Source: a virus (taxonomy: Duplodnaviria > Caudoviricetes). From it: a DNA stretch of 64,000 nucleotides. The position numbers and the translations under genes are program-made. How positions within the stretch are numbered: position 1 is the first letter of the stretch; each line of letters begins with the position of its first letter. Below the pieces are notes generated by a model. That model had not been told where the DNA came from and did no database searches. It was given only the letters and a program-made list of their open reading frames with translations. The stretch is taken from the IMG/VR virus record IMGVR_UViG_3300032295_000548, positions 64,001 to 128,000 of that record. The stretch is one strand, 5' to 3'. This document shows positions 1 to 64,000 of this stretch, one piece after another.

Positions 1-698
1 ATTTCCCTGAATATACTCCCATGAATTTAGGTGTACGGGGCATAGGAAACACTGCTGCCGTTAATCAACTACACTTCTGCGATAGAATTGATTGGAACAA
101 CAGCGAAGGATATATCATTCTAATGCTCAGTGGGTTTGAAAGATTCGACTTCTTTCAGCAACATCCTAAGCGTAGAGAGAATCAAGACGACGGTTACAGT
201 CATGGAGAATACGCACACTATAAGTGGAGAACAGCATGGCCTATTGCAGGTGAAGGTGGCGCAGAAGAACCACTTTGGGCTACATATGGCAAAATGTTAT
301 GGAGCGAACAGTTTGTAGCAAATACCGCATTAATGGCACTGTTAAATCTACAATCATTTGCTAAAGCCCACGGGTTTAAAGTCGTGGTAGCTAATGCTTT
401 TAACCAATCGCCGGGCGGGTCCGTAACTAAGTACCTACTAGAAAACACCGGACGAATGTTTACTAAGTTTGATTGGACTACTTATTTGCATAATGACACT
501 AAGTACGGTGCTATCGTACAGCGTTTTGTTGAACTAGACGGATTGATGAACCCTAAAGATTGGGGCGGCCACTATGAGTTTTACAGTAAGAGGGCATGGC
601 CTGCTAAATACTTAACTAATTGTATCCATCCAACGGTGGAGGGGTATAAGTTCATAGCCAAAGAATTGGCCACGTTCATCAATAATAAATATGCCTAA
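1..698 (+). CDS. SGNH/GDSL-like hydrolase (5'-truncated by window edge)
   Basis: Frame is open upstream of the ATG at 21; NLGVRGIGN block and C-terminal CIHPTVEGY (DxxHP-like) motif; resembles the 4627 ORF. Confidence 0.55.
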   Translation, partial: FPEYTPMNLGVRGIGNTAAVNQLHFCDRIDWNNSEGYIILMLSGFERFDFFQQHPKRRENQDDGYSHGEYAHYKWRTAWPIAGEGGAEEPLWATYGKMLWSEQFVANTALMALLNLQSFAKAHGFKVVVANAFNQSPGGSVTKYLLENTGRMFTKFDWTTYLHNDTKYGAIVQRFVELDGLMNPKDWGGHYEFYSKRAWPAKYLTNCIHPTVEGYKFIAKELATFINNKYA

Positions 699-2622
699 AA
701 AAATAATAAGTTTCGTCAGTCCTAATTTTCAGCAAGGCCCTAAAGAATTAAACGCCTATTATTTACCTTATAGTCCGGGCATCCTTTGGAGCTATGTAAA
801 CCAGTTCCCTGAAATTAATCAACACTATGAACTAGGGGAATTCATTTGGCGCCGGGAAGACATTGATGATGCAGTAGAGATATTAAAAGATAGTGATGTA
901 ATTGGCTTTAGTACATATATCTGGAATCGTAGTTACACTAAAGAATTGGGGAAAGCACTTAAACTAGCTAACCCTAATCTATTCATTATTGGTGGCGGTC
1001 CTGAATTCCCTATTGAGAAAGAAGATATCTTTGAACAGTACCCCTTTCTAGACATTTGCGTAAAACTTGAGGGCGAGAAAACATTCCGTGCCGTACTTGA
1101 AGAACACTTAAAAGATACCCCTGACTATAAATCCATTAAAGGTATGTTAGTTAATGACAACGGTGTAGCATTTAGTACCGGTGACACTGTACGTATCGAT
1201 GACTTAGATACAATACCTAGCCCATATTTGACAGGTGTGTTTGACAAATTGATAGCTAAACATCCTGAGATACGTTGGAACGGAACCATCGAAACAAATC
1301 GTGGATGTCCCTATGCATGTACATTCTGTGACTGGGGAAGTTTAACGTACAATAAAGTTAAAGTATTTGAATTAGAGCGTGTGTTTGCTGAATTAGAATG
1401 GATGGGCAGAAATCAATTCGACTTTATTAGTTTTACTGACGCTAATTTCGGTATCTTTGCCGAACGTGATAGTTTAATTGCTGACAAATTAATTGCTGTA
1501 CAGAAAGAATACGGCATGCCACGTGCATATACAATTGCCTGGGCGAAGAATCAAAAGAAAGAAGTTGTTGATATCGTTAAGAAATTAATCTATGAAGGTG
1601 GCGCAAAGATTGGATTAAACTTATCTGTACAGACAATGGATGAGAACACATTAGAGATTATTAAACGTACCAACTTAGATACTAACAAGATTGAAGAAGT
1701 ATTTGAGATGTGCGAAGAAGCTAACATTCCATTGTATACTGAGTTAATCCTAGGCCTGCCGGGTGAAACACTTACAAGTTGGAAAGAAAACTTCTATAGA
1801 CTGTACAAAGCAGGTAACCATACAGGTATCACTATCTATCAAGCACAGTTACTAGAAAACGCTGAAATGAATTTAACTCAGCGTAAGATGTATAAACTCA
1901 AAGGACAAGTTGTATATGACTACTTAGTAGGATCAAACAACGAAAAGAATCTACGTGAGGGTGTTGAAATTGTAGTAAGCACCAGAGATTTAACCCCTGA
2001 GAAAATGCTTGACGCACAGTTACACAGTTGGTATCAAAACACATTTCACATTAATGGAATGACCAATTATATTAGCCGTGTGTTATACAAGTTAAAGGGC
2101 GTAGAATATAGAGATTTCTACGAGAAATTATACAAGTATATAGAAAAAGATCCATGGTTAAACAGTGAAATTCAACGTATTGGTAAACACTATGGATTAT
2201 GGGGTGAGAAGGGTATGATTGACCATCCATTACTTCAGGGTATGCAGATTCACGGGTGGAACTTAGTACACAGTACCATTATCATGTTACAAAGTGAGAA
2301 TAAGCATAAGCATGTTTTCGATCTTATTGAGCAGTTTATGTTGAATGAGTACCCATTGCCCAAAGATTTACATGATGAGTTAATGACAATTCAACGTAAC
2401 TACTTGATCGATTATACACAGTGCGGTACATATCCAAAAGTCATTGATTTCAAACATGATATATTTGGTTATCTACAGAATCAAAACGAATTAGAAGTTC
2501 CTGCACGTTATGAGTTTGATTTCCCTGAGGATAAAGACATGACACTAGAGAAATTCTGTGAGCAGATTTTCTTTGCAAGACGTAGAAACTTTGGAAAAGC
2601 CTGGGTTACAAGAGCAAAATGA
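691..2622 (+). CDS. B12-binding radical SAM enzyme (class B methyltransferase-like)
   Basis: N-terminal cobalamin-binding-like domain (IGFSTYIWN, GGP); ETNRGCPYACTFC CxxxCxxC motif; LILGLPGET. Confidence 0.9.
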   Translation: MPKKIISFVSPNFQQGPKELNAYYLPYSPGILWSYVNQFPEINQHYELGEFIWRREDIDDAVEILKDSDVIGFSTYIWNRSYTKELGKALKLANPNLFIIGGGPEFPIEKEDIFEQYPFLDICVKLEGEKTFRAVLEEHLKDTPDYKSIKGMLVNDNGVAFSTGDTVRIDDLDTIPSPYLTGVFDKLIAKHPEIRWNGTIETNRGCPYACTFCDWGSLTYNKVKVFELERVFAELEWMGRNQFDFISFTDANFGIFAERDSLIADKLIAVQKEYGMPRAYTIAWAKNQKKEVVDIVKKLIYEGGAKIGLNLSVQTMDENTLEIIKRTNLDTNKIEEVFEMCEEANIPLYTELILGLPGETLTSWKENFYRLYKAGNHTGITIYQAQLLENAEMNLTQRKMYKLKGQVVYDYLVGSNNEKNLREGVEIVVSTRDLTPEKMLDAQLHSWYQNTFHINGMTNYISRVLYKLKGVEYRDFYEKLYKYIEKDPWLNSEIQRIGKHYGLWGEKGMIDHPLLQGMQIHGWNLVHSTIIMLQSENKHKHVFDLIEQFMLNEYPLPKDLHDELMTIQRNYLIDYTQCGTYPKVIDFKHDIFGYLQNQNELEVPARYEFDFPEDKDMTLEKFCEQIFFARRRNFGKAWVTRAK

Positions 2623-4658
2623 CAACATCATATATAAGTCAATTAGATGAGCCTACACTAGATGATTTTATTAAAGTAATAGAAAACGAAAGACCAAGCA
2701 CAATTGTATTATTGTGTGAGACTGAATGGCATGTTAGAGAACTAACACCTGAATTAGCCAATCTATTAAACAGTAATAATATCAAATTAATAGTTACTAT
2801 TGGTTCATACCCAAGTGATTATTATAAAGAACTAACCAGTCCATTTAATAACATTGAAATAGTTCACTGGCATACATATTGGATCAATTGGGCTATGATG
2901 TGCAGTAATCATTTAGACTTTGATAGAACATATTATGACTTCAAATATCCTTATATCTGCCTAAATAATAAAAATTGGACTCATCGCTGTATGCTAGTGG
3001 ATGAGTTAACTGGTCAGGGTATACTGGATAAGGGTATAGTAACTTGGAATAGATTCCCTGCAAGAAATCCTAGTCTATATAACTTCAAATATTATAACGA
3101 TGATATTAGGTTACTATCAGATGACTTTGAAACTATACTAGATTCATTCTTGATTGCCGAAGAATACCATGAGTCATTCTTGCATATTATAGGTGAAGCC
3201 ACAACTACTGTTACATTAATCAGTGAAAAAACCTGTTTACCTATACTGTTTAAGAAGCCATTTGTTGTTATGGCAGATCAATACTTTCATCAGAAGTTAG
3301 TTGATTTAGGCTTTGAATTGTATGACGAGATTATAGACTACAGTTTTGACAGTGAACCAGACATGTTAAAACGTGCTGAGGCTATCGCTAGAAACGTAAA
3401 GCAAATAACAGAACAAGATACAACAGTGTTGTATCACAAAATCAAAGCTAAGGCACAGCGTAATTACGACAATTATATACGTATACTAACCAGCCTGGAT
3501 CATATTCCTAAAGTTATTTTGGATCGCATACACATGTTGCGTAATGATTCAACTATAGTTAGAAATTCTACTGATGACCGTTATTTGACAATGTATCAGG
3601 ACATAACCACAGTTGATTTTAACATATGGGATAACCAAATACAAGAAAAGTTAGACAAATTGTATAGTAATCCTAAATCAGTAACCAGAGTCATATACAA
3701 TGGAGTGTTAGAATTTGATTCAGCAAGGATACTAGGGTCCAAAAAAAAGTTTGTTGAACTGATTGAATTCTGTAAAAAACACAATATTGAATTATTCTTA
3801 CTAACCGGCACCCATAATCACTATCAGATAGTTAATGATGATTATGTTAAAGTAAATTACTTTCCTACGTTTTGGTTAACATTAGCATTGAATAGATTAT
3901 TAGTCAGCCCTAACTATCAAATGAATAATGGTATATGTTTGGATGTGGAGAACATTCGTGTAGGTGAAAAGATCCCTATCAAGTATCCATATATCAGTAT
4001 GAATAAAGCACCGAAACAACATCGTGCTATAATGATGGATATGTTAGCTAAACATGATATTATTGACAAGGGTGTAGTTATATGGAGAGAGCGTAACGAA
4101 ACATATCCATTTGAATATTGGAATCAAAAGATAATGTTACGTGACCAAGTAGACGGGTTCAAACATCAAGAGATACTTCCAATGGAATATGCATTGTCTT
4201 TTATGCAAGTAGTACCTGAAACAGATGAAACCATATTTACATTGAGCGAAAAAGCGTCAATGCCTTTGCTATTCAATAAACCTTTCTTAGTAGCAGGATC
4301 GCCGCAGTATCATCAAAAGCTCAAAGACATGGGTTTTAAACTATATGATGAATTGTTTGACTATTCGTTTGATGATGAAGCCAACGATAAAAAACGTTAT
4401 GAAATGATTGCTGAAAACGTAAAAAGGTATACGGACAAAACACCAAGTGAATTGCAAGAAATATATAATAGTGTTTTTGAGAAATGTGTATATAATAAAC
4501 GAATGGCATTACATATAGCAACAAACTCTGAGGTAATACCTGGGTTGTGGCAGTTATTATTGAGACATCATTTGTACCACAATATATCAGATTACCCTGA
4601 GACTATAAACAACTTTATAAAAACAAATGCACAACAATATAGATTTAAAGAAGTATAA
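2619..4658 (+). CDS. Tandem two-domain glycosyltransferase-like protein
   Basis: Two copies of N..HR / E..SEK..P...KPF / GF.LYDE..DYSFD. Confidence 0.55.
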   Translation: MTTSYISQLDEPTLDDFIKVIENERPSTIVLLCETEWHVRELTPELANLLNSNNIKLIVTIGSYPSDYYKELTSPFNNIEIVHWHTYWINWAMMCSNHLDFDRTYYDFKYPYICLNNKNWTHRCMLVDELTGQGILDKGIVTWNRFPARNPSLYNFKYYNDDIRLLSDDFETILDSFLIAEEYHESFLHIIGEATTTVTLISEKTCLPILFKKPFVVMADQYFHQKLVDLGFELYDEIIDYSFDSEPDMLKRAEAIARNVKQITEQDTTVLYHKIKAKAQRNYDNYIRILTSLDHIPKVILDRIHMLRNDSTIVRNSTDDRYLTMYQDITTVDFNIWDNQIQEKLDKLYSNPKSVTRVIYNGVLEFDSARILGSKKKFVELIEFCKKHNIELFLLTGTHNHYQIVNDDYVKVNYFPTFWLTLALNRLLVSPNYQMNNGICLDVENIRVGEKIPIKYPYISMNKAPKQHRAIMMDMLAKHDIIDKGVVIWRERNETYPFEYWNQKIMLRDQVDGFKHQEILPMEYALSFMQVVPETDETIFTLSEKASMPLLFNKPFLVAGSPQYHQKLKDMGFKLYDELFDYSFDDEANDKKRYEMIAENVKRYTDKTPSELQEIYNSVFEKCVYNKRMALHIATNSEVIPGLWQLLLRHHLYHNISDYPETINNFIKTNAQQYRFKEV

Positions 4659-5448
4659 ACGCATTTTTGCGTTTGGATGCAGTTTTACTGCATATGGCTG
4701 GCCTACATGGGCGGATATCATTGCAGTAGAAGCTAAAACAATTAGAACTGAACCTTACGGGTCTCAGTATTTTAACTATGGAGTATCAGGATTGGGTAAT
4801 CTAGGCATTATGGCTAGAATAGCAGAGGCAAATGCTAGATATAGATTCAATCAAGATGATTTAGTCATGGTCATGTGGTCTACATATAGTCGTGAAGATC
4901 GTTGGCTTAATGACGGATGGTATGCAATGGGTAATGTTTGGAATAGTCCATATCCTGATGAATGGGTTAAAGACTTTTGTGATCCAGTTGGACATATGAT
5001 TCGTGACCATGCTATTATTAATCATACTAACAAAATGTTAAAAGAATCTAAAGCTGATTCATTGATATTGCGTAGTGTACCCTTTAAACACAGCGATGCC
5101 ATTGAACTGGATGATCCAGAAAGAATTGAAACATTGTCTTTATTGTATCAACGTGAATATGATGATTTACCCATGTCTTTATATGATTTCTTAGGTCGTG
5201 ATTGGAGTAGAGATCCAGTTCCTTTTATAAATCACACTGGAAAATTACATAATGATTCGCACAGTAAACCAATAGTTTACTATGACTATTTGGAAGCATG
5301 TGGAATAGAACTTAGTAAATCTACATATGAATATGCTTTGGATAGCACTAATCTATTGGCTCGATGCAAAACACATCATGACATAAGAAATACTTTTGAA
5401 CTTCCGAATAGAAACTTATTAAGCAAAAACTTTCATCCATTGTTATGA
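4627..5448 (+). CDS. SGNH-hydrolase-like protein
   Basis: FAFGCSFT, NYGVSGLGN and DSH motifs. Confidence 0.6.
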   Translation: MHNNIDLKKYKRIFAFGCSFTAYGWPTWADIIAVEAKTIRTEPYGSQYFNYGVSGLGNLGIMARIAEANARYRFNQDDLVMVMWSTYSREDRWLNDGWYAMGNVWNSPYPDEWVKDFCDPVGHMIRDHAIINHTNKMLKESKADSLILRSVPFKHSDAIELDDPERIETLSLLYQREYDDLPMSLYDFLGRDWSRDPVPFINHTGKLHNDSHSKPIVYYDYLEACGIELSKSTYEYALDSTNLLARCKTHHDIRNTFELPNRNLLSKNFHPLL

Positions 5449-6542
5449 AATACATTTATATTCGAAGTGGTCAACTGTTAACAACTAATGACAATATTAG
5501 CCAGGACGCTATTGATAGTTCTAGGAATTACTTTAATGATGCACTATTGTCTCAAAATTTCGAAACCGGGGACACTATAATATTCACGTTAATAGTAGAA
5601 AAACTTAGCTCAATTTTCAAAGAAGTATTAGAGAACATGATTAATCTATGTGAAATGCATGCCAAATCAGTGAATGCACCTTGTCATTTTCTATTTCATG
5701 ATACAGCAAGAATGTTTAACATCAAAAAAGATAACTTACATTATATAGATACGTGGGCTTGGGTTACTTATAAACATAGTAAAAACGCACATAGAAAAAG
5801 ATGGTATCCAAATTCAGATAAAGCATTGTTCTTAGTAGGTAAGCCCCTAAGACTACATCGAATTGGTCTATTAGCTGAATTCAATAAACACAATATACTA
5901 GACTATTTGGACTTTACTTTTCATCTTCCACCCACTGTTGAAAATATAAATTCTATTAAGTTAATGGGCATTGCTGGATTAGATGATGACACCTATATAC
6001 ATAAACTGTTGGTTGACTTGCAAAGACCTAGTCTAGACCTTAACTTGGAGAAGCAAGCAATCCACACTGGGTTTGAATACACTGGCTTTCCTACTAACCT
6101 TAAATATTATAGAAATACTTGCATGAGCGTAGTAAGTGAGAATAGTTTTGAAATGCAACCCTATCACTTTACTGAAACGTATTCTACGCCCTATCTTACA
6201 GAAAAAATATTCCGTTCTATAATCAATCATCACCCGTTTATATTAATAGGTGATGTTGGTATCGATGAATATGTTGAGAGTTGTGGGTATAAAACATTCA
6301 ATAAGTTCTTTTTACCAATCACTGATTCATCTAGAAAACTTGCAGAAAACATTTTGACTTGGGCCGCAACGAGTGTAAAACACTTTATCGAACACAAACA
6401 TAAACATATAGATGAAATCAACGATATAGTAGAACATAATTATCAAGTGTTCATGTCTAAAGTACCAGCAGAAATTGATAATTTACAAACGAAGTTTCCC
6501 AAAATTGATTTAAATCACACTGAAATGTTTGGGCCACTATAA
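5445..6542 (+). CDS. Glycosyltransferase-like protein (same paralogue family)
   Basis: GKPLRLHR, SEN...LTEKIFRSIINHHPF motif. Confidence 0.5.
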   Translation: MKYIYIRSGQLLTTNDNISQDAIDSSRNYFNDALLSQNFETGDTIIFTLIVEKLSSIFKEVLENMINLCEMHAKSVNAPCHFLFHDTARMFNIKKDNLHYIDTWAWVTYKHSKNAHRKRWYPNSDKALFLVGKPLRLHRIGLLAEFNKHNILDYLDFTFHLPPTVENINSIKLMGIAGLDDDTYIHKLLVDLQRPSLDLNLEKQAIHTGFEYTGFPTNLKYYRNTCMSVVSENSFEMQPYHFTETYSTPYLTEKIFRSIINHHPFILIGDVGIDEYVESCGYKTFNKFFLPITDSSRKLAENILTWAATSVKHFIEHKHKHIDEINDIVEHNYQVFMSKVPAEIDNLQTKFPKIDLNHTEMFGPL

Positions 6543-6597
6543 AATCTTTTTAGGCATGATCCTATCAAATAAATATTAGGTATACATGAGGTATTAA

Positions 6598-9500
6598 ATG
6601 AAAAAAGTAGCAATGATTGGTGTAGGTAAATTGGGTCAAGATTGTGCAGAAGTTATGGCTGATGCAGGCTATGACGTTGTTGGTTATGACGTAGTGCCTA
6701 GGACACCAGCATTTCAAATGCGTAGTACAATAGCTGAAGCAGTTAGTGATAGAGATATCATTTTTATTGCCGCACCTACTCCGCATGATCCTATCTATGG
6801 TGGCGAAACCCCAACAAGCCATCTTCCAAACAAAGACTTTGACTATACGATAGTCACTGATATTTTAAAAGAGGTCAATAGACACGTTAATAGAAGTCAA
6901 TTAGTTGTCCTCATCAGTACAGTGCTACCCGGAACAGTTCGAAACATCCTAGAGCCTTGTATCACTAACGCAAGATTCATTTACAACCCTTACCTTATTG
7001 CTATGGGTACCGTAAAATGGGACATGATAAACCCAGAAATGGTAATTATCGGTACAGACGATGGTAGCCTTACAGGTGATGCTAGTGAATTAATTGACTT
7101 CTATAAAGTGTTTATGCAAAATGAACCACGTTATGAAGTTGGTACATGGGACGAAGCCGAGTCTATCAAAATCTTCTATAACACATTTATCAGTACTAAG
7201 CTTGCACTTGTCAACATGATCCAAGACGTTGCCGAAACTAACGGCAATATCAATGTTGACGTTGTATCTAATGCACTTGCAAAATCTACACATCGCATCA
7301 TGGGTCCTGCTTATATGAAAGCCGGGCTCGGGGATGCAGGAGCCTGTCACCCTAGAGACAATATTGCTCTGCGTTATCTAGCAGAACGTTTGGACTTGGG
7401 TTATGACTTGTTTGATTCAATCATGACCGCACGTGAAGTACAAGCTGAACGTATGGCATTGCGTTGCTTAAAGAATGGTCGTAACGTTACTATTATTGGT
7501 AAAGCGTACAAACCCGCAGTTCCTTATACAAATGGTTCTGCTAGTATGCTTATTGGCTACTACATTGAAAAGCATGGTGGCAACTTAAATTATTATGATC
7601 CTAATACGGATGACCACGATCTGCGTGAAGATTGGACTCATGTTTATCTAATTGGTTATTGGGAGAGTTGGGTCGAGAACATCAAATTTAAAGAGCCGGG
7701 GGTAGTAGTTATCGATCCATGGAGAAAGATAACTACTAACCAACATAGCGGTGAAATTATACATTATGGTGACACACGACTTAAACACAAGTACGAAGTC
7801 CCTGCAACTACTGTTGACACAATGATGCGTCAAGTGTTTGAAATGTTTCCGGACATTCGTCAGTATGAAAATAGTATTCACTTAATTGATGCTACAATCA
7901 ACTTTGAAACAATGTTTGTACGTAGACCAACTGAGGACATTGTTAAAGAAATGCGTGAAGCTAAAAAGAACGGCAAAAGCAAGTTTATATTCTTTGCGGC
8001 TACTGAAGCATTCATGACTCACGTACAAAGCAAGATTCAACGTATTGCTAATATTGTAGATGACATCATACCCGAAGAAGATATTATTGTAATTACCGGT
8101 GTTATAGACGCTGACCAAATATACAATAGATTAATAGATGAAAATGGTTGGAATAAACGTGTTACGTTAATGAATTGCCACTTCTTTAATTACATTACTA
8201 CAACATATGCTCAAGGATATGAGTACATAGGTGGTTATGATATACGTTTCCGTGGCAAAGTATTTACATGTTTCAATAAATTAAATCGTGAACACAGAAT
8301 GGTTCTTATGGAACGTATGTTGCGTGAGCATTTAGTTGACAAAGCTTGGTATAGTTTTGAGGGTGATTTCGACTTTGTAGAAAAGATACCTGGATTAAGT
8401 GATGTGCAATTTCCTTTCATTAAAATGAATGCAGGTCTTTTCCCTATGAGATTGAATATCACAAAAGATAGACATAATCCAGTGGACATACAACCTGATG
8501 ATTTGCAATATTATAAGGACAGTTATTTCAGTCTCATTACAGAGACATTATTCTATGACAAGGCTAAACCAAATCAACATCACAGACCTTTTGTCGAGGA
8601 TAGTTTATTCTTGACAGAAAAGACTTATCGTTGTTTTGCACTATTGCATCCATTTCTATTAATGGCTAGACCATATTGTTTGCGTGAATTACGTAGACAA
8701 GGTTATAAGACATTCAGTCCTTTCATTGATGAATCATATGATAATATAGAGAATGATGACTTGCGTTTTGAAGCTATTGTAAAAGAAACCAAACGTCTAT
8801 GTAACTTGACAGGTAATGATTGGGAAATATGGCAAACAGGAATTAAAGAAATTGTTGAATTCAATCAACAACATTTCCATAGTAATAAAGACTTTGCAAT
8901 AACCAAAGACTATCAATCGTTGTTTAGTAATGTAACAAGTACACCTGTTATTAACAAACCAATTGTTCAAGCACCAGTGGTGCAACCAATAGTTGTTCAG
9001 TCTAGTCCTATCGTAGAAGATTTACCTCCACCAAACTTAGATTTTAATACTGTTAAACCAGTAACTATTCTTGATGAATCTAGACAAGATCAGTTAGATT
9101 GGTCTAAGACAGAACACACATACGAGAACGGATTTGTATTACAATATCCTACACATATGGATGGCGGCGGATATGAGTTAAAAGATGAAATATTTTCATT
9201 GATTGATCGTACAGGTAAAGAACATTATGGTCGTGCATTAGAATGGTGTTCGGGTGTAGGTCCGCTTGGCTATGATTTATTGGATAGAAAGTATGTAGAC
9301 AGTGTTGCTTTTGTTGACTCTCACGGTCCTTCAATCAAAGCATGTCTAGCCAACGCAACATCTAATCGTATGTCAGACCGTGTTTCAGCATATGTATGTG
9401 ACAAGGTTATGCAAATACCGTCACAGGAAAGATTTGATATCGTTGTAGCAAATCCACCGCATAGTGGTGATAGACAAGCGTTTATTGATTCATTGGAACA

Positions 9501-9735
9501 TTTAAACTGTGTAGACAATACTTGCCGTTTAATAGTAGACGAAGGGTATGAAGCACTACAAGATTTCTATGCTAACATCAGAGATTATCTAAACCCCGGC
9601 GCTGATATATACATTACTACTGGTAGTAATCAAGAACATTATATTACATGGGCGGCAAAAGGTGGATTAAGATTTATGGGCTTTAGCCCCATGTCAAACA
9701 ACCCACATTGTGGCATCTATCATTTTAAGGTCTAA
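6598..9735 (+). CDS. Fusion: UDP-glucose/GDP-mannose dehydrogenase + GT-like domain + SAM methyltransferase
   Basis: GVGKLG Rossmann motif, STVLPGT, catalytic GACHPRD; middle LTEKTY..HPF..DESYD domain; C-terminal EWCSGVG and DIVVANPPH. Confidence 0.85.
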   Translation: MKKVAMIGVGKLGQDCAEVMADAGYDVVGYDVVPRTPAFQMRSTIAEAVSDRDIIFIAAPTPHDPIYGGETPTSHLPNKDFDYTIVTDILKEVNRHVNRSQLVVLISTVLPGTVRNILEPCITNARFIYNPYLIAMGTVKWDMINPEMVIIGTDDGSLTGDASELIDFYKVFMQNEPRYEVGTWDEAESIKIFYNTFISTKLALVNMIQDVAETNGNINVDVVSNALAKSTHRIMGPAYMKAGLGDAGACHPRDNIALRYLAERLDLGYDLFDSIMTAREVQAERMALRCLKNGRNVTIIGKAYKPAVPYTNGSASMLIGYYIEKHGGNLNYYDPNTDDHDLREDWTHVYLIGYWESWVENIKFKEPGVVVIDPWRKITTNQHSGEIIHYGDTRLKHKYEVPATTVDTMMRQVFEMFPDIRQYENSIHLIDATINFETMFVRRPTEDIVKEMREAKKNGKSKFIFFAATEAFMTHVQSKIQRIANIVDDIIPEEDIIVITGVIDADQIYNRLIDENGWNKRVTLMNCHFFNYITTTYAQGYEYIGGYDIRFRGKVFTCFNKLNREHRMVLMERMLREHLVDKAWYSFEGDFDFVEKIPGLSDVQFPFIKMNAGLFPMRLNITKDRHNPVDIQPDDLQYYKDSYFSLITETLFYDKAKPNQHHRPFVEDSLFLTEKTYRCFALLHPFLLMARPYCLRELRRQGYKTFSPFIDESYDNIENDDLRFEAIVKETKRLCNLTGNDWEIWQTGIKEIVEFNQQHFHSNKDFAITKDYQSLFSNVTSTPVINKPIVQAPVVQPIVVQSSPIVEDLPPPNLDFNTVKPVTILDESRQDQLDWSKTEHTYENGFVLQYPTHMDGGGYELKDEIFSLIDRTGKEHYGRALEWCSGVGPLGYDLLDRKYVDSVAFVDSHGPSIKACLANATSNRMSDRVSAYVCDKVMQIPSQERFDIVVANPPHSGDRQAFIDSLEHLNCVDNTCRLIVDEGYEALQDFYANIRDYLNPGADIYITTGSNQEHYITWAAKGGLRFMGFSPMSNNPHCGIYHFKV

Positions 9736-9746
9736 TGTCCAATTAC

Positions 9747-9776
9747 ATTGTACTACCTGTATAAGGGTAGTACAAT
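9747..9776. promoter_or_regulatory. Perfect 11-bp inverted repeat in intergenic region
   Basis: ATTGTACTACC-tgtataag-GGTAGTACAAT, about 10 nt upstream of the AGGAG SD of the TTG-start gene. Confidence 0.5.
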
Positions 9777-9797
9777 AGTAGAAAATAGGAGTACATT

Positions 9798-12068
9798 TTG
9801 GATTTCACATTAAGATCATTGGCTGTTGACGAATTAAAGCCTAAGGAACGCCCCACAGAGGACATTGCTGATGCACGCCATCGTAGTATGATGGAAGCAA
9901 TCGCACCTTATGCTAAAGCAACAGTACAAAAGAACTTAACTCCTGTATATGTTGATTACAAGACAAGAAACACTAAGTTGGTTCTTGTACTATGTCCTGA
10001 ATGGTCACCCTATATGCCTCCGTTTAGTCTTGCACGATTAAGCGGTGTTGCTAAAAGTGCAGGATATGAGACACACATCATAGACTTGAATGTTAAAGCG
10101 TATAACGCATTTAAGAAAGACTGGTGGCCTAAGCAAAGAATCCCATTCAGACTATGGGATCCTAGTAGTTCTTGGCATTGGATGGGTGATACTTACATGA
10201 ATGATATTCACCCATTGTTAGGCCCTGAGGTACTAAGCCCGGCAGTAGATAAAATCATTGAAATGAATCCTGATGTAGTAGGCTTTAGTGTTTACTATAT
10301 TAGCGAAGAACCTACTAAGTGGATGTGTCAAGAAATTAAGCGTAGAGCACCTCACATTAAGATTGCTGTAGGTGGACCTAACGTACACAAGAGTTGGTTC
10401 GCAACACATCCATATTATGACTATGTTGTAGTAGGAGAAGGTGAGCAGAACTTGCTTGTCATGCTTGACGAGATAGAAGAAAAGAAAGAAGTAGAATTCC
10501 CACGTTATCTTACACAGCCTGAAGATCAACGTATCAACATTAATGGTTTGCCGATGCCTGACTATGAATCAATTGATTTTAGTCAGTATGAATTGCCTAA
10601 CGGAGTTAATAGTGAAATCAGTAGAGGTTGCACTGCTAAGTGTACATTCTGTGAAGAAACACACTTCTGGAAGTATCGTCAACGTCAAAGCGTTGACCTT
10701 ATCACCGAAGTCGAGTGGTTGTACTACAATAAGGGAACGGATATTATCTGGTTCATTGACAGTCTTATCAATGGTAACCCTAAAGAACTACGAGCTTTTG
10801 CTCTGGCACTAAAAGAAAAAGACTTGAAAGTTAAGTGGACAGGATACGCACGTTGCGATGGTCGAATGGATTTAGAATATCTACAAGACTTAGCAGCCGG
10901 TGGTGCAATCATGTTTAACTTTGGTATTGAATCAGGTTCACAGAAAGTACTTGATGACATGGCTAAGGGTGTTACTATCAAGGAGATGGAACAGAACTTT
11001 ATTGACTGTAAGAAAGTAGGCATCTGGGCCGCAACTAACTGGATCGTTGGATTCCCCACAGAAGACTACCAAGATTATAGTGACACTATGACATTCTTCT
11101 GGCGTATGCGTAACAATAACATTAACAATGCAGGATTGGGTGTTGGTTATGGTATGGGGCCTGAGACTATTGTAGGACAGAATCCACATAAGTTTAACAT
11201 CAGTTGGCACAAATATCAGGGTCATTGGATACGTAACGACTTTACGTTCGGTGGCACACACTTGATGATTCGTGTTAAGACCTGGCACATGTTTGCTGAC
11301 TTCTTACGTGGAGTAACTGATGTACCCATCAGTTATCCTGTGCGTCATGCATTAGAGAAAGAACACTATAAGATCAAACTTAATCATACAAACATGGCAA
11401 GAGACATTGAGTATGAGAAGTTTGACTACAATATCATCAAGCCTAACATCAATCCATTTGCTGATGCACTTGTAAACGAGATGTGGCCTTTCTTACGTAT
11501 GCTATGGAAGTGTCGTGGTGGATACGAAGCAGAGATACATTACAACCCTGATATTGATTTGAAAGAGTTTGGTACACAGTTTGGACCTGGCATGTTTAAT
11601 GCTGTCTATAAGTTTAAGATTAGTGACAGTGGCAAGTGGGAAGCAGACTTTGATATGAAGTTTGAACAGATTGATAACCCATTTGATGATAGAGAGCGCC
11701 CACCGTTAGGACGTAAAGGTCCGTTCTATGCACAAGATTACTCACGTATGATGAGCAACACGGCACTACGAGCCCGCAAACTTGCAAAGCCTACATGGAG
11801 TGACGCTGAAGGTCGTGATGGTCAAGACTTTAGTGATTTGTTGGACGAAGAAGCAGAATTAAACAAGAATGTAGATTTCAGCTTTGACTATCATTACATT
11901 GGTTATGGTAATTGGGGTAACTACAAAGACTTTGAAGTTGCAGTGTCTGATACTTCACGTGAAGTAATTCCTGAGAAGGAAGCAATGTCAGCACTTGATT
12001 TTGCTAAACAATCACAACCTATAACTATTTCTGTTGATAGTATCAAACGCAAGAAAGACAACGCATGA
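9798..12068 (+). CDS. B12-binding radical SAM enzyme
   Basis: PPFSLARL, VVGFSVY, GGP, SRGCTAKCTFC, GIESGSQKVL, IVGFPTE; TTG start with AGGAG SD. Confidence 0.9.
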   Translation: MDFTLRSLAVDELKPKERPTEDIADARHRSMMEAIAPYAKATVQKNLTPVYVDYKTRNTKLVLVLCPEWSPYMPPFSLARLSGVAKSAGYETHIIDLNVKAYNAFKKDWWPKQRIPFRLWDPSSSWHWMGDTYMNDIHPLLGPEVLSPAVDKIIEMNPDVVGFSVYYISEEPTKWMCQEIKRRAPHIKIAVGGPNVHKSWFATHPYYDYVVVGEGEQNLLVMLDEIEEKKEVEFPRYLTQPEDQRININGLPMPDYESIDFSQYELPNGVNSEISRGCTAKCTFCEETHFWKYRQRQSVDLITEVEWLYYNKGTDIIWFIDSLINGNPKELRAFALALKEKDLKVKWTGYARCDGRMDLEYLQDLAAGGAIMFNFGIESGSQKVLDDMAKGVTIKEMEQNFIDCKKVGIWAATNWIVGFPTEDYQDYSDTMTFFWRMRNNNINNAGLGVGYGMGPETIVGQNPHKFNISWHKYQGHWIRNDFTFGGTHLMIRVKTWHMFADFLRGVTDVPISYPVRHALEKEHYKIKLNHTNMARDIEYEKFDYNIIKPNINPFADALVNEMWPFLRMLWKCRGGYEAEIHYNPDIDLKEFGTQFGPGMFNAVYKFKISDSGKWEADFDMKFEQIDNPFDDRERPPLGRKGPFYAQDYSRMMSNTALRARKLAKPTWSDAEGRDGQDFSDLLDEEAELNKNVDFSFDYHYIGYGNWGNYKDFEVAVSDTSREVIPEKEAMSALDFAKQSQPITISVDSIKRKKDNA

Positions 12069-12667
12069 AAGAAGTTCAGCAATTTGAAAGAATCATTGCT
12101 GACTATTACAATGCTCCATACGCTGTTGCTGTAGATTGCTGTACGCATGGTATAGAGTTAGCATTACGCTATACTAAGTTTGATAATGTAACATGCCCAT
12201 CTAACACATATCTAAGCGTTCCTATGACGTTTGAGAAACTAAACTTAGATTGGAGTTTCAATCAACAATATTGGAGTGACTATTATTACATAGGCAACAC
12301 AAATATCATTGATGCCGCAGTGTATTGGAAGAAGAACGGGTACATACCCAACACGTTTATGTGCCTTAGCTTTCAATATCGCAAACATTTGAATGTTGGT
12401 CGTGGTGGTATGATTCTAGTAGAACATGACTATGAATATGTTGCACTAAAGAAAATGAGTTATGATGGTCGTGTACCTGATACTCTCTGGGCCGAACAAG
12501 ACATAGATATGTTGGGATACCATTACTATATGACCCCAGAGACAGCAGCCTTAGGTATGATTAGATTCAATGACGTAAAGGATACTGATCCAAAACAATG
12601 GTCATATAAAGACTACCCTGACATAAGCAAGATGAAGGTTTTCAATGAACAAAATTCAAGTAAGTAA
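12065..12667 (+). CDS. Short DegT/DnrJ/EryC1/StrS-family PLP aminotransferase
   Basis: AVAVDCCTHG, IDAA, SFQYRKHL..GRGG with the PLP lysine; only 200 aa. Confidence 0.8.
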   Translation: MKEVQQFERIIADYYNAPYAVAVDCCTHGIELALRYTKFDNVTCPSNTYLSVPMTFEKLNLDWSFNQQYWSDYYYIGNTNIIDAAVYWKKNGYIPNTFMCLSFQYRKHLNVGRGGMILVEHDYEYVALKKMSYDGRVPDTLWAEQDIDMLGYHYYMTPETAALGMIRFNDVKDTDPKQWSYKDYPDISKMKVFNEQNSSK

Positions 12668-13622
12668 GAATGAGTGGGATCCGCTAAAGAAAGTAATCGT
12701 AGGTCTAGCAGACTTTGCACGTATTCCTAATATGGATAAAAGTTTACGTACAGTAAACTATAGTCACGTTAAAGATGATAAAGACTTGCCGTCTGGTGGC
12801 TTATATCCAGTGCAAGTTATACAAGAAGCGAATGAAGATTTAGATAGATTATCAGAAGAACTAACCAAACTAGGAGTTGAAGTTGTTCGTCCAATGAATC
12901 GCCCCACTGATTACTATAACTATTGTCCTAGAGATTTAGCAACAATCATTGATACAAAGGCAATCGTTGCTCCTATGAGTTTGCAGTCACGTAAAGATGA
13001 TTACAAAAACATTGAGAGTGAATTAAAGAATATCTATTATGTCCCAAACGATCAAGGTGATAGTAACTATAACTTAGGTAGTATCGGTGACAAAGACACA
13101 TTAGCATTGCACGAAATTTATCCAAAGTTTGATGCGGCTAATTTGATTCGTGCTAACGATGACATACTTTATCTTGTTAGTAACTCCGGTAATCGTAAAG
13201 GAGCATATTACTTACAAGAGTTATTAGGTAGTAAGTACAGAGTACATCTATTAGAAGGTGTGTATAGTTACATGCACATTGATAGCACTGTTGCGTTCTT
13301 GCGTGAGGGCCTGATGCTATTGAACCCTGCTAGAATTCCTGATAAAAGCATACTACCTGCTCCCTTTAATACATGGGACGCAATCTATGCCCCCGAGCCA
13401 GTCGATATCGGTCACTTTCATGGCTTCAACAATGCTAGCCCTTGGGTTAGTGTCAATCTACTGTCTATCAATCCTAACTTGGTTGTATTAGAAGAACGGC
13501 AAACTAACCTAGCAAAAGAATTAAATAAGTACGGAATAGAATCATTGATGTTACCAATGAGACATGCTAGAACATTGGGCGGGTGCTTTCACTGTGTAAC
13601 ATTGGATTTGGTTAGAGGATAA
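12645..13622 (+). CDS. Amidinotransferase (glycine / inosamine-phosphate amidinotransferase family)
   Basis: NEWDPLKKVIVG, CPRD, DAAN, HID and C-terminal GGCFHC catalytic Cys. Confidence 0.9.
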   Translation: MNKIQVSKNEWDPLKKVIVGLADFARIPNMDKSLRTVNYSHVKDDKDLPSGGLYPVQVIQEANEDLDRLSEELTKLGVEVVRPMNRPTDYYNYCPRDLATIIDTKAIVAPMSLQSRKDDYKNIESELKNIYYVPNDQGDSNYNLGSIGDKDTLALHEIYPKFDAANLIRANDDILYLVSNSGNRKGAYYLQELLGSKYRVHLLEGVYSYMHIDSTVAFLREGLMLLNPARIPDKSILPAPFNTWDAIYAPEPVDIGHFHGFNNASPWVSVNLLSINPNLVVLEERQTNLAKELNKYGIESLMLPMRHARTLGGCFHCVTLDLVRG

Positions 13623-13624
13623 GA

Positions 13625-15400
13625 ATGAAACAAAAATGGACTAGGGGCCACATCAGTAGATTTTGGAATATAGATGATGTAAAGAAATTAGATTACGTCA
13701 GACAACCTATCATGGATTCTGAAATTGAAGAATGGAAAACTAAAGGCTATGACTATGTAAAAAGTTTTTCAGGGTCTATGTACGACAGTCGTAATCCTAT
13801 GCCGGAGTGGGTAAAAAGGTTTGACAACATATTTGACTTTAAAAATATGACGTATAATTTTTACAAGATGAGCCAACTAGAAATTATGCCAACTCACGTA
13901 GATCACTTTCAAACCTACATGAGGTTATTCAATGTCGAATATGAAAATGCAGTACGAATTCTTGTTATGTTGGAAGACTGGAAGCCTGGACATTATTTAG
14001 AAGTAGATGGTGTAGGCATTGTCAATTGGGTAGCAGGTGATTACTTCATGTGGGACAGCGATGTTCCACATGCCGCTAGTAACATTGGCACAGAAGATAG
14101 ATACACATTACAGATTACAGGTACAAAGATTACCTTTAATGATATTTCTAGTTTACATTGGTACAACATTCCTGATTTAAAAACTAAAAAAGAATCATTG
14201 GATGCACCCATAATGGCTAATATGTATAAGGCCATGAAAAAAACTACTCCCTATTACGTCTATATGTACAACAGGGAAATCACAGAACTAGAAAACATCA
14301 AGCATGATCCTGAAACTGTAAAAAAGTTAAATGAAACAGGAGTCGAGATTTATCTATATGAGCCATTGTGTTCTTATAGATCAACCGATACTCAACAGTA
14401 TCCTCCTCATGGTACAGTTCATTCATTGTTATTTTATAGCGAGTTTCACTATGACCAAGTCCAACGCAAATTTGATTTACGAGCGGTTGAACTAGACAGT
14501 ATTGAGAAATACATCGATAACAACGGGTTGAAGAACGTTACTGTAAAGTCATGTGATTATAATATTCAAAAATTCTACCTATATTATAGAGCAAAAATGC
14601 GTTTGGAAGCAGATGATTTGTTTGTCAAGTTTTTTGACATTAATGAATTTGAACAACTAGACGACAACAAAACCGGAGACTTTACTAAAAAGTTCATCAA
14701 CATGAATTGGCGATATGCCCCGCATCGTCAATTAGTGTCAGCTTATTTGGCTAACTATGAAGTAGATTCGTATCTAACTTGGTACTTTAAATCCGACATG
14801 AGTGTAGTTAGTGTAGAGCCATGGTATAGTATACATCATTGGTTGCAGAAGAATCCAAATGCATTTCAGAAGATGATTACCGGGTTTAATAAATTGAATT
14901 CTAAGTCACCTTGGAACATCGATTTGAAAGTCAAAGAACATACATTGATATCTCATAGCTACTTCAAAAAAATGTTTCCTGTAGGTATGATATTCGATCA
15001 CAAACTTCAAAACTTTGGTGATAACAAAGACCGATTGAAAACAGCATATGCTGATATTTTTGTTGATATTGTGAACGAATCTAGGTTTGCACAACCTACA
15101 GCAAACTACAGTGAAAAAGTTTATAGACCTATGTTCTATAAAAAACCATTTGTATTAGTGGCTCCCCCGCATACGTTGCACTATCTCAAAGAACAAGGGT
15201 TCGAAACATTTGGTGATTTTTGGGATGAATCATATGATGCACTGGAAGATCATGAATCCAGACTCTTTGCTATATTTGATATCATAGATCATATCAACAA
15301 CATGTCAATAGGTGATCTAAAGATTATCTACAATAAAATGTTGCCCATTTTAGAACACAATAAAAAGATTTTGTTAGAAAAATGTCCTAGTAGGTACTGA
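13625..15400 (+). CDS. Fusion: cupin/2OG-Fe(II) oxygenase-like domain + GT-like domain
   Basis: PTHVD...PHAASNIG..RYTLQIT; C-terminal NES..SEKVYRP..KPF..DESYD. Confidence 0.65.
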   Translation: MKQKWTRGHISRFWNIDDVKKLDYVRQPIMDSEIEEWKTKGYDYVKSFSGSMYDSRNPMPEWVKRFDNIFDFKNMTYNFYKMSQLEIMPTHVDHFQTYMRLFNVEYENAVRILVMLEDWKPGHYLEVDGVGIVNWVAGDYFMWDSDVPHAASNIGTEDRYTLQITGTKITFNDISSLHWYNIPDLKTKKESLDAPIMANMYKAMKKTTPYYVYMYNREITELENIKHDPETVKKLNETGVEIYLYEPLCSYRSTDTQQYPPHGTVHSLLFYSEFHYDQVQRKFDLRAVELDSIEKYIDNNGLKNVTVKSCDYNIQKFYLYYRAKMRLEADDLFVKFFDINEFEQLDDNKTGDFTKKFINMNWRYAPHRQLVSAYLANYEVDSYLTWYFKSDMSVVSVEPWYSIHHWLQKNPNAFQKMITGFNKLNSKSPWNIDLKVKEHTLISHSYFKKMFPVGMIFDHKLQNFGDNKDRLKTAYADIFVDIVNESRFAQPTANYSEKVYRPMFYKKPFVLVAPPHTLHYLKEQGFETFGDFWDESYDALEDHESRLFAIFDIIDHINNMSIGDLKIIYNKMLPILEHNKKILLEKCPSRY

Positions 15401-15402
15401 GT

Positions 15403-15410
15403 TATAAATA
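15403..15410 (+). promoter_or_regulatory. T4-type late promoter TATAAATA
   Basis: Exact T4 late consensus. TAAATA cores also lie intergenically at 6570, 28051, 34124, 39749, 40777, 42862, 44423, 46521 and 63209. Confidence 0.65.
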
Positions 15411-15432
15411 CTTAGGATTTAAAGGGCAAACT

Positions 15433-15531
15433 ATGTTTATTATCAGATTTTTCAAAAACTTAATCAAAGAATACAAATACCGCAAGCGCATCAAAGAACT
15501 ACGTAAACGTGATCCATTTATCTATAAGTGA
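15433..15531 (+). CDS. 32-aa basic peptide MFIIRFFKNLIKEYKYRKRIKELRKRDPFIYK (not in ORF track)
   Basis: Follows the late promoter and an AAGGG SD; fills the gap up to the carbamoyltransferase start. Confidence 0.7.
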   Translation: MFIIRFFKNLIKEYKYRKRIKELRKRDPFIYK

Positions 15532-15533
15532 TT

Positions 15534-17012
15534 ATGAACTACGTAGGAATCAGTAACGGCTTCCACGATGCCGGCATCTCTGTCGTTGGTCCCAATGGTG
15601 ATATCTTATTTGCAGGTCACAGCGAACGTTATAGCAAGCACAAACATGATAAAGACTTGTGCTTGTCCTTAGCACAGGATGCAAAAGCAAATATACAGGG
15701 TGAATCTGAGATTCACTACTACGAACGCCCTTTAGTAACAGCATTACGTCAGTTACGTGCGGCGCAACCTGTTAAGTTTGAAACAGCAAAATCACGCATT
15801 GGTAAAGAAATACTAAAAGAGTTTAATAATCCTAAGGTCGTTACTCATGAGCATCACTTGAGCCATGCGGCAGCAGGATTTCAAACAAGCCCATATGACG
15901 AAGCTACTGTCGTAATCATTGATGCGATTGGTGAGTTTGATTGTATCAGTATTTGGAATGCTTGGTATGACAACAAAGGTTATGCACAATACAAAAAGTT
16001 ATGGTCTAAAAAATACCCACACAGCATTGGTTTATATTACAGTGCAATGACTCAACATGTGGGCCTAAAGCCATTGGACGAAGAATATATTCTAATGGGT
16101 ATGGCTGCATATGGACAACCCATATACTTCAACAAGATTGAAGGGCAACTGTTAGAAAGTTCTACTAACTTAGAGTTCAAAGAGAACCTACATATTGGTG
16201 TACCTGAAGGATTCTTAGAAGGTGCTAACGAAATGGACGTTGCCGCAAGCGCACAAGCACTTGTAGAATACCTTATCAACACCGTTATGGGCAAGGCTCG
16301 TATGTTAGGTAAGAGTCGTAATTTAGTATATGGTGGTGGTGTAGCATTGAATTGTCTTGCTAATAGAAACTTAGGAGACTATTTCAGTGAGATGTGGATT
16401 GTTCCTAACCCCGGTGATTGCGGATCAAGCTTAGGTGCAGCCGCATTGGGTTACGGTAAGAAATTAAACTGGGTCGATGCTTTCTTAGGACACAACATTC
16501 CAGGCAATTATCCCAGTAATCGTATCATTGACGAACTAGTTAAGACTAAAATAGTAGGTGTAGCCTCAGGTCGTGCAGAGTTCGGTCCACGTGCATTGGG
16601 TAATAGGTCATTGCTTGCAGACCCCAGAGGTGATACAATAAAGGATACTGTAAATGAAATTAAACGCAGACAAAAATTCAGACCATTTGCGCCCATTATT
16701 TTGGAGGAGTATGTTCATGATTATTTTGATATGCCTCGTAACTGGCGTGATAGTAGGTATATGCAAGTCATCGCTACTTGCCGGCATCCTGACTTATTTC
16801 CTGCTATCGTTCACGCTGACGGCACTAGTCGGGTACAGACTGTTCCAAAAGATGGAAGTGGAGTCAGAGAACTCCTAGAAAAGTGGTATGTCTTGACTGG
16901 ATGTCCTATACTGTTAAACACCTCGCTTAATATCAGAGGCGAGCCAATGGTAAATGATAGGTCTGATGCTGATAGATTTGAAACCCTGTACAATGTTAAA
17001 GTGATATCGTAA
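15534..17012 (+). CDS. O-carbamoyltransferase (NodU/CmcH/TobZ family)
   Basis: HDAG, ERYS..KH, HHLSHAA, DAIGE, GGVALNC, EFGPRALGNRS, FRPFAP, LLNTSLN. Confidence 0.95.
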   Translation: MNYVGISNGFHDAGISVVGPNGDILFAGHSERYSKHKHDKDLCLSLAQDAKANIQGESEIHYYERPLVTALRQLRAAQPVKFETAKSRIGKEILKEFNNPKVVTHEHHLSHAAAGFQTSPYDEATVVIIDAIGEFDCISIWNAWYDNKGYAQYKKLWSKKYPHSIGLYYSAMTQHVGLKPLDEEYILMGMAAYGQPIYFNKIEGQLLESSTNLEFKENLHIGVPEGFLEGANEMDVAASAQALVEYLINTVMGKARMLGKSRNLVYGGGVALNCLANRNLGDYFSEMWIVPNPGDCGSSLGAAALGYGKKLNWVDAFLGHNIPGNYPSNRIIDELVKTKIVGVASGRAEFGPRALGNRSLLADPRGDTIKDTVNEIKRRQKFRPFAPIILEEYVHDYFDMPRNWRDSRYMQVIATCRHPDLFPAIVHADGTSRVQTVPKDGSGVRELLEKWYVLTGCPILLNTSLNIRGEPMVNDRSDADRFETLYNVKVIS

Positions 17013-20000
17013 ATGCTAAGAGATGTTTTTTATTTCGGAAATAAACCTAATGTTCACCCAAGAGAGCAACATGCAACAAGTTTAACAGACGCTAGAAGAA
17101 AAGCGTCAACAGAACATTTTTGGATTATTAACGAGTTCTGCGACTATACTAATTTTGATTGGGATTTTGATTTTGAATTCCTACCAGACGCAGACGTATG
17201 GGCAGAAGAACACAACAACGTATGGCCTAGCTATCATCAAAAGGATAGCGGTACATGGCTATGTCCAAAGAAACTAAGTGACGTTATTGTTTATCGTGCA
17301 GATGTTGATTCACTGAAACGAAAGAATAGCATCAATGACAACTGGAAGTTGTTAGATAATATTGATGTTACTAAGTGGGACTTTAGTTGGCATCCTGATC
17401 CAAGTGACCCTCCCTACATTTATAAGTGGGGTTCAAAGTATGCACCTGTTGAATTAAAATCGTGCATTGAATATCATGCTCCGGACGCTACTCAAATAAA
17501 ATACATGAACACTACAGTAGAATTGCTTCCTAATTGGGATTGCATTGTAGAGGTTCAGAAAGTAAATTACAATCATTGGGATATGAGTTGGAGACCAGAC
17601 CCACTCGATCCTCCCTTCATTTACGTATGGGGTAACAAATACATTGATGGACGTTTACGTTCAACACTAGAGTATCATGTGCCTGGAGCTACTGAAAAGA
17701 AATACATGAATGAGTTAGTACCTGTACTTCCTGAATGGGATCGTTGGGTACTAATACATGACATTGACAAAACATCATTTGACTTCTCTTGGAGACCAGA
17801 TCCAAGAGAGCCTGATTTTATATATGTGTTTGGTAATGAACAATATGAAGGTGGTGTAATGCCTACGATTGAATATCGTATGCCTGATGCTACTGAGAGA
17901 AAATATCTTCATGATATGAAGGCTAGACTTTCTCCTCATCCTGAAAAATTCGAACACTTAGAGAAAGCAGATAATATTGATTACAGTTGGGTTCCAGACC
18001 CAACTGCACCTCCTTATATCTATGTTTGGGGCAATCAATGGAACAAGCCAGAAGATAAGATTAGTATTCAATACGTAGTTGAAGGTGCAACAGAATACAA
18101 ATACATGGAAGAACGTTCAAAACGTAAACCATGCATGGATAATTGGGAAGTACCTGATGATGTTGATACTACTGGATTTGATTTTTCTTGGGAACCTAGT
18201 CCTGCTGATCCTGCATACATCTATGAGTTTGGTACTCAGTGGCAAAAGACAGGTGGACCTCGTTATGTAGTAGAAGGTGCCACAGAAATCAAATATGTAA
18301 GTACAATGAAAGTAACTAAGTTAGCAGACAAATCTAAGTTTGCTATCTTAGGCAATTTAAAAATTGCTAACTTTGATTATTCATGGCATCCTGACAGCAC
18401 AGAAGAACCATACATTTATGTCTTTGGTAATAACTTCTATCCGGGCGAAATTATGCCCACAATTGAATATGCAATGTCAGGCGCTACTAAAATCAAATAT
18501 GTAGAAAACGCAGTTGCAACATTAGGTATTGATAAAATTAATTGGGAAGTACCCAACAATGTTGATGCGTCATCGGTAGATTTTAGTTGGAAGCCTAATC
18601 CTAAAGACCCTCCCTACATCTATCAGTATGGTACACAACATCAAAAATCAGGAGGACCTCGTTACGTAGTTCCTGAGGCAACTGAAGTAAAGTATGTTGA
18701 TGTAAAAGCTAAAGCACTGCCACAACAAGACAAATTTACAGTGTTAGATGGTATCGTAGTTGACGAGTTTGATTACTCATGGCATCCAGATGATACCGAA
18801 GAAGCGTACATCTATCAATTCGGAAATAATCAGTATCCTGCTGAAATTATGCCCACTGTTGAGTATGCAATGCCTGGTGCTACTCAGATCAAATATGTAC
18901 ACGAAGTAGTAGCCAAGCTTGGTGTTGATATGACTAACTGGACAACACCTGATAACATTGATGCTACTGGTTTTGATTATAGTTGGAAGCCAAATCCCAA
19001 AGACCCCGCTTATATCTATGAGTTTGGTACTCAATGGCAAAAGACAGGTGGACCTCGTTACTTAGTAGAGGGCGCTGATGAAGTTAAGTATGTAACTACT
19101 CAAAGTGTTAAGGTTTTACCTACAACAGACAACTGGACTATTCCTACTAATTGCGATGTAACTGGCTTTGACTTTAGCTGGCATCCAGATGCAACTAGCC
19201 CACCGTATATCTATCACTTTGCTACTCAATGGGCATTGACAGGTGGACCTGTATATACAATGGATGGTGCTACTGAAATCAAGTACGTAGAACATCCAAG
19301 TGCAGTTGCACTTCCTAATCGTGATAACTGGGAAATACCCAAACACATAGATAGTGATGCGTTTGACTTCTCATGGCATCCATACGTAGAAGATCAACCT
19401 TACGTTTATATCTTTGGCACACAACATCAAAAGACAGGTGGACCTAAGTACATAACACCCGGTGTAATACCTACAAGCCCAGTCAAATATATTGACACAC
19501 GTATCATACGTGCGATACGTAAACCTAGCAAGAAAAACTTTGCAGTATTAAACAATTACAAAATTAAAGATTTTGATTGGTCATGGCATCCAGACGAAAC
19601 CGACGAGCCATACATCTATGTGTTTGGTAATACTCAGTATCCTGCTGAAATCATGCCGACTATTGAGTACGTAGTTCCTGGAGCAACACAGATTAAGTAT
19701 GTGACTGATGTTGTAGCAACATTAGACATTGACATGGCAAATTGGGAAGTTTCTAACAATACAGATGTAAGTAGTTTTGACTTTAGTTGGAAACCTAACC
19801 CTAAAGACCCACCTTTCATATATCAATTTGGTACTCAACATCAAAAGACAGGTGGACCTCGTTACGTAGTGGCTGATGCAGATGAAGTAAAGTATGTGAC
19901 TACTCAACAAGCAGTAGCACTACCTACTACTGAAAATTGGACTGTGCCCAATTATGTAGACACATCAGGATTCGATTTTAGTTGGCATCCAGATGACACA

Positions 20001-23000
20001 AGCCCTCCATATATCTATCACTTTGCTACTCAGTGGGCACTGACAGGTGGTCCTGTGTATACAGTACAAGGTGCTAATGAAACAAAGTATTTGGAAGAAC
20101 CATGTGCAGTTGCTTTGGAGAATAAAGAAAACTGGGAAATACCTAAAGATATCGATGAAGCTTTATTTGACTTCTCATGGCATCCATACGTGGAAGATCA
20201 GCCTTATGTATATGTGTTTGGTACGCAACATCAAAAGACAGGCGGACCTAAGTACGTAACACCAGGTGTTATCCCTTCAAGCCCAATCAAATACATTGAC
20301 ACACGTATTCTTAAAGCAGTAAAGAAGCCTAGTAAGAAAAACTTTGCAATACTGAATAACTACAAGATTAAAGATTTTGATTGGTCATGGCATCCAGACG
20401 AAACCGACGAGCCATACATCTATGTGTTTGGTAACAATCAATACTCGGCTGAGATTATGCCTACGATTGAGTACGTTGTGCCGGGCGCAAAGCAGATCAA
20501 ATACGTCAGTGATGTTATAGCAACGTTAGATGTTGACATGACTAACTGGGAAATTCCCGATAACATTGATGCTGAAGGCTTTGACTTTAGTTGGAAACCT
20601 AATCCTAAAGACCCGCCTTTCATATATCAATTTGGTACTCAATGGCAAAAGACAGGCGGCCCTCGCTATGTTGTGCCAGGTGCTGACGAAGTAAAGTATG
20701 TAACTACTCAACAAGTTAAATCATTGTCATCAATGACCAATTGGACTATTCCAACGCATATTGATACAACTGGATTTGATTTTAGTTGGCACCCGGATGA
20801 CACAAGCCCTCCTTATATCTATCACTTTGCCACTCAATGGGCACTGACAGGTGGACCTGTATACACTGTTGAGGGTGCAACGGAAACAAAATACTTAGAA
20901 GAACCTAGTGCAATTGCATTAGTAAATAAAGAAAATTGGGAAATACCTTCTGACATTGATGATAGTGAGTTTGATTTTTCTTGGCATCCATATGTAGAAG
21001 ATCAGCCTTATGTGTATGTCTTTGGTACTCAATGGCAAAAGACTGGTGGACCTAAGTACATAACACCTGGTGTTATTCCTTCAAGTCCTATCAAGTATAT
21101 TGATACACGTATTCTTAAGGCTAAGAAATTGGCTAATAAAAAGAACTTTGCCATACTCAATAATTATAAGATTAAAGATTTTGATTGGTCATGGCATCCA
21201 GACGAAACTGATGAGCCATATATCTATGTGTTCGGTAACAATCAATACTCGGCTGAGATTATGCCAACTATTGAATATACAGTTCCGGGTGCAAAACAAA
21301 TCAAGTACGTACATGATGTAGTAGCAACGTTAGATGTTGACATGTCAAATTGGGAAGTGCCTAAGAATGTAGATTCTACTGGATTTGACTTCAGTTGGAA
21401 ACCTAACCCTAAAGATCCTGCATATATCTATGAGTTTGGTACTCAGTGGCAAAAGACAGGTGGCCCTCGCTATGTTGTGCCTGACGCAGAAGAAGTTAAG
21501 TACGTATCTACACAACAAGTCAAAGTACTTGCTAATCATGACAATTGGACTATACCTCCTAACATCGATGTTAGTGATTTTGATTTTAGCTGGCACCCTG
21601 ATGCTACAAGTCCACCATATATCTATCACTTTGCCACTCAGTGGGCATTGAGCGGTGGCCCGATCTACAAGATGGATAAGGCTATTGCTACTAAGTATAT
21701 GGATCAGCCTGTTGCTAAAGCATTGCCTAATAAAACTAATTGGGAGATACCGGATGATATTGATGCAGTAGATTTTGATTTCTCATGGCATCCGTATGTT
21801 GAAGATGATCCGTTTGTTTATCAGTTCGGTACTCAATGGCAAAAGACAGGTGGACCTCGTTATGTCACACCGGGTGCAAAGAGAAGTTTACCAGTCAAGT
21901 ACATTGACACTCGTATTCTTAAATCTAAAAAGTTACCTAACAAAGATAAGTTTACTGTATTAAACAATTTAACAATTGCATCGTTTGATTGGTCATGGCA
22001 TCCAGATGAGACTGACGGTGAATTTGTATATGTGTTTGGCAACACACAGTATCCTGCTGAAGTTATGCCTACGATTGAATATCGTTCAAGTCCCTACGCA
22101 GAAAAGATAAAGTATATCAACGATTTTAAGGCTGTACTAGCAACGGATCTTAAGGATTGGGACATACCTACTAACATTGATGTTAGTGAGTTTGATTTTA
22201 GTTGGAAACCAAATCCAAATGACCCTCCATTCATTTATCAGTTCGGTACTCAATGGCAAAAGACAGGAGGCCCTCGTTATAAAGTAGAAGGCGCAACCGA
22301 AGTCAAATATGTTGAAGGGTCTAAAGCAAAAGCAATTGCTAGTAAAAAACAATGGATAGTACCGACAACTATTGATAGTGCAAACTTTGACTACAGTTGG
22401 CATCCAGACGAAACTGAAGAACTTTACGTTTATCAATTTGGTACTCAATGGCAAAAGACAGGTGGCCCTCGTTATATAACGTCTGGATCAACTAGTGATA
22501 CTCCTGTAAAATACTGTGATGATGTTAAAGCAAGACAATTGCCTAACAAAAAGAATTTTAACTGTTTAGTAGAGCATGAGATAAAAGACTTTGACTATTC
22601 ATGGCATCCAGATGATACTGATAAGCCATACATTTATGTGTTTGGTAATAAACAGTATTCTGCTGAAATTATGCCTACAATAGAATATAAAGTGGCAGGG
22701 GCAGTTCAGGTCAAGTACGTACATGATGTTGTAGCTACACTGAACAACAACAAAAAAAACTGGGAGATACCTAAAGATATCACTACTGAGAGTTTTGACT
22801 TTAGCTGGTTGCCTCACCCTAAGGATCCTCCTTATGTATATCAATTTGGTACACAACATCAAAAGACAGGTGGACCTCGTTATGTAGTTCCTACAGCTAC
22901 TGATATAAAATACATCGATGGCTTGGTTGCTAAACGCAAACAAGCTATGACCAACTGGGTAGTACCTGAAGGAGTTGATGTATCTAATTTTGATTTTAGT

Positions 23001-25154
23001 TGGCATCCTGATGAACTAGCACCACCGTACATTTATCAGTTCGGTACAGTTGCTGACGACAAAGACGGTCCTAAATATGTTCCATCTATCAATAACGGTG
23101 AAGTAGTATTCAAGCAAAGAATAAGCAAACCAATACAAGATGACATAATCGAAGAAGTTTTCATTGGACAATACTATATTGAGACTACACTAGAAGATTT
23201 GGTTAACAAACACCCTGATGAAATTTTCTGGGCATTGAATTCTAGTATTGATTACACAAACTTTGACTTCACTTGGAGGCCTGAGATTATTCATATTGCA
23301 TGGGAATCTTCATACGTTAATGTATTTGGTTCTCCTGACAGTCCATTGACACAAACATACTTTGTCAATGCAAAATCATACTTGGCTGGAAATAAAGACT
23401 TTAAGTTTGTTGAGAACGTAAAATTAAGTGAAGAATACCTATCAACTCTTTTTGTTAAGCCTGACATGTTTTTTGTTGACAGAGGAAACAGTGAATCATC
23501 TGCAAGATTTGAAATGCTGAAAACTAAGTTTGGAAACATTCAAAAGACACGATATCTAAACAGTTGGGTCGATACCATCAACCGTTGTATCAATCGTAGT
23601 ACAACTGAATTATGCTGGATACTGAACAGTGAATTAGATTACTCTGATTTTGACTTTAACTATTATCCTAACCCTTGGCAGATGAAGATGGTTCATGTGT
23701 TTGGTACTCAATGGAGTCATTGGGGAACTACGTTCATGGTTAATCGTGAAGCATTCTCTACTGACACCAAGTACATTAAGATTATAGAACACTTGAGTAA
23801 TCTTAACTTTGTCAAGACTCGTACTGCAAAGGCAACAAATGTCTTGTATGACGTATACTACATAGATCATGGCAACGCTACTAACTTGCCAAACGCAAAT
23901 GTTGTACCATATGATACTGATTATCTAACTACATTTAAGAACATACTATCTAAGTTGCCTGAAAAGAAAGAGCATTACATTTGGATAGCAAGTACAGTGT
24001 GTGATTATGACAGTTTTGATTTCACGTACATTTGTGATCCATTCGCACGTGAACAATTGCATGTGTTCCCAAGTAGCAGTCAGAAGTTTGGTGATACATT
24101 TTTAGTGAATGTGAACAAGTTACGTGAGTTAGTTAGTGATATGGAGTCATTGAAAGACTATGACAAAATTAACTTCAACCAACATCAGCGTACTAAACGT
24201 TTGACCCCTCCTACAATTGTTACAGAGTTTGATTCTCATGTTGCTACTGTAATGCAAGATTTTGATTTCCCCTACGCTGTATTTGTCACTGAGGATAACA
24301 AAGATATAGTTGCAGTTGAAGAAGAACCAATGAGTCTATGGGATCAAGAATCTAAAAACATTCTTGTTACCAGTACTGGTGGCACACGTATCATCGTTCC
24401 AAAAGAAGCAAAGCAATATGTTGAGACACAGTTGTATGACTATCCGTACATCAAAACTGCGCCTCGTTTAGCTAAGAGTAATCCATTAGACATTGTTTAC
24501 TTGAGCAATGGTGAAAGTTGTGCAGATGAAAATTATGAACATCTATTGAAAGCGACAAAGGGTCTTCCTAACAAAATCGTTCGTGTAGATGGTGTTAATG
24601 GTCGTGTTGAAGCATATCATGCCGCGGCAAAAGCAAGTAACACGCCTTGGATGTTCACTGTGTTTGCGAAATTGAAAGTCAACACTAAGTTTGACTTTAA
24701 CTGGCAACCAGATAGACTGCAAATTCCTAAGCACTATATGTTCTTAGCAAAGAACCCTGTCAATGGATTAATTTATGGTCACCAAGGTATGATTGCGTAC
24801 AACAAAGAAATGACATTGAATAATCCAGGTTACGGTCTAGACTTTACATTAGATAGTCCTCACGAAACTATTGAATTGTTATCAGGTATAGCAACATACA
24901 ACACAGACGAATGGTCAACATGGCGTACTGCATTCCGTGAAGTTATCAAGTTGAAGAAAGAAAATTCTGAAATTAGCTTGAAGCGTTTAGAAGCATGGAT
25001 GACTAAAGCTGAAGGTGATTTTGCAGAATATTCGATAGACGGTGCTATAGATGGTATCGCATACTACAATGAAGTAGAAGGCAAAACAGATAAACTACGC
25101 TTGAGTTACGAATGGGCGTGGTTGCGTGAAAGATTTGACAGGAAGCACAAGTGA
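17013..25154 (+). CDS. 2713-aa tandem-repeat protein with C-terminal glycosyltransferase-A-like domain(s)
   Basis: About 29 repeats of about 67 aa (FDFSWxP..P.YxYxFG); C-terminal DIVYLSNGE..RVDGV.GR..NPVNGL.YG domain. Confidence 0.85.
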   Translation: MLRDVFYFGNKPNVHPREQHATSLTDARRKASTEHFWIINEFCDYTNFDWDFDFEFLPDADVWAEEHNNVWPSYHQKDSGTWLCPKKLSDVIVYRADVDSLKRKNSINDNWKLLDNIDVTKWDFSWHPDPSDPPYIYKWGSKYAPVELKSCIEYHAPDATQIKYMNTTVELLPNWDCIVEVQKVNYNHWDMSWRPDPLDPPFIYVWGNKYIDGRLRSTLEYHVPGATEKKYMNELVPVLPEWDRWVLIHDIDKTSFDFSWRPDPREPDFIYVFGNEQYEGGVMPTIEYRMPDATERKYLHDMKARLSPHPEKFEHLEKADNIDYSWVPDPTAPPYIYVWGNQWNKPEDKISIQYVVEGATEYKYMEERSKRKPCMDNWEVPDDVDTTGFDFSWEPSPADPAYIYEFGTQWQKTGGPRYVVEGATEIKYVSTMKVTKLADKSKFAILGNLKIANFDYSWHPDSTEEPYIYVFGNNFYPGEIMPTIEYAMSGATKIKYVENAVATLGIDKINWEVPNNVDASSVDFSWKPNPKDPPYIYQYGTQHQKSGGPRYVVPEATEVKYVDVKAKALPQQDKFTVLDGIVVDEFDYSWHPDDTEEAYIYQFGNNQYPAEIMPTVEYAMPGATQIKYVHEVVAKLGVDMTNWTTPDNIDATGFDYSWKPNPKDPAYIYEFGTQWQKTGGPRYLVEGADEVKYVTTQSVKVLPTTDNWTIPTNCDVTGFDFSWHPDATSPPYIYHFATQWALTGGPVYTMDGATEIKYVEHPSAVALPNRDNWEIPKHIDSDAFDFSWHPYVEDQPYVYIFGTQHQKTGGPKYITPGVIPTSPVKYIDTRIIRAIRKPSKKNFAVLNNYKIKDFDWSWHPDETDEPYIYVFGNTQYPAEIMPTIEYVVPGATQIKYVTDVVATLDIDMANWEVSNNTDVSSFDFSWKPNPKDPPFIYQFGTQHQKTGGPRYVVADADEVKYVTTQQAVALPTTENWTVPNYVDTSGFDFSWHPDDTSPPYIYHFATQWALTGGPVYTVQGANETKYLEEPCAVALENKENWEIPKDIDEALFDFSWHPYVEDQPYVYVFGTQHQKTGGPKYVTPGVIPSSPIKYIDTRILKAVKKPSKKNFAILNNYKIKDFDWSWHPDETDEPYIYVFGNNQYSAEIMPTIEYVVPGAKQIKYVSDVIATLDVDMTNWEIPDNIDAEGFDFSWKPNPKDPPFIYQFGTQWQKTGGPRYVVPGADEVKYVTTQQVKSLSSMTNWTIPTHIDTTGFDFSWHPDDTSPPYIYHFATQWALTGGPVYTVEGATETKYLEEPSAIALVNKENWEIPSDIDDSEFDFSWHPYVEDQPYVYVFGTQWQKTGGPKYITPGVIPSSPIKYIDTRILKAKKLANKKNFAILNNYKIKDFDWSWHPDETDEPYIYVFGNNQYSAEIMPTIEYTVPGAKQIKYVHDVVATLDVDMSNWEVPKNVDSTGFDFSWKPNPKDPAYIYEFGTQWQKTGGPRYVVPDAEEVKYVSTQQVKVLANHDNWTIPPNIDVSDFDFSWHPDATSPPYIYHFATQWALSGGPIYKMDKAIATKYMDQPVAKALPNKTNWEIPDDIDAVDFDFSWHPYVEDDPFVYQFGTQWQKTGGPRYVTPGAKRSLPVKYIDTRILKSKKLPNKDKFTVLNNLTIASFDWSWHPDETDGEFVYVFGNTQYPAEVMPTIEYRSSPYAEKIKYINDFKAVLATDLKDWDIPTNIDVSEFDFSWKPNPNDPPFIYQFGTQWQKTGGPRYKVEGATEVKYVEGSKAKAIASKKQWIVPTTIDSANFDYSWHPDETEELYVYQFGTQWQKTGGPRYITSGSTSDTPVKYCDDVKARQLPNKKNFNCLVEHEIKDFDYSWHPDDTDKPYIYVFGNKQYSAEIMPTIEYKVAGAVQVKYVHDVVATLNNNKKNWEIPKDITTESFDFSWLPHPKDPPYVYQFGTQHQKTGGPRYVVPTATDIKYIDGLVAKRKQAMTNWVVPEGVDVSNFDFSWHPDELAPPYIYQFGTVADDKDGPKYVPSINNGEVVFKQRISKPIQDDIIEEVFIGQYYIETTLEDLVNKHPDEIFWALNSSIDYTNFDFTWRPEIIHIAWESSYVNVFGSPDSPLTQTYFVNAKSYLAGNKDFKFVENVKLSEEYLSTLFVKPDMFFVDRGNSESSARFEMLKTKFGNIQKTRYLNSWVDTINRCINRSTTELCWILNSELDYSDFDFNYYPNPWQMKMVHVFGTQWSHWGTTFMVNREAFSTDTKYIKIIEHLSNLNFVKTRTAKATNVLYDVYYIDHGNATNLPNANVVPYDTDYLTTFKNILSKLPEKKEHYIWIASTVCDYDSFDFTYICDPFAREQLHVFPSSSQKFGDTFLVNVNKLRELVSDMESLKDYDKINFNQHQRTKRLTPPTIVTEFDSHVATVMQDFDFPYAVFVTEDNKDIVAVEEEPMSLWDQESKNILVTSTGGTRIIVPKEAKQYVETQLYDYPYIKTAPRLAKSNPLDIVYLSNGESCADENYEHLLKATKGLPNKIVRVDGVNGRVEAYHAAAKASNTPWMFTVFAKLKVNTKFDFNWQPDRLQIPKHYMFLAKNPVNGLIYGHQGMIAYNKEMTLNNPGYGLDFTLDSPHETIELLSGIATYNTDEWSTWRTAFREVIKLKKENSEISLKRLEAWMTKAEGDFAEYSIDGAIDGIAYYNEVEGKTDKLRLSYEWAWLRERFDRKHK
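18740..21960 (+). repeat. Higher-order 804-bp (268-aa, four-unit) intragenic tandem duplication, about 4 copies
   Basis: 68-bp exact match 19563-19630 = 20367-20434; third copy starts at 21171 (period 804). Confidence 0.9.
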
Positions 25155-26206
25155 AATATATTACACATAACCAATGGTCAGGTGACCATAAGTTTGTTGA
25201 GTTCTACAATCGTGTAATCAGTGAAGATTTTGACAAGATCATAATCTTCTGTCAGAACGAATGGGAATGGTATAACCACGAACCCGAACATTGGCAGTTA
25301 CTACAAGATTATTGTAAGAAAATCAACAAGACAATTCATATAGTTGTTGGTGCCGCAGAAAAAGATTTCCCGGTACACATTGATAACGTTGACGTTTCAT
25401 ATTGGCCTACTTCATGGTTTGGTAGAACGTACATAAATTCAATGAGGATGAACAAAAGTCTATTCATAGATCCAAATGTTACCGTTGATTATGAACATCA
25501 CTTCTTTAACTTTAATCACAGACCAAAATCACATAGATGCAAAGTTATAGACCAACTAGCAAAGCATGATTTATTCAAGCATGGTGCTGTATCAATACAT
25601 GGTACAGAAGTTTATTCAGGAACAACGCATGAGGGATGGGAAATATTTCCATGGAAGCATTTTAAATACAAACCCATGTCATTGGATACTGCTGAATTCA
25701 CCAAAGATGCACACGGGCAGATGTTCGTAGTTACAGATATACATAGAAAGTCATTTTGTCAACTAGTTAGTGAAACAACAGATAGGTCATACTTTATAAG
25801 TGAAAAAACTATAATGCCCTTGTGTGCAGGTAAACCGTTTTTAGTAGCATCAAGACAAGGCTTTCACCAATTGCTGAAAGACATGGGGTTTGAGTTATAC
25901 GATGAAATCTTTGATTACTCATTTGATTCTATTGTTGATGAAGATAGACGTTACGAAATGCTAGTAGATAATTACAAAAGATTGTGTGAAATACCATTGA
26001 ATGAACTACCGGCATTAACAAAACAAATACATGAAAAGTTATTGCACAATAAGAATAGAGTAAAAGAGATTGTATATGAGCGAGGCAACTATCCGATGTT
26101 GTTGCAAGAGGTATTGAAGCATTACAAGACTACCAAAGAAGAAGTAGATCACTTGTTTTGTTCGTTGTATGAAGAAGAGGAAATGTTTGCATATCATGAG
26201 TGGTAA
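25151..26206 (+). CDS. Glycosyltransferase-like paralogue
   Basis: NHRPKSHR, SET..ISEKT.MP..GKPF, GFELYDEIFDYSFD. Confidence 0.55.
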   Translation: MKYITHNQWSGDHKFVEFYNRVISEDFDKIIIFCQNEWEWYNHEPEHWQLLQDYCKKINKTIHIVVGAAEKDFPVHIDNVDVSYWPTSWFGRTYINSMRMNKSLFIDPNVTVDYEHHFFNFNHRPKSHRCKVIDQLAKHDLFKHGAVSIHGTEVYSGTTHEGWEIFPWKHFKYKPMSLDTAEFTKDAHGQMFVVTDIHRKSFCQLVSETTDRSYFISEKTIMPLCAGKPFLVASRQGFHQLLKDMGFELYDEIFDYSFDSIVDEDRRYEMLVDNYKRLCEIPLNELPALTKQIHEKLLHNKNRVKEIVYERGNYPMLLQEVLKHYKTTKEEVDHLFCSLYEEEEMFAYHEW

Positions 26207-27236
26207 AAATTTAAACTACATTGGTCATAACCAATGGAATGGCCTTAACTTTCAAAATTTTTATGAGAAAGTGATTAACGGCAACTATGACAAAGTAATA
26301 TTATTTTCACAGAATGAGTGGGCACATCACCATCACAATCCTGAATATTTTCCTTTGCTACAAGAGCATATGAAAAGAATAGGTAAGCCCCTACATATCA
26401 TTACTTCGGCACATAAACATTTGTACCCAGTTGAACTAGAAAATACTCAAGTACATTGGTATGATACATATTGGATGTGCAAAACGTATGGACAATTATT
26501 ACACGTTAGTAAAGGTAATAAGATATCAATTGATCCCTACGAAACGGTAGATTACAAATATCATTATCTTTCTATGAACCACAGGCCCCATCTGCATCGT
26601 TGTTTGTTAATTGATTTGTTGGCTAAACACGATTTGATGAAGTATGGTGCTATATCATTACACAATGCACCAGTACCTGAACTGTATCAATGGAAATATT
26701 TTGATTACAAACCACTAATATTAGATCAACAATACTCCACTGAAAAAAATTATAACCTTGTACCTGACCAATATTATGAATCGTTCGTACAACTGATAAG
26801 TGAAGCTTCAGGTGATACTATAATGATGTCTGAAAAAACAGCAATACCGTTATTGTTAGGTAAACCTTTCTTAGTTGCTAGTCAGATGCATTTCCATAAG
26901 TTCTTGAAAGGACTAGGATTTGAGCTATATGATGAAATATTTGACTACAGTTTTGATGACGAACCGAACGAAGAAAAAAGATATGAAATGCTTTTGGAAA
27001 ACTTCAAGAGATTGTGTCAAATACCGTTAAACGAACTAACTCAATTACAACAACGCATAGCTAACAAAGTATTGTTTAATAAGAAACATGCCAAATCATT
27101 GGTATTTGACACTACAACATGCCCAGAACTAGCTATGGAAGTTATCAATTACTACAAAGATACCGGAACTATCATAGACAAGCACTTGATAGATGACTAC
27201 GAAAACTGTATAATGTACAAAGACCATGAGATTTGA
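26196..27236 (+). CDS. Glycosyltransferase-like paralogue (tandem duplicate of the preceding gene)
   Basis: Collinear similarity to the 25151 ORF along its length; start moved to the ATG at 26196. Confidence 0.55.
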   Translation: MSGKNLNYIGHNQWNGLNFQNFYEKVINGNYDKVILFSQNEWAHHHHNPEYFPLLQEHMKRIGKPLHIITSAHKHLYPVELENTQVHWYDTYWMCKTYGQLLHVSKGNKISIDPYETVDYKYHYLSMNHRPHLHRCLLIDLLAKHDLMKYGAISLHNAPVPELYQWKYFDYKPLILDQQYSTEKNYNLVPDQYYESFVQLISEASGDTIMMSEKTAIPLLLGKPFLVASQMHFHKFLKGLGFELYDEIFDYSFDDEPNEEKRYEMLLENFKRLCQIPLNELTQLQQRIANKVLFNKKHAKSLVFDTTTCPELAMEVINYYKDTGTIIDKHLIDDYENCIMYKDHEI

Positions 27237-27261
27237 CATAAATACTGAAAGGTGATACAAT
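27233..27261 (+). promoter_or_regulatory. Sigma70-type early promoter
   Basis: TTGACA-17-TACAAT with extended TG. Confidence 0.7.
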
Positions 27262-27262
27262 C

Positions 27263-27376
27263 ATGATTATGAATAAAGTTTTGGCACTAAAAGGATTACT
27301 AGCACTATTGGGCTTATACATAGCCTATAAGTTAGGACTTGAACTTTGGTGTATTGCGTATGGATTGTTAATGTAA
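27263..27376 (+). CDS. Small hydrophobic membrane peptide (35-37 aa, not in ORF track)
   Basis: MIMNKVLALKGLLALLGLYIAYKLGLELWCIAYGLLM; directly after the promoter; its stop overlaps the next SD. Confidence 0.6.
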   Translation: MIMNKVLALKGLLALLGLYIAYKLGLELWCIAYGLLM

Positions 27377-27385
27377 GGAGCGTAT

Positions 27386-27610
27386 ATGAAACGTCTTATT
27401 GGTGCTATTGTTGTTTTGGGTAGTCTTGTTGGTTGTGCAACACCTCAGCAAACTGCCGCACTGACAGGTGCAGTAGTCGGAGCCGCGGTAATGAGTTCAG
27501 TGTACGCACACCCTGCACCTAGACCGTTGCATTGCTACACCACTAGAAGTGTAATTGGATATGATATCTATAACCGTCCGTTGTACCAACATCGTCAGGT
27601 TTGTAGATAA
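27386..27610 (+). CDS. Small lipoprotein
   Basis: Signal peptide with LVGC lipobox; glycine-zipper-like TGAVVGAAV; AAGGAG SD. Confidence 0.7.
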   Translation: MKRLIGAIVVLGSLVGCATPQQTAALTGAVVGAAVMSSVYAHPAPRPLHCYTTRSVIGYDIYNRPLYQHRQVCR

Positions 27611-27611
27611 A

Positions 27612-27945
27612 AGTTAAGACTGTATGAAGTAGACAGAAAAGGATTCAAGACCCGGGGGCAGTTCCCGGCAGGTCCACCAAAAGGAGATATGATGAAGCCA
27701 GCTTATGTGATAGCAGTAGTACTATTAATAGGATTGATTTACTTTCATGTCTATTTTTGATGGGCCTGACATAGATTTCGATTGGGTCAAGAGTATTGAA
27801 ATGGACAGTCCGGCAATGTAGAAGCCGTTAGGATTGGGGTAACCCGGTCGAAGAAGCAAAACAAAGTAAACGCAAACGACTCACAGTTCGCATTAGCTGC
27901 CTAAACTCAGCTTAGGGTAAGACATACCTCGTAACAGAAACTCTA
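27612..27945 (+). ncRNA. ssrA: Circularly permuted (two-piece) tmRNA: acceptor piece about 27612-27679, intervening segment 27680-27761, coding piece 27762 to about 27945
   Basis: T-arm CCGGG-GGCAGTT-CCCGG plus CAGGTCC-ACCA lies upstream of the 5' strand GGGCCTG; 7-bp acceptor stem with G3:U70; tag ANDSQFALAA* at 27872-27904. Outer ends approximate. Confidence 0.92.
27689..27760 (+). CDS. 23-aa hydrophobic ORF inside the tmRNA intervening segment
   Basis: AAGGAG SD at 27681; MMKPAYVIAVVLLIGLIYFHVYF*. Confidence 0.55.
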   Translation: MMKPAYVIAVVLLIGLIYFHVYF

Positions 27946-27946
27946 G

Positions 27947-27970
27947 AAAGCCCACTTCGGTGGGCTTTTT
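27947..27970 (+). terminator. Intrinsic terminator after tmRNA
   Basis: AAAGCCCAC-TTCG-GTGGGCTTTTT. Confidence 0.9.
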
Positions 27971-28103
27971 ACCATATAGTATTGCTTATTGAGTAAACAC
28001 TACGTATACTTTACTTTATGAATTAATTTATTTGATAGGTTTTTATCAAGTAAATATTATTCTAGCCTGTTGAAAGACAGGCTTTTTATTAAAGGAAAAT
28101 TTT

Positions 28104-28985
28104 ATGAAGAAAATCGTAATGGCAACATTATTTATGGCAGCTACAGGTTTAGCTAGTGCTCAAGTATCCCTATCAGGAAAGGTCAGCGAGTTCGTTGATT
28201 CTTCTAAGGTGGCCGGCAACAAAAGCACTCAGTTGGTTACAGCACCAACTAGTAACTTTGCTTTGTCTGTCAATGAAAAATTGGGCGGTGGTCTAACTGC
28301 ACGTGCTGTAGTCGAAACTTCACTAAGTGGTAACACCATTGATGGTGTTGGTACTAAGTTGGGTGATCGTCAAGGTACTGTAGGTCTGTCAAGCAAGCTT
28401 GGTAGCGTTGATCTAGGTCGCAATGTTCATAGCCATTTCTTAGCAATCACAAACAACGATACTTTCAGTACATTGTTTGGTAGTGTTGCAGGTGATGTTC
28501 ACAATCTACGTAATCTACGTTTAGGTGATGCAGTGTTCGTTAACGTAACTCCTGTTAAAAACTTAGCAGTTGCTTATGAGCGTTCACAAGTTGCTGTTGG
28601 CCAAGAGGCTACAGTAGTTGCAGGTTCTACTAAAGTAATGGGTGTGAATGCATCTGTTGCTCGTTTCGAACAAGGTACTGAAAAGAGTACTGTTGTTGGA
28701 TTGAACACAACCATTCTAGGTAACAAGGTTACATATACTCATAGCGATGACCAAGGTCTAGTAAAGAGTAAGGGCGACTTGGTTGGTGTTGCACGTGATT
28801 TTGGTGCTATCACTGCTAAGGCAAGCTATGGTACTACAAACACAGACGTTAAAGCATATGCATTAGGTGCTGATTATAATTTCAGCAAGCGTACTGCATT
28901 GACTGTTGCATATCGCAATGTCAACAAGACAGGTTCAGCACATGACGTTGAACAAGTAGGTGTAGGTTTGACACATCGTTTCTGA
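28104..28985 (+). CDS. Gram-negative general porin
   Basis: Signal peptide (ASA-Q), amphipathic beta strands, LGADYNFSKRT, C-terminal GVGLTHRF with terminal Phe. Confidence 0.9.
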   Translation: MKKIVMATLFMAATGLASAQVSLSGKVSEFVDSSKVAGNKSTQLVTAPTSNFALSVNEKLGGGLTARAVVETSLSGNTIDGVGTKLGDRQGTVGLSSKLGSVDLGRNVHSHFLAITNNDTFSTLFGSVAGDVHNLRNLRLGDAVFVNVTPVKNLAVAYERSQVAVGQEATVVAGSTKVMGVNASVARFEQGTEKSTVVGLNTTILGNKVTYTHSDDQGLVKSKGDLVGVARDFGAITAKASYGTTNTDVKAYALGADYNFSKRTALTVAYRNVNKTGSAHDVEQVGVGLTHRF

Positions 28986-29001
28986 TAAGATCGACCTCAA
29001 T

Positions 29002-29024
29002 AAAAGGCTCTTCGGAGCCTTTTT
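29002..29024 (+). terminator. Intrinsic terminator
   Basis: AAAAGGCTC-TTCG-GAGCCTTTTT. Confidence 0.9.
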
Positions 29025-29031
29025 CCATGGC

Positions 29032-29060
29032 TTGACAATAAATAGGATGTAAGATATAAT
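29032..29060 (+). promoter_or_regulatory. Early promoter
   Basis: TTGACAATAAAT...TATAAT, 17-bp spacer. Confidence 0.85.
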
Positions 29061-29066
29061 ACACAC

Positions 29067-29321
29067 ATGGATATAAAAACGGCATTAGACGGTAGAGAAG
29101 TTTGTGACAAGTTACATAGTGACTTGAGTAAGCTTCGGTACAACCCTGATTTACATAAGATGTTGAAAAATATCAATAATATGGTCACGGAAGTTTCTAA
29201 ACTTGAAGTTATCTGCCGGCGTACTGTAAGTCAAGTGATACTTGAAAGACCGCTTAAGGAATTAAATGATGCGGTTACACACTTGCAAAAACTAATACTA
29301 GTTGCACAACTAATGGAATAA
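29067..29321 (+). CDS. Hypothetical protein (helical)
   Basis: ORF starts 6 nt after the -10 box. Confidence 0.6.
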   Translation: MDIKTALDGREVCDKLHSDLSKLRYNPDLHKMLKNINNMVTEVSKLEVICRRTVSQVILERPLKELNDAVTHLQKLILVAQLME

Positions 29322-29322
29322 C

Positions 29323-29523
29323 ATGAAATTTATTTTAATATCACTGATTCTGTCAAATGGATGGGCTGTTGAATTCGATTCACTGTCTGCCTGTCAGAAT
29401 GCGGTTCGGGAAATCTATGCACAACGGGTCAATCCCCCAGGGCAACGATTGAAAGAACTTGAGCAAACCATCGACCTACAAGTTAAGACTTCCAAAGAAT
29501 ACCTTTGCGTGAAAAAGGGTTGA
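29323..29523 (+). CDS. Small secreted or membrane hypothetical protein
   Basis: Hydrophobic N-terminus, F.S..AC..A motif and C-terminal Cys. Confidence 0.55.
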   Translation: MKFILISLILSNGWAVEFDSLSACQNAVREIYAQRVNPPGQRLKELEQTIDLQVKTSKEYLCVKKG

Positions 29524-29548
29524 CAATAAATCCAAAGTATAGTATACT
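29520..29548 (+). promoter_or_regulatory. Early promoter
   Basis: TTGACAATAAAT...TATACT, 17-bp spacer. Confidence 0.8.
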
Positions 29549-29569
29549 ATGGGTAATAAGGAGTTAGTT

Positions 29570-29980
29570 ATGGAAATCAAAGTCGAAGGTAGTCGCAGGA
29601 ATAAAAAGTTTGTTGAAGCAATGTTGCCTTCGATGATTAGCCAACTGAAACTTGAAAACTGCCGCAAAGGACTGTTGATTCGCATATATGATGAATGCGA
29701 GGACAATCAAGGTGTGACACTAGACCTGACCAAAGCAACGGGTTGCTATCTTGTTGTCATCAAGCCTACTAGATACCTCAAAGATATCGGTATGACCCTT
29801 GCACATGAATTGGTGCATGTCAAACAAATGGCAAAGGGCATACTAAAGTCTACAAAAAATGGTGCTCAGATTTGGGCTGGCAAAAAGTACTCAAAACGTA
29901 CTAAGTATCTTGATCGACCCTGGGAAATTGAAGCATTTTCCAAGCAAGAACTAATTCTCCGTCGTGCGTTTGAGGATTAA
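29570..29980 (+). CDS. Zincin-like metallopeptidase
   Basis: TLAHELVHVKQ (HExxH) and PWEIEA; AAGGAG SD before the ATG at 29570. Confidence 0.75.
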   Translation: MEIKVEGSRRNKKFVEAMLPSMISQLKLENCRKGLLIRIYDECEDNQGVTLDLTKATGCYLVVIKPTRYLKDIGMTLAHELVHVKQMAKGILKSTKNGAQIWAGKKYSKRTKYLDRPWEIEAFSKQELILRRAFED

Positions 29981-29985
29981 AAAGG

Positions 29986-30014
29986 TTGACGATAAATGGA
30001 TTTGGGTATATAAT
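29986..30014 (+). promoter_or_regulatory. Early promoter
   Basis: TTGACGATAAAT...TATAAT. Confidence 0.85.
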
Positions 30015-30046
30015 CATTACATAGACAGTTAACTAAAGGACTCGAA

Positions 30047-30319
30047 ATGTCAGCACTCACAGAATACACCCTGGAAATCTACAAATCAGACAAGCGTACC
30101 AAAGAAGGTAAACGATTGATTGCCAAGCAAGATTTTGCTCCTAGTACTAAAGACTACATTAATGCTGTTGTCGAAGGTAAGCGTCGGTTGGGCTTGATTG
30201 TTGAAGTTTTTGAGACTTATGTTACCCGTAAAAACTCAATGTCAGGTCGTGACTTCCAAGAGCGTTACGACACCCCTTATTTCTGTTCTCCTTCTAGCGA
30301 ATCGTATTGGAGCATGTAA
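30047..30319 (+). CDS. Hypothetical early protein
   Basis: AAGGA SD; C-terminal TPYFCSPSSESYWSM. Confidence 0.7.
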   Translation: MSALTEYTLEIYKSDKRTKEGKRLIAKQDFAPSTKDYINAVVEGKRRLGLIVEVFETYVTRKNSMSGRDFQERYDTPYFCSPSSESYWSM

Positions 30320-30321
30320 TC

Positions 30322-30630
30322 ATGGCACTCACACCATTGACCGAACGCCAAAAGGCATTGATTGTTTCTAACCTTGTTAAGGCATGTCGCAATATTGACA
30401 ACCTGAACAAGACTGGTTACAAGTACATCAATCTTTGCAGTGGTTTCATTGCACACTATGACCTGTATGGTTTCATTTCAGCATACAGTGAACCTAATTC
30501 TCTCAAGCGTGATATCATCTCCTATGCTGGTCAGAATCAATGGCGCAACTTTCGCCCAGGCGAATGTGACTACGACTATTACATGAGCAAGGCTGATGTG
30601 TACAATCGTATTGTTGCCCAAATCATCTAA
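30322..30630 (+). CDS. Hypothetical early protein
   Basis: ORF following a GGAG SD; contains CSGFIAHY. Confidence 0.65.
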   Translation: MALTPLTERQKALIVSNLVKACRNIDNLNKTGYKYINLCSGFIAHYDLYGFISAYSEPNSLKRDIISYAGQNQWRNFRPGECDYDYYMSKADVYNRIVAQII

Positions 30631-30636
30631 ATAAAT

Positions 30637-30665
30637 TTGACGGTAATTCAAATCTCTGTTAAACT
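30637..30665 (+). promoter_or_regulatory. Early promoter
   Basis: TTGACG-17-TAAACT with extended TG. Confidence 0.6.
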
Positions 30666-30707
30666 ACAGTTTCTTTCTTTTAACACACTTTCTTTATAGG
30701 ATAACAC

Positions 30708-31808
30708 ATGTCTAAAGTTTCTGACAATCTCACAATCACTAGCGTTCAAGCCCGCAAGGCTGTTCTCAAAGCTTTTCAAGCAAAGCGCCCTGTTTTCTTG
30801 TGGGGCCCTCCCGGCATCGGCAAGTCTGAGGTTGTTCAAGAAATTTCCGATGAACTCGGTGGTTTCGTTATTGACTTGCGTATGGCGCAAATGGAGCCTA
30901 CTGATATTCGAGGCATCCCTTACTTCAACAAAGATATCAACAAGATGGATTGGGCCGCACCCGTCGATTTGCCCGATGAAGAATTCGCAAGTCAATACCC
31001 CGTTGTTGTTCTGTTCCTCGATGAAATGAACTCTGCACCTCCTGCTGTGCAAGCGGCTGGTTATCAACTTATTCTGAACCGTCGTGTAGGTAAGTATAAA
31101 CTCCCTGACAATGTTGTTATCGTTGCGGCAGGTAACCGTGATAGTGACAAAGGTGTGACATATCGCATGCCAATGCCCCTCGCTAATCGTTTCTTGCACT
31201 TGGAAATGCGAGCCGACTTTACTGCATGGCAGAACTGGGCTGTTGACAAAGGCATTCATAAGGACGTGGTTGGTTATTTGTCTTTTGCAAAACAAGACTT
31301 GTACGAATTTGATTCTAAGTCTGCATCACGTGCGTTTGCTACTCCTCGCTCTTGGGTATTCGTGTCTGACTTGTTGAAAGACGAGGACGTTGACACTGAC
31401 ACATTGTTCAACTTGGTTGCAGGTGCTGTTGGTGAAGGTCTTGCTGTTAAGTTTATGGCCCACCGCAAAGTTGCAGGTCGTATGCCAGAACCCTCTGACA
31501 TTCTTTCTGGTAAGGTCAAGGACCTCTCTGTCAAAGAAATCTCGGCTATGTACTCACTGACTGTTTCTATGTGCTACGAATTGCGTGATGCACTTGAGAA
31601 CAAGAAGGTGAACAACAAAGAATTTCATGAAATGGCAAAGAACTTCTTTGAGTACATCATGAAGAACTTTGAAACTGAATTGGTAGTTATGGGTGCTAAG
31701 ATTGCACTCAAGACTTACAAACTTCCAATCGAACCCAGCTTGCTTGGTACTTCGTTTGACGAATTTCACAAGAAGTACGGTAAGTACATTGTGGAAGCTG
31801 GCAACTGA
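30708..31808 (+). CDS. MoxR-like AAA+ ATPase
   Basis: GPPGIGKS Walker A, LFLDE Walker B, AAGN, PLANRF, TPRSW. Confidence 0.9.
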   Translation: MSKVSDNLTITSVQARKAVLKAFQAKRPVFLWGPPGIGKSEVVQEISDELGGFVIDLRMAQMEPTDIRGIPYFNKDINKMDWAAPVDLPDEEFASQYPVVVLFLDEMNSAPPAVQAAGYQLILNRRVGKYKLPDNVVIVAAGNRDSDKGVTYRMPMPLANRFLHLEMRADFTAWQNWAVDKGIHKDVVGYLSFAKQDLYEFDSKSASRAFATPRSWVFVSDLLKDEDVDTDTLFNLVAGAVGEGLAVKFMAHRKVAGRMPEPSDILSGKVKDLSVKEISAMYSLTVSMCYELRDALENKKVNNKEFHEMAKNFFEYIMKNFETELVVMGAKIALKTYKLPIEPSLLGTSFDEFHKKYGKYIVEAGN

Positions 31809-31855
31809 TCCTAAGAGACAGTTGTTTACTCCCGGGGTAGAAATACCCTGTTACA

Positions 31856-31883
31856 GGGTGGGAGTAACATCTCACCCTTTTTT
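31856..31883 (+). terminator. Intrinsic terminator
   Basis: GGGTGGGA...TCTCACCC followed by a T-run. Confidence 0.7.
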
Positions 31884-31896
31884 ATAAGGTAATGTT

Positions 31897-32049
31897 ATGA
31901 GTGGTAAAAAGTATTTTTACGCATTGGGTCAAAGTGCCCGAGCACGTGGATTGACAAAGGATCAAGGTATTGAATTGTACAAACTTCAATCTGCCCTACC
32001 TTTTGCTCTCATTGCATTTGATGCAGGATATCGAGGAATGTCACTATGA
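31897..32049 (+). CDS. 50-aa hypothetical protein (not in ORF track)
   Basis: AAGGT SD; MSGKKYFYALGQSARARG...; ATGA overlap with the next gene. Confidence 0.6.
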   Translation: MSGKKYFYALGQSARARGLTKDQGIELYKLQSALPFALIAFDAGYRGMSL

Positions 32050-32294
32050 CTGAAAAGAAGAAACCCGAAATTGTTTTTGCCCCAGGATGCTTTGATAATT
32101 TTGATGGCACCCAAGAAGAACTTGATGAATTGGTTGCAGAAATTAACCGTTTAGTTGACTCCGGTGACATTTTTAAAAAATCAAAACCACTCGATCCGGA
32201 TACATTAGATGATGAAGAATTGGAAATGCTCTCCGATATCTTAAATGCATTAGAAGATGGTGAGGACCAACCTCCTGGTCGCTTGCTCAACTGA
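32046..32294 (+). CDS. Acidic hypothetical protein
   Basis: FAPGCFDNFDGTQEELDEL. Confidence 0.65.
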   Translation: MTEKKKPEIVFAPGCFDNFDGTQEELDELVAEINRLVDSGDIFKKSKPLDPDTLDDEELEMLSDILNALEDGEDQPPGRLLN

Positions 32295-32296
32295 GG

Positions 32297-32325
32297 TTGA
32301 CAGTAATTCCGTTTCCTGCTATAAT
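32297..32325 (+). promoter_or_regulatory. Early promoter
   Basis: TTGACA-17-TATAAT with extended TG. Confidence 0.85.
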
Positions 32326-32350
32326 AAAACATAAACACTAAAGGACCATT

Positions 32351-33634
32351 ATGAGTGAAGTTATTGACAAGCGCAAAACTAAAAAGCACAATGACAAGTT
32401 TGATAAACTTGTCGGCCCTACTGACCCTAAAGTAGATCATCAAGCACGTGAGCGACTGGTTACTGCACGTATCGGTTTACTATTGCGTCATTCATTCTTT
32501 GGTAATTTGGCTACTCGCCTGACTCTTATCAATGCCGATGACTGGTGCAGTACAGCGGCTACTGACGGTCTCAAATTCTATTACAACTCCCGCTTCATTA
32601 TGATGTTGCGCCCTAAAGAGGTTGAGTTCCTCGTGGCGCACGAAGTCCTGCACGTTGTCTACGATCACATGGGCCGTCGTGGTACACGTGACCCGCAAAT
32701 GTTTAACATTGCAAATGACTATGCAGTCAATGCTGACTTGAAGCGACACAAAGTTGGTGAATTCATCAAGACTGTACCTTGCTTGTATGAACAAAAGTAT
32801 GATGGCAAATCGTCTGAGGAAATCTATGATGACCTCATGAAGAATATTCAAAAGATTGATATCAATAGCCTCATCGATCAAATGATTGACGATCACCTCG
32901 ACGGTGATGGTGATGGTGAAGGTGAATCAGATGGTGACGGTAACAAAGAGGGCAAAGGTAAGCGCCCGCAAATGTCTACTGAAGAACGTGAACGTGCCCG
33001 TCAAGAAATCAAACAAGCGATTCTCAATGCCGCGCAAGCTGCCGAAGCAGGTACATTGCCCAAAGGTGTTGAGCGTTTGATTCGTAGCGTTACTGATCCA
33101 GTTATGCCCTGGCGTGAACTGATTCAAACAAACTTGACTAGCGCAATTCGTACTGACTTCTCTTGGATGCGCCCTTCACGTAGAGGTTGGCACATGGATG
33201 CTATCATGCCCGGCATGACTCCAGGTGAAGAAATCGATGTTGTCGTTGCTATTGACATGTCAGGTTCTATCTCTAACAAACAAGCACAAGCTTTCTTGGG
33301 TGAGATTGGTGGCATGATGGATGCGTTTGATGGCTACAAGGTTCACGTATTCTGTTTCGATACTGAAATCTACAACCCTGCTGACTTCACTAGCGAGAAT
33401 CTTGATTCAATCGATGGATATGAGCCTCAAGGTGGTGGTGGCACTGACTTTGATGCTATCTTTGAATACTTAAAACAAGTTGGCAATGTGCCCAAGCGAC
33501 TGATTGTTTTCACTGACGGTTACCCTTGCGGTTCTTGGGGTGACGCTGATTACTGCGACACTACATGGATTATTCACGGTGACCCTAACCCGAATCCCCC
33601 ATTCGGTACTTACGCATTGTATGATGACAAGTGA
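32351..33634 (+). CDS. Zincin metallopeptidase + vWA domain protein (DUF2201-like)
   Basis: TAATDG, HEVLH, MIDAS DMSGS, GGGGTDF, FTDG. Confidence 0.9.
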   Translation: MSEVIDKRKTKKHNDKFDKLVGPTDPKVDHQARERLVTARIGLLLRHSFFGNLATRLTLINADDWCSTAATDGLKFYYNSRFIMMLRPKEVEFLVAHEVLHVVYDHMGRRGTRDPQMFNIANDYAVNADLKRHKVGEFIKTVPCLYEQKYDGKSSEEIYDDLMKNIQKIDINSLIDQMIDDHLDGDGDGEGESDGDGNKEGKGKRPQMSTEERERARQEIKQAILNAAQAAEAGTLPKGVERLIRSVTDPVMPWRELIQTNLTSAIRTDFSWMRPSRRGWHMDAIMPGMTPGEEIDVVVAIDMSGSISNKQAQAFLGEIGGMMDAFDGYKVHVFCFDTEIYNPADFTSENLDSIDGYEPQGGGGTDFDAIFEYLKQVGNVPKRLIVFTDGYPCGSWGDADYCDTTWIIHGDPNPNPPFGTYALYDDK

Positions 33635-33863
33635 AAAGTTAGTTTATGAATCTCCTGATGGAGGTAAGACGGTCTATGCAAGAAAGCATGGATCGTCTGA
33701 GCGTGAATTGCATTGGGTAGATCCTGTTTGGAAACGGGAACAAGAAATAACAGAAAGATGGATGAAGCTTAAAGCCGCAGTGTTTATGGCCGATTCGGAT
33801 AAAACACTAGATGATGCTATCTCTAAGTTAGAAATGTTGTATGAACTTAAACGAAATCAATGA
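33621..33863 (+). CDS. Hypothetical protein
   Basis: VYESPDGGKTVYAR; start shortened to remove overlap with the vWA gene. Confidence 0.65.
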   Translation: MMTSEKLVYESPDGGKTVYARKHGSSERELHWVDPVWKREQEITERWMKLKAAVFMADSDKTLDDAISKLEMLYELKRNQ

Positions 33864-34095
33864 ACTAAAACCCGAAGTTTGGTATATCAATAGACAGTTG
33901 AGTTTTAAACCAACCCATTTTGTTACTGCTAGAACACCATTGACTGATAAATCAGCAGAATGGATTATCAATAGTTTGGTTGGTAGATTTACCTTTGTGG
34001 GACACGATGACATTGATGACAATCTTGAATATGTTAGATTACCTTCATTTGAGGATTCGGCAGAAGCTGTACTCTATGAATTGAAATGGTCGTAA
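33841..34095 (+). CDS. Small protein of the F-E-D...L-K-W-S paralogue family
   Basis: C-terminus PSFEDSAEAVLYELKWS. Confidence 0.65.
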   Translation: MNLNEINELKPEVWYINRQLSFKPTHFVTARTPLTDKSAEWIINSLVGRFTFVGHDDIDDNLEYVRLPSFEDSAEAVLYELKWS

Positions 34096-34151
34096 GATTT
34101 ATTTTCAATGCTAAAACACTTATTAAATAAGAATACTTAAGGAGAAATACT

Positions 34152-34871
34152 ATGAGTTTTACAAGACACGTAGGTAAACACGGTGACCGTAAAGTCGCTA
34201 TCATTTTTAGAGAAGTACCGGGTGAGCCACACATGTGCTTGGTTACATACACCGAAACTCTAAATCAACACGTTCATGACCCAATGATGAAATGCATTGA
34301 AAGTGACATTGGACAATCAAGCGAGAACCTTGCTGATGCATTGAATCGTATGCATACAAGAGATGGTCGCCCAATCTTGCAAGTACTTCATAACGAAGGT
34401 CAGTTAAAGAAAGTCAATACCGAATTGGTCTTGATGACTCCTCAACCTAATACAAGAATTAAGTTGAGTGAATTGAACAAAATTCTTAATGAAATGAAAC
34501 AAGGCGAGAATGCAGTTAAGCGTTTAGCTGAATTGGATTCAAGTCGCGGTTTGCAAGATCCAGCTGATGTAGCACGTAGAATGCGTGGTAATAATATGCC
34601 ACAACAATTGCAAGAAAATCGTGCCTCACAGCCATCTGCACAAAGTGCCCAGGGTCTATTAGGTGACAACGAAATTGCAAATAATTTGCGTCAACAAGCG
34701 CAAAAGATGGATGCAGAGGCTAAAGGACTAATAGCAGAATCTCAACGTTTGATGAAAGAAGCCGCACAGATAGATGGTGTTGTTCCTGAAACAATGTCAA
34801 CTGCTTCTATTTCTGCGACACCTGCAAAGCGTGGCCGTGGTAGACCAGCAAAGGCAAAAGTAGTAGCGTAA
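34152..34871 (+). CDS. Phage protein with coiled coil and C-terminal AT-hook
   Basis: TAAATA plus AAGGAG upstream; KRGRGRPAK. Confidence 0.75.
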   Translation: MSFTRHVGKHGDRKVAIIFREVPGEPHMCLVTYTETLNQHVHDPMMKCIESDIGQSSENLADALNRMHTRDGRPILQVLHNEGQLKKVNTELVLMTPQPNTRIKLSELNKILNEMKQGENAVKRLAELDSSRGLQDPADVARRMRGNNMPQQLQENRASQPSAQSAQGLLGDNEIANNLRQQAQKMDAEAKGLIAESQRLMKEAAQIDGVVPETMSTASISATPAKRGRGRPAKAKVVA

Positions 34872-34878
34872 GATATTC

Positions 34879-35175
34879 ATGTCACCTGAGTTCATCAAGA
34901 AATGGGAACATATCCTAGAAGATGTTGAGAAACAAAAGATACCTGTACAGTTTATTAAAAAAATAATTGTAAAGCTTGAAGGTAAGCGTCAGCAAACCAT
35001 CAATATCGAAAAGTTTCTCAGTCAAGGATTAGATCCAGACCAAATAGAAGAAGCAGTTGGAAGAAAACTGCACGAACTTGACGATCAAATTTCTACAGTG
35101 GAGTTTGTTCTAAATGTTCAGAACATTGCTGATACTGTTCAGCCGGAGACTGATAGACTACTAGGAAGATTATGA
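34879..35175 (+). CDS. Hypothetical protein
   Basis: Operon-packed ORF. Confidence 0.7.
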   Translation: MSPEFIKKWEHILEDVEKQKIPVQFIKKIIVKLEGKRQQTINIEKFLSQGLDPDQIEEAVGRKLHELDDQISTVEFVLNVQNIADTVQPETDRLLGRL

Positions 35176-35624
35176 AACTGATCGTAGCATGTGACCCTAA
35201 AGGTGGGATAGGCTACAACAACAAATTGCCCTGGAGTAAAATCGAGGGCGATTTGCCAAGATTCAAGGAACTAACAACAGATAAAAATGTTGTTATGGGA
35301 AAAAGAACTTGGGAAAGCCTACCAATCAAACCATTACCAAACAGACATAACTATGTTATGTCTAAAGTTTCCATACCCGGAGCAGTTACAATGGGTGATG
35401 TAAAATTACTACCTAACACTGCAGGCAATGATGCATGGATAATAGGTGGAGGCAACGTGATTCAACAATGTTGGGATATGATAGATGAAATACATCTTAC
35501 TAAAACATTTGCCGAATACACTTGTGATACATTCATCGATCTAGTAAAATTAGAAAAAGAATTTATGTGTTGGTTTAAAGAGCAACACGTTGACCACTCA
35601 TACGAGATTTGGAAAAGAAAATGA
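35172..35624 (+). CDS. frd: Dihydrofolate reductase
   Basis: IG..NKLPW, D..RFK, VMGKRTWES, PLPNR, IIGG. Confidence 0.95.
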   Translation: MKLIVACDPKGGIGYNNKLPWSKIEGDLPRFKELTTDKNVVMGKRTWESLPIKPLPNRHNYVMSKVSIPGAVTMGDVKLLPNTAGNDAWIIGGGNVIQQCWDMIDEIHLTKTFAEYTCDTFIDLVKLEKEFMCWFKEQHVDHSYEIWKRK

Positions 35625-36520
35625 AACAGTATCACGATTTACTACAAGACATTTTAGATAACGGAGAAATTAAAGATGATAGAACTGGTATTGGTACCCA
35701 TAGTGTGTTTGGCCGTAATCTTCGCTTTGATTTGCGTAGAGGCTTTCCCGCTATCACTACTAAAAAGCTTGCATGGAAAGCTTGTGTCGGTGAACTTCTC
35801 TGGTTCATTGAAGGCTCTAGTGATGAACGTAGACTGGCAGAACTCACCCATGGTACTGCCGAAGGCAAAGTCACAATCTGGACGCCTAATGCGCTTGCGC
35901 CGTATTGGAAACCAAAAGCGAAGTTTGAGGGAGACTTGGGTAGAGTCTATGGTGTGCAGTGGCGCCACTGGAATAAAGACACCGTTGAGAAAGACATGGG
36001 CCCGGCGCACAAAGGTGGCACACGCCTCGCGGTGGATAGGACGGAAGTCGACCAACTAACCAACTTGTTAGAAGGATTAGTCAAAGATCCTAATGGTCGC
36101 AGACACATTCTCAGTGCATGGAACGTGAGTGAGTTAGATCAAATGGCATTGCCACCTTGCCACGTTATGAGTCAATTCTATGTGAATAAGAATAAAGAAT
36201 TATCTTGTCATATGTACCAACGTAGTGTTGATGTGTTCTTGGGTCTACCGTTCAACATTGCTAGTTATGCATTGCTCACTCATTTGATTGCACATCATTG
36301 TGGATTGAAAGTAGGTGAGTTGATTATTAGTACAGGTGATACTCACATCTATAAGGATCACGTTGAGCAAGTCAAAGAACAATTGTCACGCACTGAATTT
36401 CCCGCACCATTGTTGATGTTGAATTCTCAGAAGAATAACATTTTTGAAATGACAATGCAAGACATTCACTTAGAGAATTATCAGAGTCACGATCAAATTA
36501 AAGCGAGTATGGCAGTATGA
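35621..36520 (+). CDS. thyA: Thymidylate synthase
   Basis: DRTG, YGVQWR, MALPPCH, YQRSVDVFLGLPFNIASY. Confidence 0.97.
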   Translation: MKQYHDLLQDILDNGEIKDDRTGIGTHSVFGRNLRFDLRRGFPAITTKKLAWKACVGELLWFIEGSSDERRLAELTHGTAEGKVTIWTPNALAPYWKPKAKFEGDLGRVYGVQWRHWNKDTVEKDMGPAHKGGTRLAVDRTEVDQLTNLLEGLVKDPNGRRHILSAWNVSELDQMALPPCHVMSQFYVNKNKELSCHMYQRSVDVFLGLPFNIASYALLTHLIAHHCGLKVGELIISTGDTHIYKDHVEQVKEQLSRTEFPAPLLMLNSQKNNIFEMTMQDIHLENYQSHDQIKASMAV

Positions 36521-36759
36521 AACAAAGTGTAATAGTTCACTCTTTCAGGATGAGTGATGTAGAAGATCCTGATCTATGGGCCGGGCAGTCATTGTATGAG
36601 TGGGAACACAGTGAGTCAGGTCAATGGATTATGAAGAACAGTATAGAACAGCCTTCATGGCACAGACACCTAGATCCTAGTACATATGGTTATATCTATA
36701 CAATCAGAGCCCATCTCACTGACAAAGCATATACGTATTGGAAATTAAAATATGAGTAA
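36517..36759 (+). CDS. Hypothetical protein
   Basis: DVEDPDLWA; C-terminus YWKLKYE. Confidence 0.7.
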   Translation: MKQSVIVHSFRMSDVEDPDLWAGQSLYEWEHSESGQWIMKNSIEQPSWHRHLDPSTYGYIYTIRAHLTDKAYTYWKLKYE

Positions 36760-37723
36760 AATTTTAGTAACAGGCGGTTTAGGATTGATAGGACATCATG
36801 TCGTATCTAAACTTGAGAAGTTAGGACATGATGTTATCATCTTTGACACGCAAACAAATTATGGAATCATTCCTCAATCAGAAATAGACTACCTCATCTC
36901 TGAACGAAAGAAAAAAATCAAGACAACTCAAATATACAAGTATGATATTTGTGCGTCTAACGGAAACATCGAATGGATGTTTAAGGCTCATAAATTTGAT
37001 ACTGTCATTCACATGGCTAGCTTTCCTAGACAGAAAGTAGTTAACGCAAACCCACAATGGGGTAGTCGTGTAATGAGCGAAGGCTTGCTTAACTTATGCG
37101 AGTTGAGCAAACAAAACAATGTAAAGAAATTTGTATACATCAGTTCAAGTATGGTTTATGGTGACTTTACTGATGATGTGACAGAAGATTATAACTGCAA
37201 ACCACAAGGACAATATGGAATACTCAAACTCACCGGGGAACACTTGGTTAAAGATTACACTCGCAGAGGCTATTTTAATCATGTTATTATTCGGCCAAGT
37301 GCTGTATACGGCCCACTTGATGTGGAGGATAGAGTCATTGCAAAATTCATGCTCACAGCAATGCGTGATGGAACTCTTAAGGTTAATGGAGCAGGTGAAA
37401 CCCTCGACTTCACCTATGTCGAAGATGCCGCAGATGGAATCGTTGCCGCCAGTTTAAGTTCTAATACCGACAATAAGACATATAACATTACTAAATCCCA
37501 CAGTAGAAGTCTGCTTGATGCGGCACAACTAGCTGTGAAGATTGTCGGTAAAGGTACAATAGAAGTTAGAGATAAAGATGCAGACTTCCCTAGTCGCGGC
37601 GCATTGAACATAGATGCCGCACGTAAAGATTTTGGTTATGATCCTAAAGTTGATGTGGAAGAAGGATTTCAAAAATACTATGAGTGGTTGAGTACTAGCA
37701 AATATTGGCAATCTAAAATATGA
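36752..37723 (+). CDS. NAD-dependent nucleotide-sugar epimerase/dehydratase
   Basis: TGGLGLIG, SSSMVYG, YGILK (YxxxK), DFTYVED. Confidence 0.92.
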   Translation: MSKILVTGGLGLIGHHVVSKLEKLGHDVIIFDTQTNYGIIPQSEIDYLISERKKKIKTTQIYKYDICASNGNIEWMFKAHKFDTVIHMASFPRQKVVNANPQWGSRVMSEGLLNLCELSKQNNVKKFVYISSSMVYGDFTDDVTEDYNCKPQGQYGILKLTGEHLVKDYTRRGYFNHVIIRPSAVYGPLDVEDRVIAKFMLTAMRDGTLKVNGAGETLDFTYVEDAADGIVAASLSSNTDNKTYNITKSHSRSLLDAAQLAVKIVGKGTIEVRDKDADFPSRGALNIDAARKDFGYDPKVDVEEGFQKYYEWLSTSKYWQSKI

Positions 37724-38775
37724 AAATACCGCACTTTGGTCTAGCAAGACAATATGCTAATCTAAAGGATGAGTTGCTTGATGCAACTCACCGTGCATTA
37801 AAGGATGGCTACCTAGTAGGTGGTCATTACACTCGTTCATTTGAAGAATGGTTGAAACACAAGACACAAACTAAATATGCCATCACTGTTCATTCAGGAA
37901 CACAAGCACTTGAAATCATTGCTAGATATAAAAAGATAAAGCATGAAAGTGTGATGGCTGGCAATCCTAAGATTCGTATACCTAATCTTACTTATCCTGC
38001 AACACTTAACGCATTCTTGACTGCAGGTTGGGATGTTGAACTCGGTGATACTGACAAATATGGTGTAATGTCACGTGGTAAAGAAGCAGGCGTATATGAT
38101 TGTCTTATGGGATTTGCAGGTCGCAGACCATGGCCAGAAGCAAGATATGAGGAAAGCCACGGTGTCATTGTTGATGGAGCACAGCATTGGTTAGAATGCG
38201 GTGGCAATGTTGGTAGTGGGATGTCCATCAGCTTTGATCCTACAAAGAATTTACCTGCTAGTGGTAACGGTGGTGCTATTGTAACCAATGATGAACAATT
38301 GTATCTGTACGCAGTGAAGTATAGAGACAATAATAAGCCCTATTTCCACGATGTGGGCACCAACAGTAAAATGAGTGAACAAGATTGTGCTCAGATTATG
38401 GTTCGTGCAAAGCATATTGATGAATGGCAATTGCGTAGAAAACAAATTGCTAGTCATTGGTGTGAGGCATTTGAAGATTTGCCAGTAGAATGCCTTAGCG
38501 ATACTAGATCACCGCATGCTCATCAAAAGTTTGTGATGTATATGCCTGATAGAAATTCTTTGCATACACATATGTTGTTATCTGGTGTAGATACTAAGAT
38601 TCATTATGAATACACACTAGGAGATTTACCTAGTAGTAAAGGTTTAACAAAACCTGATATGTTGGGTATAAGTGTAATGTTGAGTAAGGGTGTAATCAGT
38701 CTGCCACTCTATCCCGAGTTGACAGATAACGAAGTTGAGTTTATTACTGAGAAAGTATTGGAATACTTTTCTTGA
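37720..38775 (+). CDS. DegT/DnrJ/EryC1/StrS aminotransferase
   Basis: SGTQAL, DGAQ, SFDPTKNL..GNGG, SLPLYPEL. Confidence 0.92.
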   Translation: MKIPHFGLARQYANLKDELLDATHRALKDGYLVGGHYTRSFEEWLKHKTQTKYAITVHSGTQALEIIARYKKIKHESVMAGNPKIRIPNLTYPATLNAFLTAGWDVELGDTDKYGVMSRGKEAGVYDCLMGFAGRRPWPEARYEESHGVIVDGAQHWLECGGNVGSGMSISFDPTKNLPASGNGGAIVTNDEQLYLYAVKYRDNNKPYFHDVGTNSKMSEQDCAQIMVRAKHIDEWQLRRKQIASHWCEAFEDLPVECLSDTRSPHAHQKFVMYMPDRNSLHTHMLLSGVDTKIHYEYTLGDLPSSKGLTKPDMLGISVMLSKGVISLPLYPELTDNEVEFITEKVLEYFS

Positions 38776-39730
38776 GTAAAGGTGATCTTTTAGATTCTAA
38801 TATGTCTGTACCACATGTGCATGTCATGAAGGGGCATTTAGTTGATTCAGTTACTGGCACAAAATCATCGTAAACTGTGTACATCAAATTACCTATTTGA
38901 CAGATTGCTTTATACACTCTGTCACTGTATATAACAATTCTATCTTTCCCTATATCACAGTCCCAAAATAAGAATCTATTTTGTCCTCTCGCTAAAAATT
39001 CTTGAGGATCATGTATATTTTCTATCGATCCATCGTGATATTTGGTTTGAACGTATAGATTGTAGTCTTGATTGTAAGTTCCTTGTTTACCTTGACGTTT
39101 ACCTGATATTACTCTGTTCTCTATAAATTTTTCAGTTTGGTCTACCGTGTAGTTGTTTAGTATAGGACCATGAATCTTTTTTAAGTGACAATCTATCCCC
39201 ACTCTGTCACTAATATAATGTAAACAAGATAATGTATCATCAAAATCGTCATGCGTACAAGTAAAGAATACCAGTCCCTGTATATTGGTGTTATGTAGAC
39301 TATTGACCGATCCTACAAAATCATCAATATTCTTTACTTGAGATTGATGGTATGTAAACATGATGAAATCTATTACTGGTTCACGTACAAAATTCTCCCA
39401 CCATTTTACAGTCCTGCTACCATTGGTAAACATTCTAATCTGATGGTTTTTGTTCTTAGATTTTATGTAGCTGAACAACTCATAAAGATTTGGATACAAT
39501 GTAGGCTCCCCACCGGTAAAAGTAAATTGTATTCTTTCCCCGTTGAATAGCTTGCACAGCTTATCTACCACTTGTTTATTTGTATCAATATCTAAGTGTT
39601 TTTCATCACCTGCTTTAGACTCATCAGTGCAATAAGCACAGTCATAATTACAAGTATTACTCAGCCTCCATTCCACTTTTTTAAAGGGTTCGGGCATCGT
39701 TTTCTCTAATTGTACTATAAGCTTTCTCAT
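38744..39730 (-). CDS. Radical SAM protein with C-terminal Cys cluster
   Basis: CNYDCAYC, TGGEPT, TNGS; C-terminal CPFMTCTC. Confidence 0.88.
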   Translation of the reverse strand: MRKLIVQLEKTMPEPFKKVEWRLSNTCNYDCAYCTDESKAGDEKHLDIDTNKQVVDKLCKLFNGERIQFTFTGGEPTLYPNLYELFSYIKSKNKNHQIRMFTNGSRTVKWWENFVREPVIDFIMFTYHQSQVKNIDDFVGSVNSLHNTNIQGLVFFTCTHDDFDDTLSCLHYISDRVGIDCHLKKIHGPILNNYTVDQTEKFIENRVISGKRQGKQGTYNQDYNLYVQTKYHDGSIENIHDPQEFLARGQNRFLFWDCDIGKDRIVIYSDRVYKAICQIGNLMYTVYDDFVPVTESTKCPFMTCTCGTDILESKRSPLLKKSIPILSQ

Positions 39731-39736
39731 TAAAAA

Positions 39737-39754
39737 TATTTATCGGGCTAAATA
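39737..39754. promoter_or_regulatory. Back-to-back TAAATA late-promoter motifs
   Basis: TATTTA at 39737-39742 (reverse) and TAAATA at 39749-39754 between divergent genes. Confidence 0.55.
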
Positions 39755-39759
39755 ACTGT

Positions 39760-40263
39760 ATGTGGATAATTAACTTTTTACCAGAATGGGCGATACACTC
39801 TATATTCGTAGCAGGTGTATTGGGAACCATAGCCGGATTTGTACTGGGTTTTGTACCCTTTATAAAGCAATATCTATTGCCCATCAAGATCATCAGTCTG
39901 ATAGTATTGGTTTTGGGTGTATATCTTGAGGGCGGTCTCGCTGATACCAAAGAATGGCAACTTAAAGTCAAAGAAATGGAAGCTAAGTTAGCAAAGGTTG
40001 AGGCTGAGGGCGCCAATAAAAACGTAGAAATACAAGAAAAGATAGTAGAAACGACCAAGATAGTTAAAGAAAAGGGACGTGACATTATCAAGTATGTTGA
40101 TAGATGGAACACGAAAGAAGTAATCAAAGAAGTAGAAGGCCCTGAAAGAATTAGGAGAGAGGAAGTAATCAAGTATATTGAAAACTGCCCTGTACCTAAA
40201 GAAATGATAAACATACACAATCAAGCTACCGAAATAAACAAGGCTGCGGAGGGTAAAAAATGA
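39760..40263 (+). CDS. Putative inner-membrane spanin (Rz-like)
   Basis: N-terminal TM segments, coiled coil, C-terminal Cys; followed by a lipoprotein. Confidence 0.65.
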   Translation: MWIINFLPEWAIHSIFVAGVLGTIAGFVLGFVPFIKQYLLPIKIISLIVLVLGVYLEGGLADTKEWQLKVKEMEAKLAKVEAEGANKNVEIQEKIVETTKIVKEKGRDIIKYVDRWNTKEVIKEVEGPERIRREEVIKYIENCPVPKEMINIHNQATEINKAAEGKK

Positions 40264-40523
40264 AGTACTTATTACCCATACTGTTACTAGCAGGATGTTC
40301 GACCACAGTTGTACCTGTAGCGCCCAAGTTTCCTAATGCTACTCCTGAACTTATGAAAAAGTGCGAATCTCTAAAGAAGATTGAGGGTGATAAAGTAGCA
40401 ATTACAGAAATGTTAAAAGTCGTAGTTCACAATTATTCATTGTACTATGAGTGTTCTACCAAAGTCGATGGATGGCAAGAATGGTATAATGAACAGAAAA
40501 AGATATATGAAAGCGCAAAATAA
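40260..40523 (+). CDS. Putative outer-membrane spanin lipoprotein (Rz1-like)
   Basis: LLAGC lipobox, Pro-rich segment, two further Cys. Confidence 0.7.
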   Translation: MKYLLPILLLAGCSTTVVPVAPKFPNATPELMKKCESLKKIEGDKVAITEMLKVVVHNYSLYYECSTKVDGWQEWYNEQKKIYESAK

Positions 40524-40779
40524 TAGCATATTATTAGCGTTATGTTTATTAGCCGGCTGTGCGTCTACAAACGACTACCAAACGTATGTAGATACACAAA
40601 AAGCATTAAACAAAGACTATACGATGGCTGAATTAGCCAGAATTTCTGCTCTTACTGAAATAGTGAAAGAAACACAAGATGTTTCAGTAAGAATACAAGC
40701 TATCAAAGCCCTGCAAGAAATTCAGCGTAGCAAAAGACCATTACTAATAGAACGACCCAAGACTTGGTTAGAGAGATAA
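40507..40779 (+). CDS. Second lipoprotein
   Basis: MKAQNNSILLALCLLAGC lipobox. Confidence 0.6.
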   Translation: MKAQNNSILLALCLLAGCASTNDYQTYVDTQKALNKDYTMAELARISALTEIVKETQDVSVRIQAIKALQEIQRSKRPLLIERPKTWLER

Positions 40780-40805
40780 ATACAAGATAGTATTCAGGAA
40801 TAACC

Positions 40806-41342
40806 ATGGCACAAGAAATTATCAACGTTGGCACATTACCAAATGACGGAGAAGGCGATCCGTTAAGAGTAGCCTTCCAAAAAGTTAACAATAATTTTGC
40901 TAATCTTTTCAGCACAACATTTAATATTGCAGAATCAGTTACAGTCGGCCTTACAGCTAATCAAGTGATTTTAGAACATCCAGCTAATACGTTTACACAA
41001 GGCATGATACAGATACGTAGTTATGATCCTGGCACAGTAAACATGCAAAATATAGTATTGTCATCAGCAATTACTAATAACCTAGGTGGCGTAAAATTTT
41101 CAGGATATGGAACTTCATCTGAAGGTAACGCATTATGTAGTTACAATATGGACGTGTCAGCCGGCAATGTTAGAGTATTAGTAAACCCTGTTGCCAACAC
41201 TACTATATATCATTACATCTCATATCAAATTACCAGTGCTGATTTAGTAAATGGTCCTATGATAGCACTTGATGGATTTTCAGCAGGTTCAGTAATGAGT
41301 ACACAAGATGAAATAGCCATCACAACAGAAGGATCGGAATGA
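40806..41342 (+). CDS. Virion structural protein with T4 gp9/gp10-like N-terminus
   Basis: INVG..PNDGEGDPLR.AF.K.N.NF; TAAATA upstream. Confidence 0.75.
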   Translation: MAQEIINVGTLPNDGEGDPLRVAFQKVNNNFANLFSTTFNIAESVTVGLTANQVILEHPANTFTQGMIQIRSYDPGTVNMQNIVLSSAITNNLGGVKFSGYGTSSEGNALCSYNMDVSAGNVRVLVNPVANTTIYHYISYQITSADLVNGPMIALDGFSAGSVMSTQDEIAITTEGSE

Positions 41343-41746
41343 GAGCTAGAGAGTTCATAGCAGAACAAAAACTTAGTGATGTTCATGACGGTTTAGACGT
41401 AGCATCTAAGTCTCTCCCCAACACGTATGTTATTCCAGAGTTACAGAACAATGACTTCTATGATTTATATCGTTTTGGTGTAGCAATTGCCGCAGTAAGA
41501 GGCGAAAGCGGTAATGACGATGTACAAAATGGTCATAAGCCTGATTTTAGGGCAGAAAGTAGCTGGGGAGAAAATCAAGTTATATCATCTGAGTTTGACA
41601 AAGAGATTGGTAAAACTATTGACCAAGCATTAAAGAAGGTCGGCAAATCCGGCAAAAAATTAGTCAGTACACCTAGTAGTGATGAAATGGAAGATACTGA
41701 ATATACTTCTCCTATCAAAGCTTTCAAAGGATATAGAAGAAAATGA
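41339..41746 (+). CDS. Hypothetical late protein (paralogue of the next gene)
   Basis: MRAREFIAE...SPIKAFKGY. Confidence 0.65.
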   Translation: MRAREFIAEQKLSDVHDGLDVASKSLPNTYVIPELQNNDFYDLYRFGVAIAAVRGESGNDDVQNGHKPDFRAESSWGENQVISSEFDKEIGKTIDQALKKVGKSGKKLVSTPSSDEMEDTEYTSPIKAFKGYRRK

Positions 41747-42117
41747 GAGCAGACGAATTCCTAAATGAAAACAAGGTAGGGAAGATAAGCAAACGTAAAC
41801 AAATAGCTACCCGTGGTCTGCATAAATTCCGTGACCAAGAGTTTGCCGATAGAATTTACGAATTGAATCGTATCATGATGGCTGCCGCAAGCACAGACGG
41901 CACCATTATACCCGATATGAATCACGAAAGTTGGGCCGGCAGATATGATATAGCCGCACCCTATACTAAAGAAGAAGCTAATATGCTAAAAGTGGCATAT
42001 AAAGTTAATGGTAGTCACTTTGAAGATTTGAATGATGGTGATTTACGTAGTCAAGAACTACCGAATACAAATACACAAAGCACAGTAAAGCCTTTTAAGG
42101 GCTACAAGAAAAAATAA
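41743..42117 (+). CDS. Hypothetical late protein
   Basis: MRADEFLNE...STVKPFKGY. Confidence 0.65.
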   Translation: MRADEFLNENKVGKISKRKQIATRGLHKFRDQEFADRIYELNRIMMAAASTDGTIIPDMNHESWAGRYDIAAPYTKEEANMLKVAYKVNGSHFEDLNDGDLRSQELPNTNTQSTVKPFKGYKKK

Positions 42118-42164
42118 TTCTAAGGTAAAATCGCATAAGTATTCTCATATATTGCAGGATACTT

Positions 42165-42857
42165 ATGATCGATATCAACAACACTTTAGACCTAATTAAA
42201 TTAAAATTTTACAACGAATGGTTGTACACTGCTCACATTTATGATGAGGGTGATAGTCAATTCCACAAAGAACTAACCACTCAAGTTGTAAACACTTACT
42301 TTGATCCTCTTAATATAGCTAAAGATGCTAAGATTTTAGATTTGGGATGTGGCCCCGGATACTTTTTAGATGAAATGAAATTTAGAGGTTACAATAACGT
42401 GACTGGAGTTACACTAAGTCCCGGTGACATAAAGATATGTGAAGATAAAGGTCACAAGATTGCTAAGTACGACCTTAGCTTCATCCCACAAAAAGACGGC
42501 TACCATGACGAGTCAGTAGACTTTATTTTCTTACGTCATGCATTGGAACATAGCCCGTATCCTATCTTTAGCTTGATGGAATATAATCGTATTTTAAAGC
42601 AAGGAAGCAAGATTTACATTGAAGTACCTGCTCCCGATTGCGAACGTAAGCACGAATGGAACTTGAATCACTATAGTATTTTAGGCGAACAGCAATTGTT
42701 AGCACTGTTGCAAAGAACAGGATTTGATGTGAATGTGTTCAATAGCATAGAATTTGATTTGGGTGTAAAAGATACCCCTGATGGTGAAGTTAAAAAAGTA
42801 CGAGAAAAGTTCTACTGTATTATTGCGACTAAAGCAAGACCACTTGATATCAAGTAA
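42165..42857 (+). CDS. Class I SAM-dependent methyltransferase
   Basis: ILDLGCGPG, RHALEH, RILKQG..YIEVP. Confidence 0.9.
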   Translation: MIDINNTLDLIKLKFYNEWLYTAHIYDEGDSQFHKELTTQVVNTYFDPLNIAKDAKILDLGCGPGYFLDEMKFRGYNNVTGVTLSPGDIKICEDKGHKIAKYDLSFIPQKDGYHDESVDFIFLRHALEHSPYPIFSLMEYNRILKQGSKIYIEVPAPDCERKHEWNLNHYSILGEQQLLALLQRTGFDVNVFNSIEFDLGVKDTPDGEVKKVREKFYCIIATKARPLDIK

Positions 42858-42874
42858 AAGCTAAATACTCATCT

Positions 42875-44422
42875 ATGAGTGGATCACCGTCATTAGTTAA
42901 AACGCCCTACACGAAAACAAAGTTCAAGACACAAAAAGAACTTGATGACTTTGTGAAATGTTGCGACCCAGATACGGGTTATCTATATTTCATGGATAAC
43001 TTTTTTATGATTCAGCACCCTACTAGGGGTAGCATGGTCTATCATCCATGGGAATATCAAAAAAGATTGATTGAGACATATCATAAGTATCGTTTCAGTA
43101 TCAGCCTAATGCCTCGACAATCAGGCAAATCAACAAGCGCCGCAGGTTATCTACTTTGGTATTCTATGTTTGTACCTGATAGTACAATTCTTATTGCGGC
43201 TCACAAGTACACTGGCGCACAGGAGATTATGCAACGTATTCGTTATGCATATGAAGCCTGTCCCGATCACATTAAAGCAGGTGTGACCACTTACAACAAG
43301 GGGTCATTAGATTTTGAGAATGGATCTCGTATCGTGTCAGCAACCACGACAGAAAATACAGGTCGTGGTATGTCTATTTCCTTGTTATACTTGGACGAAT
43401 TTGCGTTCGTTAGACCTTCCATTGCTGAGTTGTTCTGGACCTCGATTACGCCTACTTTGTCTACTGGTGGTAAAGCGATTATCACAAGCACACCTAACAG
43501 TGACGAAGACCAATTTGCATTGATTTGGAAACAAGCTAACAAGTGTGAAGATTCATATGGAAATGAAACTGAATTAGGTGTAAACGGATTCAGAGCATAC
43601 AGAGCATATTATACAGAGCAACCAGGCAGAGACGAAAAGTGGGCAGAAGAAATGAAAGCTCAGTTAGGTGAGGACCGATTCCGTCGAGAGATCGGATGTG
43701 AGTTCATTATTGCTGATGAAACATTAATTGCAGCCACAACATTAATTGACTTAGAGGGTGTTGAACCTGTAAGTCGTATGGGTCAGGTTCGTTGGTACAA
43801 GAAGCCCAGTAAAGGTAATATCTATACAGTAGCATTAGATCCTAGTTTGGGTACAGGTGGTGATCCGGCAGCTATTCAAATCTTTGAAGCAAACACAACT
43901 ACACAAATAGGTGAATGGAAGCACAATAAAACTGATATCCCTACTCAAATTAAATTGTTAGCACAAATAAACAAATACATTGAAGATTGTACCGGCGAAG
44001 CCAGTAATATCTACTATTCTGTTGAGAATAATTCTATAGGTGAGGCTTCATTGGTGTCATTAAACGAGTACGGGGAAAATAACATCCCAGGAATCTTTCT
44101 AAGTGAGCGAGGGAAGAAACGTAAGGGGTTTAACACCACACAGAAAGTAAAATTAGCGGCTTGTGCTAAATTTAAAACATTAGTTGAGAATAGAAAAATG
44201 ACCATCAATAGCAGAAGTTTAGTATCAGAATTGAAGTCATTTATTGCATCCGGCGGAAGTTATGCCGCAAAAATAGGCGAAACCGACGATTTGGTCATGG
44301 CCAGCTTATTGACTATCAGAATGATGCAGGAATTGTCAGATTATCACTATAATTTAGAAGAACAAATCCGAGACCATGAGGAATATCTAGAACCCTTACC
44401 CTTCTTTGCTGTGATAAGTTGA
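42875..44422 (+). CDS. terL: Terminase large subunit (T4 gp17-like)
   Basis: PRQSGKS Walker A, LLYLDEFAF Walker B, STPN, nuclease LDPS and DDLVMA. Confidence 0.95.
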   Translation: MSGSPSLVKTPYTKTKFKTQKELDDFVKCCDPDTGYLYFMDNFFMIQHPTRGSMVYHPWEYQKRLIETYHKYRFSISLMPRQSGKSTSAAGYLLWYSMFVPDSTILIAAHKYTGAQEIMQRIRYAYEACPDHIKAGVTTYNKGSLDFENGSRIVSATTTENTGRGMSISLLYLDEFAFVRPSIAELFWTSITPTLSTGGKAIITSTPNSDEDQFALIWKQANKCEDSYGNETELGVNGFRAYRAYYTEQPGRDEKWAEEMKAQLGEDRFRREIGCEFIIADETLIAATTLIDLEGVEPVSRMGQVRWYKKPSKGNIYTVALDPSLGTGGDPAAIQIFEANTTTQIGEWKHNKTDIPTQIKLLAQINKYIEDCTGEASNIYYSVENNSIGEASLVSLNEYGENNIPGIFLSERGKKRKGFNTTQKVKLAACAKFKTLVENRKMTINSRSLVSELKSFIASGGSYAAKIGETDDLVMASLLTIRMMQELSDYHYNLEEQIRDHEEYLEPLPFFAVIS

Positions 44423-44432
44423 TAAATACATT

Positions 44433-46472
44433 ATGCCAATTAAGAACGATTCATTAAACCGTAAATTATACGATCTGCTAAACGCCCGTGGGTATGACCC
44501 TGTACCTAGAGATAGTGATGTTTCAAATGCAGGAAAAACAGTTCCTCCCGAGGAAGCAGATGTATTCAAATTTACATTCAAACAGGGTAGCAAATCCATA
44601 GATGAAGCATGGGTTTCGGTTGACGGTGCAGAAAATTTAACACTGTACTATGACCAAGATTTAGCCAATAAAGCAGATGAGCGTACTCCGGGTACACAAT
44701 TTGATGATAGTTGGTATGGCTTATTAAGACATTTGAAAAAATGGGCACATGCTCGTCAGTTGAGTTTTAAATTAGAGCCCAAAGAAAAAATTGACAGTGA
44801 CATGGCACAAAGGACTTATATGAAGAAGAAAGAAAAAATCGCAGAAGGATATTATCCAATGGGCAAATCAGCAAGCTATAGCGATGCTGTACCTACCGTA
44901 AAGATTATCCTACAACATACTCGCCAAGTACAAGAAGGTGAGCAAAGATATCGCAACGTTGCTAAGATTTTCTTAGAAAATGCACAAGGTGAACGTTTTC
45001 TATCACCTACTAGCAAACCAGGACTAGCACAAGTTTATGCTAGACACTTAGCAGAAGGTGGTGTTCCTAATGATGATCGTTGGAACCACTTGAAATCATT
45101 GTGCGAAGAATATTCAAAGATGGCAGGATTTGTTCGTGCTGTTCGTAGTAATCAATTTAATGAATCTGCTCAACGTGTCGTAGAAGCAGGATTGAATCAC
45201 TATCAATCATTGCGTGAGTCATTAGGTAAGTTGCGTGGCCATCGTGGTTACACATCATACTTTGAATCATACACTCCGCCATTAATGGAAGATGATACTG
45301 ATAGCAATGCGTTGAACGAACTTTTTGTCCAAGAAACACTGGACCCACGCATTGAGTCTGTAATGCCTATACTAAACAAACTAAGCAAGAACTTAGGTGA
45401 GATGAAAGAAATTAGTGAGTTGGCTGAATGGGCTGACAACTTACTTGAAGGTGGTGATGGCGGTGAAGCAAGTGAAGAACCAGTACAGCAAATAGAAGAA
45501 GCTCCTGGTGCAGAAACATTAGCACACAACCAGTCTACTGAAAAGTCTAGATTAGATGCGTTTGATTTAGACGAAGGTATGTTAGATGGATCTGATGAAT
45601 ATGACAATCCAGTAGCCAACGCTATTACCCGTCGCATTCTATTACAACGTGTAGACTTATTAGCAAAGCATGGTCCAGAAAAGGTTGCACAAGCAATCGG
45701 TGATGTTGCTGAATTTGTCGGTGATGTTGATGAAATAGGTTCCAGTGATGTTAGTGGTTGGATTAAACAAATCGAACAATCATTAGGTGGCGTAGATGAA
45801 GGCATCGGTGATGTTGCTAAGAAAGTCGGTAGCGCATTAGCAACGGGTGCTAAAGCAGTTGGTAAAGCAATCGTTGGTAAAGACGATGACGAATTACTAA
45901 AAGACTTACAGAAAAAAGCCGGCGTGCGTGGCATGAATCATGGCAAGCCAAGCATGGCAATCAGTGATGTTGAAAAGCGTGTAGACGAAGAAGATATGGA
46001 CGAAAGCGCATTACAAGCATACTTAGGTAATAAGAAATATGGTAAAGAAGGTATGGATGCATTACGCAAAGCAGGCCGTGATGATGCTAGTAAAGAAGAA
46101 ATGACAAGAATCCGCGACAAATACAATAAGCTAGATGAAGAAGGCGAGTTTGCTGGGGACTATGCTACCGGTGAAGCCGGTCAATGGCGTAACAAAGGTC
46201 CTAAAGCACACAAGCCAGCAACGATCGGTGATCTAGTTGGTGAGAACTTTATCAACACTGACGCACAAGCTGTTGTCACTGAAGTAGATACCGGTGAATA
46301 CGATGCCCGTAAATCAACTCCCAAAGGAGAAACTACTCCTGATCAGGAAAAGGAATTCCGTAAGAAAATACAAGCATACGGTAAAGAATTAGAACAGAGA
46401 CAAAAAGAAAAAGAAAAAGTCAAAGAAGGTCATGATGATTTGGCTGCAATGATGCGAATCATTAACAGATAA
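44433..46472 (+). CDS. Large acidic late protein (possible processed head/scaffold protein)
   Basis: TAAATA directly upstream; many hydrophobic-x-E motifs. Confidence 0.55.
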   Translation: MPIKNDSLNRKLYDLLNARGYDPVPRDSDVSNAGKTVPPEEADVFKFTFKQGSKSIDEAWVSVDGAENLTLYYDQDLANKADERTPGTQFDDSWYGLLRHLKKWAHARQLSFKLEPKEKIDSDMAQRTYMKKKEKIAEGYYPMGKSASYSDAVPTVKIILQHTRQVQEGEQRYRNVAKIFLENAQGERFLSPTSKPGLAQVYARHLAEGGVPNDDRWNHLKSLCEEYSKMAGFVRAVRSNQFNESAQRVVEAGLNHYQSLRESLGKLRGHRGYTSYFESYTPPLMEDDTDSNALNELFVQETLDPRIESVMPILNKLSKNLGEMKEISELAEWADNLLEGGDGGEASEEPVQQIEEAPGAETLAHNQSTEKSRLDAFDLDEGMLDGSDEYDNPVANAITRRILLQRVDLLAKHGPEKVAQAIGDVAEFVGDVDEIGSSDVSGWIKQIEQSLGGVDEGIGDVAKKVGSALATGAKAVGKAIVGKDDDELLKDLQKKAGVRGMNHGKPSMAISDVEKRVDEEDMDESALQAYLGNKKYGKEGMDALRKAGRDDASKEEMTRIRDKYNKLDEEGEFAGDYATGEAGQWRNKGPKAHKPATIGDLVGENFINTDAQAVVTEVDTGEYDARKSTPKGETTPDQEKEFRKKIQAYGKELEQRQKEKEKVKEGHDDLAAMMRIINR

Positions 46473-46529
46473 AAGGGTAAATAAACCTCACTTAAAAGGT
46501 GAGGTTTACCACATCTGGCATAAATACTA

Positions 46530-46558
46530 TTGACATGAGAAGAAAGTACTGCTATACT
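46530..46558 (+). promoter_or_regulatory. Sigma70 promoter for the SSB gene, preceded by a hairpin (46482-46508) and TAAATA
   Basis: TTGACA-17-TATACT; TAAACCTCAC/GTGAGGTTTA stem. Confidence 0.75.
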
Positions 46559-46633
46559 TGTTCTTGTGTTAGACACTAATAGGTAGTGTCGAATATTAAA
46601 CGAGACCATCTCAATTTTATAAGGAAAAATATC

Positions 46634-47635
46634 ATGGCATCATTAGCAGAAATTCGTGCTCGTATCGCGGCACAAGAAAACAAGCAACAAAAAGGCGCAT
46701 CAGGCGCTCAATCTGATAACTCAATCTACCCCCACTGGAATATGGACGAAGGCACAACAGCCACGATCCGCTTCTTGCCAGACGCAAATTCTAGTAACAC
46801 CTTCTTCTGGGTAGAGCGTCAAATCATCAAGCTTCCATTCAATGGCGTTAAGGGCGATCCTAACGTTAAGCAAACTGTTGTACAAGTTCCATGTATGGAA
46901 ATGTATGGCGATGCTTGTCCTGTTCTTGCAGAAGTTCGTCCTTGGTACAAAGACGAATCATTGAAAGAAATGGCTAACAAGTATTGGAAGAAGCGTAGTT
47001 ATCTATTTCAAGGTTTTGTTCGTCAAAACCCTATCGGTGACGACAAGACTCCTGCGAACCCAATTCGCAGATTCATCATCAGCCCACAAATCTTTACTAT
47101 CATCAAGTCCAGTCTAATGGATCCTGAAATGGAAGAATTGCCAACAGACTATCTACGTGGTCTTGACTTCAACGTTAAGAAAACAAGCAAAGGTGGTTAT
47201 GCAGATTACTCTACAAGTAACTGGGCACGTAAAGAATCTCCTCTAACAGAAACAGAACAAGCCGCTATTGAAGCACATGGCTTGCACAACTTGGCTGACT
47301 TCTTGCCTAAGAAGCCTAGCGAAGCTGAACTGCGTGTTATCAAAGAAATGTTTGAGGCATCAGTTGACGGTCAACCATTCGACAACGAACGTTGGGGTCA
47401 ATACTATCGTCCATATGGAATTGAAGCCCCTGCAGGAGCTACGGCAGGAACAACCGCGTCTGCTGGAACCAGCGCACCCGTAGCAACTCCCGTAGCAGAA
47501 ACTTCTACAGCTCCTTGGGAAGATGACACTGCATCAGCCTCACAACCTGTACAGGTTCCAAAGACTGCGCCAGCATCAAGCGATAAAGCACAAGACATCC
47601 TAGCGATGATTCGTGCGAGACAAAACAAGTCTTAA
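46634..47635 (+). CDS. Single-stranded DNA-binding protein (T4 gp32-like)
   Basis: IRFLP, C..CP, YWKK, GYADYSTS, Ala/Pro-rich tail; AAGGA SD before the ATG at 46634. Confidence 0.9.
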   Translation: MASLAEIRARIAAQENKQQKGASGAQSDNSIYPHWNMDEGTTATIRFLPDANSSNTFFWVERQIIKLPFNGVKGDPNVKQTVVQVPCMEMYGDACPVLAEVRPWYKDESLKEMANKYWKKRSYLFQGFVRQNPIGDDKTPANPIRRFIISPQIFTIIKSSLMDPEMEELPTDYLRGLDFNVKKTSKGGYADYSTSNWARKESPLTETEQAAIEAHGLHNLADFLPKKPSEAELRVIKEMFEASVDGQPFDNERWGQYYRPYGIEAPAGATAGTTASAGTSAPVATPVAETSTAPWEDDTASASQPVQVPKTAPASSDKAQDILAMIRARQNKS

Positions 47636-47644
47636 TCGGAACGA

Positions 47645-47664
47645 GGGAGCTTCGGCTCCCTTCC
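47645..47664 (+). terminator. UUCG hairpin / weak terminator
   Basis: GGGAGC-TTCG-GCTCCC. Confidence 0.65.
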
Positions 47665-47677
47665 TTAGGAGAAAACC

Positions 47678-47911
47678 ATGACATTACCCGACGAACGCTA
47701 CCGTGCCCTTAAGCAAGGTAAAAAACTGTTAGAAGAACTATGCGATCCTGGGCGCACTCCTAGGGTACCATCATTAGTGCGAGACCGCGCCCGCGGGGTC
47801 TTGCGTCACTATCCTAGCGATTATGAATTAGAGAGAATTGCAGACAATTGTCCAGAGTTCCTTGACAAATTTTCATTCGCTGATAGAATGTATACAAACG
47901 TACAAAAATAA
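47678..47911 (+). CDS. Hypothetical protein
   Basis: AGGAG SD; MTLPDERYRA..TPRVP..LRHYP. Confidence 0.7.
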   Translation: MTLPDERYRALKQGKKLLEELCDPGRTPRVPSLVRDRARGVLRHYPSDYELERIADNCPEFLDKFSFADRMYTNVQK

Positions 47912-47924
47912 TTAGGAGAATAAA

Positions 47925-48116
47925 ATGACAAAAAAATTAACTAAATTAGCAAAAGTAAATGATTCAATTACACTTAACCGTTATGACAATGGTTGGATGG
48001 TTGAAGTAGGTGGTCGTGATGAAGAAAGTGATTGGAAGAATGCAAAGATTCTTTGTAACACTGAAGAAGAATTGATTGCACTAATCAAAGAATACAACAC
48101 AATGGATGTGGAGTAA
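47925..48116 (+). CDS. Hypothetical protein
   Basis: AGGAG SD; upstream TTGACA/TAGAAT at 47862-47889. Confidence 0.7.
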   Translation: MTKKLTKLAKVNDSITLNRYDNGWMVEVGGRDEESDWKNAKILCNTEEELIALIKEYNTMDVE

Positions 48117-48118
48117 GC

Positions 48119-49189
48119 ATGGGAAAACCATTCGATATTAGTAAATTTCGTAAAGACATTACAAAGTCTATTGAAGGATTATCAATTGGATTCAATGATC
48201 CAACTGACTGGATCTCAACTGGTAACTTTGCACTCAATTATCTTATTAGTGGTGACTTTAATAAAGGCGTACCTCTTGGTAAAGTTACTGTCTTTGCCGG
48301 AGAGTCAGGATCAGGAAAATCATTCATCTGCTCAGGAAACCTAGTTCGTCACGCACAACAACAAGGCATTTTCGTTGTACTGATTGACAGCGAAAACGCA
48401 CTTGACGAAGCATGGTTACATGCTTTAGGTGTTTCAACTGACGAAGATAAATTGTTAAAGCTTAACATGGCTATGATTGATGACGTTGCTAAAACAATTA
48501 GCGAATTCATGAAATCATACAAAGCAATGCCAACAGATGACAAACCAAAAGTCTTGTTTGTTCTTGACTCGCTTGGTATGTTGTTGACACCAACTGACGT
48601 TAATCAATTTGAAGCAGGTGATATGAAGGGTGACATGGGTCGTAAGCCTAAAGCACTTACATCACTTGTTCGCAATTGTGTTAACATGTTCGGTAGTCAC
48701 AACGTTGGATTAGTTGCTACTAATCACACTTATGCTTCACAAGATATGTTTGACCCGGATGATAAAATCTCAGGTGGTCAAGGTTTCGTTTACGCAAGTT
48801 CAATTGTCGTTGCGATGAAGAAACTGAAACTTAAAGAAGATGAAGATGGTAACAAAGTATCTGATGTGCGCGGCATTCGCAGTGCATGTAAGATTATGAA
48901 AACTCGTTACGCTAAGCCTTTCGAAAGTGTTCAGATTAAGATTCCATATGAAACAGGTATGAATCCATACTCAGGCATGCTTGACATGATTGAGAAGGAC
49001 GAGCTTGTTAAGAAAGAAGGCAATAGTCTTGTTTATACTACACTTGACGGAGAAATCATTAAGAAGTTCCGTAAAGCATGGGAAGCAAACACTGATGGTT
49101 GCTTGGACAAAGTTATGTCCGAATATGGCAAAAAAATCAAACCAACGATAAGTAATTCTGTAGAACCTGAAGGAGAAACTACAGAATGA
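48119..49189 (+). CDS. uvsX: RecA-like recombinase (UvsX)
   Basis: AGESGSGKS, DSENA, LDSLG, TNHTY, SGG.G..YASS. Confidence 0.95.
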   Translation: MGKPFDISKFRKDITKSIEGLSIGFNDPTDWISTGNFALNYLISGDFNKGVPLGKVTVFAGESGSGKSFICSGNLVRHAQQQGIFVVLIDSENALDEAWLHALGVSTDEDKLLKLNMAMIDDVAKTISEFMKSYKAMPTDDKPKVLFVLDSLGMLLTPTDVNQFEAGDMKGDMGRKPKALTSLVRNCVNMFGSHNVGLVATNHTYASQDMFDPDDKISGGQGFVYASSIVVAMKKLKLKEDEDGNKVSDVRGIRSACKIMKTRYAKPFESVQIKIPYETGMNPYSGMLDMIEKDELVKKEGNSLVYTTLDGEIIKKFRKAWEANTDGCLDKVMSEYGKKIKPTISNSVEPEGETTE

Positions 49190-49434
49190 GTTTGGATATC
49201 GTAACAGAAGTATGGGAAGCCCTAAGAAGTCATGTAGACTTTAATGAACGAAAAGATGCCGCCGACACCCTTGTCAATCTTTTGATTGACGCTGGATATG
49301 ACGCGGACGATATTAAAGAATCGTTTAGAGGTGATAAAGATATTGGCAGTGCTTTGAAGTATTACAGAGAACAGCACGAAGTCGAAGAAGAATACGAAGA
49401 TTACGATGAACCCGAAGATGATGAATGGGATTAA
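49186..49434 (+). CDS. Acidic hypothetical protein
   Basis: Between uvsX and uvsY; acidic tail. Confidence 0.7.
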   Translation: MSLDIVTEVWEALRSHVDFNERKDAADTLVNLLIDAGYDADDIKESFRGDKDIGSALKYYREQHEVEEEYEDYDEPEDDEWD

Positions 49435-49893
49435 ATGAATTGGTACACAAAAGTATCGCAGGACTTATCTGCGATACCGGATTTCATTACGCACTATGAG
49501 TCAGAATTGGCTAGCGCCAAACAAGAGGTAAAAATCTATGGCAATGTTGAAAAGAACATTGCCAATTTACCCGGTGTTACTGAACATAGATTCAATCAAC
49601 TACAAGAGATAGAAGCGGTACTAAACTATCTCAACATTAGGCTAAGGCAAATTCGCCGAAAACATTTTCAAAAATACTTAGAAGCGTATAATAGAGCACT
49701 GACAAGCCGTGATGCTGAAAAGTATGTAGACGGTGAATCAGAAGTTATTGACTTTGAGGTCCTAATCAACGAAGTCGCATTATTGCGTAATCGTTGGTTG
49801 GGTATATTAAAAGGTCTTGAAGCCAAACAATGGCAGATGGGCCACATTGTTCGTCTCCGTACTGCTGGTATGGAAGACATTACTGTAGGATAA
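49435..49893 (+). CDS. uvsY: Recombination mediator UvsY-like
   Basis: Helical protein with AEKYVDG and LRTAG C-terminus; position after uvsX. Confidence 0.75.
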   Translation: MNWYTKVSQDLSAIPDFITHYESELASAKQEVKIYGNVEKNIANLPGVTEHRFNQLQEIEAVLNYLNIRLRQIRRKHFQKYLEAYNRALTSRDAEKYVDGESEVIDFEVLINEVALLRNRWLGILKGLEAKQWQMGHIVRLRTAGMEDITVG

Positions 49894-49896
49894 TTT

Positions 49897-50679
49897 ATGA
49901 CATATACAATACCGTCTAGCATTAGTATCACCGGCGCACAAGGGCAAGTATTCACATTAGGTAATTTATCTAATAGCATAACTGGCATCTTTGCAGACCA
50001 AAATTCATCATCTAGCAACGTGAAGAAGTATGAAATAATTGAAACTACTGAGGATTTGTTGGCACTAAGTTGTGCATGGTATCGCATTAGACAAGACAAA
50101 CATACCCTTCAACCACACGTTACTAGTTTACTATCCGATGCATTGTTTAGGCACGTGACACCGGAAGATCGTACTAAGGCAGAGGAAGTGCGTGACTACT
50201 ACAATAAGAAGTTTATGGTCATGACATTGAAAGACCAACGACTAACACAGTTCCGTCAAGATTTGAAAGACTACTTGCTAGGTGATTCAAAGAAGTTCAC
50301 TGAGAAGACTGTACCAATGGTCTATAGGCTACCTGAATTTCATGCACATGATGTTGAGTTTGATGTTATCCAGCGTGAGTTTGAAAAAGACATCCCTGAG
50401 TTTGATAGATTCACACGTAAGACAATTGACAAGTCTGTACGACTTACGCCAGTCAAAGGGTTCAAAAAGAATAGTAAGACCCGAGGTAAGTTTACTGAGT
50501 ACTGGTTGAAAGATTCTAAGAATCGTGCTTATCGTTTTGGTCTTACTGCTACTAATCCATTGATTGGTTTATGGGACACACAATTTAAAAACGGTGATAT
50601 GGTTCTTAACATCAAAATGCAAGCATCACGCCGTGATGAATTGCAGTACTTCAACATTGGGTCTATCCTAGAAGGTTGA
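49897..50679 (+). CDS. Hypothetical protein
   Basis: Long ORF; its stop lies inside the next -35 box. Confidence 0.7.
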   Translation: MTYTIPSSISITGAQGQVFTLGNLSNSITGIFADQNSSSSNVKKYEIIETTEDLLALSCAWYRIRQDKHTLQPHVTSLLSDALFRHVTPEDRTKAEEVRDYYNKKFMVMTLKDQRLTQFRQDLKDYLLGDSKKFTEKTVPMVYRLPEFHAHDVEFDVIQREFEKDIPEFDRFTRKTIDKSVRLTPVKGFKKNSKTRGKFTEYWLKDSKNRAYRFGLTATNPLIGLWDTQFKNGDMVLNIKMQASRRDELQYFNIGSILEG

Positions 50680-50923
50680 CAATAAATGGGTTTGGGCATA
50701 TAATACATGTATGAACTTCAAAATGAGTACTTACGAACGCATTGCCGAAAAACTACTGAAGGGCCAACCCAAAGCAAAGCCCTTCGGTAAGCTTATTGAC
50801 GGCAAGTTTCTCACTGGCACTAAGAGCCTCCATCGAACAAAGCAATCCGTTCGGTGGCGCCAATTTTGGCGCCTCAAACAAAGAGGTTGACAATAAATGG
50901 GTTTGGGCATATAATACATGTAT
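50673..50923 (+). repeat. 40-bp exact direct repeat containing a full promoter (50673-50712 and 50884-50923)
   Basis: AGGTTGACAATAAATGGGTTTGGGCATATAATACATGTAT, twice. Confidence 0.95.
50711..50890 (+). CDS. 59-aa basic protein (not in ORF track)
   Basis: MNFKMSTYERIAEKLLKG...WRLKQRG; exactly fills the space between the two repeats. Confidence 0.6.
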   Translation: MNFKMSTYERIAEKLLKGQPKAKPFGKLIDGKFLTGTKSLHRTKQSVRWRQFWRLKQRG

Positions 50924-50945
50924 AGATTGATTAAAGGAGTCTTAC

Positions 50946-51188
50946 ATGGTTATGAAGCGTTTCAAGCAAACTCAAAAGTTTCGTGTTATCGTTGGTCAAG
51001 CATGTTTCTATGCTACAGTAAAACAGATTCGCAACGGTGTAGGTGACTTTGCCAAGTGCAATGCAGCCACTCAAAAGGCTCTAGATGCACTGGAGTTCAC
51101 CCGTTCCGGTGAAGGTCTTGCTGACCAGTGTGCTACTGGTCTTGCAGGTACTTGGGAAGGTCTGCAAGTCCAACTGACACTGGCTTGA
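50946..51188 (+). CDS. Hypothetical early protein
   Basis: AAGGAG SD; own promoter. Confidence 0.7.
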   Translation: MVMKRFKQTQKFRVIVGQACFYATVKQIRNGVGDFAKCNAATQKALDALEFTRSGEGLADQCATGLAGTWEGLQVQLTLA

Positions 51189-51213
51189 CAATAAATCAAT
51201 TTGGGTCTATAAT
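51185..51213 (+). promoter_or_regulatory. Early promoter
   Basis: TTGACAATAAAT...TATAAT. Confidence 0.85.
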
Positions 51214-51243
51214 AGAGGCTTAAACAGTCAAAAGGAGTTGCAA

Positions 51244-51456
51244 ATGGGCTATCGTGTTGTTGCAGATAAGTTTGAAATGGATCAAATGCGTCAAAAATAC
51301 GGTCCTCGTAAGGGTCTAGAAGGCCCGTTCAACTTCTCCGGTCGAGTGTTGTATTATGACAACAAAGAAGGTCAGTACTACGATCCGACTACTGATTTCT
51401 ACGTGGAACAATCCGAAATGGATATGATCCACAATCAATTGGTTGCTAAACTTTAA
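51244..51456 (+). CDS. Hypothetical early protein
   Basis: AAGGAG SD; GLEGPF..GRVLYYD.KEGQYYD. Confidence 0.7.
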   Translation: MGYRVVADKFEMDQMRQKYGPRKGLEGPFNFSGRVLYYDNKEGQYYDPTTDFYVEQSEMDMIHNQLVAKL

Positions 51457-51469
51457 AGGTTGACAAAAA

Positions 51470-51646
51470 ATGTCTATTATGGCTGAACTTTTCATTGATG
51501 TACAATTGGACCTTGAGTCGGGTCTGGATCCGCGTGATATTGCCCGTCGTTTGGATATCCCTATTCGTTGGGTCTACGAAGTTGCGGAAACTCTTGAGGA
51601 TGAGTCTACTGATTCCTATGATCCGTTTAATACTGTCAATTCCTAA
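51470..51646 (+). CDS. 58-aa protein with HTH-like segment (not in ORF track)
   Basis: GLDPRDIARRLDIPIRWV; fills the space between two GGTTGACA motifs. Confidence 0.6.
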   Translation: MSIMAELFIDVQLDLESGLDPRDIARRLDIPIRWVYEVAETLEDESTDSYDPFNTVNS

Positions 51647-51648
51647 GG

Positions 51649-51677
51649 TTGACAATAAATGGTTTTGGGTGTATAAT
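51649..51677 (+). promoter_or_regulatory. Early promoter
   Basis: TTGACAATAAAT...TATAAT. Confidence 0.85.
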
Positions 51678-51683
51678 ACATTT

Positions 51684-51908
51684 ATGAAATCAAAAATCTT
51701 TATTGTTCAACGTGACAACGACAAGTATTTCAAGCAGAAATTGCCTACATGGCGCAATGGTTTCTGTGAAATAGTCCGTAATGTCACTATTGAAAAGGAC
51801 CCGCATGACATTTACCAATATGGTGAATGGGGTTACATCACGGTCTATGGCCGTAAAATTTATGTCACTAGGGCCGGCACTGAATTTGCGTTTGAAATTC
51901 GTGGCTAA
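51684..51908 (+). CDS. Hypothetical early protein
   Basis: Start reassigned to the ATG 6 nt after the -10 box. Confidence 0.6.
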   Translation: MKSKIFIVQRDNDKYFKQKLPTWRNGFCEIVRNVTIEKDPHDIYQYGEWGYITVYGRKIYVTRAGTEFAFEIRG

Positions 51909-51912
51909 AAGG

Positions 51913-51941
51913 TTGACAATAAATCACTTTGGGTATATAAT
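51913..51941 (+). promoter_or_regulatory. Early promoter
   Basis: TTGACAATAAAT...TATAAT. Confidence 0.85.
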
Positions 51942-51975
51942 AGAGTCTTAATCAGTTAAACAACAGGAGTTAAAA

Positions 51976-52233
51976 ATGTCAGCATTAAAAACATATCTGG
52001 TTCGCAAGAACGCTTACGCTACAATCTTTGGTGCCAAAGAACTTACCTTAGACAATGCAACTGACCGTCAAAAGATTGCCGATTCAATCGATTCAGATTT
52101 GAGTCCCGAGAATTTGACATGCGATGGTGAACTGCCCCGTAGCATTGTTCAAGCCCGTTACAATGAATTGACTAAGGCCGCACGTGAATTGCAGAAGTTG
52201 GACCCATCTGTTAAGTTTTACGAATTTGCCTAA
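51976..52233 (+). CDS. Hypothetical early protein
   Basis: AGGAG SD; LSPENLTCDGE. Confidence 0.7.
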   Translation: MSALKTYLVRKNAYATIFGAKELTLDNATDRQKIADSIDSDLSPENLTCDGELPRSIVQARYNELTKAARELQKLDPSVKFYEFA

Positions 52234-52236
52234 AGG

Positions 52237-52265
52237 TTGACAATAAATGGGCATTCGTGTATAAT
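52237..52265 (+). promoter_or_regulatory. Early promoter
   Basis: TTGACAATAAAT...TATAAT. Confidence 0.85.
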
Positions 52266-52299
52266 ACTTGTATTGACAGTTAACTAACGGAGCAAATCA

Positions 52300-53316
52300 A
52301 TGTCTACAGTTCGCATTATTTCTGGTACGTATCGCAATCAACCTGTTAAAGGTGAAGTGTTCACACTGGTACGTGGTTTTCAAACAGGTAAAAAGGGAGG
52401 TTACGTTACAGTGAAGAATGATGGTCAATTTAACATTGACATTGATGTTGTCAAAGTCAAGGTCGATACAATGTCTGATGTTCAGTTTTTGAATGGTTCT
52501 GAGCCAGTAGTCGAAGTGCCCACTGCTGTTGCTCAAGTTACTGAAACTGATGAACAAGCAATGGACCGTATTGCTACTCGTTTCGGTGTGCTTGATGAAA
52601 TGTCTAAGGCATGTATCAAAGGTGACATTCGTGCTATGATTGTTACAGGTCCTGCGGGTATCGGTAAGTCACATGGTGTGTCTTTGCAAATGGAAAAGGC
52701 ATCATTGTTCGATCAAGTTGCAGGCAAGAAGGCCCGCTTTGAAGTTGTCAAAGGTGCTATGTCAGGCATCGGTTTGTTTGCTAAGTTGTACAAATTCTCT
52801 GATGCTAAAAACGTTCTCGTTTTTGATGATTGTGATATCTGGGAAGATCAAGACGCTGTTAACGTACTGAAAGGTGCGCTTGACTCAGGCAAAACTCGCC
52901 GTATCTCTTGGAACAAAGATTCTCGTATCTTGCGTGAAGAAGGTATCCCTAACTCGTTTAACTTTAACGGTTCTATCATCTTCATTACTAACAAGACTTT
53001 CGATAACAAGAAGGCTTCTAAGATGCAACCTCACTTGGATGCACTCCAGTCTCGTTGTCACTTTTTGGACCTGACAGTTGATACTGAGCGTGACAAAATG
53101 TTGCGTATCAAGCAAGTTCACCGCGATGCCGATGGTGGTTTGTTTGCTGACTATGATTTCACTCAGGAACAAACTGATGAAATTATGTCTTTCATTGATG
53201 CTAACTGCAACAAATTGCGTGAAGTGTCTTTGCGTATGTGTTTGAAGGTTGCTGATTTGGTTAAGATTTCTGCTAACTGGCGTGAACTTGCTAAGGCAAC
53301 TTGCATGAAAGGTTAA
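52300..53316 (+). CDS. AAA+ ATPase with small N-terminal beta domain
   Basis: GPAGIGKS, LVFDDCD, IFITN, ALQSR. Confidence 0.88.
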   Translation: MSTVRIISGTYRNQPVKGEVFTLVRGFQTGKKGGYVTVKNDGQFNIDIDVVKVKVDTMSDVQFLNGSEPVVEVPTAVAQVTETDEQAMDRIATRFGVLDEMSKACIKGDIRAMIVTGPAGIGKSHGVSLQMEKASLFDQVAGKKARFEVVKGAMSGIGLFAKLYKFSDAKNVLVFDDCDIWEDQDAVNVLKGALDSGKTRRISWNKDSRILREEGIPNSFNFNGSIIFITNKTFDNKKASKMQPHLDALQSRCHFLDLTVDTERDKMLRIKQVHRDADGGLFADYDFTQEQTDEIMSFIDANCNKLREVSLRMCLKVADLVKISANWRELAKATCMKG

Positions 53317-53370
53317 CCCCTGCAGTGTGCGTAGAGGCAATGTCAATAAGTCCTCTTCGATAATTTATAT

Positions 53371-53397
53371 AAAGGGAACTTAGGTTCCCTTTTTTTT
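53371..53397 (+). terminator. Intrinsic terminator
   Basis: AAAGGGAAC-TTAG-GTTCCCTTTTTTTT. Confidence 0.9.
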
Positions 53398-53441
53398 CCT
53401 TTATACTTGATTAAGTCTAACGTATTATCTATAATAGTAGG

Positions 53442-54446
53442 ATGATACCTGTACAAACTAAAGAACACCTGATATATTTCATGCAAAGTGGCATGATGCG
53501 GTTGAGTAAGTACGACCTCAGGTTCGTGCAAAATTTGCAACTACTCACCATGCAACACACAAATTTAACTACCAATCAAGTGTCACTGTTTGACAAATTG
53601 ATAGAAAAATACAAACGTCAATTACATAAGCATGGTTTGTCGGATGTTCATTTAGTAGGATTGACATGGGAATCTATCATTGTACCTAGTGATCCTAAAT
53701 TCACAGAAGCTTATGTAAGCATTGCGAATGATACCATTACATTCCGTAGTCCATTCAGTAAAAAATTTATAGAACATTTCCGCAAAAAAGAATTCAACAC
53801 ATTTGCATGGTATAAAGACAAAAAGGTTTACGAATCACCTTACAGTACAACCGCACTAAAGTATTTGATAGAAGTAGCAAACGAACATTATCCGATTGTC
53901 AATTATTGTCCAGTAGTGTCCGATTTGTTAAATACAGTAGATCAATACAATGCCAAGTATTGGAATCCCACTTTGATAAAGCACAATGACATGTACATAG
54001 TTGCGGCTATGAACACTAGTCTTGCTGATGCAATATCGCACATACCACTTTCAAATGATCCTGAGATTATTTCTAATTTGGCAAAACATGGTATTCAAAT
54101 TGATGATAGTGTAATTGGTGGAGATACAGTATTGACGTTTGCATCATCATACGCACCCGAAGTAGACATTGTAAACATTGATAGTGTGATAGAATGTTTA
54201 AAAGCAATCAACTGTGATTCTGTGACTGTAGTTGGAAGAGCGGCTCAGTATAGTAGAATTCTAACAGAAAAGATAAAAACTTCTGGTTTATACCTAGATG
54301 ATAATAAAGGTATAGTGATAGAAGAAAGGTTGAAGGACAAAAAGAATCCTGTAGTTATGTTTCTAACAACAAATGTATCAACGGCATCTAGCTGTTTCAA
54401 AAAAATTATAAAGGTAAAAAACTCAATGCCGGTGGTAGTAAAATGA
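53442..54446 (+). CDS. Hypothetical protein upstream of the helicase
   Basis: TTGATT-17-TATAAT at 53407-53435; ATGA overlap with uvsW. Confidence 0.7.
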   Translation: MIPVQTKEHLIYFMQSGMMRLSKYDLRFVQNLQLLTMQHTNLTTNQVSLFDKLIEKYKRQLHKHGLSDVHLVGLTWESIIVPSDPKFTEAYVSIANDTITFRSPFSKKFIEHFRKKEFNTFAWYKDKKVYESPYSTTALKYLIEVANEHYPIVNYCPVVSDLLNTVDQYNAKYWNPTLIKHNDMYIVAAMNTSLADAISHIPLSNDPEIISNLAKHGIQIDDSVIGGDTVLTFASSYAPEVDIVNIDSVIECLKAINCDSVTVVGRAAQYSRILTEKIKTSGLYLDDNKGIVIEERLKDKKNPVVMFLTTNVSTASSCFKKIIKVKNSMPVVVK

Positions 54447-55930
54447 AGTCATGTAAAATAACCGTGAAAGATGAAGTCAATGTAAAACTTGAGGGCCTAG
54501 AATTAGGTGATCGCAAGACATTGATGAAGATGTTTGAGTTTGAAGTACCGGGTGCAAGGTATTTGCCTAGTGTAAAACTTGGTAGATGGAATGGAAAGAC
54601 AAGTTATTTTGCATTGGGTGGTAGTACGTACATTAATCTACTACCAGAAATACTTCCTCTATTAGATCAGGCTGGTTACGACATTGACTTAGATGACCAA
54701 CGTGAATACACCACAACATTCAATTTTGACAAAGTGTCCGAGGAGACATTCAAACACAAACTATGGCCAGCAAAACACGTAATGGCAGGTAAGCCTGTTG
54801 TATTGCGTGACTATCAAATTGAAATCATTAATAAGTTTTTAGAGAACCCTCAATGTATTCAGGAAGTTGCAACTGGCGCCGGCAAGACATTGACAACTGC
54901 GGCATTAAGTTTGAGTGTAGAACAGTATGGTAGATCAATTGTTATTGTCCCTAACAAGGACCTTGTGCGGCAAACAGAAGCTGACTACATTAACTTGGGC
55001 TTAGATGTTGGTGTATATTTCGGTGACAGAAAAGAGATAGGTCGTACACATACTATCTGCACTTGGCAATCACTTAATAACATGATGAAAAAAACACAGT
55101 CAGGTGAAGCTGAGATTACAATCATTGACTTTATTGAAGATGTTGTTTGTGTCATGGTTGACGAAGTACACATGGCAAAGGCTGATGCATTGAAGTCTTT
55201 ATTGACAGGTCCAATGTCACGTATACCTATTCGATGGGGCTTGACTGGTACTGTACCAAAAGCTAAGTTTGAATTCATGTCATTGTTTGTTAGCTTAGGT
55301 CCTGTAATTGGTAAACTATCAGCAAGTGAATTACAAGAAAAAGGTGTACTTGCACAATGTCACGTTAACATTGTTCAGTTAAAAGATGATGTTGAGTTCA
55401 GTAATTATCAAAGTGAATTAAAGTATCTAACTGAAAACACAGAACGATTGGATGCGATTGCAGTCCTAATCAACAAATTAGCTCAGACAGGCAATACACT
55501 GATTCTTGTAGACAGAATTAGTGCAGGTAAAGAATTACAACGCAGACTAAGCGATATATTCAGTCTACTAAAAGATGCACCTGAGGTAGCCTTTGTGTCA
55601 GGTGAAACTAACCTAACAGAAAGAAAAGAAAATTATGATGAGGTTGCGACTGCTACTAACAAGATTATTGTGGCGACTTATGGTGTGGCCGCTGTGGGTA
55701 TTAATATTCCTCGTATTTTTAATCTGGTTCTTTTGGAGCCCGGAAAAAGCTTTGTCCGAGTTATACAATCAATTGGGCGAGGTATTAGAAAAGCTGAGGA
55801 CAAGGACTTCGTCCAAATCTGGGACATAACAAGCAATTGTAAATTTGCTAAACGGCATTTGACTCAACGTAAGACCTTTTATAAAGAAGCAAACTATCCA
55901 TTTGACTTGGAAAAACTAACATATAAGTGA
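54443..55930 (+). CDS. uvsW: SF2 DNA helicase (UvsW-like)
   Basis: LRDYQ, ATGAGKT, DEVH, GLTGT, QSIGRGIR. Confidence 0.93.
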   Translation: MKSCKITVKDEVNVKLEGLELGDRKTLMKMFEFEVPGARYLPSVKLGRWNGKTSYFALGGSTYINLLPEILPLLDQAGYDIDLDDQREYTTTFNFDKVSEETFKHKLWPAKHVMAGKPVVLRDYQIEIINKFLENPQCIQEVATGAGKTLTTAALSLSVEQYGRSIVIVPNKDLVRQTEADYINLGLDVGVYFGDRKEIGRTHTICTWQSLNNMMKKTQSGEAEITIIDFIEDVVCVMVDEVHMAKADALKSLLTGPMSRIPIRWGLTGTVPKAKFEFMSLFVSLGPVIGKLSASELQEKGVLAQCHVNIVQLKDDVEFSNYQSELKYLTENTERLDAIAVLINKLAQTGNTLILVDRISAGKELQRRLSDIFSLLKDAPEVAFVSGETNLTERKENYDEVATATNKIIVATYGVAAVGINIPRIFNLVLLEPGKSFVRVIQSIGRGIRKAEDKDFVQIWDITSNCKFAKRHLTQRKTFYKEANYPFDLEKLTYK

Positions 55931-55942
55931 TATAATATACAT

Positions 55943-56443
55943 ATGAGAATTCTTACCCTTGAAAACGAATATTACAATCTGGAGACTCTTCCAGATGAAA
56001 TAGATGATTTACGATTTGCAATACTAGATAACAGTAACCCTAGCAACGTAGATTATCATTATATACCATTGATCTTTTTAGAAAGCTTTTCAGCACCTGC
56101 ATTAGTATTACGCATTGGTGATGTTACTGTTAAGATGCCAGTTGATTGGCAGATATTGATTGGTGAAAAAGATCACGGTGATTTAGAGACATTGCCCCTA
56201 ACAAGTATTAACGATAGGGGCTTTAGTGCATTTGAATTTAATCCGTTGTCTAGTTTTAGGCCTGACTTCTTGCCTATTGAAATCGTAGACATATACCATG
56301 ATGTGACTTGGTATGCTCCTCGATTGAAGAACGGACAATTTCTGTGTGTACCTATTGATGATGGTATTAAACCCAGATGCGTTTACTTTGTTAAAGAGAT
56401 TAGTAGAAACTGTGAGATTGTTGATTACGACCAGGCATTCTAA
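55943..56443 (+). CDS. Hypothetical protein
   Basis: Operon-packed ORF after the helicase. Confidence 0.7.
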   Translation: MRILTLENEYYNLETLPDEIDDLRFAILDNSNPSNVDYHYIPLIFLESFSAPALVLRIGDVTVKMPVDWQILIGEKDHGDLETLPLTSINDRGFSAFEFNPLSSFRPDFLPIEIVDIYHDVTWYAPRLKNGQFLCVPIDDGIKPRCVYFVKEISRNCEIVDYDQAF

Positions 56444-57039
56444 TGGCAACGAAAAAACCACAACTAGCAAAAGACGAAAAGTTTGAAAATGTAGACGTAG
56501 ATTTGTTTGCAGTATTAGCCGCACTCGATAACAAAGACTATGGCTTTTATGACAAACTTACCGATGAACAGAAAAAGAAAATCGTCCCATTCATGTTAAC
56601 ACATTGGATGAGCGCAATCAAAGGTAGTGAAGGATTGTCTCGCTATTACGTAATGGGCACAAATGAGTATGCTAACAAGTATCTGTTTGCCGAGTTTGTT
56701 CAAAAGCACCCCAAACTACAATGGATGATGTTGTGTAGTGCAAGCCCCGGGTTAGGCAAACAGTTTCATCAGTGGATCCCTCATATTAGAGATCGTGTTG
56801 TCAAATACAAAGAGGCTGCAACTCTCAAAGAAGTCAAAGAATACTACACAAAGATTTATCCTAAGGCAGATACAGAAAGTATCGCTGAAGTATCTAAAGC
56901 ATATGTAGCAGAACAGAAACGTAAAATGCATCTAGGTCAAATCTATCCTCACATGAAGGTAAGTGACTTAGAAACATTAAATCAGATTGTAACAGATGAA
57001 GATATCGAACAGTACGAAAGAGACAGAGGCAATCGCTGA
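56443..57039 (+). CDS. Possible clamp-loader small subunit (gp62-like)
   Basis: PFML..WMS...AN...HPKLQW pattern recalls gp62; replication context. Confidence 0.5.
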   Translation: MATKKPQLAKDEKFENVDVDLFAVLAALDNKDYGFYDKLTDEQKKKIVPFMLTHWMSAIKGSEGLSRYYVMGTNEYANKYLFAEFVQKHPKLQWMMLCSASPGLGKQFHQWIPHIRDRVVKYKEAATLKEVKEYYTKIYPKADTESIAEVSKAYVAEQKRKMHLGQIYPHMKVSDLETLNQIVTDEDIEQYERDRGNR

Positions 57040-57715
57040 TCCCAAGTATGGTTGTGAGTTTTGTGGCCGTACTTTCCTACGTGAGTCCACTGTTCTTAAA
57101 CATATTTGTGAATACAAACATCGTTGGTTAGAAAAAGATCGTCCAGGCAATCGTTTAGCATTTCAAGCTTGGTTGCAATTTTACAAAAAGAATAGTGCAA
57201 ATAAGAAACAACGGACTTATGAAGAATTCATTAAGAGTGCGTACTATACAGCCTTTGCTAAGTTTGGTACTTATTGTGTAGATATCAATGCATTGAACGT
57301 TAGTAGATTTGCCGATTGGTTAGTAAAAAATCAAATCAAAATCGACACATGGGCAAAAGACGTAAACTATAATAAGTATTTGATTGAATATCTTAGAGTA
57401 GAAGATGCACTAGATGCAATTCATCGTAGTGTTGAAACTACCATTGAATTAGCAGAAGTAGAAACGATTCAGAGTAAAGATTACTTGCGATATGGTAACA
57501 GAAATAAAATCTGTTATGCAATCACAACAGGTAAGATTAGTCCATGGATGTTATTTCAAAGTAAGAGTGGTATTGAATTTATGGATAGTCTTGATCCCTC
57601 TCATGTTAAGATGATTATCGATTATATTGATCCTGAAAAGTGGGCACTAAAGTTTCACAGAGAACCAGAGAATGTCAGAACAGTTAAAGAGATCCTCACA
57701 GCCGGCGGGTACTAA
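56996..57715 (+). CDS. Protein with N-terminal zinc finger
   Basis: CEFCGRTF....LKHIC. Confidence 0.65.
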   Translation: MKISNSTKETEAIADPKYGCEFCGRTFLRESTVLKHICEYKHRWLEKDRPGNRLAFQAWLQFYKKNSANKKQRTYEEFIKSAYYTAFAKFGTYCVDINALNVSRFADWLVKNQIKIDTWAKDVNYNKYLIEYLRVEDALDAIHRSVETTIELAEVETIQSKDYLRYGNRNKICYAITTGKISPWMLFQSKSGIEFMDSLDPSHVKMIIDYIDPEKWALKFHREPENVRTVKEILTAGGY

Positions 57716-57896
57716 AGTGCGTATACCTTGGAAGATGGGTGATACGGTTACCGATTGGAATGAAACCTGTGCACAGGCAATAGAAATGTTTGGATTGCCG
57801 GGAGACAAATTTACTACTAAACTAACAGAGGATCATTTAGATTTCATTTTCAAAGATGAAAAAGATGCTATAATGTTTGAACTATGTTGCGGATAA
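57672..57896 (+). CDS. Array paralogue 1
   Basis: FIFKDEKDAIMFEL. Confidence 0.6.
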   Translation: MSEQLKRSSQPAGTKVRIPWKMGDTVTDWNETCAQAIEMFGLPGDKFTTKLTEDHLDFIFKDEKDAIMFELCCG

Positions 57897-58300
57897 AAGC
57901 TAGAATACGTAAATGGAAAGCTGAACGAAAGCTTGAAAAAAGTGGTTACCACACATGGTCACGTTATCGACACAACAGGGATCCTGACGTAGCAAGGTAT
58001 GCTGATGATGTAGGTAGTTTCTATGAGAAGTATCCCTACGTATGTTCCTTTAAGGATTACAGTCATTACGCATTCCAATGTATTTGTGACAATGGACCGT
58101 TTGGTGATATCTATGGATACGATGAAATGAGATTGTGGTGTGAAGATAAGATTCGATGGAACTACCGCTTAGACATTCATAGAGTCTGGGAAGATGATTA
58201 CGGTAAAGCAAAATTCGATGATGTTGGTGGTCGAGATATAATCTACTTTGCCTTCAAGAACGAAAAAGACTTAACATATTTCTTGTTAAGATGGTCATGA
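57884..58300 (+). CDS. Array paralogue 2
   Basis: WC; FAFKNEKDLTYFLLRWS. Confidence 0.7.
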   Translation: MLRIKARIRKWKAERKLEKSGYHTWSRYRHNRDPDVARYADDVGSFYEKYPYVCSFKDYSHYAFQCICDNGPFGDIYGYDEMRLWCEDKIRWNYRLDIHRVWEDDYGKAKFDDVGGRDIIYFAFKNEKDLTYFLLRWS

Positions 58301-58527
58301 AACAGAATGAGTATAGACATTTAGGTCATGAAGTTCTCATTCATAAAGACAATCATGTACCAGCCGGACAATGGTGCGAAGAACAACTCGGAAAACGTTG
58401 GGACGCTATTGGCTATAGGTCTGGACGGTGGTGTATGTTCTGGGCAGGTAGAAATAATTTTGACAAGTATAGATTCTGTTTTGCCACTGAACATGATATG
58501 ATGTGGTTTAAGCTGAGGTGGTCATGA
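58297..58527 (+). CDS. Array paralogue 3
   Basis: WC; FCFATEHDMMWFKLRWS. Confidence 0.7.
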   Translation: MKQNEYRHLGHEVLIHKDNHVPAGQWCEEQLGKRWDAIGYRSGRWCMFWAGRNNFDKYRFCFATEHDMMWFKLRWS

Positions 58528-58733
58528 AGATAGTAGTAAATGTTGATAACTCAACTGAAGTATGGGCACTGCTTGAAAAACTAAAAGAAAAAAATTTGTA
58601 CGTGAACAAGGACTTTACTTTTAGGTACATTCCACCTCAGTGTGATGAAGGTTGGGAAAAAATCCAACGAAAATGTGTAATATTTGATTTTGTTGACGGA
58701 AAGAATGCCACATGGTTCTCTCTGATAATATGA
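58524..58733 (+). CDS. Array paralogue 4
   Basis: FDFVDGKNATWFSL. Confidence 0.65.
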   Translation: MKIVVNVDNSTEVWALLEKLKEKNLYVNKDFTFRYIPPQCDEGWEKIQRKCVIFDFVDGKNATWFSLII

Positions 58734-58972
58734 AATCATCCCTTTATGATTGGGTAAGAGGATGGGAAGATGACCATCCATTTTGGCATACGCATGTTAT
58801 AACTGCTCAAACTGAATCAGATTTAGATAAACTACACAAAGAAGTAGTATTATGGTTGTATAAAAATATTAATAATCCAGAAAGACATTGCCGTTGGATT
58901 AGACTTGACACGAAAGTTAGTGTAAAATTCAGACATGAGAAAGATTACCTTTGGTTTACGTTGAGTTTTTAA
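58730..58972 (+). CDS. Array paralogue 5
   Basis: WL..NI; KFRHEKDYLWFTL. Confidence 0.65.
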   Translation: MKSSLYDWVRGWEDDHPFWHTHVITAQTESDLDKLHKEVVLWLYKNINNPERHCRWIRLDTKVSVKFRHEKDYLWFTLSF

Positions 58973-58973
58973 T

Positions 58974-59180
58974 ATGGTAACAATATATCTACGTGATTTT
59001 ACAAATGAACATGAAGCTTGGATCGCAAAAAATATAGGTCCAAGAATGCATTGGTTGCACAATAGCAGAGGTGGGCAAGGTTGGATAGCAAAGAGAAATG
59101 GCCGCGCCTGGACTATAACATTCGAAGATGATAGATACGCAACACTATTTGGATTGATGTTTTCAGAGGTAATAGCATGA
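58974..59180 (+). CDS. Array paralogue 6
   Basis: WI..NIG; TFEDDRYATLFGL. Confidence 0.65.
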   Translation: MVTIYLRDFTNEHEAWIAKNIGPRMHWLHNSRGGQGWIAKRNGRAWTITFEDDRYATLFGLMFSEVIA

Positions 59181-59449
59181 TTAAAGATTTAGAACAAGAA
59201 CTAGCAGAAAAGTTGAGCAACGAAATGGCAGAAGAATTTGACTGGGAACTAATATGCGATCTTCTTAAAGAAGTAGGATGGGTCAAAGTAGCTATATCTG
59301 AGCCATGGTCAAACATGACTGCATCATTTGCACATGAGATTAAAGAATGGTGCAAAGAAAATGTAAAGGGCCATTATAAAGCAAGAGGTCGTGTGTGGAT
59401 GTTTGAAAAAGCACAAGATGCTGAATGGTTTATGTTGAGGTGGTCATGA
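59177..59449 (+). CDS. Array paralogue 7
   Basis: EWCKEN; MFEKAQDAEWFMLRWS. Confidence 0.7.
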   Translation: MIKDLEQELAEKLSNEMAEEFDWELICDLLKEVGWVKVAISEPWSNMTASFAHEIKEWCKENVKGHYKARGRVWMFEKAQDAEWFMLRWS

Positions 59450-59799
59450 GTTTTAAAGTAAAAAAATTTGATGCACAAGGTGTTACTTATATGGTAGACT
59501 GGCCACAAACAACAGAGATGATTAAGCATATCAAGAAAACAGACTTGTTTGAGATTATGTTTAGAACCGTTCGTAGTGACCACGCCGGACTTGCTATCAA
59601 ATTAAATAACAATGAGTATGATATTATGTGGGTGAACAGTGATATTTGGTTCAACAAGAAGAACTACACTGAATATGTACGAGATATGTACGAGATTGTT
59701 GGACTAGCGTTTAAAAACGAAATAGAAGCAGACCGTTGCGTTGAGGTAATGAGCAAAGAACTAATGTGGAGAATACTCGATGGCAATTACACCGTTTGA
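59446..59799 (+). CDS. Array paralogue 8 (divergent)
   Basis: LAFKNEIEA. Confidence 0.55.
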   Translation: MSFKVKKFDAQGVTYMVDWPQTTEMIKHIKKTDLFEIMFRTVRSDHAGLAIKLNNNEYDIMWVNSDIWFNKKNYTEYVRDMYEIVGLAFKNEIEADRCVEVMSKELMWRILDGNYTV

Positions 59800-60028
59800 T
59801 ACAATAGCACCTTATATAGAATTTGTTGAATACAAATGTTTGAACCCGCGTGATTCTAATAAAGTCATCTTTCGATGCTCCGGCGATCCTACAACTATCA
59901 TTAAGTGGTGTCGCAGAAACTTTGGTAACAGGGGTGATGGATGGGATTTTTCAGGATCGGGTAAAACATTAGATATTACAATATGGTCTACAAAACTGAT
60001 AACTATGTATGAATTATGGCAGAACTAA
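59780..60028 (+). CDS. Array paralogue 9 (divergent)
   Basis: KWCRRNFG.RG..W; MYELW. Confidence 0.6.
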   Translation: MAITPFDTIAPYIEFVEYKCLNPRDSNKVIFRCSGDPTTIIKWCRRNFGNRGDGWDFSGSGKTLDITIWSTKLITMYELWQN

Positions 60029-60714
60029 CAAACGGACAGGGATATGATGTAGCTATCAGTTATATTCCAGAGAAACTAATTGATGCAGTTGTAGCAAAGC
60101 TTGACATACTACAACCAGTACGTGCAAGTAGCGCAAATCGCACATATGCCGAGCGTGAACAGATTAAAGACTTACCTGATATCAGCGTCTGGTGGAGTCA
60201 AATGGTTATGGATTGGCCCGAAGTCATAGAAATTGAATCGATGGTAAGTGAATTGATTAAGCCACAACTACCACTAGCTGACTGGTATGCTAGTGACATT
60301 GTAGTTATTGAAGGGCATAGCAATTGGGTCAACCCTCATGTAGATACACCACATCGTTTTAAGAAATACAACTATGACAAACGACTATTGGGTGTGCAAG
60401 CAATCGTATCATTATTTGATTTGGATAAGTCTAGGGGTGTTACTGGTATAGTACCGGGAAGTCAGAAGCAAGATCACAATATCAACTTGTGCTATCAGGG
60501 CTTTTATAATTCAATGTTTTTGAAAAAGTGTGTTCAGCCTACTTTACCCAAAGGTAGTGTTCTCTACTATAACTGTAGAGTATTGCACTCCAGTATGCCC
60601 AATTCACATGACCAATCTCGCCAGGCTCTATTGTTTAATTATTTAGATCGTAGTATAATTGATGATATCCGAACTATGGATAACATATGGAAAAGCAATA
60701 AAGATGGCGAATGA
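60016..60714 (+). CDS. PhyH-like 2OG-Fe(II) dioxygenase
   Basis: PHVD, VPGS, GSVL....VLH...N.....R. Confidence 0.85.
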   Translation: MAELTNGQGYDVAISYIPEKLIDAVVAKLDILQPVRASSANRTYAEREQIKDLPDISVWWSQMVMDWPEVIEIESMVSELIKPQLPLADWYASDIVVIEGHSNWVNPHVDTPHRFKKYNYDKRLLGVQAIVSLFDLDKSRGVTGIVPGSQKQDHNINLCYQGFYNSMFLKKCVQPTLPKGSVLYYNCRVLHSSMPNSHDQSRQALLFNYLDRSIIDDIRTMDNIWKSNKDGE

Positions 60715-61258
60715 CATTATGATTGACATTGAGAGTTTAGATACACGCCCTGATTGTGTTATCTTAACTATCGGTGCAGTACGATTTGATCCTAAAGGCA
60801 ATGGGGTAGTTGAAAGATTAGAACTACGACCTACAATCGAAGATCAAACAGAAATTTACAATAGGAGTATCAATGAAGATACATTACGGTGGTGGTCTAC
60901 ACAGAGTCCTGAGGCACTTGAAGAAGCACTGGGAGACCAAGGACGTCAACCATTTAGTGAGTGCATGGAGACCCTTTATAAGTTTTGTTGGAATCGCCGT
61001 GCTGTGTGGAGCAATGGCGCTCCATTTGACCTTGTCGTCATGGAGCATGCCTGGAGACAAGTTAGTGACAAGCCAAATCCTATACCCTGGCCATTCTGGT
61101 CAATGCGGGATACAAGAACATTGTGGGATATCGCAGGAGTCAAACTCAAAGACGGTGGACACGTTACTAGTCACAAAGCAGTAGAAGATGCTGAAAGACA
61201 GGCTATTGTAGTGCAAGACGCATACCGAAAATTAATTAAGGCTGGATTAATCACATGA
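60704..61258 (+). CDS. DEDDh 3'-5' exonuclease (RNase AS / T4 DexA-like)
   Basis: IMIDIESL, WSNG..FD, RDTRT, H.A..DA. Confidence 0.85.
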   Translation: MANDIMIDIESLDTRPDCVILTIGAVRFDPKGNGVVERLELRPTIEDQTEIYNRSINEDTLRWWSTQSPEALEEALGDQGRQPFSECMETLYKFCWNRRAVWSNGAPFDLVVMEHAWRQVSDKPNPIPWPFWSMRDTRTLWDIAGVKLKDGGHVTSHKAVEDAERQAIVVQDAYRKLIKAGLIT

Positions 61259-61716
61259 AAATATATGGACAAGAATTACCCGGTGTCAAAGTTATACAAC
61301 GCAGACAGTACCCTGACAATAGAGGCAACTTTAGTGAGACATGGAAGATTACAGAAGATGGTATGAGAGGAACATATCGTCAACTTAATACTGCAAAGTC
61401 TGTTCAGTATGTAATCCGAGGCATGCATAGACAAGATCAAACTAAACTAGTGATGCCAGCAGTAGGTAAAATATTTGATGTAGCACTAGAACCTGAAACT
61501 GGTAAGTGGTTTGCTGTTGAATTAGATGAAACTAATGGTCTACTAATTCCACCGCAATATGCACATGGTTATATGGCATTGACTGAAGGTGCAATAATTC
61601 AGTACATTGTTGACATGCCATATCACAAAGAACTTGAAGAAAACTTTAAATGGGATCAGTACAATATAGAATGGCCTACTACTGTAACTCCCATACTATC
61701 GGAGAAAGATAAATGA
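61255..61716 (+). CDS. rmlC: dTDP-4-dehydrorhamnose 3,5-epimerase-like
   Basis: DNRG.F.E, RGMH.Q, AHGY, WP...LS.KD. Confidence 0.88.
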   Translation: MKIYGQELPGVKVIQRRQYPDNRGNFSETWKITEDGMRGTYRQLNTAKSVQYVIRGMHRQDQTKLVMPAVGKIFDVALEPETGKWFAVELDETNGLLIPPQYAHGYMALTEGAIIQYIVDMPYHKELEENFKWDQYNIEWPTTVTPILSEKDK

Positions 61717-62198
61717 AAATAGGATTTAATTGCAGTAGTTTTGACTTGTTACATGCAGGTCATGTAACTATGCTAAAGATGGAAAAACAATTGTGCGACT
61801 ACTTAATTGTTGCATTACAAATTGACCCTACCATTGACAGACCCGGTGTCAAAAACAAACCCATTCAAAGTGCATATGAACGCTATGTTCAATTACAGGC
61901 TTGCAAGTATGTAGATGAAATTCTTATCTACGAAACTGAATATGACCTGCTTCAATTGCTAATGACACAGAAGATTGACATTCGATTCCTCAGCGATGAA
62001 TACTTGAATAGAGACTTCACCGGTAAACAATGGTGCATGAACAACGGGGTCGAGTTACATTATCATAAACGTAATCATGATTATAGTTCAAGTGAACTCA
62101 GAGCCAGAACTGCTAGACTTGAACGACTAAAGGGTGTAGAATCAATTGATGAGGAACCCCCACAGTATTCACCTGATCTGGTAAAGAAACATTCATGA
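61713..62198 (+). CDS. Cytidylyltransferase (TagD/RfaE-II-like)
   Basis: FDLLHAGH, YVDEI, YSSS.LR. Confidence 0.9.
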   Translation: MKIGFNCSSFDLLHAGHVTMLKMEKQLCDYLIVALQIDPTIDRPGVKNKPIQSAYERYVQLQACKYVDEILIYETEYDLLQLLMTQKIDIRFLSDEYLNRDFTGKQWCMNNGVELHYHKRNHDYSSSELRARTARLERLKGVESIDEEPPQYSPDLVKKHS

Positions 62199-62776
62199 AA
62201 TTCAACAGTGACATTGACATTGACTTTGGAGATAGAGAAAAAGTATTGTCTCTGATCGACCATATTCCAGCCGCGATGCGTAAGGTTAGTCCTATGCGTA
62301 AACACGCTACTGGTGTCCATGTCACCGAAATACCTTACGATCCTGTATATGGTATGTCTAGTTTAGATTATGCAGATGCAGAAAAACGAGGGTATTTAAA
62401 ACTAGACTTATTGAACGTGCATGTCTATAATATGGTTCGTGATGAACAGCATCTCATTGAGTTGATGCGAGAACCTGATTGGTCTAAATTAAAAAATAAA
62501 GACTTTGTTGAGAAGTTGATTCATTTGGGCAATCAATATAGCACACTAAGATCGATGCCAGAACCAATTGATAGTATCCCTAGACTAGCTATGTTCTTAG
62601 CTATTATTAGACCAGGTAAAAAACATTTGATCGGGAAGAGTTGGAAAGATGTAGCAAAAACAGTGTGGGATAAGGGAAGTGACGGATATACGTTTAAAAA
62701 GAGTCATGCAATTGCCTACTCACATTTAGTAGTAGTTCACATGAATTTACTAGAAGAAGTTATGGTAATCGTTTAA
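62195..62776 (+). CDS. Minimal DNA polymerase III alpha (DnaE)-like protein
   Basis: DIDIDF, KHATGV, KLDLL, IRPG, YTFKKSHAIAY, all within 193 aa. Confidence 0.85.
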   Translation: MKFNSDIDIDFGDREKVLSLIDHIPAAMRKVSPMRKHATGVHVTEIPYDPVYGMSSLDYADAEKRGYLKLDLLNVHVYNMVRDEQHLIELMREPDWSKLKNKDFVEKLIHLGNQYSTLRSMPEPIDSIPRLAMFLAIIRPGKKHLIGKSWKDVAKTVWDKGSDGYTFKKSHAIAYSHLVVVHMNLLEEVMVIV

Positions 62777-63140
62777 CTAACGTAATACTGCGTCTTTTTG
62801 ACCTACGTTTATGAAGTTCATTCATACTAGTAATAGGTCCATGTAATACAGCTAAGTTCTTATTTGTAAACGTTCTTAGATACGGCTTAAAAATAGCCCA
62901 ATCTTCTTTGAGAAACAGGTTAATGGGAATCAGTCTATTTGATTCCCACCACCATATGTCTCCTAATTCTAAAAATCTAGCCCTAGCTTCTGATTCTATG
63001 ATAGCGCCGTAATCATAGATTGTGGTAACCACATCATCCCTGTTCTGTATGATACCTACATAATCTTGGTTAGCATATGAACACACCGTTATGAATGGAT
63101 GATTCTCGCTAAGTTTTCTGAAAAACTCGTTTTGTGCCAT
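62760..63140 (-). CDS. Hypothetical protein (minus strand; mislabelled + in the track)
   Basis: Reverse complement of 63121-63140 reads ATGGCACAAAACGAG (MAQNE); stop TAA at 62762-62760; reverse TAAATA at 63163-63168. Confidence 0.8.
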   Translation of the reverse strand: MAQNEFFRKLSENHPFITVCSYANQDYVGIIQNRDDVVTTIYDYGAIIESEARARFLELGDIWWWESNRLIPINLFLKEDWAIFKPYLRTFTNKNLAVLHGPITSMNELHKRRSKRRSITLVKRLP

Positions 63141-63232
63141 TTATTCTTTTCAACAATGATTATATTTACTACCGGTCGCCCGAAGTTAATATTTTAATAT
63201 TTAGGAGCTAAATACACTAAAGGACCTCATCT

Positions 63233-64000
63233 GTGTATTCTACCCCAGTTTTCATTTATACCCAACGACAGATTGTTGTACTACTTTCCGGCAATTCAGC
63301 GAGGAGATATATGCCTGTATACGCAAAACCATTAACATTGCACAAAGGAGTTGATAACCAAATTCAATTCCAATTCTTGAACCAAGAACAAAAACCCGTT
63401 GATATTACGGGCAAGGAGATATCCTGCAGAATTATCAGCTACGATGGTTCAGAAGTTTTATTACGCAAAGCACTAACACCTACATTGGCGCTTAACGGCT
63501 TGGCGGTATTGACACTAAATGCATCAGACATTGAAGACATTCCTGCACAACAAGCACACTATTCATTAGAAATTCCAGTAGGACAATTTGGATTCCCAGT
63601 ATTCGTAGATCAAAACGCGGGCGCCCGTGGGGATATGAACATAGTTAATTCAGTACTTCCAGCATTCATACCTTCAGCAAACGTAACCATCCCCACAGGG
63701 CAACCGTTCCCCAATATTGATTCTAACAATAGCATAGCAAACGTTTTACCAAACGCAAACACATATTATTCTAGTGTAATTAGTACAGAGAACAATCCAG
63801 TGTTGACGTTACAAACTTCCTTCTACCAATACAATGGTGATGTAACCGTGGAAGGATCGACTATTGTTGACAATGATTGGTACCCAATCACAACTGCGAC
63901 GTACTCAAACAACAGCACAACCCAAGGATATGTCATTGAAGGATATCACCCATATGTTAGAATGACATTCACTAGCAATACGGGCGCAATCACAAACATC
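63233..64000 (+). CDS. Probable virion structural protein, 3'-truncated (not in ORF track)
   Basis: TAAATA at 63209 and AAGGA SD; GTG start; open frame VYSTPVFIY..LHKGVDNQIQF..NQEQKPVDITG to the window end; beta-rich, Asn/Thr-rich. Confidence 0.7.
   Translation, partial: MYSTPVFIYTQRQIVVLLSGNSARRYMPVYAKPLTLHKGVDNQIQFQFLNQEQKPVDITGKEISCRIISYDGSEVLLRKALTPTLALNGLAVLTLNASDIEDIPAQQAHYSLEIPVGQFGFPVFVDQNAGARGDMNIVNSVLPAFIPSANVTIPTGQPFPNIDSNNSIANVLPNANTYYSSVISTENNPVLTLQTSFYQYNGDVTVEGSTIVDNDWYPITTATYSNNSTTQGYVIEGYHPYVRMTFTSNTGAITNI

Follow-up and report, generated by a model that had tools for sequence, protein, structure and literature searches.

The 2,713-residue giant protein encoded by an uncultured phage of ~350 kb is best explained as a soluble, acidic, multi-module protein all of whose parts descend from a single ancestral GT-A (nucleotide-sugar transferase) domain. 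Its 29 tandem units repeat a stretch of ~65 residues lying after the DxD position of that fold. The nucleotide-binding half survives to differing degrees in the N-terminal module and in each of four C-terminal modules, of which only the last (M4) is complete. The reading we favour, with a probability of roughly 0.45, is a soluble glycosyltransferase-like pathway protein whose rod of units would serve as a length-variable spacer or ruler.

The giant gene and its repeat array

In the window, the whole 64,000-nucleotide stretch analysed, the giant ORF (P0001) occupies 17013..25154 on the plus strand and encodes 2713 aa without an internal stop. A motif scan and a search with an HMM trained on units of this same protein delineate an array of 29 tandem units of ~65-70 aa each, spanning aa 110-2044 (17340..23144, plus strand). 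Each of these strong units scores at E 1e-23 to 1e-32 in the motif scan and HMM search, which also found weaker copies at aa ~2073, 2202 and 2557. The unit consensus, NW..P...D...FDFSW.P....P.IY.FG...GP.Y..GA...KY, agrees with that proposed in the initial annotation, and the claim of about 29 units in four subtypes with an 804-nt ABCD period was borne out as well. Along the protein the subtypes run 1, 2, 3, 4, b, AB, (ABCD)x4, AB-d, AB, X. Repeat search places the four in-phase ABCD super-repeats at 18732..21947 (plus strand) with a period of exactly 804 nt and block starts at 18732, 19536, 20340 and 21144. Tandem Repeats Finder, run with a longest period of 500, reported no repeat in the gene. 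Among exact repeats in the gene, a 68-nt tract at 19563..19630 (plus strand), identical to 20367-20434, is the longest, as had been noted earlier; this tract may be a gene-conversion patch.

Invariant Ser, Lys and Tyr positions are present in every unit. Trp, Tyr, Phe and Pro are abundant in the array (aromatic content 15%), which is acidic, with a pI of 4.85 and a net charge of about -90. No hydrophobic segment was found in the protein, the maximum 19-residue Kyte-Doolittle mean being 0.8. The charge bears on the idea that the protein is a DNA-modifying glycosyltransferase tracking along phage DNA. Phage GT-A enzymes that glycosylate DNA do exist, near ThyA-like genes (bioRxiv 10.1101/2023.12.21.572611), and a ThyA gene lies 10 kb downstream of the giant gene. 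However, that gene scores as a bona fide thymidylate synthase (354 bits), JGT-type active-site motifs as described in the same work are absent from the M4 alignment, and with so strongly acidic an array we reject a DNA-binding reading. We regard DNA modification as scarcely credible.

AF2 modelling of a five-unit block gave an all-beta structure (pLDDT 95.4, pTM 0.78) in which the units are predicted to stack as a well-ordered array. That this array would be rigid is suggested by the pTM alone. The five-unit model had no clear PDB match, and its Foldseek neighbours were weak, namely rod-like tandem beta domains (cadherins, S-layer, SHIRT).

Age and turnover of the copies

In-phase ABCD blocks share 70-80% nucleotide and 70-83% amino acid identity. 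Between them, identity is 47-60% at third codon positions versus 80-92% at first and second positions, and the copies differ by a dS of 1.1-1.9 with a dN/dS of 0.08-0.17. These block identities, the codon-position bias and the low dN/dS establish that the array is not a chance pattern. With dS in this range, the duplications within this genome are not recent. The initial annotation had read the period and the shared tract as signs of recent unequal crossing-over, which does not hold: synonymous sites are saturated, and the units of the nearest relative mostly map position for position. Turnover of the array is visible only between genomes, not within this one. An assembly artefact, a caveat attached to that annotation, is not likely, given that no exact repeat is longer than 68 nt and that 78 other viral contigs carry intact orthologues.

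GT-A origin of the repeat unit

Judged from profile comparison, the unit is homologous to the half of the GT-A fold that comes after the DxD position. The unit profile matched C-terminal module 2 in hhalign at 98% (E 8e-14), and a C-terminal profile matched the N-terminal module plus every unit. The unit model gave 20 weak VIA matches, all 20 of them to GT-A or nucleotidyltransferase folds, and the alignments place one unit on the second half of that fold. It had been stated earlier that the repeat belongs to no named family. This stands in so far as searches of Pfam, PHROGs, NCBIfam and PDB sequences with the entire protein, with the unit profile and with the C-terminal region gave only chance-level matches, but the unit relates to the GT-A fold and is no orphan. 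Nor could the protein be assigned to a sequence-defined GT family, as no Pfam, NCBIfam or PHROG match at E <= 0.1-1 was found for the whole protein or its distant relatives. Both the GT-A-fragment nature of the unit and the GT-A-like modules at the two ends had been missed in the initial annotation. The array is a clear natural case of an internal fragment of a common enzyme fold turned autonomous repeat, and the all-beta architecture it builds, predicted with confidence, is new and lacks a clear counterpart in the PDB.

Descent from the acceptor-side half of the GT-A fold also raises the possibility of a multivalent glycan-binding track. Here the acceptor-side surface of each unit would bind one sugar or polymer repeat, and the array would hold a long glycan or glycoprotein for tailoring by the C-terminal modules or by neighbouring enzymes, as a processivity clamp or template, with the four subtypes reading a four-part periodicity. 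The richness of the unit in Trp, Tyr, Phe and Pro and the low dN/dS between copies fit such a role, and the conservation of subtype-specific motifs across lineages is more than a mere spacer would seem to need. Yet neither unit nor array matched a known carbohydrate-binding module or lectin repeat in Pfam, PDB sequences, Foldseek or VIA, though a unit could bind sugar without such a match, and the conserved aromatics may just build the core and the inter-unit interfaces. Moreover, some lineages have expanded one subtype only (long runs of unit type 2) or AB pairs only, which argues against a fixed four-part template. We consider the track unlikely.

N-terminal and C-terminal modules

The N-terminal module (aa 1-109; 17013..17339, plus strand) is identified by profile match and conservation as a short GT-A-like module with an FDW/FDF segment of its own. 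The C-terminal profile A2 matched it over aa 15-87 (E 6e-11), and it is globular and among the best-conserved parts of the protein in a comparison of 210 orthologues. At the other end, AF2, VIA and hhalign delineate three truncated GT-A / nucleotidyltransferase-like modules, M1-M3 (aa ~2045-2488; 23145..24476, plus strand), each of which ends with a unit-like FDF..P segment. They are followed by M4 (aa 2489-2713; 24477..25151, plus strand), a complete GT-A-like domain with a helical tail according to VIA and a representative search. Intermediates of the conversion, half-modules and a full module, persist in the same chain.

The C-terminal 664 aa were modelled by AF2 with a pLDDT of 93.8 and a pTM of 0.82 and fold as tandem GT-A-like domains, with the Rossmann-like alpha/beta/alpha sandwich of the GT-A fold found by AF2, Foldseek and VIA alike. 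Foldseek retrieved the tandem-GT-A enzymes K4CP (1e-4), Mimivirus R699 and LH3, as well as PcManGT and MpgS at a probability of 0.99 and single-domain GT-A enzymes at 0.97-0.99. VIA gave Z scores of 9-10.8 over 120-140 aligned residues in two parts of the C-terminal model, 99-228 and 440-580. Model residues 99-228 aligned with MobA, IspD and GT-A enzymes (Z 10-10.8), and M4 with B4GALNT1, GnT-I, PBCV-1 A64R and hyaluronan and cellulose synthases (Z 9-10).

A canonical DxD (or ExD), the metal-binding motif expected after the fourth strand, is absent from M4, and M1-M3 retain only a single conserved Asp-Tyr. This weakens the case for a canonical metal-dependent GT, not that for the GT-A fold, and it counts against the explanation that we favour. 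One GT-A domain of LH3 is said to lack the DxD. Among the many invariant polar residues of M4 is Lys2553, at or adjoining the DxD position (F-A-K-L); 111 of 113 representatives have Lys there. An invariant Lys at this place may mark a possible metal-independent GT-A clade. A stand-alone M4 paralogue of the same genome (L083:1495-2448; 29% identity, E 2e-11), encoded in a neighbouring sugar island, has D-G-D at the aligned place instead of F-A-K-L. M4 is the family's most widespread part, with 853 clusters at 50% identity in the representative search; one homologue forms a fusion with a radical SAM domain, and other relatives are small and enzyme-like.

Family spread and length variation

Full-length orthologues combine the N-terminal module, 1-39 units and a ~670-aa C-terminal region in 837-3330 aa. 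The unit number shifts fast among related phages while both ends stay conserved: orthologues with the same terminal regions carry from 1 to 38-39 units, in line with the length variability proposed before. Close relatives differ in unit number and order, as in pairs with 30 versus 29 units at 98% carbamoyltransferase identity, 21 versus 22 units in differing order at 92-95%, and 9 versus 4 units at 92%. Comparison of related loci revealed no clear link of unit counts to island content, and this, like the lack of a membrane-association element, counts against the favoured explanation. A search for the family found 341 proteins of 1492-4748 aa and > 3,700 shorter ones. The family is abundant, with a fixed island position, and is without a name, a Pfam model or a cultured representative. 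A tblastn search of 50,697 phage records returned a single match, to the last module (gp348 of the Ralstonia phage RsoM2USA, annotated as hypothetical; 28.5%, E 2e-9), and the repeats were found in none of these cultured phages. A narrow pattern-based scan of GTDB genomes with the M4 segment found no relative. Cluster members are annotated 'hypothetical' only; an 'acyltransferase' name on one MAG entry is without Pfam support.

Rapid change in unit number between conserved ends is a hallmark of the Periscope proteins (SHIRT, Rib), in which a tandem-repeat rod of varying copy number between close relatives carries functional end domains (PMC8201768). The giant protein could accordingly be imagined as a virion-attached fibre in which the N-terminal module anchors the chain and the rod projects the C-terminal GT-A-like modules to the host envelope. 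These modules would be glycan-binding pseudo-enzymes or surface-modifying enzymes, and unit number would tune how far the fibre extends through capsule or O-antigen. In favour of this, the rod combines an acidic character with solubility and, as modelled, folds as a monomer, and its weak Foldseek neighbours are themselves rod-like. Periscope repeats, however, are near-identical in DNA, unlike the 70-80% identity and dS above 1 seen here, and Periscope proteins are wall-anchored and bacterial, whereas the phage protein has no signal peptide or anchor and a different fold. Receptor-binding tips are usually hypervariable, but the C-terminal tip is conserved (64-69% identity). The giant protein had no significant structural PHROG match; a BFVD search returned two uncharacterised family members only, and all listed fibre proteins had E above 0.5. 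Finally, the gene is set among, and abuts, biosynthetic enzyme genes, and the relatives of M4 are small enzyme-like proteins together with the radical SAM fusion. We rate a fibre as unlikely.

Neighbouring genes

The giant gene is directly preceded by a carbamoyltransferase gene of the NodU/CmcH/TobZ type (15528..17012, plus strand; Pfam Carbam_trans_N 6e-37, Carbam_trans_C 6e-48), the true start of which is probably the ATG at 15534. The giant gene, described before as translationally coupled on both sides, abuts or overlaps both neighbours: its ATG at 17013 comes straight after the carbamoyltransferase's TAA, and a GTG at 25151 overlaps the giant gene's stop as GTGA. This GTG opens a 351-aa ORF (25151..26206, plus strand), which is followed by a paralogue with 45% identity (26169..27236, plus strand) present only in some related loci. 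Neither ORF has a family match. The initial annotation had placed the giant gene between the carbamoyltransferase and GT paralogues; the position and the two paralogous ORFs are correct, but nothing in Pfam, NCBIfam, PHROGs, PDB sequences or hhalign against the C-terminal profile identified them as glycosyltransferases.

Orthologues occupy a conserved sugar-tailoring island in contigs of jumbo phages (~350 kb); in this window the island covers 12065-27236. Across related loci (n=78) the order is B12-rSAM, (DegT, two ORFs), carbamoyltransferase, giant gene; in most of these loci no gene separates the last two. A single copy of TATAAATA, the T4-type late promoter, is present in the window, just 5' of the carbamoyltransferase gene; with only 3 occurrences in 139 kb, and presence in 11/58 related loci, it is too rare to be usable as a timing signal. 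A scan for sigma-70 promoters and terminators gave counts at chance level.

The adjoining ORF 13625-15400 has a weak match to Asp/Asn beta-hydroxylase (cupin), which lies under Pfam's cut-off. It enters into a further alternative, in which the island enzymes would use the array as their acceptor, decorating a conserved site in every unit of this folded 'proteoglycan core', and the virion would display the product or be released together with it. The Ser, Lys and Tyr positions that are invariant in all units would suit such a self-glycosylated carrier, and the tandem GT-A matches include the collagen-modifying LH3 and R699. The case is purely circumstantial, though, and the invariant residues are equally accounted for by folding, so that we hold a carrier to be very improbable.

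Proposed role and comparison with known systems

In the explanation that we favour, the giant protein would work alongside the carbamoyltransferase in the sugar-tailoring island, either as an enzyme resembling glycosyltransferases or as a scaffold for enzymes. M4 would bind or transfer an activated sugar without a metal-binding DxD, with the invariant Lys2553 in its place, and the array would be a rigid spacer fixing the distance between the N-terminal and C-terminal modules. This spacer might fix glycan chain length, as the coiled coils in WbbB and WbdD do, or it might determine how far the catalytic end extends over a long substrate. Conserved gene order, abutting and overlapping codons, the radical SAM-M4 fusion, the D-G-D paralogue in the sugar island and the many invariant polar residues of M4, Lys2553 among them, support the pathway role. 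Variable length with constant ends, a dN/dS of 0.08-0.17 and the retention of unit subtypes across lineages also speak for the explanation as a whole. Since M1-M3 and the N-terminal module are truncated, all modules could be non-catalytic.

In WbbB (Klebsiella O12 / Raoultella) a coiled-coil ruler separates a terminating GT at the N terminus from polymerising GTs at the C terminus, and the length of this spacer sets the distance between active sites and hence glycan length (PMC11231755). In layout it resembles the giant protein with its transferase-like ends, carrying an N-terminal transferase module, a long spacer and C-terminal tandem GT modules on one chain. The spacers of WbbB and of WbdD (E. 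coli O9a) are coiled coils, whereas the spacer modelled here is an all-beta array of GT-A fragments, and Foldseek and VIA found no sequence or fold likeness between them. WbbB and WbdD have catalytic modules at both ends, the N-terminal enzyme being a complete GT99 or a kinase-methyltransferase; here both ends of the array appear GT-A-like, with the N-terminal one truncated. At 109 aa it is too small for a full terminating enzyme, unlike in WbbB, which counts against the explanation that we favour. Finally, WbbB and WbdD are membrane-associated bacterial O-antigen enzymes and the giant protein a soluble phage protein. A bolder version, in which a single polypeptide combines polymerase, ruler and capping module, the beta rod replaces the O-antigen coiled coil and unit number (1-39) sets the length of a carbamoylated, heavily tailored glycan made during infection, seems to us decidedly unlikely. 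If true, it would be a genetically 'dialable' ruler evolving by unit gain and loss. Were the rod a ruler or glycan track of any kind, the family would offer a natural graded series (1 to 39 units) for polymer-length measurement by enzymes.

The tandem GT-A enzymes E. coli K4 chondroitin polymerase (2z86), Pasteurella heparosan synthase 2, human LH3 and Mimivirus R699 likewise have several GT-A domains per chain. For the C-terminal region Foldseek ranks such enzymes highest, at an identity of 8-10% and with low whole-model TM-scores, but unlike the giant protein they have neither a repeat array nor truncated half-modules. The genomic setting resembles that described for pelagimyophages and cyanomyophages, whose host recognition cluster is a variable island by the tail-fibre genes that brings together glycosyltransferases, enzymes of sugar-nucleotide metabolism and cassettes with radical SAM genes (PMC7029224). 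Those phages are T4-like, aquatic and 130-165 kb in size, compared with ~350 kb here, and their cluster is hypervariable whereas the island order here is conserved; no giant repeat protein is described in that work. The stand-alone M4-like proteins, that is, the paralogue from the same genome and gp348 of RsoM2USA, are 233-317 aa long and carry no repeats.

Organization of the repeat array

The giant gene (17013–25154, + strand) encodes a protein of 2713 aa. A motif scan combined with an HMM built from the protein's own units identified 29 strong units spanning aa 110–2044, each with an E-value of 1e-23 to 1e-32, as well as weaker copies in the C-terminal region. The unit consensus and the signatures of subtypes A, B, C and D given in the initial annotation proved correct. 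By subtype, the order is 1, 2, 3, 4, b, AB, (ABCD)x4, AB-d, AB, X. The four ABCD blocks (+ strand) start at 18732, 19536, 20340 and 21144 and are in phase, with the previously reported period of exactly 804 nt; the longest exact repeat, at 19563 and 20367, measures 68 nt, also as reported.

These features had been attributed to recent unequal crossing-over. In-phase blocks share 70–80% identity in DNA and 70–83% in protein, with dS of 1.1–1.9 and dN/dS of 0.08–0.17, values that indicate real coding sequence under purifying selection and copies that are old rather than recent. Such copies are too diverged for an assembler to collapse, and we therefore ruled out an assembly artefact, whose probability is negligible. 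The 68-nt identity stands alone and resembles a patch of local conversion.

Relationship of the unit to the GT-A fold

Neither the whole protein, the unit profile nor the C-terminal region had sequence matches in Pfam, PHROG, NCBIfam or PDB, in agreement with the initial annotation, which did not recognize the repeat. The last 664 aa were modeled by AlphaFold2 (alignment with 118 diverse homologues) with a pLDDT of 93.8 and a pTM of 0.82. In Foldseek, this model matched the tandem-GT-A enzymes K4 chondroitin polymerase (1e-4), Mimivirus R699 and LH3, and single GT-A enzymes with a probability of 0.97–0.99. Using VIA-align, model residues 99–228 aligned to MobA, IspD and GT-A folds (Z 10–10.8, 122–127 residues), and residues 440–580 and beyond to the GT-A enzymes PBCV-1 A64R, GnT-I, B4GALNT1, hyaluronan synthase and cellulose synthase (Z 9–10).

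In a profile–profile comparison, unit positions 7–46 aligned with the FDF..P..VFG segment of module 2 (98% probability, E 8e-14), and within the phage's own genome the C-terminal profile matched all units and the N module (E 1e-4 to 1e-11). The five-unit block ABCDA was predicted from a 150-row alignment to form an all-beta array (pLDDT 95.4, pTM 0.78). Against the PDB this model had no Foldseek match (best E 0.9) and nothing above Z 3.3 in VIA; all 20 of the 20 weak VIA matches were GT-A or nucleotidyltransferase folds, each placing one unit on the second half of the domain. On these profile matches and predicted folds, the unit is a piece of the GT-A fold seen in the C-terminal region. BFVD contains only two relatives, both uncharacterized proteins from uncultured phages.

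Taken together, the sequence and fold results indicate an N module (aa 1–109), the 29 units, three truncated C-terminal modules (M1–M3) and M4 (aa 2489–2713), a GT-A-like module that is complete and carries a helical tail. The protein has no hydrophobic segment and is GT-A-derived, multi-module and soluble. With a pI of 4.85 and a net charge of about −90, its array is acidic; this charge disfavors a DNA glycosyltransferase, which we consider very improbable.

M4 and its altered DxD position

A stand-alone 317-aa paralogue of M4 without a Pfam match is encoded ~10 kb before the window (L083:1495-2448, equivalent to G000:C1:53410-54363). Its D-G-D aligns where M4 of the giant protein has F-A-K-L. 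Lys2553 is kept in 111 of 113 diverse representatives and many further polar residues of M4 are near-invariant, a pattern that suggests an active or binding site that has been altered but conserved, and not one in decay. In some metal-independent GT-A enzymes, basic residues stand in for the DxD motif.

Family size and variation in unit number

A word-based search recovered 341 family proteins of 1492–4748 aa along with over 3,775 shorter ones, none with an informative name, and an exhaustive search with the C-terminal region yielded 853 clusters at 50% identity. Of all parts of the protein, M4 is found most widely, frequently as a ~300-aa protein. The metagenomic protein P0389 (625 aa) is a fusion of an M4 homologue (residues 77–296) with a radical SAM domain (355–515), which links M4 to radical SAM sugar tailoring. 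A 323-aa M4 homologue from a cyanobacterial Fischerella MAG (P0349, MCX7592717.1) is labeled '1-acyl-sn-glycerol-3-phosphate acyltransferase', a name without Pfam support; this is probably either a mis-annotation or the result of binning phage sequence with the MAG.

In 210 full-length orthologues, a constant N module and a constant C region of ~670 aa flank arrays of 1 to 38 units (39 by a looser HMM count), so the protein is length-variable as first proposed. The four-unit block is present one to seven times in many lineages, and other lineages have expanded AB pairs or long stretches of unit type 2, which indicates that expansions were independent and did not have to proceed in steps of four units. 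Subtype signatures are kept across lineages, and most units of the nearest relative correspond position for position. Close relatives with 98% identical carbamoyltransferases have 30 versus 29 units; at 92–95% identity we found 21 versus 22 units in a different order, and at 92%, 9 versus 4.

The beta array is predicted to be well ordered and varies in unit number between conserved ends. The protein might instead serve as a virion-attached, periscope-like fibre (cf. PMC8201768), which we regard as unlikely, or, with somewhat lower probability still, as a multivalent glycan-binding track.

Genomic context and proposed function

The carbamoyltransferase TAA immediately precedes the ATG at 17013, and the downstream ORF begins at GTG 25151 within GTGA, so the giant gene is joined to both neighbors as originally seen. 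That ORF is the first of two tandem paralogues (25151–27236; 45% identity to each other), of which related loci carry one, both or neither. Their paralogy was correctly noted; for their designation as glycosyltransferases, searches of Pfam, PHROGs, NCBIfam and PDB sequences returned no match, and neither could be placed in a family. Gene order is conserved across 78 related viral loci: B12-radical SAM, (DegT, ORF, ORF), carbamoyltransferase and giant gene, sometimes followed by one or both 350-aa ORFs, then by porin, CobS-like and CobT-like genes. Linkage of the giant gene to sugar-tailoring genes is fixed.

We favor, with a probability of about 0.45, a glycosyltransferase-like pathway protein whose rod is a distance-setting spacer. 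The protein would act in the island's glycan pathway, M4 would bind or transfer an activated sugar without DxD, and the rod would set a distance. That the protein is instead a self-glycosylated carrier seems rather improbable. For the spacer reading the nearest working analogy, in function only, is WbbB/WbdD, where a spacer between terminating and polymerizing modules fixes glycan length (PMC11231755); in contrast to those proteins, this one has a spacer other than a coiled coil, a small N module and no membrane element. Both the GT-A fold family and the concept of spacers that vary in length are already known. The new variation on them is a rod that arose by amplification of part of the enzyme's own fold, in a very common jumbo-phage family without a name.

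Source phage and other features of the window

The window covers bases 64001–128000 of a 139-kb IMG/VR viral contig with a CheckV completeness of 40%, which implies a phage genome of ~350 kb; contigs of relatives reach 360–364 kb. T4-type genes are present (large terminase, gp32-like SSB, UvsX, helicase). The phage also encodes a Gram-negative porin (28104–28985; Porin_4, 2e-18), which is syntenic across many of the related loci and offers a possible hint that the host is a proteobacterium.

A 1045-aa fusion (6598–9735) joins a UDP-glucose/GDP-mannose dehydrogenase-like region to a small C-terminal methyltransferase domain; in several related loci these are separate ORFs. ORF 13625–15400 (591 aa) has a weak, sub-threshold N-terminal match to Asp/Asn beta-hydroxylase (cupin; E 0.0011) and may be a protein or sugar hydroxylase of the island. 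Between it and the carbamoyltransferase lies a small, very basic ORF of 32 codons with a plausible ribosome-binding site (15433–15531). Its stop overlaps the listed carbamoyltransferase start, GTG 15528; ATG 15534 is the more likely start. The gap before the carbamoyltransferase also contains TATAAATA (15403–15410), the sole copy in the 64-kb window against 6.7 expected by chance. The 139-kb contig has only 3 copies, too few for a general late promoter. The closest related loci (L003, L004, L005 and L058) retain the motif, which was seen in 11 of 58 loci overall.

What the first reader, a model, noticed from the sequence alone, without database searches (positions are those of the whole stretch)
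27678..27761. tmRNA intervening segment hides a membrane micropeptide gene whose RBS is locked in a stem
Seen: the 82-nt spacer that is normally excised and discarded is almost completely filled by AAGGAG plus ATG-ATG...TGA, encoding MMKPAYVIAVVLLIGLIYFHVYF (one TM helix, similar in size to type I toxins or membrane modulators). Its ends, CAAAAGGAGATATGA (27678-27692) and TCATGTCTATTTTTG (27745-27759), pair over about 15 bp with one mismatch. This extends the acceptor stem and sequesters the SD and start codon. Inference: one transcript could yield both a tmRNA and an mRNA, with translation coupled to folding or RNase P / 3' processing of the tmRNA. I know of no description of such an arrangement.
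Basis: partly seen in the sequence, partly recalled or inferred. Interest (0 to 1): 0.87.

Follow-up and report, generated by a model that had tools for sequence, protein, structure and literature searches.

The report
Peptide gene inside phage tmRNA spacer
The 82-base spacer that is cut out when this large phage's two-piece ribosome-rescue RNA (tmRNA) matures very probably carries a real gene for a 22-23-residue membrane peptide, and related phages use the same stem-closed spacer as a swappable slot for other small genes.

Summary
Window 27618-27904 is a permuted (two-piece) tmRNA gene (Rfam RF04321, 104 bits). Its spacer, 27680-27761, holds AAGGAG, ATG-ATG and a 23-codon frame ending in TGA one base before the coding piece. 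A 15-position stem (one mismatch) covers the ribosome-binding site and first start codon.

Evidence that it is a gene:
- Four other viral contigs carry the same peptide family in the same slot. One differs by three bases, all synonymous. Two sit in beta-type tmRNAs and keep length, frame and hydrophobicity despite 18-20 base changes.
- Among 27 spacer types of the clade, all 12 with a Shine-Dalgarno motif have a spacer-filling ORF; none of 15 without one do.
- Other cargoes are real genes: a 122-aa family also occurs in ordinary gene arrays.

The closing stem occurs in all spacers, coding or not, so it is a structural element the genes exploit, not a dedicated lock.

Translation, coupling to processing, and toxicity are untested.

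I found no published description. This scan's unchecked notebook holds 42 notes in at least 33 genomes matching a word search for tmRNA-spacer peptide ORFs; the eight shown describe the same arrangement on other DNA.

Verdict: a new variant of coding sequence nested in an excised stable-RNA segment.

The parts
27233..27261 (+). Sigma-70-like promoter (TTGACA, 17 nt, TACAAT, with TG). It is the likely start of a transcript covering two small envelope ORFs and the tmRNA gene.
   Evidence: 11 of 12 matches. No promoter at or above the 9-of-12 threshold lies directly upstream of the tmRNA. Co-transcription is inferred.
27263..27376 (+). 37-aa hydrophobic peptide ORF upstream of the tmRNA.
   Evidence: No Pfam match.
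27386..27610 (+). 74-aa ORF with a lipoprotein-like signal (LVGC). It ends 7 nt before the tmRNA match.
   Evidence: No Pfam match.
27618..27679 (+). tmRNA acceptor piece: 5' helix strand, T-arm, 3' acceptor strand CAGGUCC, discriminator A and CCA.
   Evidence: RF04321, 104.3 bits, alignment.
27680..27761 (+). Intervening segment (82 nt), removed from the mature two-piece tmRNA by homology with characterised permuted tmRNAs.
   Evidence: Excision itself is inferred.
27678..27692 (+). 5' strand of the closing stem. It contains the last two CCA bases, the SD and the first ATG.
27681..27686 (+). Shine-Dalgarno AAGGAG.
   Evidence: An SD motif is present in all 12 ORF-bearing spacer types and in none of the 15 ORF-less types.
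27689..27760 (+). Micropeptide ORF of 23 codons plus TGA (22 codons if started at ATG 27692). It encodes one hydrophobic helix.
   Evidence: family members L145, L146, L147, L148.
27745..27759 (+). 3' strand of the closing stem. It contains the last codons and the first two bases (TG) of the TGA stop.
27762..27946 (+). tmRNA coding piece: 5' acceptor strand GGGCCUG, then the body, including the tag reading frame.
   Evidence: RF04321 to 27904; RF01849 to 27949.
27872..27904 (+). Tag reading frame ANDSQFALAA*.
   Evidence: and the alignment.
27947..27971 (+). GC-rich hairpin followed by a T run, a likely intrinsic terminator of the tmRNA transcript.
   Evidence: Read from the sequence. The pattern scan did not list it.

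Best explanation
The spacer of this phage's permuted tmRNA gene is a small protein-coding cassette. The precursor is probably transcribed from the promoter at 27233 together with two small envelope ORFs. It carries, between the CCA end of the acceptor piece and the RNase P site of the coding piece, an SD-led ORF for a 22-23-aa single-helix membrane peptide. All spacers of this phage clade are closed by a stem of 9-17 paired positions that continues the acceptor stem. The gene is written into that hairpin, with the SD and start in the 5' strand and the stop in the 3' strand. Ribosomes most likely load on the nascent RNA in the short time before the 3' strand is made, or at a low rate on the folded or excised hairpin. 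tRNA-type processing then releases the two tmRNA pieces. The slot is exchangeable. Sister phages with near-identical tmRNA halves hold other membrane peptides, soluble 30-122-aa proteins, or non-coding hairpins. The same peptide cassette also occurs in diverged tmRNA genes. Shown here: the anatomy, conservation of the stem, and comparative signatures of coding. Inferred: excision, translation, its timing, and membrane location. The peptide's function is unknown. My best guess is a phage accessory membrane factor such as a lysis-timing, exclusion or envelope modulator, with no obligatory link to trans-translation.
For: (1) The tmRNA is intact: RF04321 104 bits, G3:U70, tag ANDSQFALAA*. (2) A search constraining only the CCA end, the SD and the first three codons found the same slot and family in L145, L146 and L147. 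A 3'-anchored search added L148. L145 differs at 3 of 82 nt, all synonymous third positions. L146 (MMNPAYVISGILLLTVVLIHVYF) and L147 (MMNPAYVISGILLLTAILVHVFF) keep an 82-nt spacer, the frame, the shared stop and the hydrophobic core despite 18-20 base changes. In 20,000 simulated sequences each, random changes kept both the open frame and the hydrophobicity in only 0.6% and 1.9%. T occupies codon position 2 in 14 of 23 codons in all three lineages. L148 (MQKCRACDLIVITLLIFVIILHVFF) has a different N-terminus but the same SD-ORF-shared-TGA layout. (3) L146 and L147 tmRNAs score as beta type (RF01850), while the window and L145 score as alpha-like. (4) Clade-wide: 12 of 12 SD-bearing spacer types have an ATG a few nt downstream (15 nt in the two largest cargoes, L002 and L097) and an ORF covering 70-94% of the spacer. 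0 of 15 SD-less types do. Grouped by my own reading as about 10 versus 11 independent families, a hand-computed Fisher test gives p about 3e-6. (5) The summed log10 P of the open frames against shuffles is -16.7 over 11 spacer types, two pairs of which are close relatives. Hydrophobicity is frame-specific. (6) For two other spacer-peptide pairs, dN/dS is 0.19 and 0.23. Changes at codon positions 1, 2 and 3 number 7, 4 and 17, and one Ser is kept through AGT to TCC. (7) Other cargoes are real genes. The 122-aa ORF of L097 has 31 homologues: L141 and L143 lie inside spacers, and L138-L140 (53-76% identity) lie in ordinary gene arrays without tmRNA. The 101-aa ORF of L002 has 94 homologous clusters. 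The 41-aa spacer peptide of L087 has a homologue (about 60% identical by eye) just upstream of the tmRNA in L144. (8) The predicted mean unpaired probability of the SD is 0.61 in the nascent RNA, 0.24 in the full precursor and 0.28 in the excised spacer.
Against: The window's frame alone is open by chance at P = 0.14. Between the two deep lineages of the window's family, dN/dS is 0.63-0.94, which is not clearly below 1 on about 60 nt. The conserved N- and C-terminal residues overlap nucleotides that pair in the hairpin, so RNA structure could explain part of the conservation. Frame +2 also stays open over the 19 middle codons tested, although it has no start codon or SD. The SD and first ATG are predicted to be mostly paired once the RNA folds. 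No Pfam or PHROG family matches the peptide. The closest published analogue, the S23p ORF in the Coxiella 23S rRNA intervening sequence, is reported as probably not synthesised in vivo (PMC4990558).
Confidence: 0.72

Rival explanations
1. The spacer is only a structured processing hairpin. The purine run is one strand of the closing stem, the ORF is incidental to a U-rich hairpin, and no peptide is made.
For: The closing stem exists in all 27 spacer types, with 92% of cells paired in register against 40-59% when slid, and with GC/CG covariation. 15 of 27 spacer types carry no ORF. The window's frame is open by chance at P = 0.14. The SD is mostly paired in the folded RNA. Deep-pair dN/dS is near 1. 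The Coxiella S23p precedent is apparently not expressed (PMC4990558).
Against: Spacers with an SD motif always have a spacer-filling ORF, and spacers without one never do. Hydrophobicity and frame are kept through 18-20 substitutions (p = 0.006-0.02). Changes between the closest pair are synonymous only. Third-position bias and a Ser codon-family switch occur in two other peptide families. ORFs of 64-122 codons fill longer spacers, and two of them have homologues elsewhere.
Confidence: 0.15
2. The ORF is translated, but the act of translation is what matters rather than the peptide. A ribosome running through the spacer to the TGA, 1 nt before the RNase P site, opens the closing stem and so times or limits tmRNA maturation.
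For: The stop codon lies 1 nt from the coding piece's 5' end and inside the stem. The window's family and about four other ORF families end at this shared structural TGA. Cargo identity is highly variable between phages.
Against: Hydrophobic character is maintained within the family, and peptide-level constraint is seen in other families. Many sister tmRNAs work with ORF-less spacers. Some ORFs stop well before the stem (L007, L033, L002) or run past the spacer end (L006).
Confidence: 0.08
3. The peptide is a type I toxin-like membrane-damaging peptide. Its translation is held off by SD sequestration until the RNA is processed.
For: The product is a small single-helix hydrophobic peptide with its SD buried in a stable stem. 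Both features are typical of type I toxin mRNAs (established knowledge).
Against: No antisense promoter faces the spacer. Processing by RNase P and 3' trimming would leave both stem strands in the excised RNA, so it would not free the SD (0.28 unpaired in the excised spacer). No sequence similarity to any toxin family was found. The slot equally holds soluble proteins.
Confidence: 0.05

Closest known systems
Circularly permuted (two-piece) tmRNA genes of Alphaproteobacteria, some Betaproteobacteria, cyanobacteria and aquatic phages (Rfam RF04321, RF01849, RF01850; Keiler et al. 2000; Sharkady and Williams 2004; phage Melnitz, PMC9004378; database paper PMC11915505)
   Same: The gene order is acceptor piece, CCA, intervening segment, coding piece. 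The gene has G3:U70 and an ...ALAA tag frame. Phage-borne copies are already known.
   Different: The described intervening sequences are treated as discarded spacers. The 2025 database paper notes only a tRNA-Ala gene and a repetitive element inside two of them. The 48 non-clade spacer types in my sample are mostly under 60 nt (39 of 48). None of the 9 longer ones has an SD-led spacer-filling ORF. Here the spacer is a protein-coding cassette.
Intervening sequences of bacterial 23S rRNA carrying the S23p ORF (Coxiella burnetii, Leptospira; PMC4990558)
   Same: An ORF sits inside a stem-closed segment that is excised from a stable-RNA precursor and not re-ligated. The element is horizontally mobile.
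   Different: The host RNA is rRNA and excision is by RNase III. The ORF is about 100 codons from one family, lacks a good RBS, is decaying, and is reported as probably not made in vivo. Here the host is tmRNA, the ends are tRNA-type (RNase P and CCA). The SD is strong and strictly associated with the ORFs, and the cargoes are many unrelated small genes.
Homing-endonuclease ORFs in group I introns of tmRNA and tRNA genes (PMC11915505)
   Same: A protein gene is nested in a removed segment of a tmRNA gene.
   Different: Those are self-splicing introns in the T-loop, with exon ligation and a selfish endonuclease cargo. Here there is no intron (Rfam gave no intron match), no ligation, and the cargo is a membrane micropeptide.
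Dual-function RNAs (S. aureus RNAIII/hld, E. coli SgrS/SgrT, B. subtilis SR1/SR1P) - from established knowledge
   Same: One transcript yields both a functional RNA and a small peptide.
   Different: In those the same mature RNA does both jobs. Here the coding part is the portion cut away from the functional RNA.
Type I toxin mRNAs (hok, tisB, and others) - from established knowledge
   Same: A short hydrophobic peptide is encoded, and the SD is occluded by long-range pairing.
   Different: There is no antisense antitoxin candidate, no homology and no evidence of toxicity. The occluding stem is a generic spacer feature.

Membership tests
Permuted two-piece tmRNA (RF04321) | Covariance-model score above the curated threshold over the full model. 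| tested here: met
   104.3 bits against a gathering score of 47, model positions 1-213. Repeated on the whole record.
Permuted two-piece tmRNA (RF04321) | The 3' acceptor strand plus CCA lies upstream of the 5' acceptor strand, giving a 7-bp acceptor stem with the G3:U70 alanine determinant. | tested here: met
   CAGGUCC-A-CCA at 27669-27679 pairs with GGGCCUG at 27762-27768, including G27764 with U27673.
Permuted two-piece tmRNA (RF04321) | A tag reading frame ending in hydrophobic ...ALAA plus a stop. | tested here: met
   ANDSQFALAA* at 27872-27904.
Permuted two-piece tmRNA (RF04321) | The precursor is cleaved into two pieces and the intervening segment is removed. | not testable with these tools
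   No RNA data were available. Inferred from homology with Caulobacter tmRNA (Keiler et al. 2000, cited in PMC9004378).
Protein-coding gene (micropeptide) | An SD at a working distance, a start codon and an in-frame stop. | tested here: met
   AAGGAG 27681-86, ATG at 27689 and 27692, TGA 27758-60.
Protein-coding gene (micropeptide) | Frame and peptide character conserved in diverged homologues, with synonymous bias. | tested here: met
   L145: 3 of 3 changes are synonymous. L146 and L147: same length and frame, hydrophobicity kept, p = 0.006-0.02. Deep-pair dN/dS of 0.63-0.94 is inconclusive on its own.
Protein-coding gene (micropeptide) | Translation in vivo. | not testable with these tools
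Type I toxin-antitoxin | A cis- or trans-encoded antisense RNA antitoxin. | tested here: not met
   No promoter-like site on the minus strand faces the spacer. This is a consensus scan only.
Type I toxin-antitoxin | The peptide is toxic or membrane-depolarising when expressed. | not testable with these tools
   This needs an expression assay.
23S rRNA IVS / S23p | Located in 23S rRNA helix 25 or 45, with an S23p-family ORF. | tested here: not met
   The host RNA is tmRNA. No Pfam match was found for the peptide.
Group I intron with homing endonuclease | A group I intron fold and an endonuclease ORF. | tested here: not met
   Rfam gave no intron match in the window at gathering thresholds. The ORF has 23 codons.

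The most novel reading that the evidence does not exclude
The pre-tmRNA of these phages is a genuinely bifunctional transcript in which the closing stem acts as a kinetic gate. Each precursor can be translated roughly once while nascent. It then folds, shuts its own RBS and is cut by RNase P 1 nt after the stop codon. Peptide dose is thus tied to tmRNA synthesis, and ribosome transit competes with maturation. On top of this, the stem-flanked spacer is a dedicated cassette-exchange site, with conserved tmRNA halves as homology arms, that shuttles small membrane-peptide genes between alpha-like and beta-type phage tmRNA genes.
Probability: 0.25. Interest if true: 0.82.

Novelty: new variant of a known kind. 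Interest (0 to 1): 0.68.

Why it matters
tmRNA intervening segments have been treated as throw-away spacers. They are left out of covariance models and are invisible to gene callers, which rarely-codon ORFs inside an RNA gene. If these spacers are mRNAs, several things follow:
- A class of phage micropeptides is systematically missed in annotation.
- The stable-RNA processing machinery (RNase P, 3' trimming) and the ribosome act on the same short RNA, giving a compact natural system for studying competition between folding, processing and translation.
- The spacer is a recombination slot that shows how phages pack cargo genes into the only dispensable part of an RNA gene.

The system is directly testable with a reporter fusion and stem mutants.

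Tried and rejected
- ARAGORN found no tRNA or tmRNA in the window; only the covariance models see this gene.
- blastn of the tmRNA region against INPHARED phages found nothing.
- RF00023 (standard tmRNA) has no match in the 139-kb record.
- The 23-aa peptide is below the 40-aa minimum of the search for homologous proteins.
- Pfam and PHROGs give no significant match for any spacer peptide.
- A back-translated N-terminal pattern found only L146 and L147 again.
- dN/dS between the two deep lineages of the window's family is uninformative (0.63-0.94 on 60 nt). I replaced it with a simulation of frame and hydrophobicity retention.
- Keiler 2000 and Sharkady & Williams 2004 are not held in the library. 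They are cited only through reference lists and general knowledge.
- The idea that the conserved His near the C-terminus reflects function was dropped. CAT is the complement of the start codon ATG within the stem.
- The idea that the hydrophobicity is merely a result of U-rich composition was rejected. It is specific to frame 1.

Full report
**What is there**

The window is part of a 139-kb viral record estimated to be about 40% complete. Related contigs carrying the same tmRNA reach 332 and 376 kb, so this is a large uncultured phage.

Rfam places a circularly permuted tmRNA at 27618-27904 (RF04321, 104.3 bits; RF01849, 55 bits). ARAGORN misses it, and no standard tmRNA is present in the record.

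Reading the sequence gives these parts:
- The acceptor piece ends CAGGUCC-A-CCA at 27669-27679.
- The coding piece begins GGGCCUG at 27762, with G3:U70.
- The tag frame is ANDSQFALAA* at 27872-27904.
- The intervening segment is therefore 27680-27761, 82 nt.
- It contains AAGGAG (27681-86), ATG at 27689 and 27692, and a frame of 23 codons, MMKPAYVIAVVLLIGLIYFHVYF, ending in TGA at 27758-60. That stop is one base before the coding piece.

Segments 27678-27692 and 27745-27759 pair at 14 of 15 positions (12 Watson-Crick, 2 G-U, 1 mismatch; -11.4 kcal/mol). They stack on the acceptor stem in the minimum-free-energy fold.

**Is it more than chance?**

Taken alone, no. A 23-codon open frame in this composition occurs in 14% of dinucleotide shuffles. 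The evidence comes from relatives.

An exact-pattern scan for the acceptor piece gave 13 viral loci. A looser pattern gave 16 viral, 80 metagenomic and 40 genomic loci. I cut out every spacer between CCA and the matching 5' acceptor strand. In the clade sharing the window's acceptor strand there are 27 different spacer types of 25-394 nt. They split cleanly:
- **With an SD-like motif (12 types).** All 12 have the motif in the first 12 nt, followed by an ATG. The ATG is 3-6 nt after the motif in ten of them and 15 nt after it in the two largest cargoes. The ORF covers 70-94% of the spacer, and in about five of the ORF families, including the window's, it ends at the same TGA next to the coding piece.
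- **Without such a motif (15 types).** None has a comparable ORF.

Grouped by my own reading into about 10 and 11 independent families, a hand-computed Fisher test gives p of about 3e-6. The open frames give a summed log10 P of -16.7 against shuffles over 11 spacer types, two pairs of which are close relatives. Six families encode a single hydrophobic helix. That hydrophobicity is specific to the SD-defined frame.

**The window's own peptide family**

One scan constrained only the CCA end, the SD and the first three codons. It found three more spacers of exactly 82 nt.
- **L145** differs from the window at three positions, all synonymous third-codon positions. Its flanking tmRNA parts differ more, including a compensatory pair in the T stem, and it has its own consensus promoter.
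- **L146 and L147** encode MMNPAYVISGILLLTVVLIHVYF and MMNPAYVISGILLLTAILVHVFF. They have the same length, frame and stop, and 18-20 base differences from the window, concentrated in the middle. The helix stays hydrophobic (mean Kyte-Doolittle 3.1, 3.0 and 2.8).

In 20,000 simulations each, random changes of the same number and composition kept both the frame open and the hydrophobicity at the observed level in 0.6% and 1.9% of trials. T occupies codon position 2 in 14 of 23 codons in all three lineages.

The tmRNAs of L146 and L147 score as beta type (RF01850, 93-120 bits). The window and L145 score as alpha-like. The cassette is therefore shared by clearly diverged tmRNA genes.

A 3'-anchored scan added **L148**. 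Its 93-nt spacer has an SD and a 25-codon ORF, MQKCRACDLIVITLLIFVIILHVFF, ending at the same TGA.

The weak point is dN/dS. Between the two deep lineages it is 0.63-0.94 on 60 nt. The conserved peptide termini also coincide with paired nucleotides.

**Other cargoes show that the slot holds real genes**

- Two other spacer-peptide pairs give dN/dS of 0.19 and 0.23. Changes at codon positions 1, 2 and 3 number 7, 4 and 17, and one serine is kept through AGT to TCC.
- The 122-codon ORF in the L097 spacer has 31 homologues. Those in L141 and L143 (86% and 75% identical) are again enclosed by a permuted tmRNA. Those in L138-L140 (53-76%) lie in tightly packed ordinary gene arrays with no tmRNA.
- The 101-codon ORF in L002 has 94 homologous clusters, many as a domain of larger proteins.
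- The 41-aa spacer peptide of L087 has a clear homologue, about 60% identical by eye, that lies just upstream of the tmRNA promoter in L144, whose own spacer is non-coding.

**The stem**

Counting pairs in register from C27678-G27759 inwards, all 27 spacer types have 9-17 paired positions. Over the first 12 columns, 92% of cells pair, against 40-59% when the partner is slid by 1-3 nt. There are many two-sided changes; for example, one column reads GC 8, CG 10, GU 6, AU 1.

The stem is thus a selected feature of the spacer whether or not it codes. Presumably it keeps the two acceptor strands together for folding and processing. Coding spacers write the SD into its 5' strand and often use the TGA of its 3' strand as their stop. 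"RBS locked in a stem" is true, but the lock was not built for the RBS.

The predicted mean unpaired probability of the SD is 0.61 on the nascent RNA before the 3' strand exists. It is 0.24 in the full precursor and 0.28 in the excised spacer. Both strands lie inside the excised piece, so processing would not free the SD. The most plausible window for initiation is co-transcriptional.

**Context**

A consensus promoter lies at 27233-27261. It is followed by a 37-aa hydrophobic ORF, a 74-aa lipoprotein-like ORF, the tmRNA, and a hairpin with a T run at 27947-27971. A separately promoted porin gene follows. No promoter at or above the scan threshold sits directly before the tmRNA. The spacer ORF may therefore be the third small envelope ORF of one transcript. 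That is an inference.

**Cassette behaviour**

Sister phages with identical acceptor pieces carry unrelated spacers. L002 and L097 share the leader and the first six codons but then encode different proteins. L142 and L064 keep an orphan acceptor piece plus an SD-led ORF, followed by a second, complete permuted tmRNA. In L064 an HNH-like ORF lies between them.

Outside this clade there are 48 spacer types, from bacteria and other phages. Most (39 of 48) are under 60 nt, and none of the 9 longer ones has an SD-led spacer-filling ORF.

**Comparison with what is known**

Permuted tmRNAs, including phage-borne ones, are well described (PMC9004378, PMC11915505). The 2025 database paper mentions only a tRNA-Ala gene and a repetitive element inside intervening sequences. 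Five full-text searches and a read of a tmRNA survey paper (PMC4131195) found no report of a protein-coding spacer.

The nearest published analogue is the S23p ORF in the RNase III-excised intervening sequence of 23S rRNA, which is reported as probably not expressed in Coxiella (PMC4990558). Homing-endonuclease genes in tmRNA group I introns, dual-function sRNAs and type I toxin mRNAs each share one feature. I tested type I membership only through the antisense-promoter criterion, which is not met.

**Earlier notes of this scan**

The scan's unchecked notebook holds 42 notes in at least 33 genomes that contain all the search words for a tmRNA-spacer peptide ORF. The eight displayed describe the same arrangement, and their follow-ups reached similar readings. 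I treated these as leads. I re-derived the cassette and "inside or just ahead of the gene" points on my own loci. My scores rest on what I tested.

**Verdict**

The feature is real. The ORF is very probably (about 0.7) a translated micropeptide gene lodged in an exchangeable, stem-closed slot of a phage tmRNA gene. Expression, timing and function remain to be shown.

Noticed in passing
L064:1-1527 (minus strand as oriented); L142:1078-1810: Both loci have an orphan acceptor piece followed by an SD-led spacer ORF and then a second, complete permuted tmRNA with a different acceptor stem. In L064 a 162-aa HNH-like ORF on the other strand (L064:523-1011; Pfam HNH E = 7e-4, below the cut-off) lies between them. 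This hints at endonuclease-driven replacement at the tmRNA locus.
   Followed up: partly
L002:1912-2253, L097, L141, L142, L143: Spacers holding a 101-aa or an unrelated 122-aa protein share the same leader and the first six codons (MRIKEL) and then diverge completely. The ATG lies 15 nt after the SD, unlike the 3-6 nt of the peptide cassettes. The exchange junction seems to lie inside the first codons.
   Followed up: partly
window 27233-27610 and 28032-28985: A consensus promoter, a 37-aa hydrophobic ORF and a 74-aa lipoprotein-like ORF lie directly upstream of the tmRNA. A separately promoted Porin_4-family gene lies directly downstream (Pfam 2e-18). Together these form a cluster of envelope proteins around the tmRNA.
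   Followed up: partly
window 27652-27668: The T-loop of the tmRNA is GGCAGTT rather than the usual TTCGANT. The alpha_tmRNA model expects a similar loop, whereas relatives L146 and L147, which carry the same spacer peptide, have canonical TTCGA loops. ARAGORN fails on the window's gene.
   Followed up: no
L008, L050, L090 (108-nt spacers); L021, L025, L028, L047 (90-nt spacers): Non-coding spacers are conserved across several contigs with few changes. They may hold structured RNAs of their own. The Rfam scans were not run on these loci.
   Followed up: no
L002:199-637 and 4752-5638: Six tRNA genes flank the tmRNA within 4 kb in the 332-kb relative, so there the tmRNA sits in a translation-RNA cluster. 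The window itself has no tRNA call.
   Followed up: no
L146 (minus strand, coding piece): The beta-type tmRNA carrying the window-type spacer appears to have an unusually long reading frame that ends ...ALAA before its stop. This was read by eye and not analysed.
   Followed up: no
window 30708-33634: A MoxR-like AAA ATPase lies close to a DUF2201 metallopeptidase-VWA protein, a pairing typical of MoxR-VWA systems. Thymidylate synthase lies at 35609-36520.
   Followed up: no
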